Shown piece after piece: positions 1 to 64,000 of a DNA stretch of 64,000 bases (position 1 is the first letter of the stretch; the number at the start of each line of letters is the position of its first letter). The stretch lies in NCBI RefSeq assembly GCF_022045235.1, contig NW_027266267.1, positions 23,746,001-23,810,000 of the forward strand, read 5' to 3'. The notes below the pieces were generated by a model. That model had not been told where the DNA came from, searched no databases, and saw nothing but the letters and a program-made list of their open reading frames with translations. This DNA comes from Haliotis cracherodii (taxonomy: Eukaryota). Both the position numbers and the translations under genes were made by a program.

Positions 1-132
1 GAAAAACTTAGCAATTTTTTTTATTTTTATTTTTTTTTTGGGGGGGGGGGGAATATAGAAACTTAGGTTAATCTTTCGTTGATTGGTAATACCCTACACT
101 GGATGAGTTCACCAGTTAACGATCATAACGAT

Positions 133-297
133 CACATTGCCCTCGGTATCCAAAAGTATGATACTGGTCATATTGGCGCAGGTATTAAAATGGCTCTAGT
201 ATCCTTAAGTCTGATACTGGAGATATTTCCTCACGTATCCTAAAGTATCATAATTGTCCTATTACCTCAGATGTCTTAAGTCTGATACTGGTCAATG
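133..297 (+). repeat. Degenerate ~34-bp tandem repeat (atattgcctcaggtatcccaaagtctgatactggtc-like), also at ~1200-1310 and in the other units
   Basis: Recurrent gtatcc..aagtctgatactgg motif. Confidence 0.5.
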
Positions 298-819
298 ACC
301 ATATTGAGCAACGCATTGCTCTCCCTATTCGAACTTTGACCTGAGTAGCATGGGCACTAGTGGCGGAAAGCCCAATATCTCAGCTTTCTAAGGTGTCACA
401 ACTCTGATTTTCACCTTTTAACGCATAACGAAGAGCCATCAGAAAGATGATATTTCCGGCAGCTGTCTGTAAAGTAACCAGAAATAAATGTGGAAATCTG
501 GGTCAAGAGCTGAATGTTCTTGAAGAAGCATACATGTTTTTCCCACAAAAGATGCACCATGGTCGCTTCCCTGAAACTAGCAATCGTGTCCTTGTCCAAC
601 TTCTTTCCATAAAGATTTGTAAAACTATATATTTTAAATATTACAAAATAGCAAAAGGCACCACTTCAGCATATGGCTGATACATCTTTCATGTTTCGAT
701 CAAATATACTGAATGGCTTACGAATTCAGCCCCGGAAGCGAACCCCATCACCAATGGAGTCTAAGTCCAACTTCTGTCCCTATATTTTATTTTATTTTAA
801 AAATTCAAAAAATCCCATG

Positions 820-932
820 ATAGATTTTCCAAGTTTCTATCAGTTACACTTAATAGTTTTCGATTTCTGCCCCAGTAAAGGAAATGATTTCGGACAGACG
901 GACAGACAGTCGGACGGACGAACAGACAGACT
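820..932 (+). repeat. (GACA/GACG)n-containing interspersed repeat remnant, in each long unit; possibly Helentron-associated or MITE-like
   Basis: ccaagtttctatc...ggacagacggacagac pattern. Confidence 0.35.
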
Positions 933-1429
933 TGCCTCTTATAGAAACAGTTAGCATGTGTGAATGGTACTAATGAAAGTGTATTCTATCAGTTCCATAA
1001 AGTCACAACTTTTAACAATAGTCAGAAATAAACATCTGAAAGAAACACCAGAAATTGGATGAAACAATTGTTGGGATTGAATGGAAAATAAAGTAAGTCT
1101 TCTCATGGCTAAACTTCATAATGCATGATGAGTGACTTTAATTTCCTTGATTAGTAATGCTCTACACGATGGGAGACCATCAGGCCATGTCATTTTATAA
1201 GGTATCCCAAAGTCTATAGATCAAATTGCCTCATGTATCCCAAAATCTAATAAGGTCATATTTCCTCGCGTATCCAAAAGAGTAATAATTGTCATATTTC
1301 CTCAGATATTTTGAATTCAAACAATAATGGGTAAACTATCAAATAAAGTCACGTTAAGGGATCGACCTTATAATATATTCAATAATGTTGTGTTAAAATA
1401 TATGAATATTTATTTTTTCACTGCTTCAA

Positions 1430-1708
1430 GGGGGACACAGGTGGCCAAGTCGTCTAAGGCGTCGCGATTAGCTGTGCAGAATTGCGACCCTTGGGTATGT
1501 CAGGAACCTATGATTGTTGGCTCGAAACCCGGTCCGCCCCGATCATGTTTTTAGATTTGTCAGCACCATACCCGTGCTCGTGGGTTTCACCGAAGTGGTA
1601 AACGTCTGAGACCTGCATCACTTTGGGCTTTCCTGCCACATTAAGCTGATACGCCATGATATAACTGGAATACTGTTAAAAGCGGCACTAAAACCAACTC
1701 ACTGACTA
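1430..1708 (+). mobile_element. tRNA-derived SINE family B. Other copies: ~10448-10725, 16260-16535, 25241-25518, 30467-30743; 3' parts at ~37240, 40220, 46780
   Basis: A-box-like gtggccaagtcgt, B-box-like ggttcgaaaccc, tail ending aaaagcggc...aactcactg; dispersed homologues at 62089 and 63651. Confidence 0.75.
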
Positions 1709-1823
1709 CTTCAAAATGCAAGGAACGAAATAGTTGAATATTTAAAAAAGGTGTTTAAACACGTTCTCTGATGAAGCGTGTGTCACTGGGTGGCAACGTG
1801 GAACAGATGTTCGCACATTTCTT

Positions 1824-1942
1824 GGCCAATGAGTGCAATGCAGTACAAGTCGATACAGATACATGGTAAGGGCTGAGAGTTTTCTGATACAGTTATGGAA
1901 CATGTCTACTATTTCAATTTACACACATTACCTCTATAAAAG
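1824..1942 (+). promoter_or_regulatory. Putative Pol II promoter of the GTPase gene (CCAAT and TATA boxes), repeated upstream of all intact copies
   Basis: GGCCAAT at 1824-1830 and TATAAAAG at 1935-1942, ~80 nt before the ATG. Confidence 0.55.
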
Positions 1943-2020
1943 AAAGGTATACTGCGTTACCACATCATAGTGTAGTTGTAAACCACATCACTATTGAGTA
2001 TCAAGAACATTGTATCAAAC

Positions 2021-2674
2021 ATGAGTCGCAGATTTACTCTCCACTCAGAGGTCAGCAGTATTTTAGAAGAGGAAGATAGCTTCAACCTTGCTGTTATTGG
2101 AGATAGCAGTGTAGGAAAGTCAACCTTAATCTGCAGACTCATCAAACACTGGACAGAACAGAGCAGCAAATCCCACAAGAAAAGTAAGAAACGTGGTAAC
2201 GCTCGAGCTGATCTTGGAATCAAAGGGCGAAGTCTGACAGTCAATATTGTGGACACATCCACAACGAAGACCTGCACCTTCCCGCAGGGATTCCCCTCCT
2301 TTGATGTATACGTGTTGGTGTACTCGCTGGTGTGTGATGACTCCTTTGAGTCTGTGGTAGCAGCCAGGGACCAGATCCTCCAGCAAGAGGGACCTTCAGT
2401 CCCAATAGTTTTCGTGGCCAACAAGACAGACATCGCAGGCTCTGTAGATAAGACCGAGAGAATGTCCCGAGATCTGAACATTAACTGTGAATGGGAACAT
2501 GGACACGTGGAGATCTCGGCTGAGAAGGACCTTAGTGTCTTACAGGTACTGGAACAGATTATGAAGCGACATCATAAACATGTTTCTGTGACTGATGAAA
2601 AAAAGACGCACTCACGTCTTTCTAAAAAGTTGCGATCAATCAAAAATTTCTTTTTAAGGAATAGACGACGTTAA
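2021..2674 (+). CDS. Atypical Ras-superfamily small GTPase, copy 1 (217 aa, intronless)
   Basis: First ATG (caaacATG) is at 2021; the ORF track starts at an upstream TTG. G1 GDSSVGKS, G3-like DTST, G4 NKTD, G5 SAE. YVLVYS...DSFESV and PIVFVANKTD are Ras/Rap/Di-Ras/RASD-like. TATA box upstream, AATAAA at 2791. Confidence 0.85.
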   Translation: MSRRFTLHSEVSSILEEEDSFNLAVIGDSSVGKSTLICRLIKHWTEQSSKSHKKSKKRGNARADLGIKGRSLTVNIVDTSTTKTCTFPQGFPSFDVYVLVYSLVCDDSFESVVAARDQILQQEGPSVPIVFVANKTDIAGSVDKTERMSRDLNINCEWEHGHVEISAEKDLSVLQVLEQIMKRHHKHVSVTDEKKTHSRLSKKLRSIKNFFLRNRRR

Positions 2675-3326
2675 AGTGGTATTTCTATTGAGGAACTTTC
2701 AGTGTCCAAAATAACACATTAACTGAATTGTATGCATAATATATGTTCATGTCTTTTAACAATATGTCATACTCATAGTCACATAATACCAATAAATCAG
2801 TGAATATTTAAATCTGAATTTGTTTTTTTTAAAAGGATGTTTGATTTGTTCAAGAAGGGTACCATGTACGATGACACGCTTTAAGTCAAATCACAGAATC
2901 TGACCAGTATTTTCAGTCTGTGTAATCCACAGAGGGACAGTCGTGTCATGAGTTCATGAGTATCGGTACAAATTGTATGGTCGATGTTGGCTAGTAGCAC
3001 TTAGACACTTGATGTCAACAAGGCTAGATAACTGCTTGGAATGAAAAAGGGTCTTTCAGGAAATGATTGCAGTTTATAAATGAGTGATACTAGTTTAATC
3101 TCATGTTTCTCATTTGACAACATACCTACCTTTGAACCACTCATCATGAGAATAACGTCCAAAATGTTTCCTCAAAATGTATTTACCATGCCTAAAGGGT
3201 GTCTGTTCGTAGTACATTACATTGAAACCTATAAAGGGTGTATTTGTAAGTGGCCATGTCAATAGTTGAAATCAGTACCCAAAAAAATAAACACACGCGT
3301 CGTCTAGTAGTATCTTTCATATTTTT

Positions 3327-4885
3327 TAGGTATAGGATAAAGCACGAATCCGAGGTTATGCTTGGGGATGTAAAACCCGAGGCGACAGGGGAGAGAAAAT
3401 GTAAGACCGAGGGCGAAGCCCCGAGGTCTTACATTTGGAATCCCCGATCACCGAGTGTTTTACATCCCGAGGCATAACCGAGGAGGAGTGTTGTATCTAG
3501 CTTAGAAACCGTGGGGAAACTGAAAATTTCGAGTGTATGAGAACTACGTTTTGATTCCCTGTACTGACGTAAGTTATAGAAAGTTGATCAGATCATGCAT
3601 GTGCCGATTATCACGCACTGCACGTGCAGATTGCTGGTACTTGGGAGAGGTTTTACAATTGTCATGTCACGTGACTAGGACGTAACCAAACATATCCTAG
3701 CTGACCGGATTATCACGTACTGCACGTGCAGATTGCCGATACTTGTGAGAGGTTTTACAATTGTCATGTCACGTGACCAGCTTCTTTTAAACGTGCGCAT
3801 TTCCACAGTAACCACACACTTTTACCGTGAACACGATGAGCGACGAGGACATCCTTCTAACCCATGCTCAGAAAATGGACACTTTCTACTACTCGCCATT
3901 AGCGAAACCCAAGGCAGACAGATGGTTCAGCAATTTCCCGATAGGACACAACACGCTTCAAGGCATAATCAAGTGACTGTGTCGGAATGCAGGAATCGAG
4001 GGAAAGCGAACAAATCACTCTCTCAGGGCAACTTCTGCCACCAGACTATAGAGAGCCAACGTTGATGGGCAACTTAATGGCGAGCAGACAGGTAAAGCAA
4101 CATTTTACGGATTGAAGTTTTTAAAAAAATATTTTTACTTCCATATTGGTGGCAAAGATAACATACAAATTATTTGTGGGCAACTATTTTGGAGTAGTGT
4201 TATCATTTGAAAGGTACAATTGATAGCGTATATGTTTCAGGCCATCGAAGCGAAACTGTGCGCACTTATAATCGGACATTCGAAGATCAGAAACTGCTGG
4301 TGTCGTACATCATCTATGGTGGTGGAAAGCAGAAAAAGTCTGTTACTGCCACTGCCACGAGACCACCTCCAGATGATGCTACTGCGCCGCCGTCAGTTGC
4401 TACTGCTACTGCTATTCCGTCATCTGCAGCACCGCCACCAGCCGTTTCCAGCGAAATTGTCTCTGATCACGACTTGCGAGAGAAAACCAAAAAAGACGCT
4501 TCGCGGAACATTTGTGTCACATTCAACTGCAGCTGAACTGTAAATGGCATGGTTTATGGCATCTCAGAATAAACATTCTTGAAATTGAAACATGTGTGTG
4601 TTGATTTATTTTAAAGAACTAATCCGCTACCCCACGCCTGGTTTGCGCCATGGGTCAGGTTAATAAATCTGTTGGTAAAACCTCAAGTGAGGAGCAGGTC
4701 AAAAAACAACCTGAACAACTCTACCAGAAAGGGACAAGTTAATAAATCTTCAGTATGGACCTCCCTCTGATCAGCAAGTATACTTGTTGGATAATCAGTA
4801 GTGAGCGGTTCATGCAGACTGGCGGTCATTCCACGATAGCAATGCACCCACGAAACAATAGACATAATTTACCCTAGGTTTCTAA
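3327..4885 (+). mobile_element. Crypton-like tyrosine-recombinase DNA element, internally deleted, both ends present
   Basis: Absent at homologous empty sites (12317, 26587, 38939, 48553). Encodes WFSNFPIGHNTL...NHSLRATSATRL...TGHRSETVRTY (DUF3504/YR C-terminal half) with an intron at 4092-4240. This copy has two premature stops. AATAAA at 4568. Confidence 0.85.
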
Positions 4886-5767
4886 TGTTCCATCAGGGTT
4901 GAATAGCAACCTGCTATCTGAGAGTATACTGACCTAACATTTTAATTGGAATGTATGTGTTTGATGTTTGACGCCACACAGCACTACTCCTGCCATACGA
5001 TGGGGTTCTGAAAAGGCAGTCGAAAATACCGGTGTTAGTATCTGGTGCATCTGTGAGTCTCACTGGAAAAGGCTTGTCTGAAATGAATAGGACAGAGTTT
5101 TAGTCTAATCTTTCGTGTCCGTCACGCCCTGCCGGAGACTTGTAAAACGTTAGCTGCCGTTTACCGCGGTCGAACCCTTGAGACACCTTCGGCTATTTGA
5201 AGTTGGAAATCACATGGACTGGTATTCTACAGTTTCTTACACATGTCATTGTTATACACCTTAAACTGCCTCCGTGGTGTATTTGATAGAACATCTACCC
5301 AGACAGCGGATAGTCAGTAGTTCAATTCCCTGACCGCTGTATACCAAAATATATGTAAATATGTTATAATTACTGGTTACCCTTCCGGGTTTAGGGGGAT
5401 TAGTCAAGAACTTGTCGGCCTGGAGTATGACGTACCCGGGTGGGATATCAATGTTAATCGGACGCACGCAAGCGCGAACGCAGGCACGCACGCAATAGCA
5501 TTTAGGTGACGTCATAGGGGGATAGGTGACGTCACGTTCAATAGTGACGTCATCTGGTTTGTTCTCTGACGTTTCCATATTTGTAAAAGTGGGTCAGTGA
5601 CATTTGTGTTGATTGCAGTAAATGTTTTTATTTGATAACAAATTCCATTTTTCAGGGCATTATCATTTGCAGAAGAAGCCAGTCTTCGTCGGGCAGTTAA
5701 TGGAAGACCTCGGGCTTCTGTAAATGATGATACCCTGAAAAATAGCGATACCCTTATAATACTAATT

Positions 5768-5936
5768 GGGGCGGTCGGGTAGCCTAGTGGTTAAAGCATT
5801 CGCTCGTCACCCGAAGACCCGGGTTCGATTCCCGACATGGGTACAATGTGTGAAGCCCATTTTTGGTGTCCCCCGCTGTGAAATTGCTGGGATATTGCTT
5901 AAAGCGGCGTACAACCATACTCAATCACTCACTCAC
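5768..5936 (+). mobile_element. tRNA-derived SINE family A. Array copies: 13223-13388, 20584-20753, 27512-27677, 34517-34689, 44058-44231
   Basis: A box TAGCCTAGTGG, B box GGTTCGATTCC, (ACTC)n tail; 12-bp TSD tataatactaat; empty site at 49481-49492. Confidence 0.9.
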
Positions 5937-6244
5937 TATAATATTAATCAACTAAACAGAATCGCGTTGCCTCCTGACGTACAGACATTAGCCGGTAGTT
6001 ACACATTACATTTATCACACATTCCCCTGTTTAACACACCCAGTGCTTCACACTCTCTTAAGTGTTTCGATAGCAGCTTTATCCAAACTGTGTCAGTGTG
6101 TCACTTGACTCAGAGAAGTGACCCACTACTCCATCATTAGTTTTCAGGATGTGTGAAAGAATAAATATTGCTTTAAGCCGCACCAGCAATATTACAGTTA
6201 GTCGCGTCGAGAACCAGTATGTGTATATAAAAAATTGTTATATA

Positions 6245-7342
6245 AGGTCCGTGTGACAGTTTACTGATGCTATGGCAACTGGCAAATTTGTAATTTTAGT
6301 GGTTGTTTCAGAAGGGGTTCTGGTGATTGAAGCATAGGTTTCTTTAGGTTCTGAGGTTGGCATCGACAAAACTAAGTTTGTGAATTGTATTTTGTTTATT
6401 TCCATTTGCTGTTTCTAGATTGGACAGTTTTTAGAGAAAGGTGGGTGATAACCTCAGCAGTTCATGCCTTTTTTATAAATGCTGTCGCAATCTTCTGTTA
6501 CGTGTGTTTTCTCCCAATGTGCAAGTACTCACGTGATGTCCACACTTTTGACATTTGAAGCACCTCAAAGGGTTAGGAGTGAAGATGCAAACCTTGTGAA
6601 TGCAATAGCCTGGTTTGACTGACTTGTGTGCAGTAGGAACAGAAAGCGAAAAGATATATATGTTTGTTTCAACAGTCTCGTTGTCTTTTCGCATTGTGAA
6701 TTGTTTGGCATATGCCACTCATAGATCTTTCATTTCAGAAACAATATCAATAATATCAGCAAACAATCGATCCCAGTCTCGTACAATACCTCTGCTGGTG
6801 TTCAGTGTTCTGTGAGGACACACCAGAAAAGGGACTGCAACAAATCTGTTGCCAATTCGCAACAGATTAGTTGCTTGTTGTTTTCTATTATATTCAAGTG
6901 ATAGGGACCTTGTGTGCAAGTGTTTAATGTTCTTAACTTCTCCTGGAGTGTCATGAAGACGAAGCCAATGACAACTTGATCTTGGACTTGCAGCACAAAG
7001 AATATCCGGATGATCATGACATTCACATGTCAAAGTCAAAAGATAACTTTTTCATCAGATCGGCCTCTGCGCCACAGCCTTCTGGCACGGACATCTAGGT
7101 AATTTTTGGATTTAAGAAGTAGAGTTAAAAAAGAAATGAACATAAATAATCATTTCCATTTTACATATACACTTCCAAGTCAAATAGTGATAGAACAAGA
7201 AGGGTGAGGTGTCCATAGCATGACCAGCCAATTAATAGAGCGGGGCCTATCCGTCCAGGCAACAACCGTCCAGGCAACATAAGGGTCACAGTGATGTATT
7301 GCGTAAAGAGACCAGTACCTCAACTACCAGAATCCCATCCAA
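6245..7342 (-). mobile_element. Decayed I/Nimb-like LINE 5'UTR + ORF1 (gag). Copies: ~13720-14818, 21060-22150, 28010-29107, 34940-35997, 44480-45540
   Basis: SRGIVRD...IPNPLRCFKCQKxGH zinc knuckle with stops; 5' part is homologous to 51180-51320. Confidence 0.75.
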
Positions 7343-9817
7343 ACTATAGAAACTTAGGTTAATCTTTCGTTGAATGGTAGTACTCTACACTGGATGAGTT
7401 CACCAGTTAACGATCATAACGTCATCAAGTATCATTAAGTATCCTTAAGTCTGATACTGGAGATATTTCCTCACGTATCCTAAAGTATCATAATTGTCCT
7501 ATTACCTCAGATGTCTTGAAGTCTGATACTGGTCAATGACCAAATTGAGCAACGCGTTGCTCTCCCTATTCGAACTTGACCTGAGTAGCGTGGGCACTAG
7601 TGGCGGAAAGCCCAATATCTCAGCTTTTTAAGGTGTCACAACTCTGATTCACACCTTTCAACGCGTAACGAAGAGTCATCAGAAAGATGATATTTCCGGC
7701 AGCTTTCGGTAAAGTAACCCGAATTTAATGTGCAAATCTGGGTCAAGAGTTGAATGTTCTTGAAAAAGCATACATGTTTTTCCCACAAAAGATGCACCAT
7801 GGTTGCTTCCCTGAAACTAGCAATCGTGTCCTTGTCCAACTTCTTTCCATAAAGATTTGTAAAAATCTATATTTTATATATTTCAAAAGAGCAAAAGGCA
7901 CCACTTCAGCATATGACTGATACATCTTTCAAGTTTTCGAGCAAATATACTGAATGACTTACGAATTCTGCCCCGGAAACGAACTCCATTCCCAATGGAG
8001 TATATGTCCAACTTGACTAGAGTTAAAAAAGAAATGAACATAAATAATCAAACATTTCCATTTTACATATACACTTTCAAGTCAAATAGTGATAGAACAA
8101 GAAGGGTGAGGTGTCCATAGCATGACCAGCCAATTAATAGAGCGGGGCCTATCCGTCCAGGCAACAACCGTCCAGGCAACATAAGGGTCACAGGGGATGT
8201 ATTGCGTAAAGAGACCAGTACCTCAACTACCAGAATCCCATCCAAACTATAGAAACTTAGGTTAATCTTTCGTTGAATGGTAATACTCTACACTGGATGA
8301 GTTCACCAGTTAACGATCATAACGTCATCAAGTATCATTAAGTATCCTTAAGTCTGATACTGGAGATATTTCCTCACGTATCCTAAAGTATCATAATTGT
8401 CCTATTACCTCAGATGTCTTGAAGTCTGATACTGGTCAATGACCAAATTGAGCAACGCGTTGCTCTCCCTATTCGAACTTGACCTGAGTAGCGTGGGCAC
8501 TAGTGGCGGAAAGCCCAATATCTCAGCTTTTTAAGGTGTCACAACTCTGATTCACACCTTTCAACGCGTAACGAAGAGTCATCAGAAAGATGATATTTCC
8601 GGCAGCTTTCGGTAAAGTAACCCGAATTTAATGTGCAAATCTGGGTCAAGAGTTGAATGTTCTTGAAAAAGCATACATGTTTTTCCCACAAAAGATGCAC
8701 CATGGTCGCTTCCCTGAAACTAGCAATCGTGTCCTTGTCCAACTTCTTTCCATAAAGATTTGTAAAAATCTATATTTTATATATTTCAAAAGAGCAAAAG
8801 GCACCACTTCAGCATATGACTGATACATCTTTCAAGTTTTCGAGCAAATATACTGAATGACTTACGAATTCTGCCCCGGAAACGAACTCCATTCCCAATG
8901 GAGTATATGTCCAACTTGACTAGAGTTAAAAAAGAAATGAACATAAATAATCAAACATTTCCATTTTACATATACACTTTCAAGTCAAATAGTGATAGAA
9001 CAAGAAGGGTGAGGTGTCCATAGCATGACCAGCCAATTAATAGAGCGGGGCCTATCCGTCCAGGCAACAACCGTCCAGGCAACATAAGGGTCACAGGGGA
9101 TGTATTGCGTAAAGAGACCAGTACCTCAACTACCAGAATCCCATCCAAACTATAGAAACTTAGGTTAATCTTTCGTTGAATGGTAATACTCTACACTGGA
9201 TGAGTTCACCAGTTAACGATCATAACGTCATCAAGTATCATTAAGTATCCTTAAGTCTGATACTGGAGATATTTCCTCACGTATCCTAAAGTATCATAAT
9301 TGTCCTATTACCTCAGATGTCTTGAAGTCTGATACTGGTCAATGACCAAATTGAGCAACGCGTTGCTCTCCCTATTCGAACTTGACCTGAGTAGCGTGGG
9401 CACTAGTGGCGGAAAGCCCAATATCTCAGCTTTTTAAGGTGTCACAACTCTGATTCACACCTTTTAACGCGTAACGAAGAGTCATCAGAAAGATGATATT
9501 TCCGGCAGCTTTCGGTAAAGTAACCCGAATTTAATGTGCAAATCTGGGTCAAGAGTTGAATGTTCTTGAAAAAGCATACATGTTTTTCCCACAAAAGATG
9601 CACCATGGTCGCTTCCCTGAAACTAGCAATCGTGTCCTTGTCCAACTTCTTTCCATAAAGATTTGTAAAAATCTATATTTTATATATTTCAAAAGAGCAA
9701 AAGGCACCACTTCAGCATATGACTGATACATCTTTCAAGTTTTCGAGCAAATATACTGAATGACTTACGAATTCTGCCCCGGAAACGAACTCCATTCCCA
9801 ATGGAGTCTAAGTCCAA
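7120..9817 (+). repeat. ~903-bp tandem triplication
   Basis: Units start at 7120, 8018 and 8921, with junction gtccaacttgac|tagagttaaa. Confidence 0.95.
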
Positions 9818-11009
9818 TATCTGTCCCTAAAACTGTTTAAAAAAATAACATTCGAAAAATCCCATGATAGATTTTCCAAGTTTCTATCAAATACACTGAA
9901 AAGTTTTCGATTTCTGCCCCAGTAAAGGAAATGATTATGGACAGACAGACGGACAGACGGACGGACGAACAGACAGACTGGCGTCTTATAGAAACAGTTA
10001 GCATGTGTGAATGGTACTAATGAAAGTGTATTCTATCAGTTCTATAAAGTCACAACTTTTAACAATAGTGAGAAATAAACATCTGAAAGAAACACCAGAA
10101 ATTGGATGGAACAATTGTTGGGATTGAATGGAAAATAAAGTAAGTCTTCTCATGGCTAAACTTCATAATGCATGATGAGTGACTTTAATTTCCTTGATTA
10201 GTAATGCTCTACACGAGAGGAGATCATCAGGCCATGTCATTTTATAAGGTATCCCAAAGTCTTAATATATAGATCAAATTCCTCAGGTATCCCAAAGTCT
10301 AAAAAGGTCATATTTCCTTGCGTATCCAAAAAGAGTAATAATTGTCATAGTTCCTCAGATATTTGGAATGCACACAATTATGGGTAAATAATATATTCAG
10401 TAATGGTGTGGTAAAATATATGAATATTTATTTTGTCACTGCTTCAAAGGGGACACAGGTGGCCAAGTCGTCTAAGGCGCCGCGATTAGCTGTGCAGAAT
10501 TGCAACCCTTGGGTATGTCAGGAACCTATGATTGTTGGTTCGAAACGCGGTCCGCCCCGATCATGTTATTAGATTTGTGAGCACCATACCCGTGCTCATT
10601 GGTTTCACCGAAGTGGTAAACGTCTGAGACCTGCATCACTTTGGGCTTTCCTCCCACATTAACCTGATACGCCATGATATAACTGGAATACTGTTAAAAG
10701 CGGCACTAAAACCAACTCACTGACTACTTCAAAATGCAAGGAACGAAATAGTTAAATATTAAAAAAGGTATTTAAACACGTTCTCTAATGAAGCGTGGAT
10801 GGCAACGTGGAACAGATGTTCGCACATTTCTTGGCCAATGAGTACAGATACATGGTAAGGGCTGAGAGTTTTCTGATATAGTTATGGAACATGTCTACTA
10901 TTTCAATTTACACACATTACCTCTATAAAAGAAAGGTATGCTGCGTTACCACATCATAGTGTAGTTGTAAACCACATCACTATTGAGTATCAAGAACAAT
11001 GTATCAAAC

Positions 11010-11663
11010 ATGAGTCGCAGATTTACTCTCCACTCAGAGGTCAGCAGTATTTTAGAAGAGGAAGATAGCTTCAACCTTGCTGTTATTGGAGATAGCAGTG
11101 TAGGAAAGTCAACCTTAATCTGCAGACTCATCAAACACTGGACAGAACAGAGCAGCAAATCCCACAAGAAAAGTAAGAAACGTGGTAACGCTCGAGTTGA
11201 TCTTGGAATCAAAGGGCGAAGTCTGACAGTCGATATTGTGAACACATCCACAACGAAGACCTGCACCTTCCCGCAGGGATTCCCCTCCATTGATGTATAC
11301 GTGTTGGTGTACTCGCTGGTGTGTGATGACTCCTTTGAGTCTGTGGTAGCAGCCAGGGACCAGATCCTCCAGCAACAGGGACCTTCAGTCCCAATAGTGT
11401 TCGTGGCCAACAAGACAGACATCGCTGACTCTGTAGATAAGACCGAGAGAATGTCCCGAGATCTGAACATTAACTGTGAATGGGAACATGGACACGTGGA
11501 GATCTCGGCTGAGAAGGACCTTAGTGTCTTGCAGGTACTGGAACAGATTATGAAGCGACATCATAAACATGTTTCTGTAACTGATGAAAAAAAGACGCAC
11601 TCACGTCTTTCTAAAAAGTTGCGATCAATCAAAAATTTCTTTTTAAGGAATAGACGACGTTAA
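11010..11663 (+). CDS. Atypical Ras-like GTPase, copy 2 (G3 Asp->Asn)
   Basis: Near-identical to copy 1 with intact frame; NTST at G3. Confidence 0.8.
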   Translation: MSRRFTLHSEVSSILEEEDSFNLAVIGDSSVGKSTLICRLIKHWTEQSSKSHKKSKKRGNARVDLGIKGRSLTVDIVNTSTTKTCTFPQGFPSIDVYVLVYSLVCDDSFESVVAARDQILQQQGPSVPIVFVANKTDIADSVDKTERMSRDLNINCEWEHGHVEISAEKDLSVLQVLEQIMKRHHKHVSVTDEKKTHSRLSKKLRSIKNFFLRNRRR

Positions 11664-14600
11664 AGTGGTATTTCTATTGAGGAACTTTCAGTGTCCAAAA
11701 TAACTGAAATTGTATGCATAATATATGTTCATGTCTTTTAACAATATGTCATACTCATAGTCACATAATACCAATAAATCAGTGAATATTTAAATCTGAA
11801 TTTGTTTTTTTAAAAGGTTGTTTGATTTGTTCAAGAAGGGTACCATGTACGATGACACGCTTTAAGTCAAATTACAGAATCTGACCAGTATTTTCAGTCT
11901 GTGTAATCCACAGAGGGACACTCGTGTCATGAGTTCATGAGTATCGGTACAAACGGTATTGTCGATGTGGGCTAGTAGCACTTAGACACTTGATGTCAAC
12001 AAGGCTAGATAACTGCTTGGAATGACATGAAAAAGGGTCTTTCAGGAAATGATTGCAGTTGATAAATGAGTGATACTAGTTTAATCTCATGTTTCTCATT
12101 TGACAACATACCTATCTTTGAACCACTCATCATGAGAATAACATCCAAAATGTTGTTTCCTCAAAATGTATTTACTATGCCGAAAGGGTGTCTGTTCGTA
12201 GTACATTACATTGAAACCTATAAAGGGTGTATTTGTAAGTGGCCATGTCAATAGTTGAAATCAATACCCCAAAAAAATAAACACACGCGTCGTCTAGAAG
12301 TATCTTTCATATTTTTCAGTGTTCCATCGGGGTTGAATAGCAACCTGCTATCTGAGAGTATATCAACATTTTCATTAGAATGTATGTGTTCGATATTTGA
12401 CGCCTCACAGCACTACTCCTGCCATACGATGGGGTTCTGAAAAGGCAGTCGAAAATACCGGTGCTAGTTTCTCGTGCATCAGTTAGTCTCACTGGAAAAG
12501 GCTTGTCTGAAAGGAATAGGACAGAGTTTTAGTCTAATGCTTCGTGTCCGTCACGCCCTGCCGGAGACGTGTAAAACGTTAGGTGCCGTTTACCGCGGTC
12601 GAACCCTTGAGCCACTTTCGGCTATTTGAAGTTGGAAGTCACATGGACTGGTATTCTACAGTTTCTTACACATGTCACTTGCTATACACTTTAAACCATC
12701 TCCGTGGTGTATTTGATAGAACATCTACCCAGACAGCGGATAGTCAGTAGTTCAATTCCCTGACAGCTGTATACCAAAATATATGTAAATATGTTATAAT
12801 TACTTGTTACCCTTCCAGGTTTTGGGGTGATTAGTCAAGAACTTGTCGGCCTTGAGTATAACGTACCCGGGTGGGTTATCAATGTTTATCTGTCGCATGC
12901 ACGCACGAACGCACGCACGCACGCAATAGCATTTAGGTGTGATGTCATAGGGGATAGGTGACGTCACGTTCAATAGTGACGTCATCTGGTTTGTTCTCTG
13001 ACGTTTTCATATTTGCAAAGTGGGTCAGTGACATTTCTGTTGATTGCAGTAAATGTTTTAAAACCGATATTGTTGTTACTTTTTATTTGATAACAAATTC
13101 CATTTTTCTGGGCATTATCATTTGCAGAAGAAGCCAGTCTTCGTCAGGCAGTTAATGGAAGACCTCGGGCTTCTGCAAATGATGATGCCCTGAAAAATAG
13201 CGTTACCCTTATAATACTGATTGGGGCGGTCGGGTAGCCTAGTGGTTAAAGTGTTCGCTCGTCACGCCAAAGCCCCGGGTTCGATATCCGACATGGGTAC
13301 GATGTGTGAAGCCCATTTTTGGTGTCCCCCGCTGTGATATTGCTGGAATATTGCAAAAAGCGGCGTAAAACCATACTCACTCACTCACTATAATACTAAT
13401 CAACTTAACAGACTCGCGTTGCCTCCTGACGTACAGGCATTAGCCGGTAGTTACACATTACATTTATCACACATTTCCCTGTTTAACACACGCAGTAATG
13501 ATACGAGCTTCACACTCTCTTAGGTGTTTCGATTGCATCTTTATTCCAAGCTGTCTCAGATGTGTCACTTGACTCAGAGAAGTGACTCACTACTCCTCAT
13601 TAGTTTTCAGGATGTGTGAAAGAATAAATATTGCTTTACGCCGCATCAGCAATATTACAGTTAGTCGCGTCGAGAAACAGTATGTGCTTATCAAGAAATG
13701 TTATATAAGGATGATGTTATATAAGTCCGTGTGACAGTTTACTGATGCTGTGGCAACTGGCAAATTTGTCATTTTAGTGGTTGTTTCAGAAGGCGTTCTG
13801 GTGATTGAAGCATAGGTTTCTTTAGGTTCTGAGGTTGGCATCGACAAAACTAGGTTTGTGAATTGTATTTTGTTTATTTCCATTTGCTGTTTCTAGATTG
13901 GACAGTTTTTAGAGAAAGGTGGGTGATCACCTCAGCAGTTCATGCCTTTTTTATAAAGGCTGTCGCAATCTTCTGTTACGTGTGTTTTCTCCCAATGTGC
14001 AAGTTCTTACGTGATGTCCATACTTTTGACATTTGAAGCACCTCAAAGGGTTAGGAATGAAGATGCAAACCTTATGAATGCAATAGCCTGGTTTAAATGA
14101 TTTGTATGCAGTAAGGGCAGAAAACGAAAAGATGTATGTGTTTGTTTCAACAGTCTCGTTGTCTTTTCGCATTGTGAATTGTTTGGCATATGCCACTCAT
14201 TGATCTTTCATTTCAGAAACAATATCAATAATATCAGCAAACAGTTGATCCCAGTCTCGTACAATACCTCTGCTGGTGTTCAGTGTTCTGTGAGGACACA
14301 CCAGAAAAGGGACTGCAACAAATCTGTTGCCAATTCGCAACAGATTAGTTGCTTGTTGTTTTCTATTATATTCAAGTGATAGGGTCCTTGTGTGCAAGCG
14401 TTTAATGTTCTTAACTTCTCCTGGAGTGTCATGAAGACGAAGCCAATGACAACTTGATCTTGGACTTGCAGCACCAAGAATATTTGGACGACATTCACAT
14501 TGAGAAAAGTCAAAAGATAACTTTTTAACAAGATCGGCCTCTGCGCCACAGCCTTCTGGCACTGACATTTAGGTAATGTTTGTATTTAAGAAGTAGAGTT

Positions 14601-16847
14601 GAAATAAATGAACATGAATAATCAAACATTTCCATTTTACATATACACTTCCAAGTCAAATAGTGATAGAACAAGAAGAGAAAGGTGTCCATAGCATGAC
14701 CAGCCAATTGATAGGGCGGGGCCTATCCTGATAACCGTCCAGGCAACATAAGGGTCATGTACAGGGGTGTATTGCATAAAGGGACCAGTACCTCAACTAC
14801 TAGAATCCCATCCTCCACCGAGTACTTCGTGTGAAAAACTTAGCAATTTTTATTTTTTTCGGGGGGGGGAGGGGGGGGGGGGGGGGAGAATATAGAAACT
14901 TAGGTTAATCTTTTGTTGATTGGTAATACCCTACACTGGATGAGTTCACCAGTTAACGATCATAACGATCACATTGCCCTCGGTATCCAAAAGTATGATA
15001 CTGGTCATATTGGCGCAGGTATTAAAATGGCTGTAGTATCCTTAAGTCTGATACTGGAGATATTTCCTCACGTATCCTAAATTGTCTCATAATTGTCCTA
15101 TTACCTCAGATGTCTTAAGTCTGATACTGGTCAATGACCAAATTGAGCAACGCGTTGCTCTCCCTATTCGAACTTTGACCAGAGTAGCATGGGCACTAGT
15201 GGCGGAAAGCCCAATATCTCAGCTTTTTAAGGTGTCACAACTCTGATTTTCACCTTTTAACGCATAAAGAAGAGTCATCAGAAAGATGATATTTCCGGCA
15301 GCTGTCTGTAAAGTAACCAGAAATAAATGTGGAAATCTGGGTCAAGAGCTGAATGTTCTTGAAAAAGCATACATGTTTTTCCCACAAAAGATGCACCATG
15401 GTCGCTTCCGTGAAACTAGCAATCGTGTCCTTGTCCAATTTCTTTCCATAAAGATTTGTAAAAATATATATTTTAAATATTAAAAAATAGCAAAAGGCAC
15501 CACTTCATCATATGACTGATACATCTTTCAAGTTTCGAGCAAATATACTGAATGGCTTACGAATTCTGCCCCGGAAGCGAACCCCATCACCAATGGAGTC
15601 TAAGTCCAACTTCTGTCCCTAAATTTTATTTTATTTTAAAAATTCAAAAAATTCCATGATAGATTTTCCAAGTTTCTATCAGTTACACTGAATAGTTTTC
15701 GATTTCTGCCCCAGTAAAGGAAATGATTTCGGACAGACGGACAGACAGACGGACGGACGAACAGACAGACTGACGTCTTATAGAAACAGTTAGCATGTGT
15801 GAATAGTACTAATGAAAGTGTATTCTATCAGTTCCTTAAAGTCACAACTTTTAACAATAGTCAGAAATAAACATCTGAAAGAAACACCAGAAATTGGATG
15901 AAACAATTGTTGGGATTGAATGGAAAATAAAGTAAGTCTTCTCATGGCTAAACTTCATAATGCATGATGAGTGACTTTAATTTCGTTGATTAGTAATGCT
16001 CTACACGAGAGGAGACCATCAGGCCATGTCATTTTATAAGGTATCCCAAAGTCTATAGATCAAATTGCCTCATGTATCCCAAAGTCTAATAAGGTCATAT
16101 TTCCTCGCGTATCCAAAAGAGTAATAATTGTCATATTTCCTCAGATATTTTGAATTCAAACAATTATGGGTAAATAAAGTCACGTTAAGGGATCAACCGT
16201 ATAATATATTCAGTTATGGTGTGGTAAAATACATGAATATTTATTTTGTCACTGCTTCAAGGGGGACACAGGTGGCTAAGGTGTCTAAGGCGCCGCGATT
16301 AGCTGTGCAGAATTGCGACCCTTGGGTACGTCAGGAACCTATGATTGTTGGTTCGAAACCCGGTTCGCCCCGATCATGTTTTTAGATTTGTCAGCACCAT
16401 ACCCGTGCTCGTGGGTTTCACCGAAGTGGTAAACGTCTGAGACCTGCATCACTTTGGGCTTTCCTCCCACACTAAGCTGATACGCCGTGATATAACTGGA
16501 ATACTGTTAAAAGCGGCATTAAACCCAACTCACTGACTGCTACAAGATGCAAGGCGCAAAATAGTTAAATATTTAAAAAAGGTGTTTAAACACGTTCTCT
16601 GATGAAGCGTGTGTCACTGGGTGGCAACGTGGAACAGATGTTCGCACATTTCTTGGCCAATGAGTGCAATGCAGTACAAGTCGATACAGATACATGGTAA
16701 GGGCTGAGAGTTTTCTGATACAGTTATGGAACATGTCTACTATTTCAATTTACACACATTACCTCTATAAAAGAAAGGTATACTTACCACATCATAGTGT
16801 AGTTGTAAACCACATCACTATTGAGTATCAAGAACATTGTATCAAAC

Positions 16848-17501
16848 ATGAGTCGCAGATTTACTCTCCACTCAGAGGTCAGCAGTATTTTAGAAGAGGA
16901 AGATAGCTTCAACCTTGCTGTTATTGGAGATAGCAGTGTAGGAAAGTCAACCTTAATCTGCAGACTCATCAAACACTGGACAGAACAGAGCAGCAAATCC
17001 CACAAGAAAAGTAAGAAACGTGGTAACGCTCGAGTTGATCTTGGAATCAAAGGGCGAAGTCTGACAGTCGATATTGTGGACACATCCACAACGAAGACCT
17101 GCACCTTACTGCGGGGACTCCCCTCCATTGATGTATACGTGTTGGTGTACTCGCTGGTGTGTGATGACTCCTTTGAGTCTGTGGTAGCAGCCAGGGACCA
17201 GATCCTCCAGCAACAGGGACCTTCAGTCCCAATAGTTTTCGTGGCCAACAAGACAGACATCGCTGACTCTGTAGATAAGACCGAGAGAATGTCCCGAGAT
17301 CTGAACATTAACTGTGAATGGGAACATGGACACGTGGAGATCTCGGCTGAGAAGGACCTTAGTGTCTTGCAGGTACTGGAACAGATTATGAAGCGACATC
17401 ATAAACATGTTTCTGTAACTGATGAAAAAAAGACGCACTCACGTCTTTCTAAAAAGTTGCGATCAATCAAAAATTTCTTTTTAAGGAATAGACGACGTTA
17501 A
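16848..17501 (+). CDS. Atypical Ras-like GTPase, copy 3
   Basis: Intact frame, same motifs; switch II region TCTLLRGLPSI. Confidence 0.8.
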   Translation: MSRRFTLHSEVSSILEEEDSFNLAVIGDSSVGKSTLICRLIKHWTEQSSKSHKKSKKRGNARVDLGIKGRSLTVDIVDTSTTKTCTLLRGLPSIDVYVLVYSLVCDDSFESVVAARDQILQQQGPSVPIVFVANKTDIADSVDKTERMSRDLNINCEWEHGHVEISAEKDLSVLQVLEQIMKRHHKHVSVTDEKKTHSRLSKKLRSIKNFFLRNRRR

Positions 17502-18153
17502 AGTGGTATTTCTATTGAGGAACTTTCAGTGTCCAAAATAACTGAAATTGTATGCATAATATATGTTCATGTCTTTTAACAATATGTCATACTCATAGTC
17601 ACATAATACCAATAAATCAGTGAATATTTAAATCTGAATTTGTTTTTTTAAAAGGTTGTTTGATTTGTTCAAGAAGGGTACCATGTACGATGACACGCTT
17701 TAAGTCAAATCACAGAATCTGACCAGTATTTTCAGTCTGTGTAATCCACAGAGGGACTCTCGTGTCATGAGTTCATGAGTATCGGTACAAACGGTATTGT
17801 CGATGTGGGCTAGTAGCACTTAGACACTTGATGTCAACAAGGCTAGATAACTGCTTGGAATGACATGAAAAAGGGTCTTTCAGGAAATGATTGCAGTTGA
17901 TAAATGAGTGATACTAGTTTAATCTCATGTTTCTCATTTGACAACATACCTATCTTTGAACCACTCATCATGAGAATAACATCCAAAATGTTGTTTCCTC
18001 AAAATGTATTTACTATGCCGAAAGGGTGTCTGTTCGTAGTACATTACATTGAAACCTATAAAGGGTGTATTTGTAAGTGGCCATGCCAATAGTTGAAATC
18101 AGTACCCAAAAAAATAAACACACGCGTCGTCTAGTAGTATCTTTCATATTTTT

Positions 18154-19701
18154 TAGGTATAGGATAAAGCACGAATCCGAGGTTATGCTTGGGGATGTAA
18201 AACCCGAGGCGACAGGGGAGAGAAAATGTAAGACCGAGGGCGAAGCCCCGAGGTCTTACATTTGGAATCCCCGATCACCGAGTGTTTTACATCCCGAGGC
18301 ATAACCGAGGAGGAGTGTTGTATCTAGCTTAGAAACCGTGGGGAAACTGAAAATTTCGAGTGTATGAGAACTACGTTTTGATTCCCTGTACTGACGTAAG
18401 TTATAGAAAGTTGATCAGATCATGCATGTGCCGATTATCACGCACTGCACGTGCAGATTGCTGGTACTTGGGAGAGGTTTTACAATTGTCATGTCACGTG
18501 ACTAGGACGTAACCAAACATATCCTAGCTCACCGGATTATCACGCACTGCACGTGCAGATTGCCGATACTTGTGAGAGGTTTTACAATTGTCATGTCACG
18601 TGACCAGCTTCTTTTTAAACGTGCGCATTTCCACAGTAACCACACACTTTTACCGTGAACACGATGAGCGACGAGGACATCTTTCTAACCCATGCTCAGA
18701 AAATGGACACTTTCTACTACTTGCCATTAGCGAAACCCAAGGCAGACAGATGGTTCAGCAATTTCCCGATAGGACACAACACGCTTCAAAGCATAATCAA
18801 GCGACTGTGTCGGAATGCAGGAATCGAGGGAAAGCGAACAAATCACTCTCTCAGGGCAACTTCTGCCACCAGACTATACAGAGCCAACGTTAATGGGGAG
18901 CAGACAGGTAAAGCAACATTTTACGGATTGAAGTTTTAAAAAAAATATTTTTACTTCCAAATTGGTGGCAAAGATAACATACAAATTATTTGTGGGCAAC
19001 TATTTTGGAGTAGTGTTATCATTTGAAAGGTACAATTGATAGCGTATATGTTTCAGGCCATCGAAGCGAAACTGTGCGCACTTATAATCGGACATCCGAA
19101 GATCAGAAACTGCTGGTGTCGTACATCATCTATGGTGGTGGAAAGCAGAAAAAGTCTGTTACTGCCACTGCCACGAGACCACCTCCAGATGATGCTACTG
19201 CGCCGCCGTCAGTTGCTACTGCTACTGCTATTCCGTCATCTGCAGCACCGCCACCAGCCGTTTCCAGCGAAATTGTCTCTGATCACGACTTGCGAGAGAA
19301 AACCAAAAAAGACGCTTCGCGGAACATTTGTGTCACATTCAACTTCAGCTGAACTGTAAATGGCATGGTTAATGGCATCTCAGAATAAACATTCTTGAAA
19401 TTGAAACATGTGTGTGTTGATTTATTTTAAAGAACTAATCCGCTACCCCACGCCTGGTTTGCGCCATGGGTCAGGTTAATAAATCTGTTGGTAAAACCTC
19501 AAGTGAGGGGCAGGTCAATAAACAACCTGAACAACTCTACCAGAAAGGGACAAGTTAATATATCTTCAGTATGGACCTCCCTCTGATCAGCAAGTATACT
19601 TGTTGGATAATCAGTAGTGAGCGGTTCATGCAGACTGGCGGTCATTCCACGATAGCAATGCACCCACGAAACAATAGACATAATTTACCCTAGGTTTCTA
19701 A
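18154..19701 (+). mobile_element. Crypton-like element, second copy, both ends present
   Basis: Same ends and hairpin; spliced frame 18664-18907 + 19057-19352 is open (179 aa). Confidence 0.85.
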
Positions 19702-21936
19702 TGTTCCATCAGTGTTGAATAGCAACCTGCTATCTGAGAGTATATTGACCTAACATTTTAATTGGAATGTATGTGTTTGATGTTTGACGCCACACAGCAC
19801 TACTCCTGCCATACGATGGGGTTCTGAAAAGGCAGTCGAAAATACCGGTGTTAGTATCTGGTGCATCTGTGAGTCTCACTGGAAAAGGTTTGTCTGAAAG
19901 GAATAGGACAGAGTTTTAGTCTAATCTTTCGTGTCCGTCACGCCCTGCCGGAGACTTGTAAAACGTTAGCTGCCGTTTACCGCGGTCGAACCCTTGAGAC
20001 ACCTTCGGCTATTTGAAGTTGGAAATCACATGGACTGGTATTCTACAGTTTCTTACACATGTCATTGTTATACACCTTAAACTGCCTCCGTGGTGTATTT
20101 GATAGAACATCTACCCAGACAGCGGATAGTCAGTAGTTCAATTCCCTGACCGCTGTATACCAAAATATATGTAAATATGTTATAATTACTGGTTACCCTT
20201 CCGGGTTTAGGGGGATTAGTCAAGAACTTGTCGGCCTGGAGTATGATGTACCCGGGTGGGTTATCAATGTTAATCGGACGCACGGAAGCACGAACGCAGG
20301 CACGCACGCAATAGCATTTAGGTGACGTCATAGGGGGATAGGTGACGTCACGTTCAATAGTGACGTCATCTGGTTTGTTCTCTGACGTTTCCATATTTGT
20401 AAAAGTGGGTCAGTGATATTTGTGTTGATTGCAGTAAATGTTTTTATTTGATAACAAATTCCATTTTTCTTGGCATTATCATTTGTAGAAGAAGCCAGTC
20501 TTCGTCGGGCAGTTAATGGAAGACCTCGGGCTTCTGCAAATGATGATACCCTGAAAAATAGCGTTACCCTTATAATACTAATTGGGGCGGTCGGGTAGCC
20601 TAGTGGTTAAAGCATTCGCTCGTCACGCCGAAGACCCGGGTTCGATTCCCGACATGGGTACAATGTGTGAAGCCCATTTTTGGTGTCCCCCGCTGTGAAA
20701 TTGCTGGGATATTGCTTAAAGCGGCGTACAACCATACTCAATCACTCACTCACTATAATATTAATCAACTAAACAGAATCGCGTTGCCTCCTGACGTACA
20801 GACATTAGCCGGTAGTTACACATTACATTTATCACACATTCCCCTGTTTAACACACCCAGTGCTTCACACTCTCTTAAGTGTTTCGATAGCAGCTTTATC
20901 CAAACTGTGTCAGTGTGTCAATTGACTCAGAGAAGTGACTCACTACTCCATCATTAGTTTTCAGGATGTGTGAAAGAATAAATATTGCTTTAAGCCGCAC
21001 CAGCAATATTACAGTTAGTCGCGTCGAGAACCAGTATGTGTATATAAAAAATTGTTATATAAGGTCCGTGTGACAGTTTACTGATGCTATGGCAACTGGC
21101 AAATTTGTAATTTTAGTGGTTGTTTCAGAAGGGGTTCTGGTGATTGAAGCATAGGTTTCTTTAGGTTCTGAGGTTGGCATCGACAAAACTAAGTTTGTGA
21201 ATTGTATTTTGTTTATTTCCATTTGCTGTTTCTAGATTGGACAGTTTTTAGAGAAAGATGGGTGATAACCTCAGCAGTTCATGCCTTTTTAATAAATGCT
21301 GTCGCAATCTTCCTTTACGTGTGTTTTCTCCCAATGTGCAAGTACTCACGTGATGTCCACACTTTTGACATTTGAAGCACCTCAAAGGGTTAGGAATGAA
21401 GATGCAAACCTTGTGAATGCAATAGCCTGGTTTGACTGACTTGTGTGCAGTAGGAACAGAAAACGAAAAGATATATATGTTTGTTTCAACAGTCTCGTTG
21501 TCTTTTCGCATTGTGAATTGTTTGGCATATGCCAATCATTGATCTTTCATTTCAGAAACAATATCAATAATATCAGCAAACAATCGATCCCAGTCTCTTA
21601 CAATACCTCTGCTGGTGTTCAGTGTTCTGTGAGGACACACCAGAAAAGGGACTGCAACAAATCTGTTGCCAATTCGCAACAGATTAATTGCTTGTTGTTT
21701 TCTATTATATTCAAGTGATAGGGACCTTGTGTGCAAGCGTTTAATGTTCTTAACTTCTCCTGGAGTGTCATGAAGACGAAGCCAATAACAACTTGATCTT
21801 GGACTTGCAGCACCAAGAATATCCGGATGATCATGACATTCACATGTCAAAGTCAAAAGATAACTTTTTCACCAGATCGGCCTATGCGCCACAGCCTTCT
21901 GGCACTGACATCTAGGTAATGTTTGTATTTAAGAAG

Positions 21937-24611
21937 TAGAGTTAAAAAAGAAATGAACATAAATAATCATTTCCATTTTACATATACACTTCCAAGTCAA
22001 ATAGTGATAGAACAAGAAGGGTGAGGTGTCCATAGCATGACCAGCCAATTAATAGAGCGGGGCCTATCCTAACAACCGTCCAGGCAACATAAGGGTCACA
22101 GGGGTGTATTGCGTAAAGAGACCAGTACCTCAACTACCAGAATCCCATCCAAACTATAGAAACTTAGGTTAATCTTTCGTTGAATGGTAATACTCTACAC
22201 TGGATGAGTTCACCAGTTAACGATCATAACGTCATCAAGTATCATTAAGTATCCTTAAGTCTGATACTGGAGATATTTCCTCACGTATCCTAAAGTATCA
22301 TAATTGTCCTATTACCTCAGATGTCTTGAAGTCTGATACTGGTCAATGACCAAATTGAGCAACGCGTTGCTCTCCCTATTCGAACTTGACCTGAGTAGCG
22401 TGGGCACTAGTGGCGGAAAGCCCAATATCTCAGCTTTTTAAGGTGTCACAACTCTGATTCACACCTTTCAACGCGTAACGAAGAGTCATCAGAAAGATGA
22501 TATTTCCGGCAGCTTTCGGTAAAGTAACCCGAATTTAATGTGCAAATCTGGGTCAAGAGTTGAATGTTCTTGAAAAAGCATACATGTTTTTCCCACAAAA
22601 GATGCACCATGGTCGCTTCCCTGAAACTAGCAATCGTGTCCTTGTCCAACTTCTTTCCATAAAGATTTGTAAAAATCTATATTTTATATATTTCAAAAGA
22701 GCAAAAGGCACCACTTCAGCATATGACTGATACATCTTTCAAGTTTTCGAGCAAATATACTGAATGACTTACGAATTCTGCCCCGGGAACGAACTCCATT
22801 CCCAATGGAGTATATGTCCAACTTGACTAGAGTTAAAAAAGAAATGAACATAAATAATCAAACATTTCCATTTTACATATACACTTTCAAGTCAAATAGT
22901 GATAGAACAAGAAGGGTGAGGTGTCCATAGCATGACCAGCCAATTAATAGAGCGGGGCCTATCCTAACAACCGTCCAGGCAACATAAGGGTCACAAGGGT
23001 GTATTGCGTAAAGAGACCAGTACCTCAACTACCAGAATCCCATCCAAACTATAGAAACTTAGGTTAATCTTTCGTTGAATGGTAATACTCTACACTGGAT
23101 GAGTTCACCAGTTAACGATCATAACGTCATCAAGTATCATTAAGTATCCTTAAGTCTGATACTGGAGATATTTCCTCACGTATCCTAAAGTATCATAATT
23201 GTCCTATTACCTCAGATGTCTTGAAGTCTGATACTGGTCAATGACCAAATTGAGCAACGCGTTGCTCTCCCTATTCGAACTTGACCTGAGTAGCGTGGGC
23301 ACTAGTGGCGGAAAGCCCAATATCTCAGCTTTTTAAGGTGTCACAACTCTGATTCACACCTTTCAACGCGTAACGAAGAGTCATCAGAAAGATGATATTT
23401 CCGGAAGGTTTCGGTAGAGTAACCCGAATTTAATGTGCAAATCTGGGTCAAGAGTTGAATGTTCTTGAAAAAGCATACATGTTTTTCCCACAAAAGATGC
23501 ACCATGGTCGCTTCCCTGAAACTAGCAATCGTGTCCTTGTCCAACTTCTTTCCATAAAGATTTGTAAAAATCTATATTTTATATATTTCAAAAGAGCAAA
23601 AGGCACCACTTCAGCATATGACTGATACATCTTTCAAGTTTTCGAGCAAATATACTGAATGACTTACGAATTCTGCCCCGGAAACGAACTCCATTCCCAA
23701 TGGAGTATATGTCCAACTTGACTAGAGTTAAAAAAGAAATGAACATAAATAATCAAACATTTCCATTTTACATATACACTTTCAAGTCAAATAGTGATAG
23801 AACAAGAAGGGTGAGGTGTCCATAGCATGACCAGCCAATTAATAGAGCGGGGCCTATCCTAACAACCGTCCAGGCAACATAAGGGTCACAAGGGTGTATT
23901 GCGTAAAGAGACCAGTACCTCAACTACCAGAATCCCATCCAAACTATAGAAACTTAGGTTAATCTTTCGTTGAATGGTAATACTCTACACTGGATGAGTT
24001 CACCAGTTAACGATCATAACGTCATCAAGTATCATTAAGTATCCTTAAGTCTGATACTGGAGATATTTCCTCACGTATCCTAAAGTATCATAATTGTCCT
24101 ATTACCTCAGATGTCTTGAAGTCTGATACTGGTCAATGACCAAATTGAGCAACGCGTTGCTCTCCCTATTCGAACTTGACCTGAGTAGCGTGGGCACTAG
24201 TGGCGGAAAGCCCAATATCTCAGCTTTTTAAGGTGTCACAACTCTGATTCACACCTTTCAACGCGTAACGAAGAGTCATCAGAAAGATGATATTTCCGGC
24301 AGCTTTCGGTAAAGTAACCCGAATTTAATGTGCAAATCTGGGTCAAGAGTTGAATGTTCTTGAAAAAGCATACATGTTTTTCCAACAAAAGATGCACCAT
24401 GGTCGCTTCCCTGAAACTAGCAATCGTGTCCTTGTCCAACTTCTTTCCATAAAGATTTGTAAAAATCTATATTTTATATATTTCAAAAGAGCAAAAGGCA
24501 CCACTTCAGCATATGACTGATACATCTTTCAAGTTTTCGAGCAAATATACTGAATGACTTACGAATTCTGCCCCGGAAACGAACTCCATTCCCAATGGAG
24601 TCTAAGTCCAA
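21937..24611 (+). repeat. ~895-bp tandem triplication
   Basis: Units start at 21937, 22828 and 23723, with the same junction. Confidence 0.95.
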
Positions 24612-25670
24612 TATCTGTCCCTAAAACTGTTTAAAAAAATAACATTCGAAAAATCCCATGATAGATTTTCCAAGTTTCTATCAAATACACTGAATAGTTT
24701 TCGATTTCTGCCCCAGTAAAGGAAATGATTATGGACAGACAGACGGACAGACGGACGGACGAGCAGACAGACTGACGTCTTATAGAAACAGTTAGAATGT
24801 GTGAATGGTACTAATGAAAGTGTATTCTATCAGTTCTATAAAGTCACAACTTTTAACAATAGTGAGAAATAAACATCTGAAAGAAACACCAGAAATTGGA
24901 TGGAACAATTGTTGGGATTGAATGGAAAATAAAGTAAGTCTTCTCATGGCTAAACTTCATAATGCATGATGAGTGACTTTAATTTCCTTGATTGGTAATG
25001 CTCTACACGAGAGGAGATCATCAGGCTATGTCTTTTTATAAGGTATCCCTAAGCCTTAATATATAGATCAAATTTCTCAGGTATCCCAAAGTCTAATAAG
25101 GTCATATTTCCTTGCGTATCCAAAAAGAGTAATAATTTTCATAGTTCCTCAGATATTTGGAATGCAAACAATTATGGGTAAATAATATATTCAGTAATGG
25201 TGTGGTAAAATATATGAATATTTATTTTGTCACTGCTTCAAAGGGGACACAGGTGGCCAAGTCGTCTAAGGCGCCGCGATTAGCTGTGCAGAATTGCGAC
25301 CCTTGGGTATGTCAGGAACCTATGATTGTTGGTTCGAAACGCGGTCCGCCCCGATCATGTTATTAGATTTGTGAGCACCATACCCGTGCTCATTGGTTTC
25401 ACCGAAGTGGTAAACGTCTGAGACCTGCATCACTTTGGGCTTTCCTCCCACATTAAGCTGATACGCCATGATATAACTGGAATACTGTTAAAAGCGGCAC
25501 TAAAACCAACTCACTGACTACTTCAAAATGCAAGGAACGAAATAGTTAAATATTAAAAAAGGTGTTTAAACACGTTTTCAACTGAAGCGTGTGTCACTAG
25601 ATGGCAACTTGGAACAGATGTTCGCACATTTCTTGGCCAATGAGTACAGATACATGGTAAGGGCTGAGAC

Positions 25671-25936
25671 TGTTCGTGGCCAACAAGACAGACATCGCTG
25701 GCTCTGTAGATAAGACCGAGAGAATGTCCCGAGATCTGAACATTAACTGTGAATGGGAACATGGACACGTAGAGATCTCGGCTGAGAAGGACCTTAGTGT
25801 CTTGCAGGTACTGGAACAGATTATGAAGCGACATCATAAACATGTTTCTGTGACTGATGAAAAAAAGACACACTCACTTCTTTCTAAAAAGTTGCGATCA
25901 ATCAAAAATTTCTTTTTAAGGAATAGACGACGTTAA
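25671..25936 (+). pseudogene. Ras-like GTPase, copy 4, 5'-deleted pseudogene
   Basis: Junction gggctgaga-c-tgttcgtggccaac removes ~530 bp including the TATA box, ATG and G1-G3. The upstream ATG at 25654 is out of frame. Confidence 0.85.
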
Positions 25937-28900
25937 AGTGGTATTTCTATTGAGGAACTTTCAGTGTCCAAAATAACTGAAATTGTATGCATAATATATG
26001 TTCATGTCTTTTAACAATATGTCATACTCATAGTCACATAATACCAATAAATCAGTGAATATTTAAATCTGAATTTGTTTTTTTAAAAGGTTGTTTGATT
26101 TGTTCAAGAAGGGTACCATGTACGATGACACGCTTTAAGTCAAATCACAGAATCTGACCAGTATTTTCAGTCTGTGTAATCCACAGAGGGACACTCGTGT
26201 CATGAGTTCATGAGTATCGGTACAAACGGTATTGTCGATGTGGGCTAGTAGCACTTAGACACTTGATGTCAACAAGGCTAGATAACTGCTTGGAATGACA
26301 TGAAAAAGGGTCTTTCAGGAAATGATTGCAGTTGATAAATGAGTGATACTAGTTTAATCTCATGTTTCTCATTTGACAACATACCTACCTTTGAACCACT
26401 CATCATGAGAATAACATCCAAATTGTTTCCTAAAAATGTATTTACTATGCCTGAAGGGTTTCTGTTCTTAGTACATTACATTGAAACCTATAAAGGGTGT
26501 ATTTGTAAGTGGCCATGTCAATAGTTGAAATCAATACCCAAAAAAAATAAACACACGCGTCGTCTAGAAGTATCTTTCATATTTTTCAGTGTTCCATCGG
26601 GGTTGAATAGCAACCTGCTATCTAAGAGTATATTGGCCTAACATTTTCATTAGAATGTATGTGTTCGATATTTGACGCCTCACAGCACTACTCCTGCCAT
26701 ACGATGGGGTTCTGAAAAGGCAGTCGAAAATACCGGTGCTAGTTTCTCGTGCATCAGTTAGTCTCACTGGAAAAGGTTTGTCTGAAAGGAATAGGACAGA
26801 GTTTTAGTCTAATGTTTCGTGTCCGTCACGCCCTGCCGGAGACTTGTAAAACGTTAGGTGCCGTTTACCACGGTCGAACCCTTGAGCCACTTTCGGCTAT
26901 TTGAAGTGGGAAGTCACATGGACTGGTATTCTACAGTTTCTTACACATGTCACTTGCTATACACTTTAAACCACCTCCGTGGTGTATTTGATAGAACATC
27001 TACCCAGACAGCGGATAGTCAGTAGTTCAATTCCCTGACCGCTGTATACCAAAATATATGTAAATATGTTATAATTACTTGTTACCCTTCCAGGTTTTGG
27101 GGTGATTAGTCAAGAACTTGTCGGCCTTGAGTATAACGTACCCGGGTGGGTCATCAATGTTAATCTGTCGCATGCACGCACGAACGCACGAACGCACGAA
27201 CGCGCGCACGCACGCAATAGCAATTAGGTGACGTCCTAGGGGATAGGTGACGTCACGTTCAATAGTGACGTCATCTGGTTTGTTCTCTGACGTTTTCATA
27301 TTTGTAAAAGTGGGTCAGTGACATTTGTGTTGATTGCAGTAAATGTTTTAAAACCGATATTGTTGTTACTTTTTATTTGATAACAAATTCCATTTTTCTG
27401 GGCATTATCATTTGCAGAAGAAGCCAGTCTTCGTCAGGCAGTTAATGGAAGACCTCGGGCTTCTGCAAATGATGATGCCCTGAAAATAGCGTTACCCTTA
27501 TAATACTGATTGGGGCGGTCGGGTAGCCTAGTGGTTAAAGTGTTCGCTCGTCACGCCAAAGACCCGGGTTCGATATCCGACATGGGTACAATGTGTGAAG
27601 CCCATTTTTGGTGTCCCCCGCTGTGATATTGCTGGAATATTGAAAAAATCGGCGTAAAACCATACTCACTCACTCACTATAATACTAATCAACTTAACAG
27701 ACTCGCGTTGCCTCCTGACGTACAGGCATTAGCCGGTAGTTACACATTACATTTATCACACATTTCCCTGTTTAACACACGCAGTAATGATACGTGCTTC
27801 ACACTCTCTTAGGTGTTTCGATTGCAGCTTTATTCCAAGCTGTCTCAGATGTGTCACTTGACTCAGAGAAATGACTCACTACTCCTCATTAGTTTTCAGG
27901 ATGTGTGAAAGAATAAATATTGCTTTACGCCGCATCAGCAATATTACAGTTAGTCGCCTCGAGAACCAGTATGTGCTTATCAAGAAATGTTATATAAGGA
28001 TGATGTTATATAAGTCCGTGTGACAGTTTACTGATGCTGTGGCAACTGGCAAATTTGTCATTTTAGTGGTTGTTTCAGAAGGCGTTCTGGTGATTGAAGC
28101 ATAGGTTTCTTTAGGTTTTGAGGTTGGCATCGACAAAACTAGGTTTGTGAATTGTATTTTGTTTATTTCCATTTGCTGTTTCTAGATTGGACAGTTTTTA
28201 GAGAAAGATGGGTGATCACCTCAGCAGTTCATGCCCTTTTTTATAAAGGCTGTCGCAATCTTCTGTTACGTGTGTTTTCTCCCAATGTGCAAGTACTTAC
28301 GTGATGTCCATACTTTTGACATTTGAAGCACCTCAAAGGGTTAGGAATGAAGCTGCAAACCTTATGAATGCAATAGCCTGGTTTAAATGATTTGTATGCA
28401 GTAAGGGCAGAAAACGAAAAGATGTATGTGTTTGTTTCAACAGTCTCGTTGTCTTTTCGCATTGTGAATCGTTTGGCATATGCCACTCATTGATCTTTCA
28501 TTTCAGAAACAATATCAATAATATCAGCAAACAGTCGATCCCAGTCTCGTACAATACCTCTGCTGGTGTTCAGTGTTCTGTGAGGACACACCAGAAAAGG
28601 GACTGCAACAAATCTGTTGCCAATTCGCAACAGATTAGTTGCTTGTTGTTTTCTATTATATTCAAGTGATAGGGTCCTTGTGTGCAAGAGTTTAATGTTC
28701 TTAACTTCTCCTGGAGTGTCATGAAGACGAAGCCAATGACAACTTGATCTTGGACTTGCAGCACCAAGAATATCTGGACGACATTCACATTGAGAAAAGT
28801 CAAAAGATAACTTTTTAACCAGATCGGCCTTTGCGCCACAGCCTTCTGGCACTGACATTTAGGTAATGTTTGTATTTAAGAAGTAGAGTTAAAATAAATT

Positions 28901-31056
28901 AACATGAATAATCAACATTTCCATTTTACATATACACTTCCAAGTCAAATAGTGATAGAACAAGAAGAGAAAGGTGTCCATAGCATGACCAGCCAATTGA
29001 TAGGGCGGGGCCTATCCTGATAACCGTCCAGGCAACATAAGGGTCACGTACAGGGGTGTATTGCGTAAAGAGACCAGTACCTCAACTACTAGAAGCCAAT
29101 CCTCCACTGAGGACTTCGTGTGAAAAACTTAGCAAATTTGGGGTGTGAAACTATAGAAACTTAGGTTAATCTTTCGTTGATTGGTAATACCCTACACTGG
29201 ATGAGTTCACCAGTTAACGATCATAACGATGACATTGCCCTCGGTATCCAAAAGTATGATACTGGTCATATTGGCGCAAGTATCAAAACGGCTCGAGTAT
29301 CCTTAAGTCTGATACTGGAGATATTTCCTCACGTATCCTAAAGTATCATAATTGTCCTATTACCTCAGATGTCTTGAAGTCTGATACTGGTCAATAACCA
29401 AATTGAGCAACGCGTTGCTCTCCCTATTCGAAATTGACCTGAGTAGTGTGGGCACTAGTGGCGGAAAGCCCAATATCTCAGCTTTTTAAGTGTCACAACT
29501 CTGATTCACACCTTTTAACGCGTAACGAAGAGTCATCAGAAAGATGATATTTCCGGCAGCTGTCGGTAAAGTAACCCGAATTTAAAGTGCAAATCTGGGT
29601 CAAGAGTTGAATGTTCTTGAAAAAGCATACATGTTTTTCCCACAAAAGATGCACCATGGTCGCTTCCGTGAAACTAGCAATCGTGTCCTTGTCCAACTTC
29701 TTTCCATAAAGATTTGTAAAAATATATATTTTAAGTATTTCAAAATAGCAAAAGGCACCACTTCAGCATATGACTGATACATCTTTCAAGTTTTCGAGCA
29801 AATATACTGAATGACTTACGAATTCTGCCCCGGAATCGAACTCCATTCCCAATTTTTTTTTTTTTAAATAACATTCGAAAAATCCCATGATAGATTTTCC
29901 AAGTTTCTATCAAATACACTTAATAGTTTTCGATTTCTGCGCCAGTAAAGGAAATGATTATGGACAGACATACAGACAGACGGACGGACGAGCAGACAGG
30001 CTGGCGTCTTATAGAAACAGTTAGCATGTGTGAATGGTACTAATGAAAGTGTATTCTATCAGTTGTATAAAGTCACAACTTTTAACAATAGTGAGAAATA
30101 TACACCTGAAAGACCATAAATTGGATGGAACAATTGTTGGGATTGAATGGAAAATAAAGTAAGTCTTCTCCTGGCTAAACTTCATAATGCAAGATGGGTG
30201 ACTTTAATTTCGTTGATTAGTTATGCTCTACACGAGAGGAGACAATCAGGCCATGTCATTTTATAAGGTATCCCAACGTCTTACTATTTAGATCAAATTT
30301 CTCAGGTATCCCAAAGTCTAATAAGGTCATATTTCTTTGCGTGACCAAAAAGAGTAATAATTGTCATATTTCCTTAGATATTTGGAATGCAAACAATTAT
30401 GGGTAAATAATATATTCAGTAATGGTGTGGTAAAATATATGCATATTTATTTTATCACTGCTTCAAGGGGGACACAGGTGGCCAAGTCGTCTAAGGCGCC
30501 GCGATTAGCTGTGAAGAATTGCAATCCTTGGGTATGTCAGGAACCTAGGATTGTTGGTTCGAAACGCGGTCCGCCCCGATCGTGTTATTAGATTTGTCAG
30601 CACCATACCCGTGCTCATTGGTTTCACCGAAGTGGTAAACGTCTGAGACCTGCATCACTTTGGGCTTTCCTCCTACATTAAGCTGATACGCCGTGATATA
30701 ACTGGAATACTGTTAAAAGCGGCACTAAAACCAACTCACTGACTGCTTCAAAATGCAAGGAACGAAATGCTTAAATATTAAAAAAGGTGTTTAAACACGT
30801 TCTCTAATGAAGCGTGTGTCACTGGATGGCAACGTGGAACAGATGTTCGCACATTTCTTGGCCAATGAGTGCAATGCAGTACAAGTCAATACAGATACAT
30901 GGTAAGGGCTGAGAGTTTTCTGATACAGTTATGGAACATGTCTACCATTTCAATTTACACACATTACCTCTATAAAAGAAAGGGATACTGCCTTACCACA
31001 TCATAGTGTAGTTGTAAACCACATCACTATTGAGTATCAAGAACATTGTATCAAAT

Positions 31057-31710
31057 ATGAGTCGCAGATTTACTCTCCACTCAGAGGTCAGCAGTATTTC
31101 AGAAGAGGAAGATAGCTTCAACCTTGCTGTTATTGGAGATAGCAGTGTAGGAAAGTCAACCTTAATCTGCAGACTCATCAAACACTGGACAGAACGGAGC
31201 AGCAAATCCCACAAGAAAAGTAAGAAACGTGGTAACGCTCGAGTTGATCTTGGAATCAAAGGGCGAAGTCTGACAGTCGATATTGTGGACACATCCACAA
31301 TGAAGACCTGCACCTTACCGCAGGGACTCCCCTCCATTGATGTATACGTGTTGGTGTACTCGCTGGTGTGTGATGACTCCTTTGAGTCTGTGGTAGCAGC
31401 CAGGGACCAGATCCTCCAGCAACAGGGACCTTCAGTCCCAATAGTGTTCGTGGCCAACAAGACAGACATCGCTGACTCTGTAGATAAGACCGAGAGAATG
31501 TCCCGAGATCTGAACATTAACTGTGAATGGGAACATGGACACGTAGAGATCTCGGCTGAGAAGGACCTTAGTGTCTTACAGGTACTGGAACAGATTATGA
31601 AGCGACATCATAAACATGTTTCTGTGACTGATGAAAAAAAGACGCACTCACGTCTTTCTAAAAAGTTGCGATCAATCAAACATTTCTTTTTAAGGAATAG
31701 ACAACGTTAA
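31057..31710 (+). CDS. Atypical Ras-like GTPase, copy 5
   Basis: Intact frame, ends HFFLRNRQR. Confidence 0.8.
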   Translation: MSRRFTLHSEVSSISEEEDSFNLAVIGDSSVGKSTLICRLIKHWTERSSKSHKKSKKRGNARVDLGIKGRSLTVDIVDTSTMKTCTLPQGLPSIDVYVLVYSLVCDDSFESVVAARDQILQQQGPSVPIVFVANKTDIADSVDKTERMSRDLNINCEWEHGHVEISAEKDLSVLQVLEQIMKRHHKHVSVTDEKKTHSRLSKKLRSIKHFFLRNRQR

Positions 31711-32172
31711 AGTGGTATTTCAATTGAGGAACTTTCAGTGTCCAAAATAACACATTAACTGAAATTGTATGCATAATATATGTTCATGTCTTTTAACAAT
31801 ATGTCATACTCATAGTCACATAATACCAATAAATCAGTGAATATTTAAATCTGAATTTGTTTTTTTTAAAAGGATGTTTGATTTGTTCAAGAAGGGTACC
31901 ATGTACGATGACACGCTTTAAGTCAAATCACAGAATCTGACCAGTATTTTCAGTCTGTGTAATCCACAGAGGGACTGTCGTGTCATGAGTTCATGAGTAT
32001 CGGTACAAACGGTATTGTCGATGTGGGCTAGTAGCACTTAGACACTTGATGTCATCAAGGCTAGATAACTGCTTGGAATGACATGAAAAAGGGTCTTTCA
32101 GGAAATGATTGCAGTTTATAAATGAGTGATACTAGTTTAATCTAATGTTTCTCATTTGACAACATACCTACC

Positions 32173-33613
32173 TTTGGAATCCCCGATCACCGAGTGTTTT
32201 ACATCCCGAGGCATAATCGAGGAGGAGTGTTGTATCTAGCTTAGAAACCTTGGGGAAACTGAAAATTTCGAGTGTATCAGAACTACGTTTTGATTCCCTG
32301 TACTGACGTAAGTTATAGAACGTTGATCAGATCATGCATGTGCCGATTATCACGCACTGCAAGTGCAGATTGCTGGTACTTGGGAGAGGTTTTACAATTG
32401 TCATGTCACGTGACTAGGACGTAACCAAACATATCCTAGCTCACCGGATTATCACGCACTGCACGTGCAGATTGCCGATACTTGTGAGAGGTTTTACAAT
32501 TGTCATGTCACGTGACCAGCTTCTTTTTAAACGTGCGCATTTCCACAGTAACCACACACTTTTACCGTGAACACGATGAGCGACGAGGACATCTTTCTAA
32601 CCCATGCTCAGAAAATGGACACTTTCTACTACTCGCCATTAGCGAAACCCAAGGCAGACAGATGGTTCAGCAATTTCCCGATAGGACACAACACGCTTCA
32701 AAGCATAATCAAGCGACTGTGTCGGAATGCAGGAATCGAGGGAAAGCGAACAAATCACTCTCTCAGGGCAACTTCTGCCACCAGACTATACAGAGCCAAC
32801 GTTAATGGGGAGCAGACAGGTACAGCAACATTTTACGGATTGAAGTTTTAAAAAAAATATTTTTACTTCCAAATTGGTGGCAAAGATAACATACAAATTA
32901 TTTGTGGGCAACTATTTTGGAGTAGTGTTATCATTTGAAAGGTACAATTGATAGCGTATATGTTTCAGGCCATCGAAGCGAAACTGTGCGCACTTATAAT
33001 CGGACATCCGAAGATCAGAAACTGCTGGCGTCGTACATCATCTATGGTGGTGGAAAGCAGAAAAAATCTGTTACTGCCACTGCCACGAGACCACCTCCAG
33101 ATGATGCTACTGCGCCGCCGTCAGTTGCTACTGCTACTGCTATTCCGTCATCTGCAGCACCACCACCAGCCGTTTCCAGCGAAATTGTCTCTGATCACGA
33201 GTTGCGAGAGAAAACCAAAAAAGACGCTTCGCGGAACATTTGTGTCACATTCAACTTCAGCTGAACTGTAAATGGCATGGTTTATGGCATCTCAGAATAA
33301 ACATTCTTGAAATTGAAACATGTGTGTGTTGATTTATTTTAAAGAACTAATCCGCTACCCCACGCCTGGTTTGCGCCATGGGTCAGGTTAATAAATCTGT
33401 TGGTAAAACCTCAAGTGAGGGGCAGGTCAATAAACAACCTGAACAACTCTACCAGAAAGGGACAAGTTAATAAATCTTCAGTATGGACCTCCCTCTGATC
33501 AGCAAGTATACTTGTTGGATAATCAGTAGTGAGCGGTACATGCAGACTGGCGGTCATTCCACGATAGCAATGCACCCACGAAACAATAGACATAATTTAC
33601 CCTAGGTTTCTAA
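32173..33613 (+). mobile_element. Crypton-like element, left end deleted
   Basis: ~300-bp deletion at a tttg microhomology removes the left end, left hairpin arm and loop; intron 32820-32968. Confidence 0.8.
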
Positions 33614-36600
33614 TGTTCCATCAGGGTTGAATAGCAACCTGCTATCTGAGAGTATATTGACCTAACATTTTAAATGGAATGTATGTGTTTGATGTTTGAC
33701 GCCACACAGCACTACTCCTGCCATACCATGGGGTTCTGAAAAGGCAGTCGAAAATACTGGTGTTAGTATCTGGTGTATCTGTGAGTCTCACTGGAAAAGG
33801 CTTGTCTGAAAGGAATAGGACAGAGTTTTAGTCTAATGTTTCGTGTCCGTCACGCCCTGCCGGAGACGTGTAAAACGTTAGGTGCCGTTTACCACGGTCG
33901 AACCCTTGAGCCACTTTCGGCTATTTGAAGTGGAAAGTCACATGGACTGGTATTCTACAGTTTCTTACACATGTCACTTGCTATACACTTTAAACCATCT
34001 CCGTGGTGTATTTGATAGAACATCTACCCAGACAGCGGATAGTCAGTAGTTCAATTCCCTGACCGCTGTATACCAAAATATATGTAAATATGTTATAATT
34101 ACTTGTTACCCTTCCGGGTTTAGGGGGATTAGTCAAGAACTTGTCGGCCTGGAGTTTAACGTACCCGGGAGGGTTATCAATGTTAATCTGACGCATGCAC
34201 GCACGAACGCACGCACGCAGTAGCATTTAGGTGACGTCATTGGGGATAGGTGACGTCACGTTCAATAGTGACGTCATCTGGTTTGTTCTCTGACGTTTCC
34301 ATATTTGTAAAAGTGGGTCAGTGACATTTGTGTTGATTGCAGTAAATGTTTTAAAACCGATATTATTGTTTCTTTTTATTTGATAACAAATTCCATTTTT
34401 CTGGGCATTATCATTTGCAGAAGTAGCCAGTCTTCGTCGGGCAGTTAATGGAAGACCTCGGGCTTCTGCAAATGATGATGCCCTGAAAAATAGCGTTACC
34501 CTTATAATACTAATTAGGGCGGTCAGGTAGCCTAGTGGTTAAAGCGTTCGCTCGTCACGCCAAAGACCCGGGTTCAATTCCCGACATGGGTACAATGTGT
34601 GCTGCCGAATTCTGGTGTCCCCCGCTGTGATATTGCTGGAATATTGCTAAAAGCGGCGTAAAACCATACTCACTCACTCACTCACTCACTATAATACTAA
34701 TCAACTTAACAGACTCGCGTTGCCTCCTGACGTACAGGCATTAGCCGGTAGTTACACATTACATTTATCACACATTCCCCTGTTTAACACACCCAGTAAT
34801 GATACGTGCTTCACACTCAGGATGTTTCAGGATTTGTGAAAGAATAAATATTGCTTTACGCCGCATCAGCAATATTACAGTTAGTCGCCTCGAGAACCAG
34901 TATGTGCATATAAAGAACTGTTATATAAGGATGATGTTATATAAGTCCGTGTGACAGTTTACTGATGCTGTGGCAACTGGCAAATTTGTAATTTTAGTGG
35001 TTGTTTCAGAAGGGGTTCTGGTGATTGAAGCATAGGTTTCTTTAGGTTCTGAGGTTGGCATCGACAAAACTAAGTTTGTGAATTGTATTTTGTTTATTTC
35101 CATTTGCTGTTTCTAGATTGGACAGTTTTTAGAGAAAGATGGGTGATAACCTCAGCAGTTCATGCCTTTTTTATAAATGCTGTCGCAATCTTCCGTTACG
35201 TGTGTCTTTTCCCAATGTGCAAGTACTCATGTGATGTCCATACTTTTGACATTTGAATCACCTCAAAGGGTTAGGAATGAAGATGCAAACCTTATGAATG
35301 CAATAGCCTGGTTTAAATGATTTGTATGCAGTAAGGGCAGAAAACGAAAAGATGTATGTGTTTGTTTCAACAGTCTTGTTGTCTTTTCGCATTGTGAATC
35401 GTTTGGCATATGCCACTCAGCAAACAATCGATCCCAGTCTCTTACAATACCTTTGCTGGTGTTCAGTGTTCTGTGAGGAGAGATCAGAACAGGGACTGCA
35501 ACAAATCTATTGCCGATTACAGATTAGTTGCTTGTTGTTTTTCATTATATTCAAGTGATAGGGACCTTGTGTGCAAGCGTTTAATGTTCTTTACTTCTCC
35601 TGGAGTGTCATGAAGACGAAGCCAATTACAACTTGATCTTGGACTTGCAGCACCAAGAATATCCGGATGACATTCACATTGAGAAAAGTCAAAAGATAAC
35701 TTTTTAACCAGATCGGCCTATGCGCCACAGCCTTTTGGCACTGACATTTAGGTAATTTTTGCATTTAAGAAGTAGAGTTAAAATAAATGAACATGAATAA
35801 TCAAACATTTCCATTTTACATATACACTTCCAAGTCAAATAGTGATAGAACAAGAAGAGTAAGGTGTCCATAGCATGGCCAGCCAATTGATAGGGCGGGG
35901 CCTAACCTAACAACCCTCCAGGCAACATAAGGGTCACGTACAGGGGTGTTTTGCGTAAAGGTACCAGTACCTCAACTACCAGAATCCAATCCTCCACCGA
36001 GGACTTCGTGTGAAAAACTTAGCAATTTTGGGGTGTGAAACTATAGAAACTTAGGTTAATCTTTCGTTGATTGGTAATACCCTACACTGGATGAGTTCAC
36101 CAGTTAACGATCATAACGATCACATTGCCCTCGGTATTCAAAAGTATGATACTGGTCATATTGGCGCAAGTATCAAAATGGCTCTAGTATCCTTAAGTCT
36201 GATACTGGAGATATTTCCTCACGTATCCTAAAGTATCATAATTGTCCTATTACCTCAGATGTCTTGAAGTCTGATACTGGTCAATTACCAAATTGAGCAA
36301 CGCGTTGCTCTCCCTATTCGAAATTTACCTGAGTAGCGTGGGCACTAGTGGCGGAAAGCCCAATATCTCAGCTTTTTAAGGTGTCACAACTCTGATTCAC
36401 ACCTTTTAACGCGTAACGAAGAGTCATCAGAAAGATGATATTTCCGGCAGCTGTCGGTAAAGTAACGCAAATTTAATGTGCAAATCTGGGTCAAGAGTTG
36501 AATGTTCTTGAAAAAGCATACATGTTTTTCCCACAAAAGATGCACCATGGTCGCTTCCGTGAAACTAGCAATCGTGTCCTTGTCCAACTTCTTTCCATAA

Positions 36601-37637
36601 AGATTTGTAAAAATCTATATTTTAAGTATTTCAAAATAGCAAAAGGCACCACTTCAGCATATGACTGATACATCTTTCAAGTTTTCGAGCAAATATACTG
36701 AATGACTTACGAATTCTGCCCCGGAAACGAACTCCATTCCCAATGGAGTCTATGTCCAACTTCTGTCCCTAAAATTTAAAAAAAAATAACATTTGAAAAA
36801 TCCCATGATAGATTTTCCAAGTTTCTATCAGTTACACTTAATAGTTTTCGATTTCTGCCATGGTAAAGGAAATAATTATGGACAGACATACGGACAGACG
36901 GACGGACGAGCAGACAGGCTGGCGTCTTATAGAAACAGTTAGCATTTGTGAATGGTACTAATGAAAGTGTATTCTATCAGTTGTATAAAGTCACAACTTT
37001 TAACAATAGTGAGAAAATATACATCTGAAAGACCATAAATTGGATGGAACAATTGTTGGGATTGAATGGAAAATAAGGTAAGTCTTCTCATGGCTAAACT
37101 TCATAATGCAAGATGAGTGACTTTAATTTCGCTGATTAGTTATGCTCTACACGAGAGGAGACAATCAGGCCATGTCATTTTATAAGGTATCCCAACGTCT
37201 TACTATAAAGATCAAATTTCTCAGGTATCCCAAAGTCTTTGCGCTTTCCTCCTACACTAAGCTGATACGCCGTGATATAACTGGAATACTGTTAAAAGCG
37301 GCACTAAAACCAACTCACTGACTCCTTCAAGATGCAAGGAACGAAATACTTAAATATTAAAAAAAGGTGTTTAAACACGTTCTCTAATGAAGCGTGTGTC
37401 ACAGGATGGCAACGTGGAACAGATGTTCGCACATTTCTTGGCCAATGAGTGCAATGCAGTACAAGTCAATACAGATACATGGTAAGGGCTGACAGTTTTC
37501 TGATACAGTTATGGGAACATGTCTACCATTTCAATTTACACACATTACCTCTATAAAAGAAAGGGATACTGCCTTACCACATCATAGTGTAGTTGTAAAC
37601 CACATCACTATTGAGTATCAAGAACATTGTATCAAAC

Positions 37638-38324
37638 ATGAGTCGCAGATTTACTCTCCACTCAGAGGTCAGCAGTATTTCAGAAGAGGAAGATAGCTTC
37701 AACCTTGCTGTTATTGGAGATAGCAGTGTAGGAAAGTCAACCTTAATCTGCAGACTCATCAAACACTGGACAGAACGGAGCAGCAAATCCCACAAGAAAA
37801 GTAAGAAACGTGGTAACGCTCGAGTTGATCTTGGAATCAAAGGGCGAAGTCTGACAGTCGATATTGTGGACACATCCACAACGAAGAGCTGCACCTTCCC
37901 GCAGGGACTCCCCTCCTTTGATGTATACGTGTTGGTGTACTCGCTGGTGTGTGATGACTCCTTTGAGTCTGTGGTAGCAGCCAGGGACCAGATCCTCCAG
38001 CAACAGGGACCTTCAGTCCCAATAGTGTTCGTGGCCAACAAGACAGACATCGCTGACTCTGTAGATAAGACCGAGAGAATGTCCCGAGATCTGAACATTA
38101 GCTGTGAATGGGAACATGGACACGTAGAGATCTCGGCTGAGAAGGATCTCAGTGTCATACAGGTACTGGAACAGATTATGAAGCGACATCATAAACATGT
38201 TTCTGTGACTGATGAAAAAAAGACACACTCACGTCTTTCTAAAAAGTTGCGATCAATCAAAAATTTCTTTTTAAGGAATAGACGACACAAAAGTGGCATT
38301 TCTATTGAGGGACGTCCACATTAA
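37638..38324 (+). CDS. Atypical Ras-like GTPase, copy 6 (228 aa, long C-terminus)
   Basis: Intact frame, ends RNRRHKSGISIEGRPH. Confidence 0.8.
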   Translation: MSRRFTLHSEVSSISEEEDSFNLAVIGDSSVGKSTLICRLIKHWTERSSKSHKKSKKRGNARVDLGIKGRSLTVDIVDTSTTKSCTFPQGLPSFDVYVLVYSLVCDDSFESVVAARDQILQQQGPSVPIVFVANKTDIADSVDKTERMSRDLNISCEWEHGHVEISAEKDLSVIQVLEQIMKRHHKHVSVTDEKKTHSRLSKKLRSIKNFFLRNRRHKSGISIEGRPH

Positions 38325-39242
38325 CTGAAATTGTATGCATAATATATATTCATGTCTTTTAACAATATGTCATACTCATAGTCACATAATACTAATAAAT
38401 CGTTGAATATTTAAATCTGAATTTGTTTTTTAAAATTATGTTTAGTTTGTCCAAGAAGGGTGCCATGTACGATGACACGCTTTAAGTCAAATCACAGAAT
38501 CTGACCAGTATTTTAAGTCTGTGTAATCCACAGAGGGACTGTCGTGACACGAGTTCATGAGTATCGGTACAAACGGTATGGTCGATGTGAGCTAGTAGCA
38601 CTTAGACACTTGATGTCAACAAGGCTAGATAGATAACTGCTTGGCATGGCATAAAAAAAGTTCTTTCAGGAGATGATTGCAGTTTAAAAATGAGTGATAC
38701 TAGTTTAATGACATGTTTCTCATTTGACAACATACCTATCTTTGAACCACTCATCATGAGAATAACATCCAAAATGTTGTTTCCTCAAAATGTATTTACT
38801 ATGCCTGAAGGGTGTCTGTTCGTAGTACATTACATTGAAACCTATAAAGGGTGTATTTGTAAGTGGCCATGTCAATAGTTGAAATCAGTACAATAAAAAT
38901 AAACACACGCGTCGTCTAGTAGTATCTTTCATATTTTTCAGTTTTCTATTAGGGTTGAAGAGCAACCTGCTATCTGAGAGTATATTGTCCTAACATGTTA
39001 TTTGGAATGTATGTGTTTGATGTTTGACGCCACACAGCACTACTCCTGCAGTCGCAAATACCGGTGCTAGTGCTAGTGCTAGACAGTGGATAGTCAGTAG
39101 TTCAATTCCCTGGCCGCTATATACCAAAATATATGTAAATATGTTATAATGTTTTGTTATCCTGTCGGGTTGAGGGGGATTAGTCAAGAACTTGTCGGCC
39201 TGAAGTATAACGCACACGGATGGGTTATCAATGTTAATCTGA

Positions 39243-39281
<39 letters not shown>

Positions 39282-40590
39282 GCATTAATCTTCAGTAATC
39301 CATGCTTGACGTAATAGGAGCCAGACGGGATCTGATGGTCGAGCTAGTAGACTTGGTTGATGCATGTCACGGCATCCAACTGCGAATATCGATGCCCACG
39401 ATATCAGTCACTGGAATGTCTGGTCCAGATTCGATTTCGATTCGTCATATAGCTGGACTATTGCTGAGTACGGCGTTAAAGAACACCAAAGAGAACTAAG
39501 CTCATTAACATACTATCTCAATAATATTCACCCTCATCTGAAAATACTGTATGACTGTTCTACATGTACATGGGCAACATCTGATAGGCGGCAATCCGGC
39601 TGATATTAGAACGAAATTACACTGGACAAGTTCATCTGGGGCAATATGATCGTTTTCAGACTCAGTATTATAGCTAAAATGGACAGAAATATCATTAAAC
39701 CGCCCGCATGTTATCAGAAATCAGCGGGGCCACTGTAACTTGATGATGCCCTCATATTGCTTGACGACGGGCCATTATCAAGCCCGTTGTTGGGTGACGT
39801 CATAGGTAGGGATAGGTGACGTCACGTTCAATGATAACAAATTCCATCCATATTAACTATAATAACGGTAACGCTATTTTTCATGGCATTATCATTTGCA
39901 GAAGAAGCAAGTCTTTTCAACTGTGTGAATGTTTTCAGGATGTGTGAATGAATAAATATTGCTTGACGCCGCATCTGCAATATAACTGTTAGTCGCGTCG
40001 AGAACCAGTATGTGCATATAAAGAACTGTTGTGTAAGGATGATAGAAAATATCAGGCACATATCACAGACAAACGAGTGAAACTTACTATCTGCTGCAAA
40101 ATCTTTATGTCCTCAAAAAGATGAATTTATTTCAAGAATGCTAAAATCTTAATATAGTTATGAACTTGAGTAAAACGTGCTTTCATAGAATAAAGTATTT
40201 ATGACAGATTAAAGCTGGATACGCCGTGATATAACTGGAATACTGTTAAAAGCGGCACTAAAACCAACTCACTGACTGCTTCAAAATGCAAGGAACGAAA
40301 TACTTTAAATATTAAAAAAGGTGTTTAAACACGTTCTCTAATGAAGCGTGTGTCACTGGGTGGCAACGTGGAACAGATGTTCGCACATTTCTTGGCCAAT
40401 GAGTGCAATGCAGTACAAGTCAATACAGATACATGGTAAGGGCTGAGAGTTTTCTGATACAGTTATGGAACATGTCTACCATTTCAATTTACACACATTA
40501 CCTCTATAAAAGAAAGGTATACTGCGTTACCACATCATAGTGTAGTTGTAAACCACATCACTATTGAGTATCAAGAACATTGTATCAAAT

Positions 40591-41244
40591 ATGAGTCGCA
40601 GTTTTACTCTCCACTCAGAGGACAGCAGTATTTCAGAAGAGGAAGATAGCTTCAACCTTGCTATTATTGGAGATAGCAGTGTAGGAAAGTCAACCTTAAT
40701 CTGCAGACTCATCAAACACTGGACAGAACGGAGCAGCAAATCCCACAAGAAAAGTAAGAAACGTGGTAACGCTCGAGTTGATCTTGGAATCAAAGGGCGA
40801 AGTCTGACAGTCGATATTGTGGACACATCCACAACGAAGAGCTGCACCTTCCCGCAGGGACTCCCCTCCTTTGATGTATACGTGTTGGTGTACTCGCTGG
40901 TGTGTGATGACTCCTTTGAGTCTGTGGTAGCAGCCAGGGACCAGATCCTCCAGCAACAGGGACCTTCAGTCCCAATAGTGTTCGTGGCCAACAAGACAGA
41001 CATCGCTGACTCTGTAGATAAGACCGAGAGAATGTCCCGAGATCTGAACATTAGCTGTGAATGGGAACATGGACACGTAGAGATCTCGGCTGAGAAGGAC
41101 CTTAGTGTCTTACAGGTACTGGAACAGATTATGAAGCGACATCATAAACATGTTTCTGTGACTGATGAAAAAAAGACGCAATCACGTCTTTCTAAAAAGT
41201 TGCGATCAATCAAACATTTCTTTTTAAGGAATAGACAACGTTAA
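40591..41244 (+). CDS. Atypical Ras-like GTPase, copy 7
   Basis: Intact frame; mosaic of copy 6-like and copy 5-like variants. Confidence 0.8.
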   Translation: MSRSFTLHSEDSSISEEEDSFNLAIIGDSSVGKSTLICRLIKHWTERSSKSHKKSKKRGNARVDLGIKGRSLTVDIVDTSTTKSCTFPQGLPSFDVYVLVYSLVCDDSFESVVAARDQILQQQGPSVPIVFVANKTDIADSVDKTERMSRDLNISCEWEHGHVEISAEKDLSVLQVLEQIMKRHHKHVSVTDEKKTQSRLSKKLRSIKHFFLRNRQR

Positions 41245-41706
41245 AGTGGTATTTCAATTGAGGAACTTTCAGTGTCCAAAATAACACATTAACTGAAATT
41301 GTATGCATAATATATGTTCATGTCTTTTAACAATATGTCATACTCATAGTCACATAATACCAATAAATCAGTGAATATTTAAATCTGAATTTGTTTTTTT
41401 TAAAAGGATGTTTGATTTGTTCAAGAAGGGTACCATGTACGATGACACGCTTTAAGTCAAATCACAGAATCTGACCAGTATTTTCAGTCTGTGTAATCCA
41501 CAGAGGGACTGTCGTGTCATGAGTTCATGAGTATCGGTACAAACGGTATTGTCGATGTGGGCTAGTAGCACTTAGACACTTGATGTCATCAAGGCTAGAT
41601 AACTGCTTGGAATGACATGAAAAAGGGTCTTTCAGGAAATGATTGCAGTTTATAAATGAGTGATACTAGTTTAATCTAATGTTTCTCATTTGACAACATA
41701 CCTACC

Positions 41707-43147
41707 TTTGGAATCCCCGATCACCGAGTGTTTTACATCCCGAGGCATAATCGAGGAGGAGTGTTGTATCTAGCTTAGAAACCTTGGGGAAACTGAAAAT
41801 TTCGAGTGTATCAGAACTACGTTTTGATTCCCTGTACTGACGTAAGTTATAGAACGTTGATCAGATCATGCATGTGCCGATTATCACGCACTGCACGTGC
41901 AGATTGCTGGTACTTGGGAGAGGTTTTACAATTGTCATGTCACGTGACTAGGACGTAACCAAACATATCCTAGCTCACCGGATTATCACGCACTGCACGT
42001 GCAGATTGCCGATACTTGTGAGAGGTTTTACAATTGTCATGTCACGTGACCAGCTTCTTTTTAAACGTGCGCATTTCCACAGTAACCACACACTTTTACC
42101 GTGAACACGATGAGCGACGAGGACATCTTTCTAACCCATGCTCAGAAAATGGACACTTTCTACTACTCGCCATTAGCGAAACCCAAGGCAGACAGATGGT
42201 TCAGCAATTTCCCGATAGGACACAACACGCTTCAAAGCATAATCAAGCGACTGTGTCGGAATGCAGGAATCGAGGGAAAGCGAACAAATCACTCTCTCAG
42301 GGCAACTTCTGCCACCAGACTATACAGAGCCAACGTTAATGGGGAGCAGACAGGTAAAGCAACATTTTACGGATTGAAGTTTTAAAAAAAATATTTTTAC
42401 TTCCAAATTGGTGGCAAAGATAACATACAAATTATTTGTGGGCAACTATTTTGGAGTAGTGTTATCATTTGAAAGGTACAATTGATAGCGTATATGTTTC
42501 AGGCCATCGAAGCGAAACTGTGCGCACTTATAATCGGACATCCGAAGATCAGAAACTGCTGGCGTCGTACATCATCTATGGTGGTGGAAAGCAGAAAAAA
42601 TCTGTTACTGCCACTGCCACGAGACCACCTCCAGATGATGCTACTGCGCCGCCGTCAGTTGCTACTGCTACTGCTATTCCGTCATCTGCAGCACCACCAC
42701 CAGCCGTTTCCAGCGAAATTGTCTCTGATCACGAGTTGCGAGAGAAAACCAAAAAAGACGCTTCGCGGAACATTTGTGTCACATTCAACTTCAGCTGAAC
42801 TGTAAATGGCATGGTTTATGGCATCTCAGAATAAACATTCTTGAAATTGAAACATGTGTGTGTTGATTTATTTTAAAGAACTAATCCGCTACCCCACGCC
42901 TGGTTTGCGCCATGGGTCAGGTTAATAAATCTGTTGGTAAAACCTCAAGTGAGGGGCAGGTCAATAAACAACCTGAACAACTCTACCAGAAAGGGACAAG
43001 TTAATAAATCTTCAGTATGGACCTCCCTCTGATCAGCAAGTATACTTGTTGGATAATCAGTAGTGAGCGGTACATGCAGACTGGCGGTCATTCCACGATA
43101 GCAATGCACCCACGAAACAATAGACATAATTTACCCTAGGTTTCTAA
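41707..43147 (+). mobile_element. Crypton-like element, left end deleted
   Basis: Duplicate of 32173-33613; intron 42354-42502. Confidence 0.8.
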
Positions 43148-46100
43148 TGTTCCATCAGGGTTGAATAGCAACCTGCTATCTGAGAGTATATTGACCTAAC
43201 ATTTTAAATGGAATGTATGTGTTTGATGTTTGACGCCACACAGCACTACTCCTGCCATACCATGGGGTTCTGAAAAGGCAGTCGAAAATACCGGTGTTAG
43301 TATCTGGTGTATCTGTGAGTCTCACTGGAAAAGGCTTGTCTGAAAGGAATAGGACAGAGTTTTAGTCTAATGTTTCGTGTCCGTCACGCCCTGCCGGAGA
43401 CGTGTAAAACGTTAGGTGCCGTTTACCACGGTCGAACCCTTGAGCCACTTTCGGCTATTTGAAGTGGAAAGTCACATGGACTGGTATTCTACAGTTTCTT
43501 ACACATGTCACTTGCTATACACTTTAAACCATCTCCGTGGTGTATTTGATAGAACATCTACCCAGACAGCGGATAGTCAGTAGTTCAATTCCCTGACCGC
43601 TGTATACCAAAATATATGTAAATATGTTATAATTACTTGTTACCCTTCCGGGTTTAGGGGGATTAGTCAAGAACTTGTCGGCCTGGAGTTTAACGTACCC
43701 GGGAGGGTTATCAATGTTAATCTGACGCATGCACGCACGAACGCACGCACGCACGCACGCAGTAGCATTTAGGTGACATCATTGGGGATAGGTGACGTCA
43801 CGTTCAATAGTGACGTCATCTGGTTTGTTCTCTGACGTTTCCATATTTGTAAAAGTGGGTCAGTGACATTTGTGTTGATTGCAGTAAATGTTTTAAAACC
43901 GATATTGTTGTTTCTTTTTATTTGATAACAAATTCCATTTTTCTGGGCATTATCATTTGCAGAAGTAGCCAGTCTTCGTCGGGCAGTTAATGGAAGACCT
44001 CGGGCTTCTGCAAATGATGATGCCCTGAAAAATAGCGTTACCCTTATAATACTAATTGGGGCGGTCAGGTAGCCTAGTGGTTAAAGCGTTCGCTCGTCAC
44101 GCCAAAGACCCGGGTTCAATTCCCGACATGGGTACAATGTGTGCTGCCGAATTCTGGTGTCCCCCGCTGTGATATTGCTGGAATATTGCTAAAAGCGGCG
44201 TAAAACCATACTCACTCACTCACTCACTCACTATAATACTAATCAACTTAACAGACTCGCGTTGCCTCCTGACGTACAGGCATTAGCCGGTAGTTACACA
44301 TTACATTTATCACACATTCCCCTGTTTAACACACCCAGTAATGATACGTGCTTCACACTCAGGATGTTTCAGGATGTGTGAAAGAATAAATATTGCTTTA
44401 CGCCGCATCAGCAATATTACAGTTAGTCGCCTCGAGAACCAGTATGTGCATATAAAGAACTGTTATATAAGGATGATGTTATATAAGTCCGTGTGACAGT
44501 TTACTGATGCTGTGGCAACTGGCAAATTTGTAATTTTAGTGGTTGTTTCAGAAGGGGTTCTGGTGATTGAAGCATAGGTTTCTTTAGGTTCTGAGGTTGG
44601 CATCGACAAAACTAAGTTTGTGAATTGTATTTTGTTTATTTCCATTTGCTGTTTCTAGATTGGACAGTTTTTAGAGAAAGATGGGTGATAACCTCAGCAG
44701 TTCATGCCTTTTTTATAAATGCTGTCGCAATCTTCCGTTACGTGTGTCTTTTCCCAATGTGCAAGTACTCATGTGATGTCCATACTTTTGACATTTGAAT
44801 CACCTCAAAGGGTTAGGAATGAAGATGCAAACCTTATGAATGCAATAGCCTGGTTTAAATGATTTGTATGCAGTAAGGGCAGAAAACGAAAAGATGTATG
44901 TGTTTGTTTCAACAGTCTTGTTGTCTTTTCGCATTGTGAATCGTTTGGCATATGCCACTCAGCAAACAATCGATCCCAGTCTCTTACAATACCTTTGCTG
45001 GTGTTCAGTGTTCTGTGAGGAGAGATCAGAACAGGGACTGCAACAAATCTATTGCCGATTACAGATTAGTTGCTTGTTGTTTTTCATTATATTCAAGTGA
45101 TAGGGACCTTGTGTGCAAGCGTTTAATGTTCTTTACTTCTCCTGGAGTGTCATGAAGACGAAGCCAATTACAACTTGATCTTGGACTTGCAGCACCAAGA
45201 ATATCCGGATGACATTCACATTGAGAAAAGTCAAAAGATAACTTTTTAACCAGATCGGCCTATGCGCCACAGCCTTTTGGCACTGACATTTAGGTAATTT
45301 TTGCATTTAAGAAGTAGAGTTAAAATAAATGAACATGAATAATCAAACATTTCCATTTTACATATACACTTCCAAGTCAAATAGTGATAGAACAAGAAGA
45401 GTAAGGTGTCCATAGCATGGCCAGCCAATTGATAGGGCGGGGCCTAACCTAACAACCCTCCAGGCAACATAAGGGTCACGTACAGGGGTGTTTTGCGTAA
45501 AGGTACCAGTACCTCAACTACCAGAATCCAATCCTCCACCGAGGACTTCGTGTGAAAAACTTAGCAATTTTGGGGTGTGAAACTATAGAAACTTAGGTTA
45601 ATCTTTCGTTGATTGGTAATACCCTACACTGGATGAGTTCACCAGTTAACGATCATAACGATCACATTGCCCTCGGTATTCAAAAGTATGATACTGGTCA
45701 TATTGGCGCAAGTATCAAAATGGCTCTAGTATCCTTAAGTCTGATACTGGAGATATTTCCTCACGTATCCTAAAGTATCATAATTGTCCCATTACCTCAG
45801 ATGTCTTGAAGTCTGATACTGGTCAATTACCAAATTGAGCAACGCGTTGCTCTCCCTATTCGAAATTTACCTGAGTAGCGTGGGCACTAGTGGCGGAAAG
45901 CCCAATATCTCAGCTTTTTAAGGTGTCACAACTCTGATTCACACCTTTTAACGCGTAACGAAGAGTCATCAGAAAGATGATATTTCCGGCAGCTGTCGGT
46001 AAAGTAACGCAAATTTAATGTGCAAATCTGGGTCAAGAGTTGAATGTTCTTGAAAAAGCATACATGTTTTTCCCACAAAAGATGCACCATGGTCGCTTCC

Positions 46101-47178
46101 GTGAAACTAGCAATCGTGTCCTTGTCCAACTTCTTTCCATAAAGATTTGTAAAAATCTATATTTTAAGTATTTCAAAAGAGCAAAAGGCACCACTTCAGC
46201 ATATGACTGATACATCTTTCAAGTTTTCGAGCAAATATACTGAATGACTTACGAATTCTGCCCCGGAAACGAACTCCATTCCCAATGGAGTCTATGTCCA
46301 ACTTCTGTCCCTAAAATTTAAAAAAAAATAACATTTGAAAAATCCCATGATAGATTTTCCAAGTTTCTATCAGTTACACTTAATAGTTTTCGATTTCTGC
46401 CATGGTAAAGGAAATAATTATGGACAGACATACGGACAGACGGACGGACGAGCAGACAGGCTGGCGTCTTATAGAAACAGTTAGCATTTGTGAATGGTAC
46501 TAATGAAAGTGTATTCTATCAGTTGTATAAAGTCACAACTTTTAACAATAGTGAGAAAATATACATCTGAAAGACCATAAATTGGATGGAACAATTGTTG
46601 GGATTGAATGGAAAATAAGGTAAGTCTTCTCATGGCTAAACTTCATAATGCAAGATGAGTGACTTTAATTTCGCTGATTAGTTATGCTCTACACGAGAGG
46701 AGACAATCAGGCCATGTCATTTTATAAGGTATCCCAACGTCTTACTATAAAGATCAAATTTCTCAGGTATCCCAAAGTCTTTGCGCTTTCCTCCTACACT
46801 AAGCTGATACGCCGTGATATAGCTGGAATACTGTTAAAAGCGGCACTAAAACCAACTCACTGACTCCTTCAAGATGCAAGGAACGAAATACTTAAATATT
46901 AAAAAAAGGTGTTTAAACACGTTCTCTAATGAAGCGTGTGTCACTGGATTGCAACGTGGAACAGATGTTCGCACATTTCTTGGCCAATGAGTGCAATGCA
47001 GTACAAGTCAATACAGATACATGGTAAGGGCTGAGAGTTTTCTGATACAGTTATGGAACATGTCTACCATTTCAATTTACACACATTACCTCTATAAAAG
47101 AAAGGGATACTGCCTTACCACATCATAGTGTAGTTGTAAACCACATCACTATTGAGTATCAAGAACATTGTATCAAAT

Positions 47179-47865
47179 ATGAGTCGCAGATTTACTCTCC
47201 ACTCAGAGGTCAGCAGTATTTCAGAAGAGGAAGATAGCTTCAACCTTGCTGTTATTGGAGATAGCAGTGTAGGAAAGTCAACCTTAATCTGCAGACTCAT
47301 CAAACACTGGACAGAACGGAGCAGCAAATCCCACAAGAAAAGTAAGAAACGTGGTAACGCTCGAGTTGATCTTGGAATCAAAGGGCGAAGTCTGACAGTC
47401 GATATTGTGGACACATCCACAACGAAGAGCTGCACCTTCCCGCAGGGACTCCCCTCCTTTGATGCATACGTGTTGGTGTACTCGCTGGTGTGTGATGACT
47501 CCTTTGAGTCTGTGGTAGCAGCCAGGGACCAGATCCTCCAGCAACAGGGACCTTCAGTCCCAATAGTGTTCGTGGCCAACAAGACAGACATCGCTGACTC
47601 TGTAGATAAGACCGAGAGAATGTCCCGAGATCTGAACATTAGATGTGAATGGGAATATGGACACGTAGAGATCTCGGCTGAGAAGGATTTCAGTGTCATA
47701 CAGGTACTGGAACAGATTATGAAGCGACATCATAAACATGTTTCTGTGACTGATAAAAAAAAGACGCACTCACGTCTTTCTAAAAAGTTGCGATCAATCA
47801 GAAATTTCTTTTTAAGGAATAGACGACACAAAAGTGGCATTTCCATTGAGGGACGTCCACAGTAA
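47179..47865 (+). CDS. Atypical Ras-like GTPase, copy 8 (228 aa, long C-terminus)
   Basis: Intact frame, ends RNRRHKSGISIEGRPQ. Confidence 0.8.
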   Translation: MSRRFTLHSEVSSISEEEDSFNLAVIGDSSVGKSTLICRLIKHWTERSSKSHKKSKKRGNARVDLGIKGRSLTVDIVDTSTTKSCTFPQGLPSFDAYVLVYSLVCDDSFESVVAARDQILQQQGPSVPIVFVANKTDIADSVDKTERMSRDLNIRCEWEYGHVEISAEKDFSVIQVLEQIMKRHHKHVSVTDKKKTHSRLSKKLRSIRNFFLRNRRHKSGISIEGRPQ

Positions 47866-49254
47866 CTGAAATGGAATAGACGACGCTGAAGTGGCATTAC
47901 TATTGAGGGACGTTCAGTGTCCAAAATAAAACAGTAACTGAAATTGTATGCATAATATATGTTCATGTCTTTTAACAATATGTCATACTCATAGTTACAT
48001 ATTACCAATAAATCATTGAATATTTAAATCTGAATTTGTTTTTTAAAATGATGTTTAGTTTGTCCAAGAAGGGTACCATGTACGATGACACGCTTTAAGT
48101 CAAATCACACATTCTGACCAGTATTTTAAGTCTGTGTAATCCACAGAGGGACTGTCGTGACACGAGTTCATGAGTATCGGTACAAACGGTATGGTCGATG
48201 TGGGCTAGTAGCACTTACACACTTGATGTCAACAAGGCTAGATAGATAACTGCTTGGCATGGCATAAAAAGAAGTTCTTTCAGGAGATGATTGCAGTTTA
48301 AAAATGAGTGATACTAGTTTAATGACATGTTTCTCATTTGACAACATACCTATCTTTGAACCACTCATCATGAGAATAACATCCAAAATGTTGTTTCCTC
48401 AAAATGTATTTACTATGCCTGAAGGGTGTCTGTTCGTAGTACATTACATTGAAACCTATAAAGGGTGTATTTGTAAGTGGCCATGTCAATAGTTGAAATC
48501 AGTACAATAAAAATAAACACACGCGTCGTCTAGTAGTATCTTTCATATTTTTCAGTGTTCTATTAGGGTTGAATAGCAGCCTGCTATCTGACAGTATATT
48601 GTCCTAACATGTTTTTTGGAATGTATGTGTTTGATGTTTGACGCCACACAGCACTACTCCTGCAGTCGCAAATACCGGTGCTAGTGCTAGTGCTAGACAG
48701 TGGATAGTCAGTAGTTCAATTCCCTGGCCGCTATATACCAAAATATATGTAAATAAGTTATAATGTTTTGTTATCCTGTCGGGTTGAGGGGGATTAGTCA
48801 AGAACTTGACGGCCTGAAGTATAACGCACACGGATGGGTTATCAATGTTAATCTGACGCACGCACGCACGCACGCACGCAATAGTATTAATCTTCAGTAA
48901 TCCATGCTTGACGTAATAGGAGCCAGACGGGATCTGATGGTCGGGCTAGTAGACTTGGTTGATGCATGTCACGGCATCCAACTGCAAATATCGATGCCCA
49001 CGATATCAGTCATTGGAATGTCTGGTCCAGATTCGATTTCGATTCGTCATATAGCTGGACTATTGCTGAGTACGGCGTTAAAGAACACCAAAGAGAACTA
49101 AGCTCATTAACATACTATCTCAATAATATTCACCCTCATCTGAAAATACTGTATGACTGTTCTACATGTACATGGGCAACATCTGATAGGCGGCAATCCG
49201 GCTGATATTAGAACGAAATTACACTGGACAAGTTCATCTGGGGCAATATGATCC

Positions 49255-49486
49255 ATTATCAAGCCCGTTGTTGGGTGACGTCATAGGTAGGGATAGGTGA
49301 CGTCACGTTCAATGATAACAAATTCCATCCATATTAACTATAATAACGGTAACGCTATTTTTCATGGCATTATCATTTGCAGAAGAAGCAAGTCTTTTCA
49401 ACTGCCTTCCTTTGTCGGGCAGTTAATGGAAGACCTCAGGCTTCTGCAAATGATAATGCCCTGAAGAACTGCGTTACCCTTATAAT
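49255..49486 (-). mobile_element. Non-autonomous hairpin element (putatively Crypton-type); partial copies in every unit (e.g. 5500-5757, 39666-39925)
   Basis: ~140-nt imperfect palindrome with perfect 20-bp arms at 49366-49385 and 49441-49460; contains TGACGTCA motifs. Confidence 0.5.
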
Positions 49487-50869
49487 ACTAATCACCTGAA
49501 CAGACGGGCGTTGCCTCCTGACGTACAGGCATGAGCCGGTAGTTACACATTACATTCATCTCACGGTTCCCCAGTTTAACACACCCAGTAATGATACGTG
49601 CTTCAAACTCTTAGGTGTTTCCATTGCAGCTTTATCCAAACTGTCTCAGGTGTGTCGCTTGACGCAGAGAAGTGACTCACTACTCCATCATAAGTTTTCA
49701 GGATGTGTGAATGAATAAATATTGCTTGACGCCGCATCAGCGATATAACTGTTAGTCGCGTCGAGAACCAGTATGTGCATATAAAGAACTGTTGTCTAAG
49801 GATGATAGAAAATATCAGGCACATATCACAGACAAACGAGTGAAACTTACTATCTGCTGCAAAATCTTTATGTCCTCAAAAAGATGAATTTATTTCAAGA
49901 ATGCTAAAATCTTAATATAGTTATGAACTTGAGTAAAACGTGCTTTCATAGAATAAAGTATTTATGACAGATTAAAGCTGGAAAGCAAGCAAAAGATGTG
50001 AATGCCCTACTCGGCAACGACGTAGAACAACATCATCTCTCCGACAGGCAAAAACTGACATTGTTATGATTAATCAGTGCTGAGTATTAGGGTTGGTTGG
50101 TTGGTTTGTTGTTTAACGCCGCACTTAGCAATATTCCAGCTATATGACGGCGGTCTGTAAATAATCGAGTCTGGACCAGACAATCCAGTGATTAATATCA
50201 TGAGCATCGATCCACGCAATTGTGATCGATGACATGTTTCGACCACGTCAGCGAGCCTGACTACCCGATCCCGTTAGTCGCCTTTTACGACATGCATAGT
50301 CACCTTTTACGGCAAGCATGGAGACCTATTCTACCCCGGAATCTTCACGAGTAATATCAATTGTTATGCTCACTGCAATGAAAATATCACTTTTCTCAAC
50401 CTCGGAAAACTCTTTTCACCTTAAGAATATGATGAAATGATGGCATGTATCAACCAAGTCAGCGAGCCTGACCACCCGATCCCGTTAGTCGCCATTTACG
50501 ACATAATCACCTTTTACGGCAAGCATGGAGACCTATTCTACCCCGGAATCTTCGCAGGTCCTGAGTCTTGTGCATTTTGTTAGTTGTTTGTCTATTCTCA
50601 GTTGATTGCAAACACTGATTGACATTGACAAACGTAATGCCTAGAAATTTGGTCCCTTTAGGTGAAATTCTGGGTCAGAATGTACTCTCCGTTTGTGTAC
50701 ACGTGTACACATGCTTTAGTTTTAGAAAACTTAAACCTGTTTTCCAACGACCACTTCTGTATTTTGTTGGGACAAAGATGTAATTGTCTTTCAACATTGT
50801 TCATATTTGTACCTCTGCATAAGATCGTCAACAAACAGTGATCCAGTATTCATTTCAAACCTCAGCAAA

Positions 50870-51055
50870 GCTGTTTATTCAAAACTAGAAAGAGTGACTG
50901 ATGAAATACTACCTAGAGGGACTCCCATTTCCTGATCATATAATTCAAATATTGTGGGGATCTGAATTATGCTGAATTTCCGCGTGGTTTCATGAGCTTT
51001 CTCCAAATAAACAAAGATGGAGACCACGAGTTGTTTATTTAAAAAAACCGTCTCA
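50870..51055 (-). mobile_element. LINE RT fragment
   Basis: SIFVYLEKAHET (cf. xDLEKAYD) and GVPLGSISSVTL (cf. GVPQGS). Confidence 0.6.
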
Positions 51056-51099
51056 TACAAATGATTCTAATATAAACGAGATGATCAGTGGCGATTCAT

Positions 51100-53830
51100 A
51101 TGTTGTCTTCAGAATTGCTCGTCGTAAAAGGCGAACGAATTGGGCAACCTGTTTTGCCATGGGTTGCGCCCCTGTGTCTGTGGAGGACGGGATTCTGATG
51201 GTTGAGGGCGATGGAGCCAAGAACAGTGTTCCTTTTGCCCAACAGACCACCTTGACCCTTACTTCACCCAGACGGGTGGTAGAATGGGCCCGATTCTATC
51301 AATCGGCTGGTCATGCCATGCCCTGAGCATGGAAACCATTCATGTGTAACTTATTTTGACTTATTTCACAATTCATGAATGTTACAAGAATTGCCTAAAG
51401 TCCCAAGCCAGTAGGCGGTGGCTCATTGGCCAATCCGGTGATACAGACCTCTGAAATCTGTGGTTCTTGAGAATGTTGTGGGCCGAACCATCCTGACATT
51501 TATTCTTTTGTTTTCAGAGCTTTTCATGTCTTTATTTCAGGAGTATAACGTCCCTGTAGCCCTGGTGTTGCAGGCTAGCTTCCACTGCAATATTGTCCAT
51601 GTTGACACTCGACGGCGGGTGGGGAGCAGGGATGCCGAATCAATCTTATTTCCATCATGGCTCTTCACAACTCTTCTGGTTCATCAAAGCTCCACAAACG
51701 TTGTCATATTGATCTCAAGTTTCGAATTCCTGGCTTAGGTTTATAGTCATAGATTCTGTTGACAGGTTACCGTTATAGTTAAATCCCTTTGCCATATCCA
51801 AGGCCACAGGCCACTGATGTCAAGCAGAGGGATTGTGCGGGACCGGGCGCATTGTCTGACGGACATTAATGAAGAGGAAATTGTCACTGAAATGAAAAAT
51901 CAAGGTGTTATCATGATAAAAAGATTTACTAACAAGTATAATGATGGAACCATAAACAAGACCCATGCCCATCTTTTCACCTTTTCCCAGTCAACAAAGT
52001 CTTTAAGAGCTGGCTATTTCAACATCAGAGTATGGGTTTACATACCAAACCCACTCCGGTGTTTCCAATGTCTATAATTTGGCCATGGTGCCAAGGCCGT
52101 GCGTACCAAGCCTGTGATTTGCTGCCACTGCAGTGGCGCTCATGACAGCTCCGAGTGCACCAATGATGTCAAATGTGCTAACTGTAGCAGTGAGCACCTT
52201 GCCTTTTCTTAAACATATCCAGTTTTTGATCATTAGACCAAAATTCTAGCCCACTTGACTAAAAAAGAGAAAACACAAATGGAGAAAATGACCAGGGTAA
52301 TCCCGGTACAGGTACATAATCTATTTCAACCTCTAGAGATAGAGTTTGGTCACTCACTCTCAATCATGGGAATGGACCTTCTTCGCTCTCGTTCTCAAGT
52401 TGAACCCACACGAAAACCTCAGATAATATCATTCAATGGAACTGTAGAGGACTAAAGAACAATTTTAATGATTTACAATTATTAATACAAGACCTCAACC
52501 ACTAGCATATTGTCTACAGGTAACCTATTTTAGAGATACAGATCAACTTGATATAAGACGGTACAATTCATATAATTTCTTTTTAAATTTTACAAAGTCC
52601 AATTGGTCTTTATTTCACACATTATGCACTGAAAGATTAAAACCCGAATTATTTCTAAATGCTAATTATTCCATTCAAGTCTTTTCTTATGAATATAATA
52701 TATCTACGGTTCCACGTATTCGTAAACCATGGTTTAACATTGGCTGCAAACAAGCAAGAAGGGCTCCTTAGAAGGCAGAATTATATTTTTGTCGTCATCC
52801 CACAGCCCATAACTTAAATCAATTTCATATTTAAGCAAAATAAACGACAGTCATGGCAAAGGTTTGTTTCTAAAAATGATTGACGAACACCGATTTCTAA
52901 GGTGTGGAATATGGTACAAATAATTAAAGGAAAAGGGTGCAAATCCAGTGTTCGCCATCTAAAGTAGGGTGACACTCTTCTAACAGATAAATCTCACATT
53001 GATAATAAAGACAGTTAAATATTAGCTAAACATTTCTCATCATCCAAGTATGTACCAAACTTTCATATATTTAGAAAGAAAAGTAAATTGATTTTTTAAG
53101 TTTGATAACAGTGACGATTATAATGAAATCTTTTCCATTCATGAGCTCCACATCGCCTTTGGACAAGCTCATGATACTGCTTTCGGACCGTATAATATTC
53201 ATTATCAGCTGCTTAAAGATTTATTTGAATCGTGTTGAAACAATGCTAAATATCGTTTACAATATTTGGACTTGTGGTAATTTTCCATCATCATGGCGAA
53301 ATGTTACTGTTATCCCTATACCTAAGCCTGGTCTGGGTCATACATATCGCTCTAATTATAGACCAATATCCCTTACTAGCTGCGTTTGTAAGACTATGGA
53401 ACGAATGATAAATAATCATTTTGTTTGGTATTTGGAAACCAACAATCTCATTATATGCAATGTGGTTTCCGCAACAATCGAAGTACCTTCGATCATTTAG
53501 TACGTTAAGAATATTTTATTAAAAATTCCATGATTAATAAACAACATGCTGTATCTATCGTTTATGATCTCGAAAAGGTATATTATACCAAATGGAAGTA
53601 TGGCATTTCAAACGATCTTCATGATTGTTGTTTAAGGGGCCGTTTGCCTCTATTTATATATTTTTAAAAGATAGACAATTTCAAATTTGTGTGGGTTCAA
53701 CCCTGTCTGACCATTACAGAGTGTACCACAAGGCAGTATCCTGTCTGCCACATTGTTTAGCATTAAGATAAACAGTTTATCAAAAGTTTGATTCAATATG
53801 GATCACTTTTTGTGGATGAATTTAATATTG
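51100..53830 (+). mobile_element. Decayed I/Nimb-like LINE (5'UTR, ORF1 CCHC knuckles, RT fragments)
   Basis: YIPNPLRCFQC..FGH, CANC...H; SWRNVTVIPIPKPG...NYRPISLTSCVCKTMERM; VPQGSILSATLF; many stops, frameshifts and deletions. Confidence 0.85.
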
Positions 53831-54689
53831 CTTGTTGTGATAAAAATAAAATCCATAACGAAATTATTGGCAATTGTAGCATCTCAGCGAAAAAGGGATG
53901 TACATATCCACCTTGATCTTGCAATACCATGCTTTAAGTGAATCTGGGATTTTAGGAAATCCAAGCGAGAAAAGATATGTTGGTTAAAACAACTTCATTT
54001 TGTCTTTTGGTAGAAAGCGATTCACCGATGTCACACCTTGTCCCTTCAGTTAAATTACAAATTCATCCCCAGTCATATCTGCCAGAAATCTTCCTCTATC
54101 TCTGACGATTCCATTACTATTATTTAAAGGCACTCTAGGCAAATATAACGATGTTCGAGGAAAACAAAGTTCCATGTCATTTAGACCTGTGAAGATTCCG
54201 GGGTAGAATAGTTCTTCAGCAACCCATGCTTGCCGTAAAAGGCGACTTTGCTTGTCGTAAAAGGCGACTAACGGGATCGGGTGGCCAGGTTCGCTGATTT
54301 GGTTGATGCATGTCATCGATACCAATTGCGTGGATCGATGCTCATGATATGAATCACTGACTTCCAGAATTGATTGTCTACAGACAGCAGGAATATTGCT
54401 GAATGAGGCGTTAAGCAACAAATCAACCAACCAACACAGCACCACACACAAACAGTGAGTCATGGGTACAATGTGTGAAGTCCATTTCTGGTGTCCCCCC
54501 TTGAGATATTGTTCGAACATTGCTATAAGCAGCGTAACACCAAACTCATTTACTCATCACACTCATCTGTCTGATTTGTCTGTGTTGTCTCTGACAATCA
54601 CCGACTCTAAAGGACTCAAGTCCCAGGCCTGATACGCGTCAAACAGGTCCATCTCACAATCCGACACGAAGTGCCTGGTCAGCAAGCTC

Positions 54690-54922
54690 ACCGTGGTGGC
54701 AATAAGGGTCTAAAACAAGGACAGGTCGGCTCGGAGTCAGTATACTGTGTCTGAGTGGGGTATTCATGTTAAACTGCGGCATGGTATCTCAGTGGGCTAG
54801 CACTATAAATCGGCATCATTCCGGCCTTGTTCAAGCAGCCACACACACACGTGCATGCACGTCGCTATATAAGTGCAGTAATTTTGGACGCGACGTTAAA
54901 CCCAATTTCACCTCACCTCACC
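54690..54922 (+). mobile_element. Probable SINE 3' body (family D)
   Basis: Ends cgacgttaaacccaatttcacctcacctcacc, like the other SINE tails; only one copy in the window. Confidence 0.4.
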
Positions 54923-55181
54923 ATGGTGTCGGTACATCTGCATTACAGCCCCTAGATACTGCAAACAAGACTGAAATTGTTTGCATTCCACTTCTGTCAC
55001 TTCCATAATTTCATTTATCAGCTGTTTACCTTTTTGTTTCAATTTTATAATAGCTCTTTCAATGGTCGTTTGGGCATCCACTTTTGCTCATGTCTTACCT
55101 TTCTTAATTCCCAAAGTATTTTGCTTTGTTTTCCTAATGTTTTCCGCCTATTTTCTTTACCATCATATATCTTTTCTTTGT

Positions 55182-55329
55182 TGGGTCGGTCAGTTAGCCT
55201 GGTGTTTTAAGCGTTGGCTCGTCACGCCGAAGACCCGGATTCGATTCCCGACATGGGTACAATGTGTGGAGCCCATTCCTGGTGTCCCCCGCCGTGATAT
55301 TGCTCGAATATTGCTAAAAGCGGCGTAAA
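55182..55329 (+). mobile_element. SINE family A (3' fragment also at ~54461-54560)
   Basis: Homology to 5768-5936. Confidence 0.8.
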
Positions 55330-55373
55330 GCTGTCCAAAATCTGGTCTAGTTTGGATGTGTACAGTGACACAT

Positions 55374-56069
55374 TTCCTGAAGAATGTGTGATAGCACCTC
55401 AGTGTACACGGTTATTTTTACAATTCCTGGGAGATCACACAGGTGAGGAATTCCTGAAGAATGTGTGATGGCACCTCAGTGTACACGGTTATTTTTACAA
55501 ATCCTGGGAGATCACACAGGTGAGGGATTCCTGAAGAATGTGTGATGGCACCTCAGTGTACACGGTTATTTTTACAAATCCTGGGAGATCACACAGGTGA
55601 GGGATTCCTGAAGAATGTGTGATGGCACCTCAGTGTACACGGTTATTTTTACAATTCCTGGGAGATCAAACAGTTGAGGAATTCCTGAAGAATGTGTGAT
55701 GGCCCCTCAGTGTACACGGTTATTTTTACAATTCCTGGGAGATCAAACAGTTGAGGAATTCCTGAAGAATGTGTGATGGCCCCTCAGTGTACACGGTTAT
55801 TTTTACAATTCCTGGGAGATCAAACAGTTGAGGAATTCCTGAAGAATGTGTGATGGCCCCTCAGTGTACACGGTTATTTTTACAATTCCTGGGAGATCAC
55901 ACAGGTGACGGATTCCTGAAGAATGTGTGATGGCACCTCAGTGTACACGGTTATTTTTACAATTCCTGGGAGATCAAACAGTTGAGGAATTCCTGAAGAA
56001 TGTGTGATGGCCCCTCAGTGTACACGGTTATTTTTACAATTCCTGGGAGATCACACAGGTGATGAATTC
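55374..56069 (+). repeat. Minisatellite, 9 x 77 bp
   Basis: Units start at 55374, 55451, 55528 ... 55990 with an exact 77-bp period. Confidence 0.97.
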
Positions 56070-57134
56070 TCGTACTTTCTTGGCTGCCCGGTAATATGCA
56101 GAAGCTAGATTAGGTCCTGACTTTGTGTGCTGGCGATTAGGTGCCTCACTCTGGCAGTGTGGGTTCGAATCCCAGATGGGACTCATCCCAAAAAGGTACG
56201 AGAATCTGTACTTTACTAACAAAGTGTTTTCCCAAATATAACATTTGTTACATTTGACCACTTTCTGAATGTCATTGTGTGCTCACTGCTTGTTGTGGGA
56301 TAGTCCAAGGGAGGTTGATTGATGGAATTCACTACACAAATATAATGTATTAATTTGCTGATCTGAGGCAATATTTCTGGGATCAGATAACTGGTACCTA
56401 AGTTCTTGAATTGAGGACAGAAATTTCTATGGTGACACAGTCGGGTTTGCAGTTGCTTTAGATTGTGTTAAACTGATTCATTTTGCCAGAATTAAGCTTC
56501 CTATGAAAATTTTATCATACACATTATTTGACATATCACACAAAGACTTGATATTATTGTCAATATTTATGACAACACCATTATTCTAAAATAAATAATT
56601 ATGGGAATTTTCAGAAAGAAAGAAATTTAGAATGATTTTCATTATTCTTTAAGAATGTGTAAATCGTATTGGTAGTAATGTGTTTTCTTGTTAAGACTCG
56701 ACCCGTGAATATCCGCGGTAGAATTGGTCTTCAGTAAACCATGTTTGGCGTAAAATGCGACTATGCTTGTCTTAAAAGGCGACTAACGGGATCGAGTGAC
56801 AACCAATCCATTTCGGTGACTGATTCAAAAATGTTGTTAAAGTACAGAGAAACATGTTTAACTATCCAGACTGGATATTTACATGAATTTAAAGGGCCTT
56901 GTGGTGTCCAGGTATATTTGACTTTGATTAAAGCTTGATTCATTGAAATGTTTCCATTCATTGAAATGAACCTTTTTTGTTCATAACGTATTTCTTTTAA
57001 ACATCCTTTGTGTTATTTTCACGTTCGGGTGCGATTGACGATAATCACTTTGATTAGTTTGTTGTGTTCTCTTGTACGATAAAAAGGTTTTCAGAATTTG
57101 ATAGATCAACTGGAACTGTACTGTTCTAATTGTA

Positions 57135-57350
57135 ACCTCAAAGTGAACACTGAGAAAAACGAAAGTGTTAGTTTTCAAAAAGGGAAATAAACTATCAAGT
57201 AAGGAAAAATGGTTCTTCAACTCACAACCGTTACAAATTGTCACTTCTTATAAATATCTGGGGGTAACCTTTACAGGCAGATTATCGTGGAATTACCACA
57301 CCAGTAATGCAGCAATACAGGCAAAAAAGATACTACACTTTTAAAAGTAT
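57135..57350 (+). mobile_element. LINE RT C-terminal fragment (RTE-X/L2-like), left of the Tc1 piece
   Basis: Hand translation with one frameshift: VNTEKTKVLVFKKG...EKWFFNSQPLQIVTSYKYLGVTFT. Confidence 0.65.
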
Positions 57351-57528
57351 TCCCATATATGATATACAACGGACAAATGTATCAGAGAAGGTAATTTTTA
57401 ATCCTTAATGGCTAAAGAAGGATTTTAATTAACGGTGGTAACCATAATTTGTTCCAAACACCTACGGTTTTCGGTAATAACATCAACAGTCATAAGTCCT
57501 AAGCACGAGAATCTGATGGCACACAAGT

Positions 57529-58240
57529 TCAGTAGCGTGTATGGCGACCATGTGCGTTGACAGCTGCCACACATCGCGTCCGCATGGACCTTGTGATGCT
57601 TGTGAACACATGATTGGGAAGACGACGCCATTGTTGCTGCAAAATGGTGCCAAGATCTTGCAAATTCTGTGGTTGGTTCTGGAGAGTGCGCAGACTTCTG
57701 CCAAGAGCATCCCAGACGTGGTCGATGGGATTGAGGTCCGGAGACCTTGACGGCCACTCCATGACGTTGACTACTTGTCAAAATTGCTGTGTTGGGGTCT
57801 GTCATTGACCTGTTGGAAGATCAAACCGGGTCCATGTGCTGCTATAAAAGGCAGAAGTTCTGGTGCCAGTACCTGATTTCGGTAAGCAGCACCGTTGAGG
57901 TTGCCACGGATGACAGGAAGCCTGGAACGTGCATTGCCACAGAAAGCACCCCTCAACATGACACTTCCGCCTCGCAATCTGTCAACTTCCTGTACATAAC
58001 ACTTGGCGTAACGTTCATGACGGCGCCTCCACACCCTCGCCCTACCATCAGCAAATCGAAGATTAAATCGGGATTCATCACTGAAGACGACTGAAGAGTC
58101 CATCGTAAGTGTCGCTGTGCCCACAATTGACGTTGACGTCTGTGTAATTGAGTCAGAATCGGCCCGCAGTATGGCCGTCGTGCTTGAAGGTGAGCAGTTC
58201 TCAGACGGTTTCGAACAGTTTGCGCACTTAGGAATACAGA
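57529..58240 (-). pseudogene. Tc1/mariner transposase pseudogene (HTH end + DDE domain)
   Basis: SAQTVRNRL, VFSDESRF, FQQVN (cf. QQDN), WPSRSPDLNPID spread over three frames. Confidence 0.9.
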
Positions 58241-58730
58241 ACTATTGAACTGGTCCATCTATATGCTTGTAAACGATTCCTTGGCGTAAAAAATTCTACA
58301 TCGAGTGTTATGGTATGTGGTCAATGTGGACGTGTAGCACTTTACATATTTCAACATATTCGAATTCTCAAGTATTGGCTCAAGATTCTTAAAATGCCTA
58401 TTTTTAGATTACCTAGAAAATGTTGCAAAATGATGTTATTGTATAGAAAACATGGAATCCGCAATTGGGTATATGATGTAAAGTCGTTATTAAATGATTG
58501 CGGTTATAGGTATGTTTAGCATAGTCAATGTTTACCAAACAATCCAGATTCATTTTTAGTATCTTTACGCCAAAGACTTAAGGATATATACTTACAAATG
58601 TTTTAAGTTCAGAAAAATGCAATTATTACCGGCTTTTTAAGACAACAATTTCCCCAGAATACTATTTGTTTGACGTCAACTTTAAAAGGTTTAGAATAAG
58701 TTTAGCACAATTTAGATACAGCTTTCATAG
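58240..58730 (+). mobile_element. LINE ORF2 C-terminal fragment (RTE-X-like), right of the Tc1 piece
   Basis: CKRFLGV...GQCGRVALYI...ILKYWLKILKMP..RLP...NWVYDVKSLL..GY. Confidence 0.6.
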
Positions 58731-58789
58731 ACTTAGGATCGCAGTAGGCAGGCAGTAGGCAGGCATAGCCAGAGAATTGAGAATATGTG

Positions 58790-59720
58790 AAGCCAAAAAC
58801 AACTTGATCTTGGACTTGCAGCACCAAGGATATCCAGATGGAGAAATGTCAAAAGATTACTTTTTAACCAGATAGGCCTATGCGCCACAGCCTTCTGGCA
58901 CTGACATCTTGGTAAATTTTGCATTTAAGAAGTGGAGTTAAAATAAATAAACATGAATAATCAAACATTTCCATTTTACATATACTCTTCCAAGTCAAAT
59001 AGTGATAGAACAAGAAGAGTAAGGTGTCCATAGCATGACCAGCCAATTGATAGGTCGGGGCCTATCCTAACAACAATCTAGGCAGAATAAGGGTCACAGG
59101 GGTGTATTGCGTATAGGGACCAGTACCTCAACTACCAGAATCCCATCCAAACTGTAGAAACTTAGGTTAATCTTTCGTTGAATGGCAATACTCTTCACTG
59201 GATGAGTTCACCAGTTAACGATCATAACGATCGCATTGCCCTCGGTATCCAAAAGTATGTCACTGGTCATATTGCCTCAGGTGTCACAATGGCTCTAGTA
59301 TCCTGATGTCTGATACTGGAGATATTTCCTCACGTATCCCAATATCTCATCTTTCTAAGGTGTCACAACTCTGATTCACACCCTTTAAAGCGTAAAGAAG
59401 AGTCATCAGAAAGATGACATATCCGGCAGATGTCTGTAAAGTCACTACAAAAAAATGTGCAACATCTCAGCTTTCTAAGGTGTCACATCTCTGAGTCGTC
59501 AGAAAAGTAAAATATCCGGCAGCTATTCTGAGTCAAGAGTTGAATGTTCTTGAAGAAGCATACATTTGTCCCCCCAAAAGAGTCCTTGTCCAACTGGTTT
59601 CATTAAAGATTTGTAAAAATATAAATTTTATAGATTTTATAGAATATAAATATTACAAAATAGCTAAAGGCACCACTTCAGCATGTGACTGATACATCTT
59701 TCAAGTTTCGATCAAATATA
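58790..59720 (+). repeat. Diverged solo copy of the array's intergenic segment, without the GTPase gene
   Basis: Homologous to ~14440-15545. Confidence 0.85.
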
Positions 59721-60369
59721 TTTTGAAGAAATTATATTGATCTGCCTTGTTATGTACATCCTCCTCTACAAAAAATTATAACGATCATGTCAACAACTGA
59801 TAAAGATAGTCAATCTATCAATGTTCATTTATCATGCTATGTTGATTAGAATATGACCTGTTAAACGGATCTGTAACCACTCCCGAAAACAGAATTGTAC
59901 TATGGGCCCGAGGCCTTTCAGTATGGAATAAAACTTATCCTGCCTATCCTAGTTTGGTGTACAGAGCTAGCACGAGTTACTTCCCTTTGCCCATGTCATG
60001 TGAACATCGGCAAGCTGAAGCGTGTTGTAAATACAAAGAAATTATTAAAAGAATTGTAAAGATTAGCCAACTGCGTTGGTGCCGGGTGCGGGGGTTGGGT
60101 GGGGGTGGGGTGGGGGTGTGGGGGTGGGGGGCGGAGAGGGGTTCTCGCTGTAAGCCAGCAGCCATTGTTTAATATTCGGGAGCAGTCATATTTTATTAAA
60201 AGCATCCATATAATGACAAAGCTGACTCCTTGAGTCGGGTATCGGTAATCCTGAAAATTAAACCTGTAGGTTTTTAATCGTGTTCACCAAACGCCATAGA
60301 GCACCAATAAATCAGTTTTGATTTAACCCTTTTTCACTCTTCTGTGAACAATTTTCGCACGTAACACCT

Positions 60370-60371
<2 letters not shown>

Positions 60372-60416
<45 letters not shown>

Positions 60417-60443
60417 GTTGTTGTTGTTGTTGTTGTTGTTGTT
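60372..60443. repeat. Compound microsatellite (ATT)n(GTT)n
   Basis: Direct reading. Confidence 0.95.
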
Positions 60444-61654
60444 ATTTACAGATTAAAATAATAAAATGCAGCAAAGAGGGTTTGGGTGATACTGGCACAG
60501 TCCGACTGGTTAGGCTCATCATCAGCTTAGGGCCCTTGACCCCTCTACACGCAGCCCAGACATCGAATGGGACTTCTCCCAGGAAGCGCTGCCAAGTCAA
60601 ACCCAACTTTTCGGAGAATGTGAAGACTCCCCAACACTGCAACCTTCTGCATTACCCAGATGGTCAGACAGGCTGTATTTCTGGTAGCAAATCCGGGTAC
60701 TCTCCAAATGTCAGTCAACAGATTGGGAGGTACCAAAACCTTAAGCACCGAGAACAATGGGGAGTCTGACAACTTGGTACATGGGATGCAAGCGTGACAT
60801 TTCTAAAGCGAAAGTTATATAGCTGGAATATTGCTGAGTGCGGCGTTAAACAACAAATAAAGAAACAAACAGACAAAATATTCCTCTGAAGGAGAGTTAC
60901 AGTAATACACACGCGTTAAAATGTTCATGTTTCGTTGTTATCGTGCGCCAGGCATAACTTCTGAAATGTATGGATGGCAGTTCGACCAAAAGGCTCAGTC
61001 GACAAAACTCAGCTGTATAGTCTGTCTTACAGACCCTGATACAAATATATATCAAATACAGCCCATGCAAGTCTATAATGTTTGACAAGTTCAGATTACT
61101 GCTATATCATGAAAATGAAGAGTCTCTGGGGTCCTTTTTAATATATTATTATTAAGATAATTGAACAACTGTTTTTTTCTGTACGATATGTTCATTTCAG
61201 AGATTGGATGTTAGTCTACCAGCTAACAGGGAGGACAGAGGTTAGACTAACATTTAGCCTATGAAATCTTATATTACACAATACCCTTCTTGACTCTGAA
61301 AATGCTTTTGTATACGTTTCTAGAGTGTGTTTTTTCCATAAAATAAATATATTCCACAGTCATGGTGCAGGACCAGACAAAGGTCGGCTTCCTCGAATAG
61401 AGCTCCACACTGGGATAGAGCACCACATGTCGTCCCTCAAATCCTCTGTCGCCCTCCATTCATTAAGAATTCTGTTGCCCCCAACACTGACGTCAACTCG
61501 CCCAGGCTTAAAAAGGTTGTCACTACCGGTTAATACAAACGATATTGAATGCGTGACCTGGTTTTGCGACTGTTTGTGAGAGGGGAGGTTTCGATGGGCT
61601 TTTCCGCTATTGCTATTTCAACATTCTCGCCTGGCGCTGGCGAGCTATTTTTAG

Positions 61655-61740
61655 CCTGACGTCACACAGGTAAGACTTTCCTTAACCAATCAGAACGCGC
61701 GGCTCCTGTCCGTCGCTTAGCGCATCGCGCAGACACTTCG
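61655..61740. promoter_or_regulatory. Possible promoter-like CpG-rich patch
   Basis: TGACGTCA at 61658 and AACCAATCAG at ~61684, followed by CG-rich sequence; no gene identified. Confidence 0.25.
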
Positions 61741-62088
61741 TTTCCTCCAAATCATCGGACAATGGATAATACCCAAATCAGCTGAATCAGGACAAACACT
61801 GATCGTCTCCGGTTCTGTGAGTGGGATACCTAAGATTTAATATACCGAAGGTAACGCTTAGTTCGATAATGTCACTGTTATTGTCCTGCGTTTTAGGTAG
61901 GGAGTTCATGACCTTTGTTAAAGGCCTTGCGCTTGCGGACAATTCGGAATGTCTTTATATAGTTGATCGTTATCTACACATGGTATGACGAACTGTTTAC
62001 CATCAGTTTTATTACAGGCTTAGCTACTGCACAGCATACGCCGTTGTAGCCATTGGTCGTGTAGGGAAATCCTTTACAGGCGCTTGCT

Positions 62089-62367
62089 GGGGGCACGGGT
62101 GGCCCAGTCGTCTGAAGCGCCGCGATTCGCTGTGCAGAATTGCGTCTCTTGGGCACGCCAGAGACCTTTGATTGTGGGTTCGAATCCCGGTTCGCCCTGA
62201 TTATGTTTCTAGGTTTGTCAGCACCATACCCGTGCTCGTGCGTTTCACCGACGTGGTAAACGTCTGAGACCTGCATCACTTCGGGCTTTCCTTTTCCACA
62301 TTAATCTGACACGCCGCGATATAACTGGAATACTGTTAAAAGCGGCGTTAAACCCAACTCACTCACT
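62089..62367 (+). mobile_element. tRNA-derived SINE family B
   Basis: GGTTCGAATCC B box; (ACTC)n tail. Confidence 0.8.
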
Positions 62368-62507
62368 AGATGCGCTCACTGCAGGCATTTACGTTGGCCT
62401 GAACGTATTACATACTAACTATACGTGTCACACAAGTTATCCATGTACGTGACAGTATTACATCGTGACATGTACAGGCTGTATCAGGCATATTTACATG
62501 AAACTGA

Positions 62508-62770
62508 GACCCGTGAAGATCCGGGGTAAAATAGGTCTTCAGCAACCCATGCTTGCCGTAAAAGACGACTTTGCTTGTTGTAAGCGGCGACTAACGGGAT
62601 CGGGTGGTCAGGCTCGCTGACTTGGTTGATGCATGTTATCGTATCCCAATTGCGTAGATCTATGCTCATGATGTCGATCACTGGATTGTCTGGCTCAGAC
62701 TCGATTATTTACATCCTCTGTTCATATGGGTGGAGTATTGCTGAGTGCGGCGTTAAACAACAAACAAACA
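62508..62770 (+). mobile_element. SINE family C (non-tRNA head gacccgtgaagatccgggg..., (CAAA)n tail). Copies: 54184-54433 (+), 56700-56820 (+, partial), 50090-50352 and 50447-50540 (-); decayed at ~39290-39480 and ~48890-49082
   Basis: Mutual homology of dispersed copies; shared ggcgttaaa + microsatellite tail. Confidence 0.75.
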
Positions 62771-63087
62771 GTGACTCACAGTGGTGACGATACATGCCAA
62801 GTCAGACACCTGTTAATTAAGCAAATACTTGTGACATTGACCTGCTATATAAGACACCTGGTACACCTGGATATACTCCTCAGTGTTGACATTTCCTTTA
62901 TGTCGCGTGTATGTCACGTGTGTGTCACGTGTATACATATTGTATTAACATCTTCTCTGGACTTTCAGCATTTTGTGCTCCAGTATACAACCCTTACGTA
63001 GTACCTATAATACATATATTCATAATTGATTGAAAAAATAATGCCTGATACCCAAAATATAGCATTCCTCCATGAAAGTCAGTCGTA

Positions 63088-63450
63088 AAGGCGGTCGGGT
63101 AGCCTAGTGGTTAAACCCGGGTTCGATTCCAGACATGGGTACAATGTGTGGAGCCCATTTCTGCTGTCCCCCGCAGTGATATTGCTGGAATATTGCTAAA
63201 AGCGGCGTAAAAACATACTCACTCTACAAAATTAATGCGGACCGCCTCCGTGGTCTAGTGGATAGAGTGTCTGCCCGGAGATCGGAAGGCGGCGGTTAGG
63301 TAGCCTAGTGGCTAAAGCGTTCTCTCGTCACGCCGAAGACCCGGGTTCGATTCCCAACATGGGTACAATGTGTGAAGCCCATTTTTAGTGTTCCCCGCCG
63401 TGATATTGCTGGAATATTGCTTATAACGATATAAAATCATACTCACTCAC
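63088..63450 (+). mobile_element. Two SINE family A copies (63088-63225 internally deleted; 63289-63450) around a short different tRNA-like head (~63240-63290)
   Basis: A/B boxes and shared tail. Confidence 0.8.
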
Positions 63451-63650
63451 AGTCTTCAATTTGTTAACCACGATTGCAGTATCTAAATCTCGAGAGACGC
63501 CGATACATACAGTGACATAATTACATAATTACATAATTACATAATTAGTATGGTAAGTTTAAATCACACATCCGTGATAAATTCAGCCTGAAAGTTTTAG
63601 ATTTCTTAACAAGATTGGTGTAGTATATTGTTCATGTTTCCTGTATATGT

Positions 63651-63929
63651 GGGGGCACGGGTGACCCAGTCGTCTAAAGTGCCGTGATTCGCTGTGCAGA
63701 GTTGCGTCCCTTGGGCACACCAGAAACCTATGATCGTGGGTTCGAATCCCGGTTCGCCCCGATTATGTTTCTAAGTTTGTCAGCACCATACCCGTGCCCG
63801 TGGGTTTCACCAAAGTGGTAAACGCCTGAGACCTTCATCACTTCGGTCTTTCCACACTTTATTTGACACGCTGGGATATAACTGGAATACTGTTTAAAGC
63901 GGCGTTAAATCCAACTCACTCACTCACTC
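63651..63929 (+). mobile_element. tRNA-derived SINE family B
   Basis: GGTTCGAATCC B box; (ACTC)n tail. Confidence 0.8.
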
Positions 63930-64000
63930 CTGTGTATATTATTGTAGAACTGTTATCAAGCACAAAATGTTCACACCATGATACAATACACCACCATGAA

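Follow-up and report, generated by a model that had tools for sequence, protein, structure and literature searches.

The window analysed here is a stretch of 64,000 nucleotides from the 1.18-Gb genome of Haliotis cracherodii (contig NW_027266267.1, positions 23,746,001 to 23,810,000 of the forward strand), and it comprises a Ras-like gene region arranged as a tandem array. The single-frame Ras-family gene lies at 1982-2674 (+) and in about seven further tandem copies, for example at 10971-11663 and 16809-17501; it matches PF00071 (E 5e-17) and, by eye, has an altered G3 motif and a basic C-terminus and lacks a CAAX box. Within the larger array a unit of about 900 bp also occurs as three head-to-tail copies, at 7290-9590 and at 22100-24380.

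The array carries a mobile element (family W) that begins with a long, imperfect hairpin. The element derives from a Crypton by internal deletion, with the hairpin as its 5' end, an assignment that we base on the dispersal of the element, its fixed ends, the absence of a target-site duplication and its two relic recombinase exons. The features of this element, of its further copies and of a second family (S) in the window are as follows.

3330..4885 (+): internally deleted, non-autonomous Crypton of family W, 1,556 bp, without target-site duplication; empty alleles exist and dispersed copies have the same ends
3330..3336 (+): predicted transferred-strand spacer, the first 7 nt; same start in dispersed copies with an intact 5' end
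3336..3497 (+): terminal hairpin with arms of about 78 nt
3346-47/3486-87, 3352-53/3480-81, 3379-80/3453-54 and 3409-10/3423-24 (+): tandem GA pairs
3393-94/3439-40 (+): fifth tandem GA pair, present in the consensus and mutated in the window copy
3386-87/3446-47 (+): CA/GA loop
3413..3419 (+): GCGAAGC mini-hairpin apex
3497..3501 (+): 5-nt counter-spacer, facing the first 7 nt when folded
3502..3521 (+): internal stretch complementary to the 3' terminus, exact over 9 nt, 16/20 in all
3606-3678 and 3708-3780 (+): two 73-bp direct repeats
3866..4096 (+): relic tyrosine-recombinase exon that covers the end of DUF3504 up to and including the H-x-x-R motif; the window copy has two in-frame stops
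4231..4329 (+): relic of the last exon, which includes the GH...Y catalytic stretch
4866..4885 (+): 3' terminus, with TAA last and its complement at 3502-3521
5500..5758 (-): 5' part of a family S mini-element (about 410 bp elsewhere), unrelated to family W and with the same end design; hairpin partly deleted, left limit approximate
18157..19701 (+): second full copy of family W, carried along by tandem duplication of the host region
32169..33613 (+): family W copy that has lost the first 100 nt of the hairpin and the flank
41703..43147 (+): family W copy with the same 5' deletion as 32169..33613

The window element and its terminal hairpin

The insertion can be read from the array itself, as the 1,556-bp stretch is absent from four units, whole in two and 5'-deleted in two; the empty alleles lie at 12319/20, 26589/90, 38941/42 and 48555/56, and an empty allele is present too in contigs of two other runs. 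Family W is dispersed across many contigs with identical ends, unrelated flanks and no target duplication. Longer copies hold more recombinase exons and are broken, and no intact autonomous partner of the family was found. Among the matches listed for the element none was an RNA that holds it, and the long window frames 4198-4533, 4211-4540 and 3679-4062 have no Pfam match. The base at -3 of the junction (window 3327) is T in the filled alleles and C in the four empty alleles and the two other runs; in this single case either an earlier mutation that improved the target or conversion at insertion could account for the difference.

The original prediction, made from the letters of the window, described a terminal hairpin with three pairs of arms centred on GCGAAGC (3413-3419) and with CGAG facing CGAG at 3351/3479, 3378/3452 and 3408/3422. 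Arms and apex were found where it had placed them, the three CGAG pairs share one common axis (coordinate sum 6833; the motif itself stands at 3351, 3378, 3408, 3422, 3452, 3468 and 3479), and the structure is indeed terminal, the element starting at 3330. This axis lies half a base off the loop centre, which gives a 1-nt bulge beside the apex. The three GA:GA places are real but too few: the consensus of 15 copies has five GA/GA loops and one CA/GA loop with no further 2x2 loop, and relative to it the window copy is somewhat decayed. The further claim that only the top strand folds is overstated, in that a long hairpin is predicted on both strands, at -42.4 kcal/mol for the top strand (z -8.5) and -40.7 kcal/mol for the bottom strand (z -8.8), in each case with 0 of 200 shuffles as good, and the gap in the window copy is 1.7 kcal/mol.

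Words of the hairpin stem are repeated elsewhere in the element, at 3650-3660 and 3752-3762 (given without statistics), and recur also at the 3' end of one other locus (L094) and downstream of the gene in four more (L163, L166, L169 and L200); they may be arm-type binding sites. The unrelated family S, also found at window positions 13213, 20574, 27502, 34506, 44048 and 49484, has GA/GA pairs, a C-GAA-G apex and a 20-nt complement of its 3' end, and most of its copies have lost part of the hairpin.

The recombinase, its relatives and known elements

The recombinase was identified through a genome search with a short catalytic stretch; a search pattern with 2-nt stems round GCGAAGC gave 3 matches. 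The relic exon of the window matches a 311-aa DUF3504 protein of the same genome (tblastn E 6e-19), which itself scores 118 bits on DUF3504. Compared with Pfam directly, the short relic pieces fall below the cut-off for DUF3504, and the copy at 18694 lies above it for Phage_integrase. Two full-length relatives match DUF3504, Phage_integrase and, weakly, QRICH1 only, with neither GCR1_C nor another enzyme domain beside the recombinase in these two proteins, and in full elements of 2.2-2.4 kb the one long frame is the recombinase. The young families F (L115:5480-7054) and E (L111:5453-7051) have intact frames of 524 and 532 aa with the catalytic residues present; copies of family F are 99.5% alike, families F and E together 99.5-99.8%, and one family F insertion is polymorphic between runs. 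For the modelled family F enzyme (mean pLDDT 80.7) the best fold matches are QRICH1 and Cre, and those to Xer, integron and Tn1549 integrases come next. There is no special likeness to IntI, with the integron integrase at rank 36, and a sequence search of solved structures returned QRICH1 only.

We call these elements CryptonA-like for their traits, namely a DUF3504-type recombinase and the lack of both terminal inverted repeats and target duplication, the tree having taken in proteins of this genome only. In these traits and in giving rise to deletion derivatives they resemble CryptonA and its non-autonomous relatives as described in parts of PMC3212892 and, for Glomhopper, PMC13465315, and they differ in their strand-coded hairpin of 120-190 nt, in the internal stretch that complements the 3' end and in a target that is defined and symmetric. 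The fixed 4-6-bp direct repeat at both termini that is a trait of CryptonF and CryptonS is not seen, the left TAN being only loosely like TAA and position -1 free.

Several other classes of element were considered and rejected. IS200/IS605 and Helitron2/Helentron resemble the present elements in strand-specific end hairpins, the lack of target duplication and short asymmetric inverted repeats (partial accounts in PMC13565253 and PMC8969392), but they use HUH enzymes, and Helitron2/Helentron was set aside because the coding relic and the frames of its relatives specify a tyrosine recombinase and no HUH Rep/helicase. DIRS elements share a tyrosine recombinase and an internal stretch complementary to the ends (from part of PMC13465315); here the recombinase is the sole long frame of the full elements, reverse transcriptase is absent, and the complement abuts the terminal hairpin. 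Integron membership, which would take intI with attI and a cassette array, was rejected for elements that are self-contained and dispersed in an animal genome.

For comparison between families, 80 recombinase loci taken from 133 genome matches were scanned for hairpins with strand-neutral scoring, and a strong hairpin was present at most 3 kb upstream or at most 2 kb downstream in 54 of them, leaving 26 without. The 20 families compared below comprise 18 that are anchored by a recombinase, with their hairpins grouped by hand, together with the window family and a single mini-element family, which were added by likeness. In every case the hairpin was read along the strand that begins with the element end, a choice that is independent of GA content.

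Element ends, target footprint and strand exchange

In 11 of the 11 families with both ends, the 3' terminus matches, as reverse complement, the DNA that directly follows the hairpin, over 4-17 nt exactly and at 8-17 of 20 positions, and it reads TAA, or CAA in one family. In the same 11 families the 5' arm exceeds its counter-strand by exactly two bases, so that 7 stand opposite 5; the element start was fixed by varying flanks in six of them (W, B, C, F, G and S) and partly by analogy in five. Once joined, the ends would give a folded recombinase site whose spacer has 7 nt facing 5 nt, and for the window element joining in silico gives a predicted -54.5 kcal/mol, against -44.3 kcal/mol in place. 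Taken as a duplex, the joined ends have a 7-bp spacer in most families and still resemble a recombinase core. No end-to-start joint was present among the matches listed for the window element or family F, which cover about 1% of each raw run in a genome where tandem copies exist, and this has no power either way. Elements are also stacked head to tail, between families as well as within them (L273, L216, L217, L229, L114 and L117); such neighbours are accounted for by how well 3' ends serve as targets, and they are no proof of circles.

The target was defined in the abundant family G, whose ends were collected by matching inner patterns exactly (337 3' ends and 321 5' ends; the lists show the first 100 of either kind). 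Sixty stretches from the first 80 rows of the 3'-end list, excluding tandems, near-duplicates, rows already in the sample and a few others, provided 61 3' ends, 40 of them with their 5' end. T is found at -3 in 34/40 and A at -2 in 35/40, with T at +8 in 41/61 and A at +9 in 42/61 (p 1e-8 or less against 0.31), and among the 61 3' ends there is no excess of T at +9 or of A at +10. The upstream class agrees (T+8 26/43, A+9 28/43), as does family S (T+8 14/18, A+9 17/18). The target is symmetric, TAN-N6-NTA, with a 6-bp spacer, the TA of the joined ends lying mostly one base further out, and homology with it is confined to +1 (A in 38/61 for family G, G in 18/43 for the upstream class). The family 7-mer, allowing at most two mismatches, starts all 40 of the 5' ends and stands alone at none of the 61 3' ends, in two of which a similar 7-mer follows and leads on into what looks like another family. 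By eye the 7-mer is seen at 98 of the 100 listed 5' ends and 0 of the 100 listed 3' ends, the latter including 4 full tandems and 5 that run into the start of another element. At the family F insertion that is missing in two other runs, 2,251 nt are skipped and 2 letters shared. Read from sequence in this way, the footprint points to an exchange of one strand, in which the GA strand would be cut after TAN and after TAA.

Tyrosine recombinases act through a 3'-phosphotyrosine and as a rule exchange two strands; in integrons a single strand is exchanged, and replication is required (from part of PMC3458562). We consider it reasonably probable that the Crypton 5'-end hairpin is likewise a folded, one-strand site for the tyrosine recombinase of the element, comparable to integron attC; this folded-strand reading, drawn from the sequence, is the likely one. 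The end would become single-stranded or extruded, the apex, the sheared GA pairs and the G.T pairs making the end strand fold faster and hold better than its complement. The enzyme would then cut the end strand after TAN on the left and TAA on the right and join the ends into a circle, and the joined ends would pair with the internal complement to give a core site with 7 nt opposite 5, of which the 7-nt side alone would be cut. One strand would be exchanged with a double-stranded TAN, 6 bp, NTA target, and replication would resolve the junction without duplication. The 7/5 offset may be what suppresses the second cut, a guess for which the extrahelical T of attC (PMC3458562) is the model.

One-strand footprints by themselves leave open whether the donor is single- or double-stranded, and they fit equally well a double-stranded circle from which one strand is exchanged and resolved by replication, the hairpin being a priming or protection signal for the excised strand or a cruciform that is resolved on excision as by a telomere resolvase. 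Mini-hairpins do mark priming sites in single-stranded phage DNA (from part of PMC13037366), and the core-like duplex with its 7-bp spacer would suit such a donor. We nevertheless hold a duplex donor to be rather unlikely, as it leaves unexplained both the complement of the 3' end past the hairpin, with its fixed 2-nt offset in 11/11 families, and the target spacer of 6 rather than 7 bp, and as the head-to-head dimer centred on a hairpin that bears on the cruciform variant was absent among the ends displayed.

The published model (PMC3212892 and PMC13565253, each in part) has a double-stranded circle and two strand exchanges, in the style of Goodwin 2003 and Tn916/Tn1549, and would make the hairpin an accessory binding array. 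It draws on the weak homology at +1 and on a fold like those of Cre and the Tn1549 integrase. Two exchanges with unlike spacers would, however, be expected to place target bases 5' and the 7-mer 3' in roughly every second copy, which was seen in 0/61 and 0/100. Standard tyrosine-recombinase sites need spacers of equal length; those found here measure 6 and 7, and two exchanges would give the strand bias no reason. The model is largely contradicted, with biased heteroduplex repair as its remaining escape, and we regard it as quite improbable. The conjugative transposons Tn916 and Tn1549 carry coupling sequences; they are alike in tyrosine recombinase, AT-rich targets and the little homology needed, but no coupling sequence from a last target is carried here (0/61), and transposition of their type was set aside.

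The strand code of the hairpin

The end hairpin is a real, selected and strand-coded DNA structure. The original prediction held that the mismatches are selected, and counted across family members they are far from random: the 45 2x2 loops of the 20 family consensuses comprise 36 GA/GA and no TC/TC, families that share ancestry, so that counts are not independent, and several of which rest on one or two copies, with arbitrary ties in two-copy consensuses. Without the two families added by likeness GA/GA makes up 29 of 37 such loops, and at least one GA/GA loop is present in 19/20 families. Single G.T pairs outnumber A.C pairs on the element-end strand by 12 to 2 over the 20 consensuses, and individual copies have 162 GA/GA against 2 TC/TC. 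Among 34 other hairpins from the same loci only 3/33 2x2 loops are GA/GA or TC/TC, and the three hairpins concerned themselves resemble Crypton ends that have yet to be assigned. Tandem GA within CGAG blocks has been found by NMR to form sheared pairs (from part of PMC10085684).

We have asked whether GA/GA might be a by-product, either of CCGAGG-like protein sites placed as direct repeats in duplex DNA or of micro-inversions in near-palindromes, with no selection on folding. A C_G context is common to 29 of the 36 GA/GA loops, and GA and TC interconvert readily: GA to TC accounts for 16 of 43 double substitutions in single copies, some of them shared by descent, and TC to GA for 3 of 43, single copies often repairing GA to TC with the other arm as template. 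Inversion would predict TC/TC equally, contrary to 0 against 36 in the consensuses and 2 against 162 in copies; the GA/GA sites face each other across the axis in every case although spacing and stem sequence vary by family; and the excess of G.T falls on the same strand as GA. This explanation is accordingly very improbable to us, and since erosion of GA to TC is frequent in copies, the pattern persists against that erosion. Stem covariation among 14 related hairpins amounts to 37 cells against 15.9 +/- 3.1 when shuffled, a value inflated by relatedness, and two of the five covariation measures are weak (for 'further pair types' no excess over shuffles, 350/500; for changes on both sides 19/500, a weak excess). 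An outer GA pair kept in related families has been lost from the abundant family G mini-element. The inner hairpin is inverted in single copies at L126, L178, L186, L016 and L181, and many other copies have hairpin deletions; as chromosomal DNA the structure is thus not stable.

In 12 tree rows the hairpin is found upstream of the gene and GA is on the sense strand, in 8 it is found downstream and GA is on the antisense strand, and the two orientations correspond to two recombinase lineages (support 98/98 in a tree of this genome's proteins only); because gene orientation is opposite in the two lineages, the GA strand follows the element end and not the message. Of the 20 families, 13 have a GNA or GNNA apex and 1 has a mixed one; 3 have lost the apex by deletion, and in 3 it is rich in pyrimidines, these being the young, intact family F, with a TTT loop, and two more. 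Several of the 13 are not GNRA loops of the RNA type, in keeping with the prediction that the hairpin folds as DNA. According to part of PMC13037366, the melting point is 76.5 C for both d(GCGAAGC) and d(GCGAAAGC) and 39 C for r(GCGAAAGC), and GNA alone of the 64 triloops gives the mini-hairpin. Action as RNA, whether as a 5' leader or as a long hairpin transcript that blunts silencing, is the least credible explanation: RNA parameters do favour the same strand in 16/20 families, and GAAA and GTAA loops would be GNRA in RNA, but that strand is the sense strand in one lineage and, in the other, the antisense strand of a hairpin placed downstream, loops such as GAA, GCA, GGA, GTCA, GTTA and GATA are of the DNA type, the RNA hairpin melts so much lower than its DNA form, and the end complement has no explanation.

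In family G the first 100 of 198 genome matches give 98 distinct hairpins; counted by eye, the end strand has the purine apex in 95 of these, and 3 are flipped. Rolling-hairpin replicons of the parvovirus kind have flip and flop forms of the hairpin that are equally frequent, and flip-flop replication was rejected since 95 against 3 are not equal forms. The predicted gap between the strands has a median of 1.7 kcal/mol and the expected direction in 17/20 families, the 1999 and 2004 DNA parameter sets having given identical numbers and counting as one model, not two. This gap matches in size that of attC, which is 2.1 kcal/mol (from part of PMC5027507).

The resemblance to attC and IntI extends, in the parts of PMC5027507 and PMC3458562 that describe them, to an imperfect hairpin, a purine and G.T bias of one strand, a GAA apex and unpaired bases near the cut, and probably to a cut after AA and to exchange of one strand with a double-stranded partner. 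Unlike attC, the present site is eukaryotic, is split between two ends and complete only once they are joined, has tandem sheared GA along the stem and degenerate AT-rich targets, and is accompanied by no attI, cassette array or promoter. Against a folded strand stand the smallness of the gap and its reversal in 3/20 families, the TTT loop of family F, which also speaks against an essential loop, the recurrence of stem words in some elements, as would suit ordinary double-stranded binding sites, the 26/80 loci without a strong hairpin and the low rank of the integron integrase among fold matches. Weighing these, we lean somewhat towards the view that the animal Crypton recombinase reads the shape of DNA and not its sequence, and that the excised, GA-marked strand, with its 7/5 site, would enter nearly any TAN-N6-NTA by one exchange. 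The attP of CTX phage is a folded single strand on which a tyrosine recombinase, XerCD, acts and whose strand is set by wobble asymmetry; CTX is a phage that uses host XerCD and the dif site, whereas we describe a transposon.

Kojima and Jurka (2011) report no terminal repeats in animal Cryptons, and their main text has neither 'palindrom' nor 'stem' (PMC3212892, main text only); the main text of a 2026 fungal CryptonA paper has no 'hairpin', 'palindrom' or 'single-stranded', and that of a 2018 Repbase review neither 'hairpin' nor 'palindrom'. Crypton ends are nearly featureless according to a curation guide (PMC8969392, in part), the mechanism is undemonstrated and a double-stranded circle assumed in a 2026 review (PMC13565253, in part), and an active algal CryptonF shows clean excision plus copy gain (PMC9977147, in part). 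No publication was found on Crypton end hairpins or a single-strand route, where supplements (e.g. of PMC3212892) and Repbase/Dfam entries could mention hairpins; the searchable literature has no description of the end design or of the one-strand, 6-versus-7 footprint, and the kind of transposon is already known.

The end anatomy, the target rule and the footprints make the open question of the Crypton mechanism directly testable at oligonucleotide scale, with the young, intact families E and F at hand. If the folded-strand reading is true, folded-single-strand recombination, known from bacteria, also operates in animal nuclei, as a eukaryotic counterpart of integron recombination with tandem sheared GA pairs as a natural strand code, and a compact, host-independent integrase of single-stranded DNA could serve as a tool. 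The rule of a hairpin followed by a complement of the 3' end is in addition a way to find Crypton ends. Further long hairpin families with no recombinase assigned to them, at L173:10-180, L181:3492-3662, L175:2388-2575, L177:7142-7335 and L125:9000-9111 (coordinates on the recombinase-sense strand), are present among the loci, and some of them look like Crypton ends.

Follow-up and report, generated by a model that had tools for sequence, protein, structure and literature searches.

How does an animal Crypton, a DNA transposon moved by a tyrosine recombinase, present its two ends to the enzyme? This question is raised by a small, dead Crypton copy in the genome of Haliotis cracherodii (GCF_022045235.1, contig NW_027266267.1), within a window of 64,000 nucleotides (positions 23,746,001 to 23,810,000, forward strand). 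This copy carries a long hairpin-forming sequence that is complete only when the two ends of the element are joined, which suggests, without proving, that these transposons recombine through a folded circular DNA. An earlier note had reported that the joined ends are complementary to an internal region, and had proposed that the element may move through a single-stranded circle whose fold creates the attachment site. The observation of end-to-internal complementarity was confirmed and held up better than first described. The proposed interpretation is supported only in part. The features of the element are collected in Table 1.

Table 1. Coordinates of the Crypton copy, its features and related sites in the window (position 1 is the first base of the window; a slash marks the point of insertion)
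Positions	Strand	Feature	Basis
3330-4885	+	Non-autonomous Crypton copy of 1,556 bp, from 5' GTATAGGATAAAG to GGTTTCTAA 3'	Empty paralogous sites and independent copies; longer relatives carry about 1.35 kb more sequence at element position 534/535
3330-3412	+	Left terminus and 5' arm of the quasi-palindrome	Inverted repeat; DNA fold with z = -8; covariation among four families
3413-3419	+	Apical GCGAAGC, the DNA mini-hairpin motif GCGNAGC	GCGAA kept in all four families, full 7-mer only in this family; motif described in PMC13037366
3420-3500	+	3' arm of the palindrome; its last part, 3488-3500, faces the left terminus 3331-3345	Inverted repeat, DNA fold and covariation
3501-3521	+	Internal complementary stretch facing G3330 and the right terminus 4866-4885	Pair-by-pair comparison; match unique within the element; present in all copies
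4866-4885	+	Right terminus, the missing outer part of the 5' arm of the palindrome	15 right ends in the genome within 2 mismatches, 14 of them identical over 22 nt
3606-3780	+	Two 73-bp direct repeats (3606-3678 and 3708-3780), each holding CACGTG-type palindromes, upstream of the ATG; may be a promoter or binding region	Present in all copies; role suggested from sequence alone
3836-4091	+	Tyrosine-recombinase exon holding the HSLRAT box, with in-frame stops at 3974 and 4049; N-terminal half of the gene deleted	Translation; uninterrupted versions in other copies match PF00589
4092-4240	+	Putative GT-AG intron of 149 nt, retained in the copies	Read from the sequence; same exon pair in other copies
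4241-4536	+	Last exon, (G)HRS..VRTY, holding the catalytic-tyrosine region and a low-complexity tail	Translation; present in other copies
18157-19701	+	Second full copy, at the same site in a duplicated host unit	Comparison of host units
32169-33613	+	Copy lacking element positions 1-100 and about 195 bp of host flank; the deletion ends about 10 nt past the hairpin apex	Comparison of host units
41703-43147	+	Sister of the 32.2-kb copy, carrying the same deletion	Comparison of host units
12310-12330	+	Empty paralogous site reading ...TTTTTCAG/TGTTCC...	Flanks contiguous at 12319/12320
26589/26590		Empty paralogous site	Flanks contiguous
38941/38942		Empty paralogous site	Flanks contiguous
48555/48556		Empty paralogous site	Flanks contiguous

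The ends of the element were determined first. The window consists of a segmentally repeated host unit of 9.5-14.8 kb, and the sequences that flank the insert (3201-3329 and 4886-5000) are contiguous at the four empty paralogous sites of Table 1. The empty and filled sites differ by the insert alone, and no target bases are duplicated or lost. The three other filled units in the window carry the same insertion, copied along with the host unit. Elsewhere, the 1.18-Gb assembly (80 contigs) holds about 12 independent copies with unrelated flanks, and these share the starting and ending sequences of the window copy. The true ends therefore lie one base to the right of those given in the earlier note (3329 and 4884). 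There is no pair of terminal inverted repeats, no long terminal repeat and no target-site duplication, in agreement with the note on the inverted repeats and the duplication. Twelve flank pairs show 0-5 nt of chance microhomology, and the only inverted repeat is the subterminal hairpin.

The element was identified from its coding remnants, with each exon searched separately. Uninterrupted versions of the HSLRAT exon in three copies, including the second copy in the window, match PF00589 at 28.6-33.7 bits against a cut-off of 27.1. The first catalytic arginine was not located, since the N-terminal half of the gene is deleted here and decayed in the longer copies. The additional 1.35 kb of the longer copies encodes a QRICH1-type domain, for which PF25561 scores 43.1 bits against a cut-off of 30.8 in the longer copy at locus L032. 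PF12012 (DUF3504) scores 22-24 bits, which is below its cut-off. The only database hit is a Haliotis rufescens protein carrying PF25561, at 57% identity. The longest relative is about 2.97 kb once an 11.7-kb nested insertion is set aside, and the lists of open reading frames and Pfam scans gave only recombinase-type hits, with no reverse transcriptase or RNase H. Taken together, this is an internally deleted, non-autonomous Crypton of the DUF3504/QRICH1 (CryptonA-like) kind.

A remnant of a DIRS-type retrotransposon was considered, since an internal stretch complementary to both termini placed side by side is the defining feature of DIRS-1, where it is essential (PMC7192593) and serves to restore the ends during reverse transcription. 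This feature is present here. However, the inverted terminal repeats at opposite ends and the RT/RH (and MT) genes of DIRS elements are not: the two inverted arms are adjacent at the left end, no reverse transcriptase or RNase H hit was found, the full-length relative is only about 3.0 kb with QRICH1/DUF3504-type recombinase domains, and the copies retain the putative intron. The DIRS reading was therefore rejected and is considered very unlikely, although the logic of the junction is alike.

The complementarity was then examined base by base. The counts given in the earlier note are exact: 4868-4884 against 3503-3519 gives 14/17, and 15/17 in the copies at 32.2 and 41.8 kb. With the corrected ends the match improves. 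Bases 4877-4885 pair perfectly with 3502-3510, G3330 pairs with C3501, and 16 of the last 20 bases (4866-4885) are Watson-Crick paired with 3502-3521. Among about 3,070 20-mers of the element on both strands, the next best score against this internal stretch is 12/20. The left end 3335-3345 pairs with 3488-3498 through G:T wobbles and a small internal loop, as described in the note, and in most other copies this part pairs better than in the window copy. The hairpin 3336-3497 is highly nonrandom, with z of about -8.

Joined ends were constructed in silico (40 + 215 nt) and folded with DNA parameters. In every copy tested (six copies of this family and the single copies of two sister families, C and D), the minimum-energy fold extends the left-end hairpin across the junction. 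A quasi-palindrome of about 190 nt is thereby completed, with the crossover point A4885/G3330 inside the stem. On one side of the crossover is a perfect arm of 9-10 bp (GGTTTCTAA·G), and on the other is an irregular stretch at +2 to +7 followed by a second arm. The irregularity occurs in all three families with known ends, as a 4×2 loop, a 2-nt bulge or a single mismatch. The joined-end sequence was not found anywhere in the 1.18-Gb assembly at up to 3 mismatches, which rules out tandem copies as the place where the full stem exists. The full stem can therefore exist only after the ends are joined or brought together. A search of Rfam returned nothing relevant.

Conservation and covariation of the pairing, which the earlier note had set as a test, were examined within and between families. 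Within the family no signal was found: pairwise substitution divergence is 2-7% in all regions, the termini are no better conserved than the interior (2-7% against 4-5%), and no selection is claimed at this level. Between families there is a signal. Three loci, L049 (family B), L055 (family C) and L059 (family D), carry hairpins that are 23-26% diverged from this one, while the rest of each element cannot be aligned apart from the last 33 nt or so of the right end in C and D. Each sister family is represented by a single, possibly decayed copy, that of family B lacks a readable right end, and roughly 20 further hairpin loci were left out of the comparison. In an alignment of 10 sequences 94% of cells pair, and 10 pairs have changed on both sides, compared to 3.7 ± 1.4 in shuffles (0 of 500 shuffles reached 10) and 0-5 when the partners are slid.

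The stem that crosses the junction also covaries in part. Position -4 is C:G in this family, A:T in C and G:T in D. Position -12 is C:G here and G:C in D, and position -13 is C:G, T:A and A:T in the three families. A 2×2 mismatch, TA/GT at -10/-11, is kept in all three families with known right ends. In family D the left-end bases GTGAG are mirrored in its internal stretch, where this family has GTATAG opposite CTAG. However, family C pairs only 8+2 of 20 across the junction, and pairing beyond -13 is seen only in this family.

These data bear on the possibility that the palindrome is a relic without present function, in which an old palindromic duplication happened to include the attachment region and was inherited by related families. 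The family is small (about 14 copies) and consists of fossils, and its termini are no better conserved than its interior. On the other hand, the families differ by about 25% in the hairpin yet keep 90-95% of the pairs, the rest of the elements cannot be aligned, and the nonrandom GA/GA loops described below are conserved. This reading is considered improbable.

The internal loops of the hairpin differ between the two strands. Both arms carry CCGAGG, where a true palindrome would have CCGAGG opposite CCTCGG. The sense strand would form 4-5 tandem 5'-GA/5'-GA mismatches in a pyrimidine-GA-purine context (CGAG 6 against CTCG 0-1), whereas the other strand would form TC/TC mismatches. These loops and the GCGAA apex fit intrastrand folding of the sense strand. 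The loops are conserved in four families, and at two positions they are replaced by Watson-Crick TC/GA pairs in families C and D. CCGAGG on both arms could instead be a directly repeated protein-binding motif. The sense strand folded 1.3-8 kcal/mol better in 8 of 8 junction constructs, but standard nearest-neighbor energies for the window hairpin alone are equal for the two strands (-42.7 against -42.0 kcal/mol). An excess of G:T over A:C (17:4) also appears among presumably neutral private changes (7:2), and the structure call itself favors G:T; this bias was dropped as evidence.

The apex of the hairpin is the very stable mini-hairpin motif that marks priming sites on single-stranded phage DNA and on ssi signals (PMC13037366). 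The hairpin also lies upstream of the direct repeats and of the recombinase ATG. It might therefore be mainly a replication-priming or transcription signal, such as a single-strand initiation site for complementary-strand synthesis, with its extension across the junction being secondary. This does not explain why the stem continues exactly across the crossover point with covariation, nor why the only sequence alignable between families, apart from the hairpin, is the last 33 nt or so of the right end. This alternative is doubtful as the main function, but it presupposes single-stranded DNA and is compatible with the explanation favored below.

The insertion sites were analyzed next. Twelve sites show T-T-A at -4 to -2 (9-10 of 12) and T-A at +8/+9 (9 of 12), a weakly palindromic TTAN/N6/NTAA pattern as expected for a recombinase dimer with a 6-bp stagger. 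Identity to the element at +1 to +6 is only about 44%. A double exchange with a mismatched overlap should give two products after replication, but none of the 12 insertions shows the alternative product expected if a 6-8-bp heteroduplex segregated. All 12 keep GTATAG on the left (L006 is mutated there) and TTTCTAA on the right. L006 was considered as the alternative product and rejected because its right flank is not GTATAG. The single genome-wide case of TTTCTAA followed by GTATAA, at L007, also has a normal left end. This pattern fits one defined strand exchange resolved by replication, as at attC×attI and CTX-phi, but the sample is small and a duplex circle resolved by replication would look the same.

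Rearrangements of the copies were also compared. Four internal deletions and one truncation in other copies (L007, L008, L010, L012 and L017) have a breakpoint within about 3 nt of the apex. Together with the deletion shared by the 32.2- and 41.8-kb copies, these are six of 9-10 events in all. Several rearrangements start at the outer edge of the palindrome, at element position 192/193. L017 is truncated at both ends and was otherwise uninformative. This is ordinary palindrome instability, as expected if the hairpin forms in vivo. It shows that the sequence can fold in the chromosome, not that folding is used for transposition.

A site that acts only as duplex DNA remains the main alternative. 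In this view the excised circle is double-stranded throughout, and the palindrome is two inverted sets of recombinase or accessory binding sites, comparable to the FRT-bearing inverted repeats of the 2-micron plasmid or the arm sites of lambda attP, with the internal stretch as an inverted second copy of the core. The core GGTTTNTAAG is conserved as sequence at both places, and the mismatch at -10/-11 is conserved rather than repaired. As duplex, 3490-3510 looks like an inverted pair of GTTTYTA half-sites, CCGAGG recurs 6-7 times in one orientation like a binding motif, both strands fold equally by standard parameters, and classical tyrosine recombinases act on duplex sites (PMC3212892). Against this, no copy has its ends at the internal site, since all 12 use the same junction. 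Arm positions far from any plausible core covary to keep pairing, and the alternation of GA/GA loops with Watson-Crick TC/GA between families preserves pairing rather than the motif. The low target identity at +1 to +6 and the single junction product do not fit a homology-tested double exchange. The duplex-only reading is considered possible but unlikely.

The explanation favored here, held to be about as likely as not, is that the feature is the cis-acting recombination region of a Crypton, a quasi-palindrome that integration has cut in two. About 172 nt (3330-3501) would remain at the left end and the last 20 nt or so would sit 1.5 kb away at the right end. Only when the ends are joined, as in an excised circle, do the right and left ends together face the internal stretch 3488-3521. 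It is proposed that this intrastrand-paired form is the attachment site recognized by the recombinase, either as a hairpin on the sense strand of a single-stranded or transiently unwound circle or as one arm of a cruciform. It is further proposed that integration uses one defined strand exchange at degenerate TTAN/ targets and is completed by replication, as with integron attC and CTX-phi attP(+). The ends, the junction-spanning complementarity, its recurrence and covariation in sister families, the strand-asymmetric motifs and the target preference were established directly from the sequences. That the folded state, rather than a duplex or cruciform, is the substrate of the recombinase, that only one strand is exchanged with resolution by replication, and that a single-stranded circle exists are inferred. 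The evidence for a single-stranded substrate and one strand exchange is only indirect, namely sharp, one-sided junctions at targets with little identity, and the folded single-stranded circle is a reasonable but unproven reading.

This arrangement was compared with known systems. In DIRS-1, single-stranded DNA intermediates are documented, the element encodes a tyrosine recombinase, and the internal complementary region defines or holds the circle junction (PMC7192593). Here no ends need restoring from a short transcript, the adjacent arms form one hairpin rather than terminal repeats at opposite ends, and the complementary stretch is imperfect and about 34 nt long, against 88 nt in DIRS-1. 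Like CTX-phi attP(+) and integron attC (PMC2727003, PMC3458562 and references in PMC9345347), the present sequence is an imperfect palindrome whose fold forms two arms around an irregular center holding the crossover point. In those folded single-stranded sites one strand is favored by unpaired or noncanonical features, a single strand exchange produces sharp insertion boundaries, and little identity to the target is needed. Those systems are bacterial and use XerCD or IntI, whereas here the fold is about 190 nt long, the crossover lies near the base of the stem and is interrupted by integration, and the evidence is from sequence alone. The strand-biased integrative elements SE-6283 and SE-6945 of Vibrio are reported to generate a circular copy using only one strand as template, without leaving an empty donor site (PMC9345347), which is a precedent for copy-out by this enzyme class. 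They are bacterial, encode four genes, and have no reported junction-spanning palindrome.

Cryptons of fungi, oomycetes and animals, as described so far, encode only a tyrosine recombinase, have no terminal inverted repeats or target-site duplication, are presumed to pass through a circular intermediate, and include non-autonomous derivatives (PMC3212892). Fungal Cryptons have terminal direct repeats of 4-6 bp. For animal Cryptons, either no terminal repeats (PMC3212892) or poorly conserved ones (PMC13465315) are reported, and no description of a subterminal palindrome completed by end joining was found in the literature that could be searched.

A more far-reaching and tentative reading, considered rather unlikely but not excluded, is that animal Cryptons move by copy-out of one strand. 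The internal complementary stretch would act as a splint that aligns the two ends, the excised sense strand would close into a single-stranded circle, and its folded junction would be the attachment site. One strand exchange would insert it at TTAN/ targets, and the GCGAA-tipped hairpin would also prime second-strand synthesis. This would be the first eukaryotic DNA transposon using folded single-stranded DNA with a tyrosine recombinase, and it would make the DIRS internal complementary region an inheritance from a Crypton-like ancestor.

The mechanism by which Cryptons move has been inferred only by analogy, and no cis-acting end structure has been described for animal Cryptons in the literature that could be searched. 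This locus provides exact ends, verified against empty sites, and a defined candidate attachment site of about 210 nt. It also provides concrete predictions: a cleavage point at A/G, a favored strand, an internal stretch that should be required, and a target motif. A short structure-specified site of this kind could be of interest as a recombination tool. If the folded-strand reading holds, recombination of folded single-stranded DNA by tyrosine recombinases would extend from bacteria (integrons, CTX-phi) to animal transposons, and Cryptons would be linked mechanistically to DIRS retrotransposons.

The host DNA is organized as a segmental array of units of 9.5-14.8 kb that share 91-99% identity. 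Some of these units carry the Crypton and some are empty. Tandem sub-repeats of 900 bp, with 98-99% identity, are nested within the array at two places. A second palindrome, unrelated to that of the Crypton, occurs once per host unit and has arms of 58 nt that are 81% complementary. A separate unit of 199 bp has inverted ends of 23 nt. Positions 39666-49486 can be read as one element with the same architecture, but this reading is doubtful since the span matches the period of the host repeat. A further tandem array has a period of 77 bp, with about 9 copies at 95-97% identity. The coordinates of these features, and of those described below, are collected in the table.

Coordinates of additional features within the window and in Crypton loci (L) on contigs (C) of the genome (G000)
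Feature	Position
Segmental array of host units	window 1-50000
Nested 900-bp tandem sub-repeats	window 7120-9817 and 21937-24611
Second palindrome, one per host unit	window 49339-49487; also 43937-44033, 5647-5766, 13102-13221, 20463-20582, 27392-27510, 34395-34514
Unit with inverted ends	window 39666-39864
Tandem array, 77-bp period	window 55374-56069
Direct repeats inside the Crypton	window 3606-3678 and 3708-3780
tRNA-derived SINE at or near the edge of the palindrome	L025:1693 and L051 (G000:C56:68729895 and 68732193); L059
Nested insertion in the longest copy	L031:2579 to L034:4325 (G000:C80:4946578-4958325)
Minisatellite expansion in copy L032 (G000:C9)	L032:2560-4110
Sequence missing from the window copies	window 3522 (element position 193)
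Filled versus empty sites	window 3326 versus 12316, 26586, 38938, 48552

A tRNA-derived SINE, which is very abundant in this genome (6,193 candidates at first look), is located exactly at the outer edge of the Crypton palindrome in one locus and near it in family D, a sister family represented by L059. In copy L005, a tandem duplication of 261 bp ends at the same edge (element position about 192). The window copies lack about 55 nt that follow the internal complementary stretch in most other copies, which consist of a T-run and then GCAATAAAATGCC....

The longest copy of the family is split by a nested insertion of 11.7 kb. In copy L032, the minisatellite expansion is found inside the recombinase reading frame. 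The two direct repeats inside the element are 73 bp each, both contain the palindromes GCACGTGC and TCACGTGAC, and are located just upstream of the recombinase ATG. These repeats are kept in all copies and may be a promoter or binding region. The filled sites read TTAG at -4 to -1, where all four empty sites read TCAG. This difference could be a simple substitution in the filled lineage, or a trace of the exchange.
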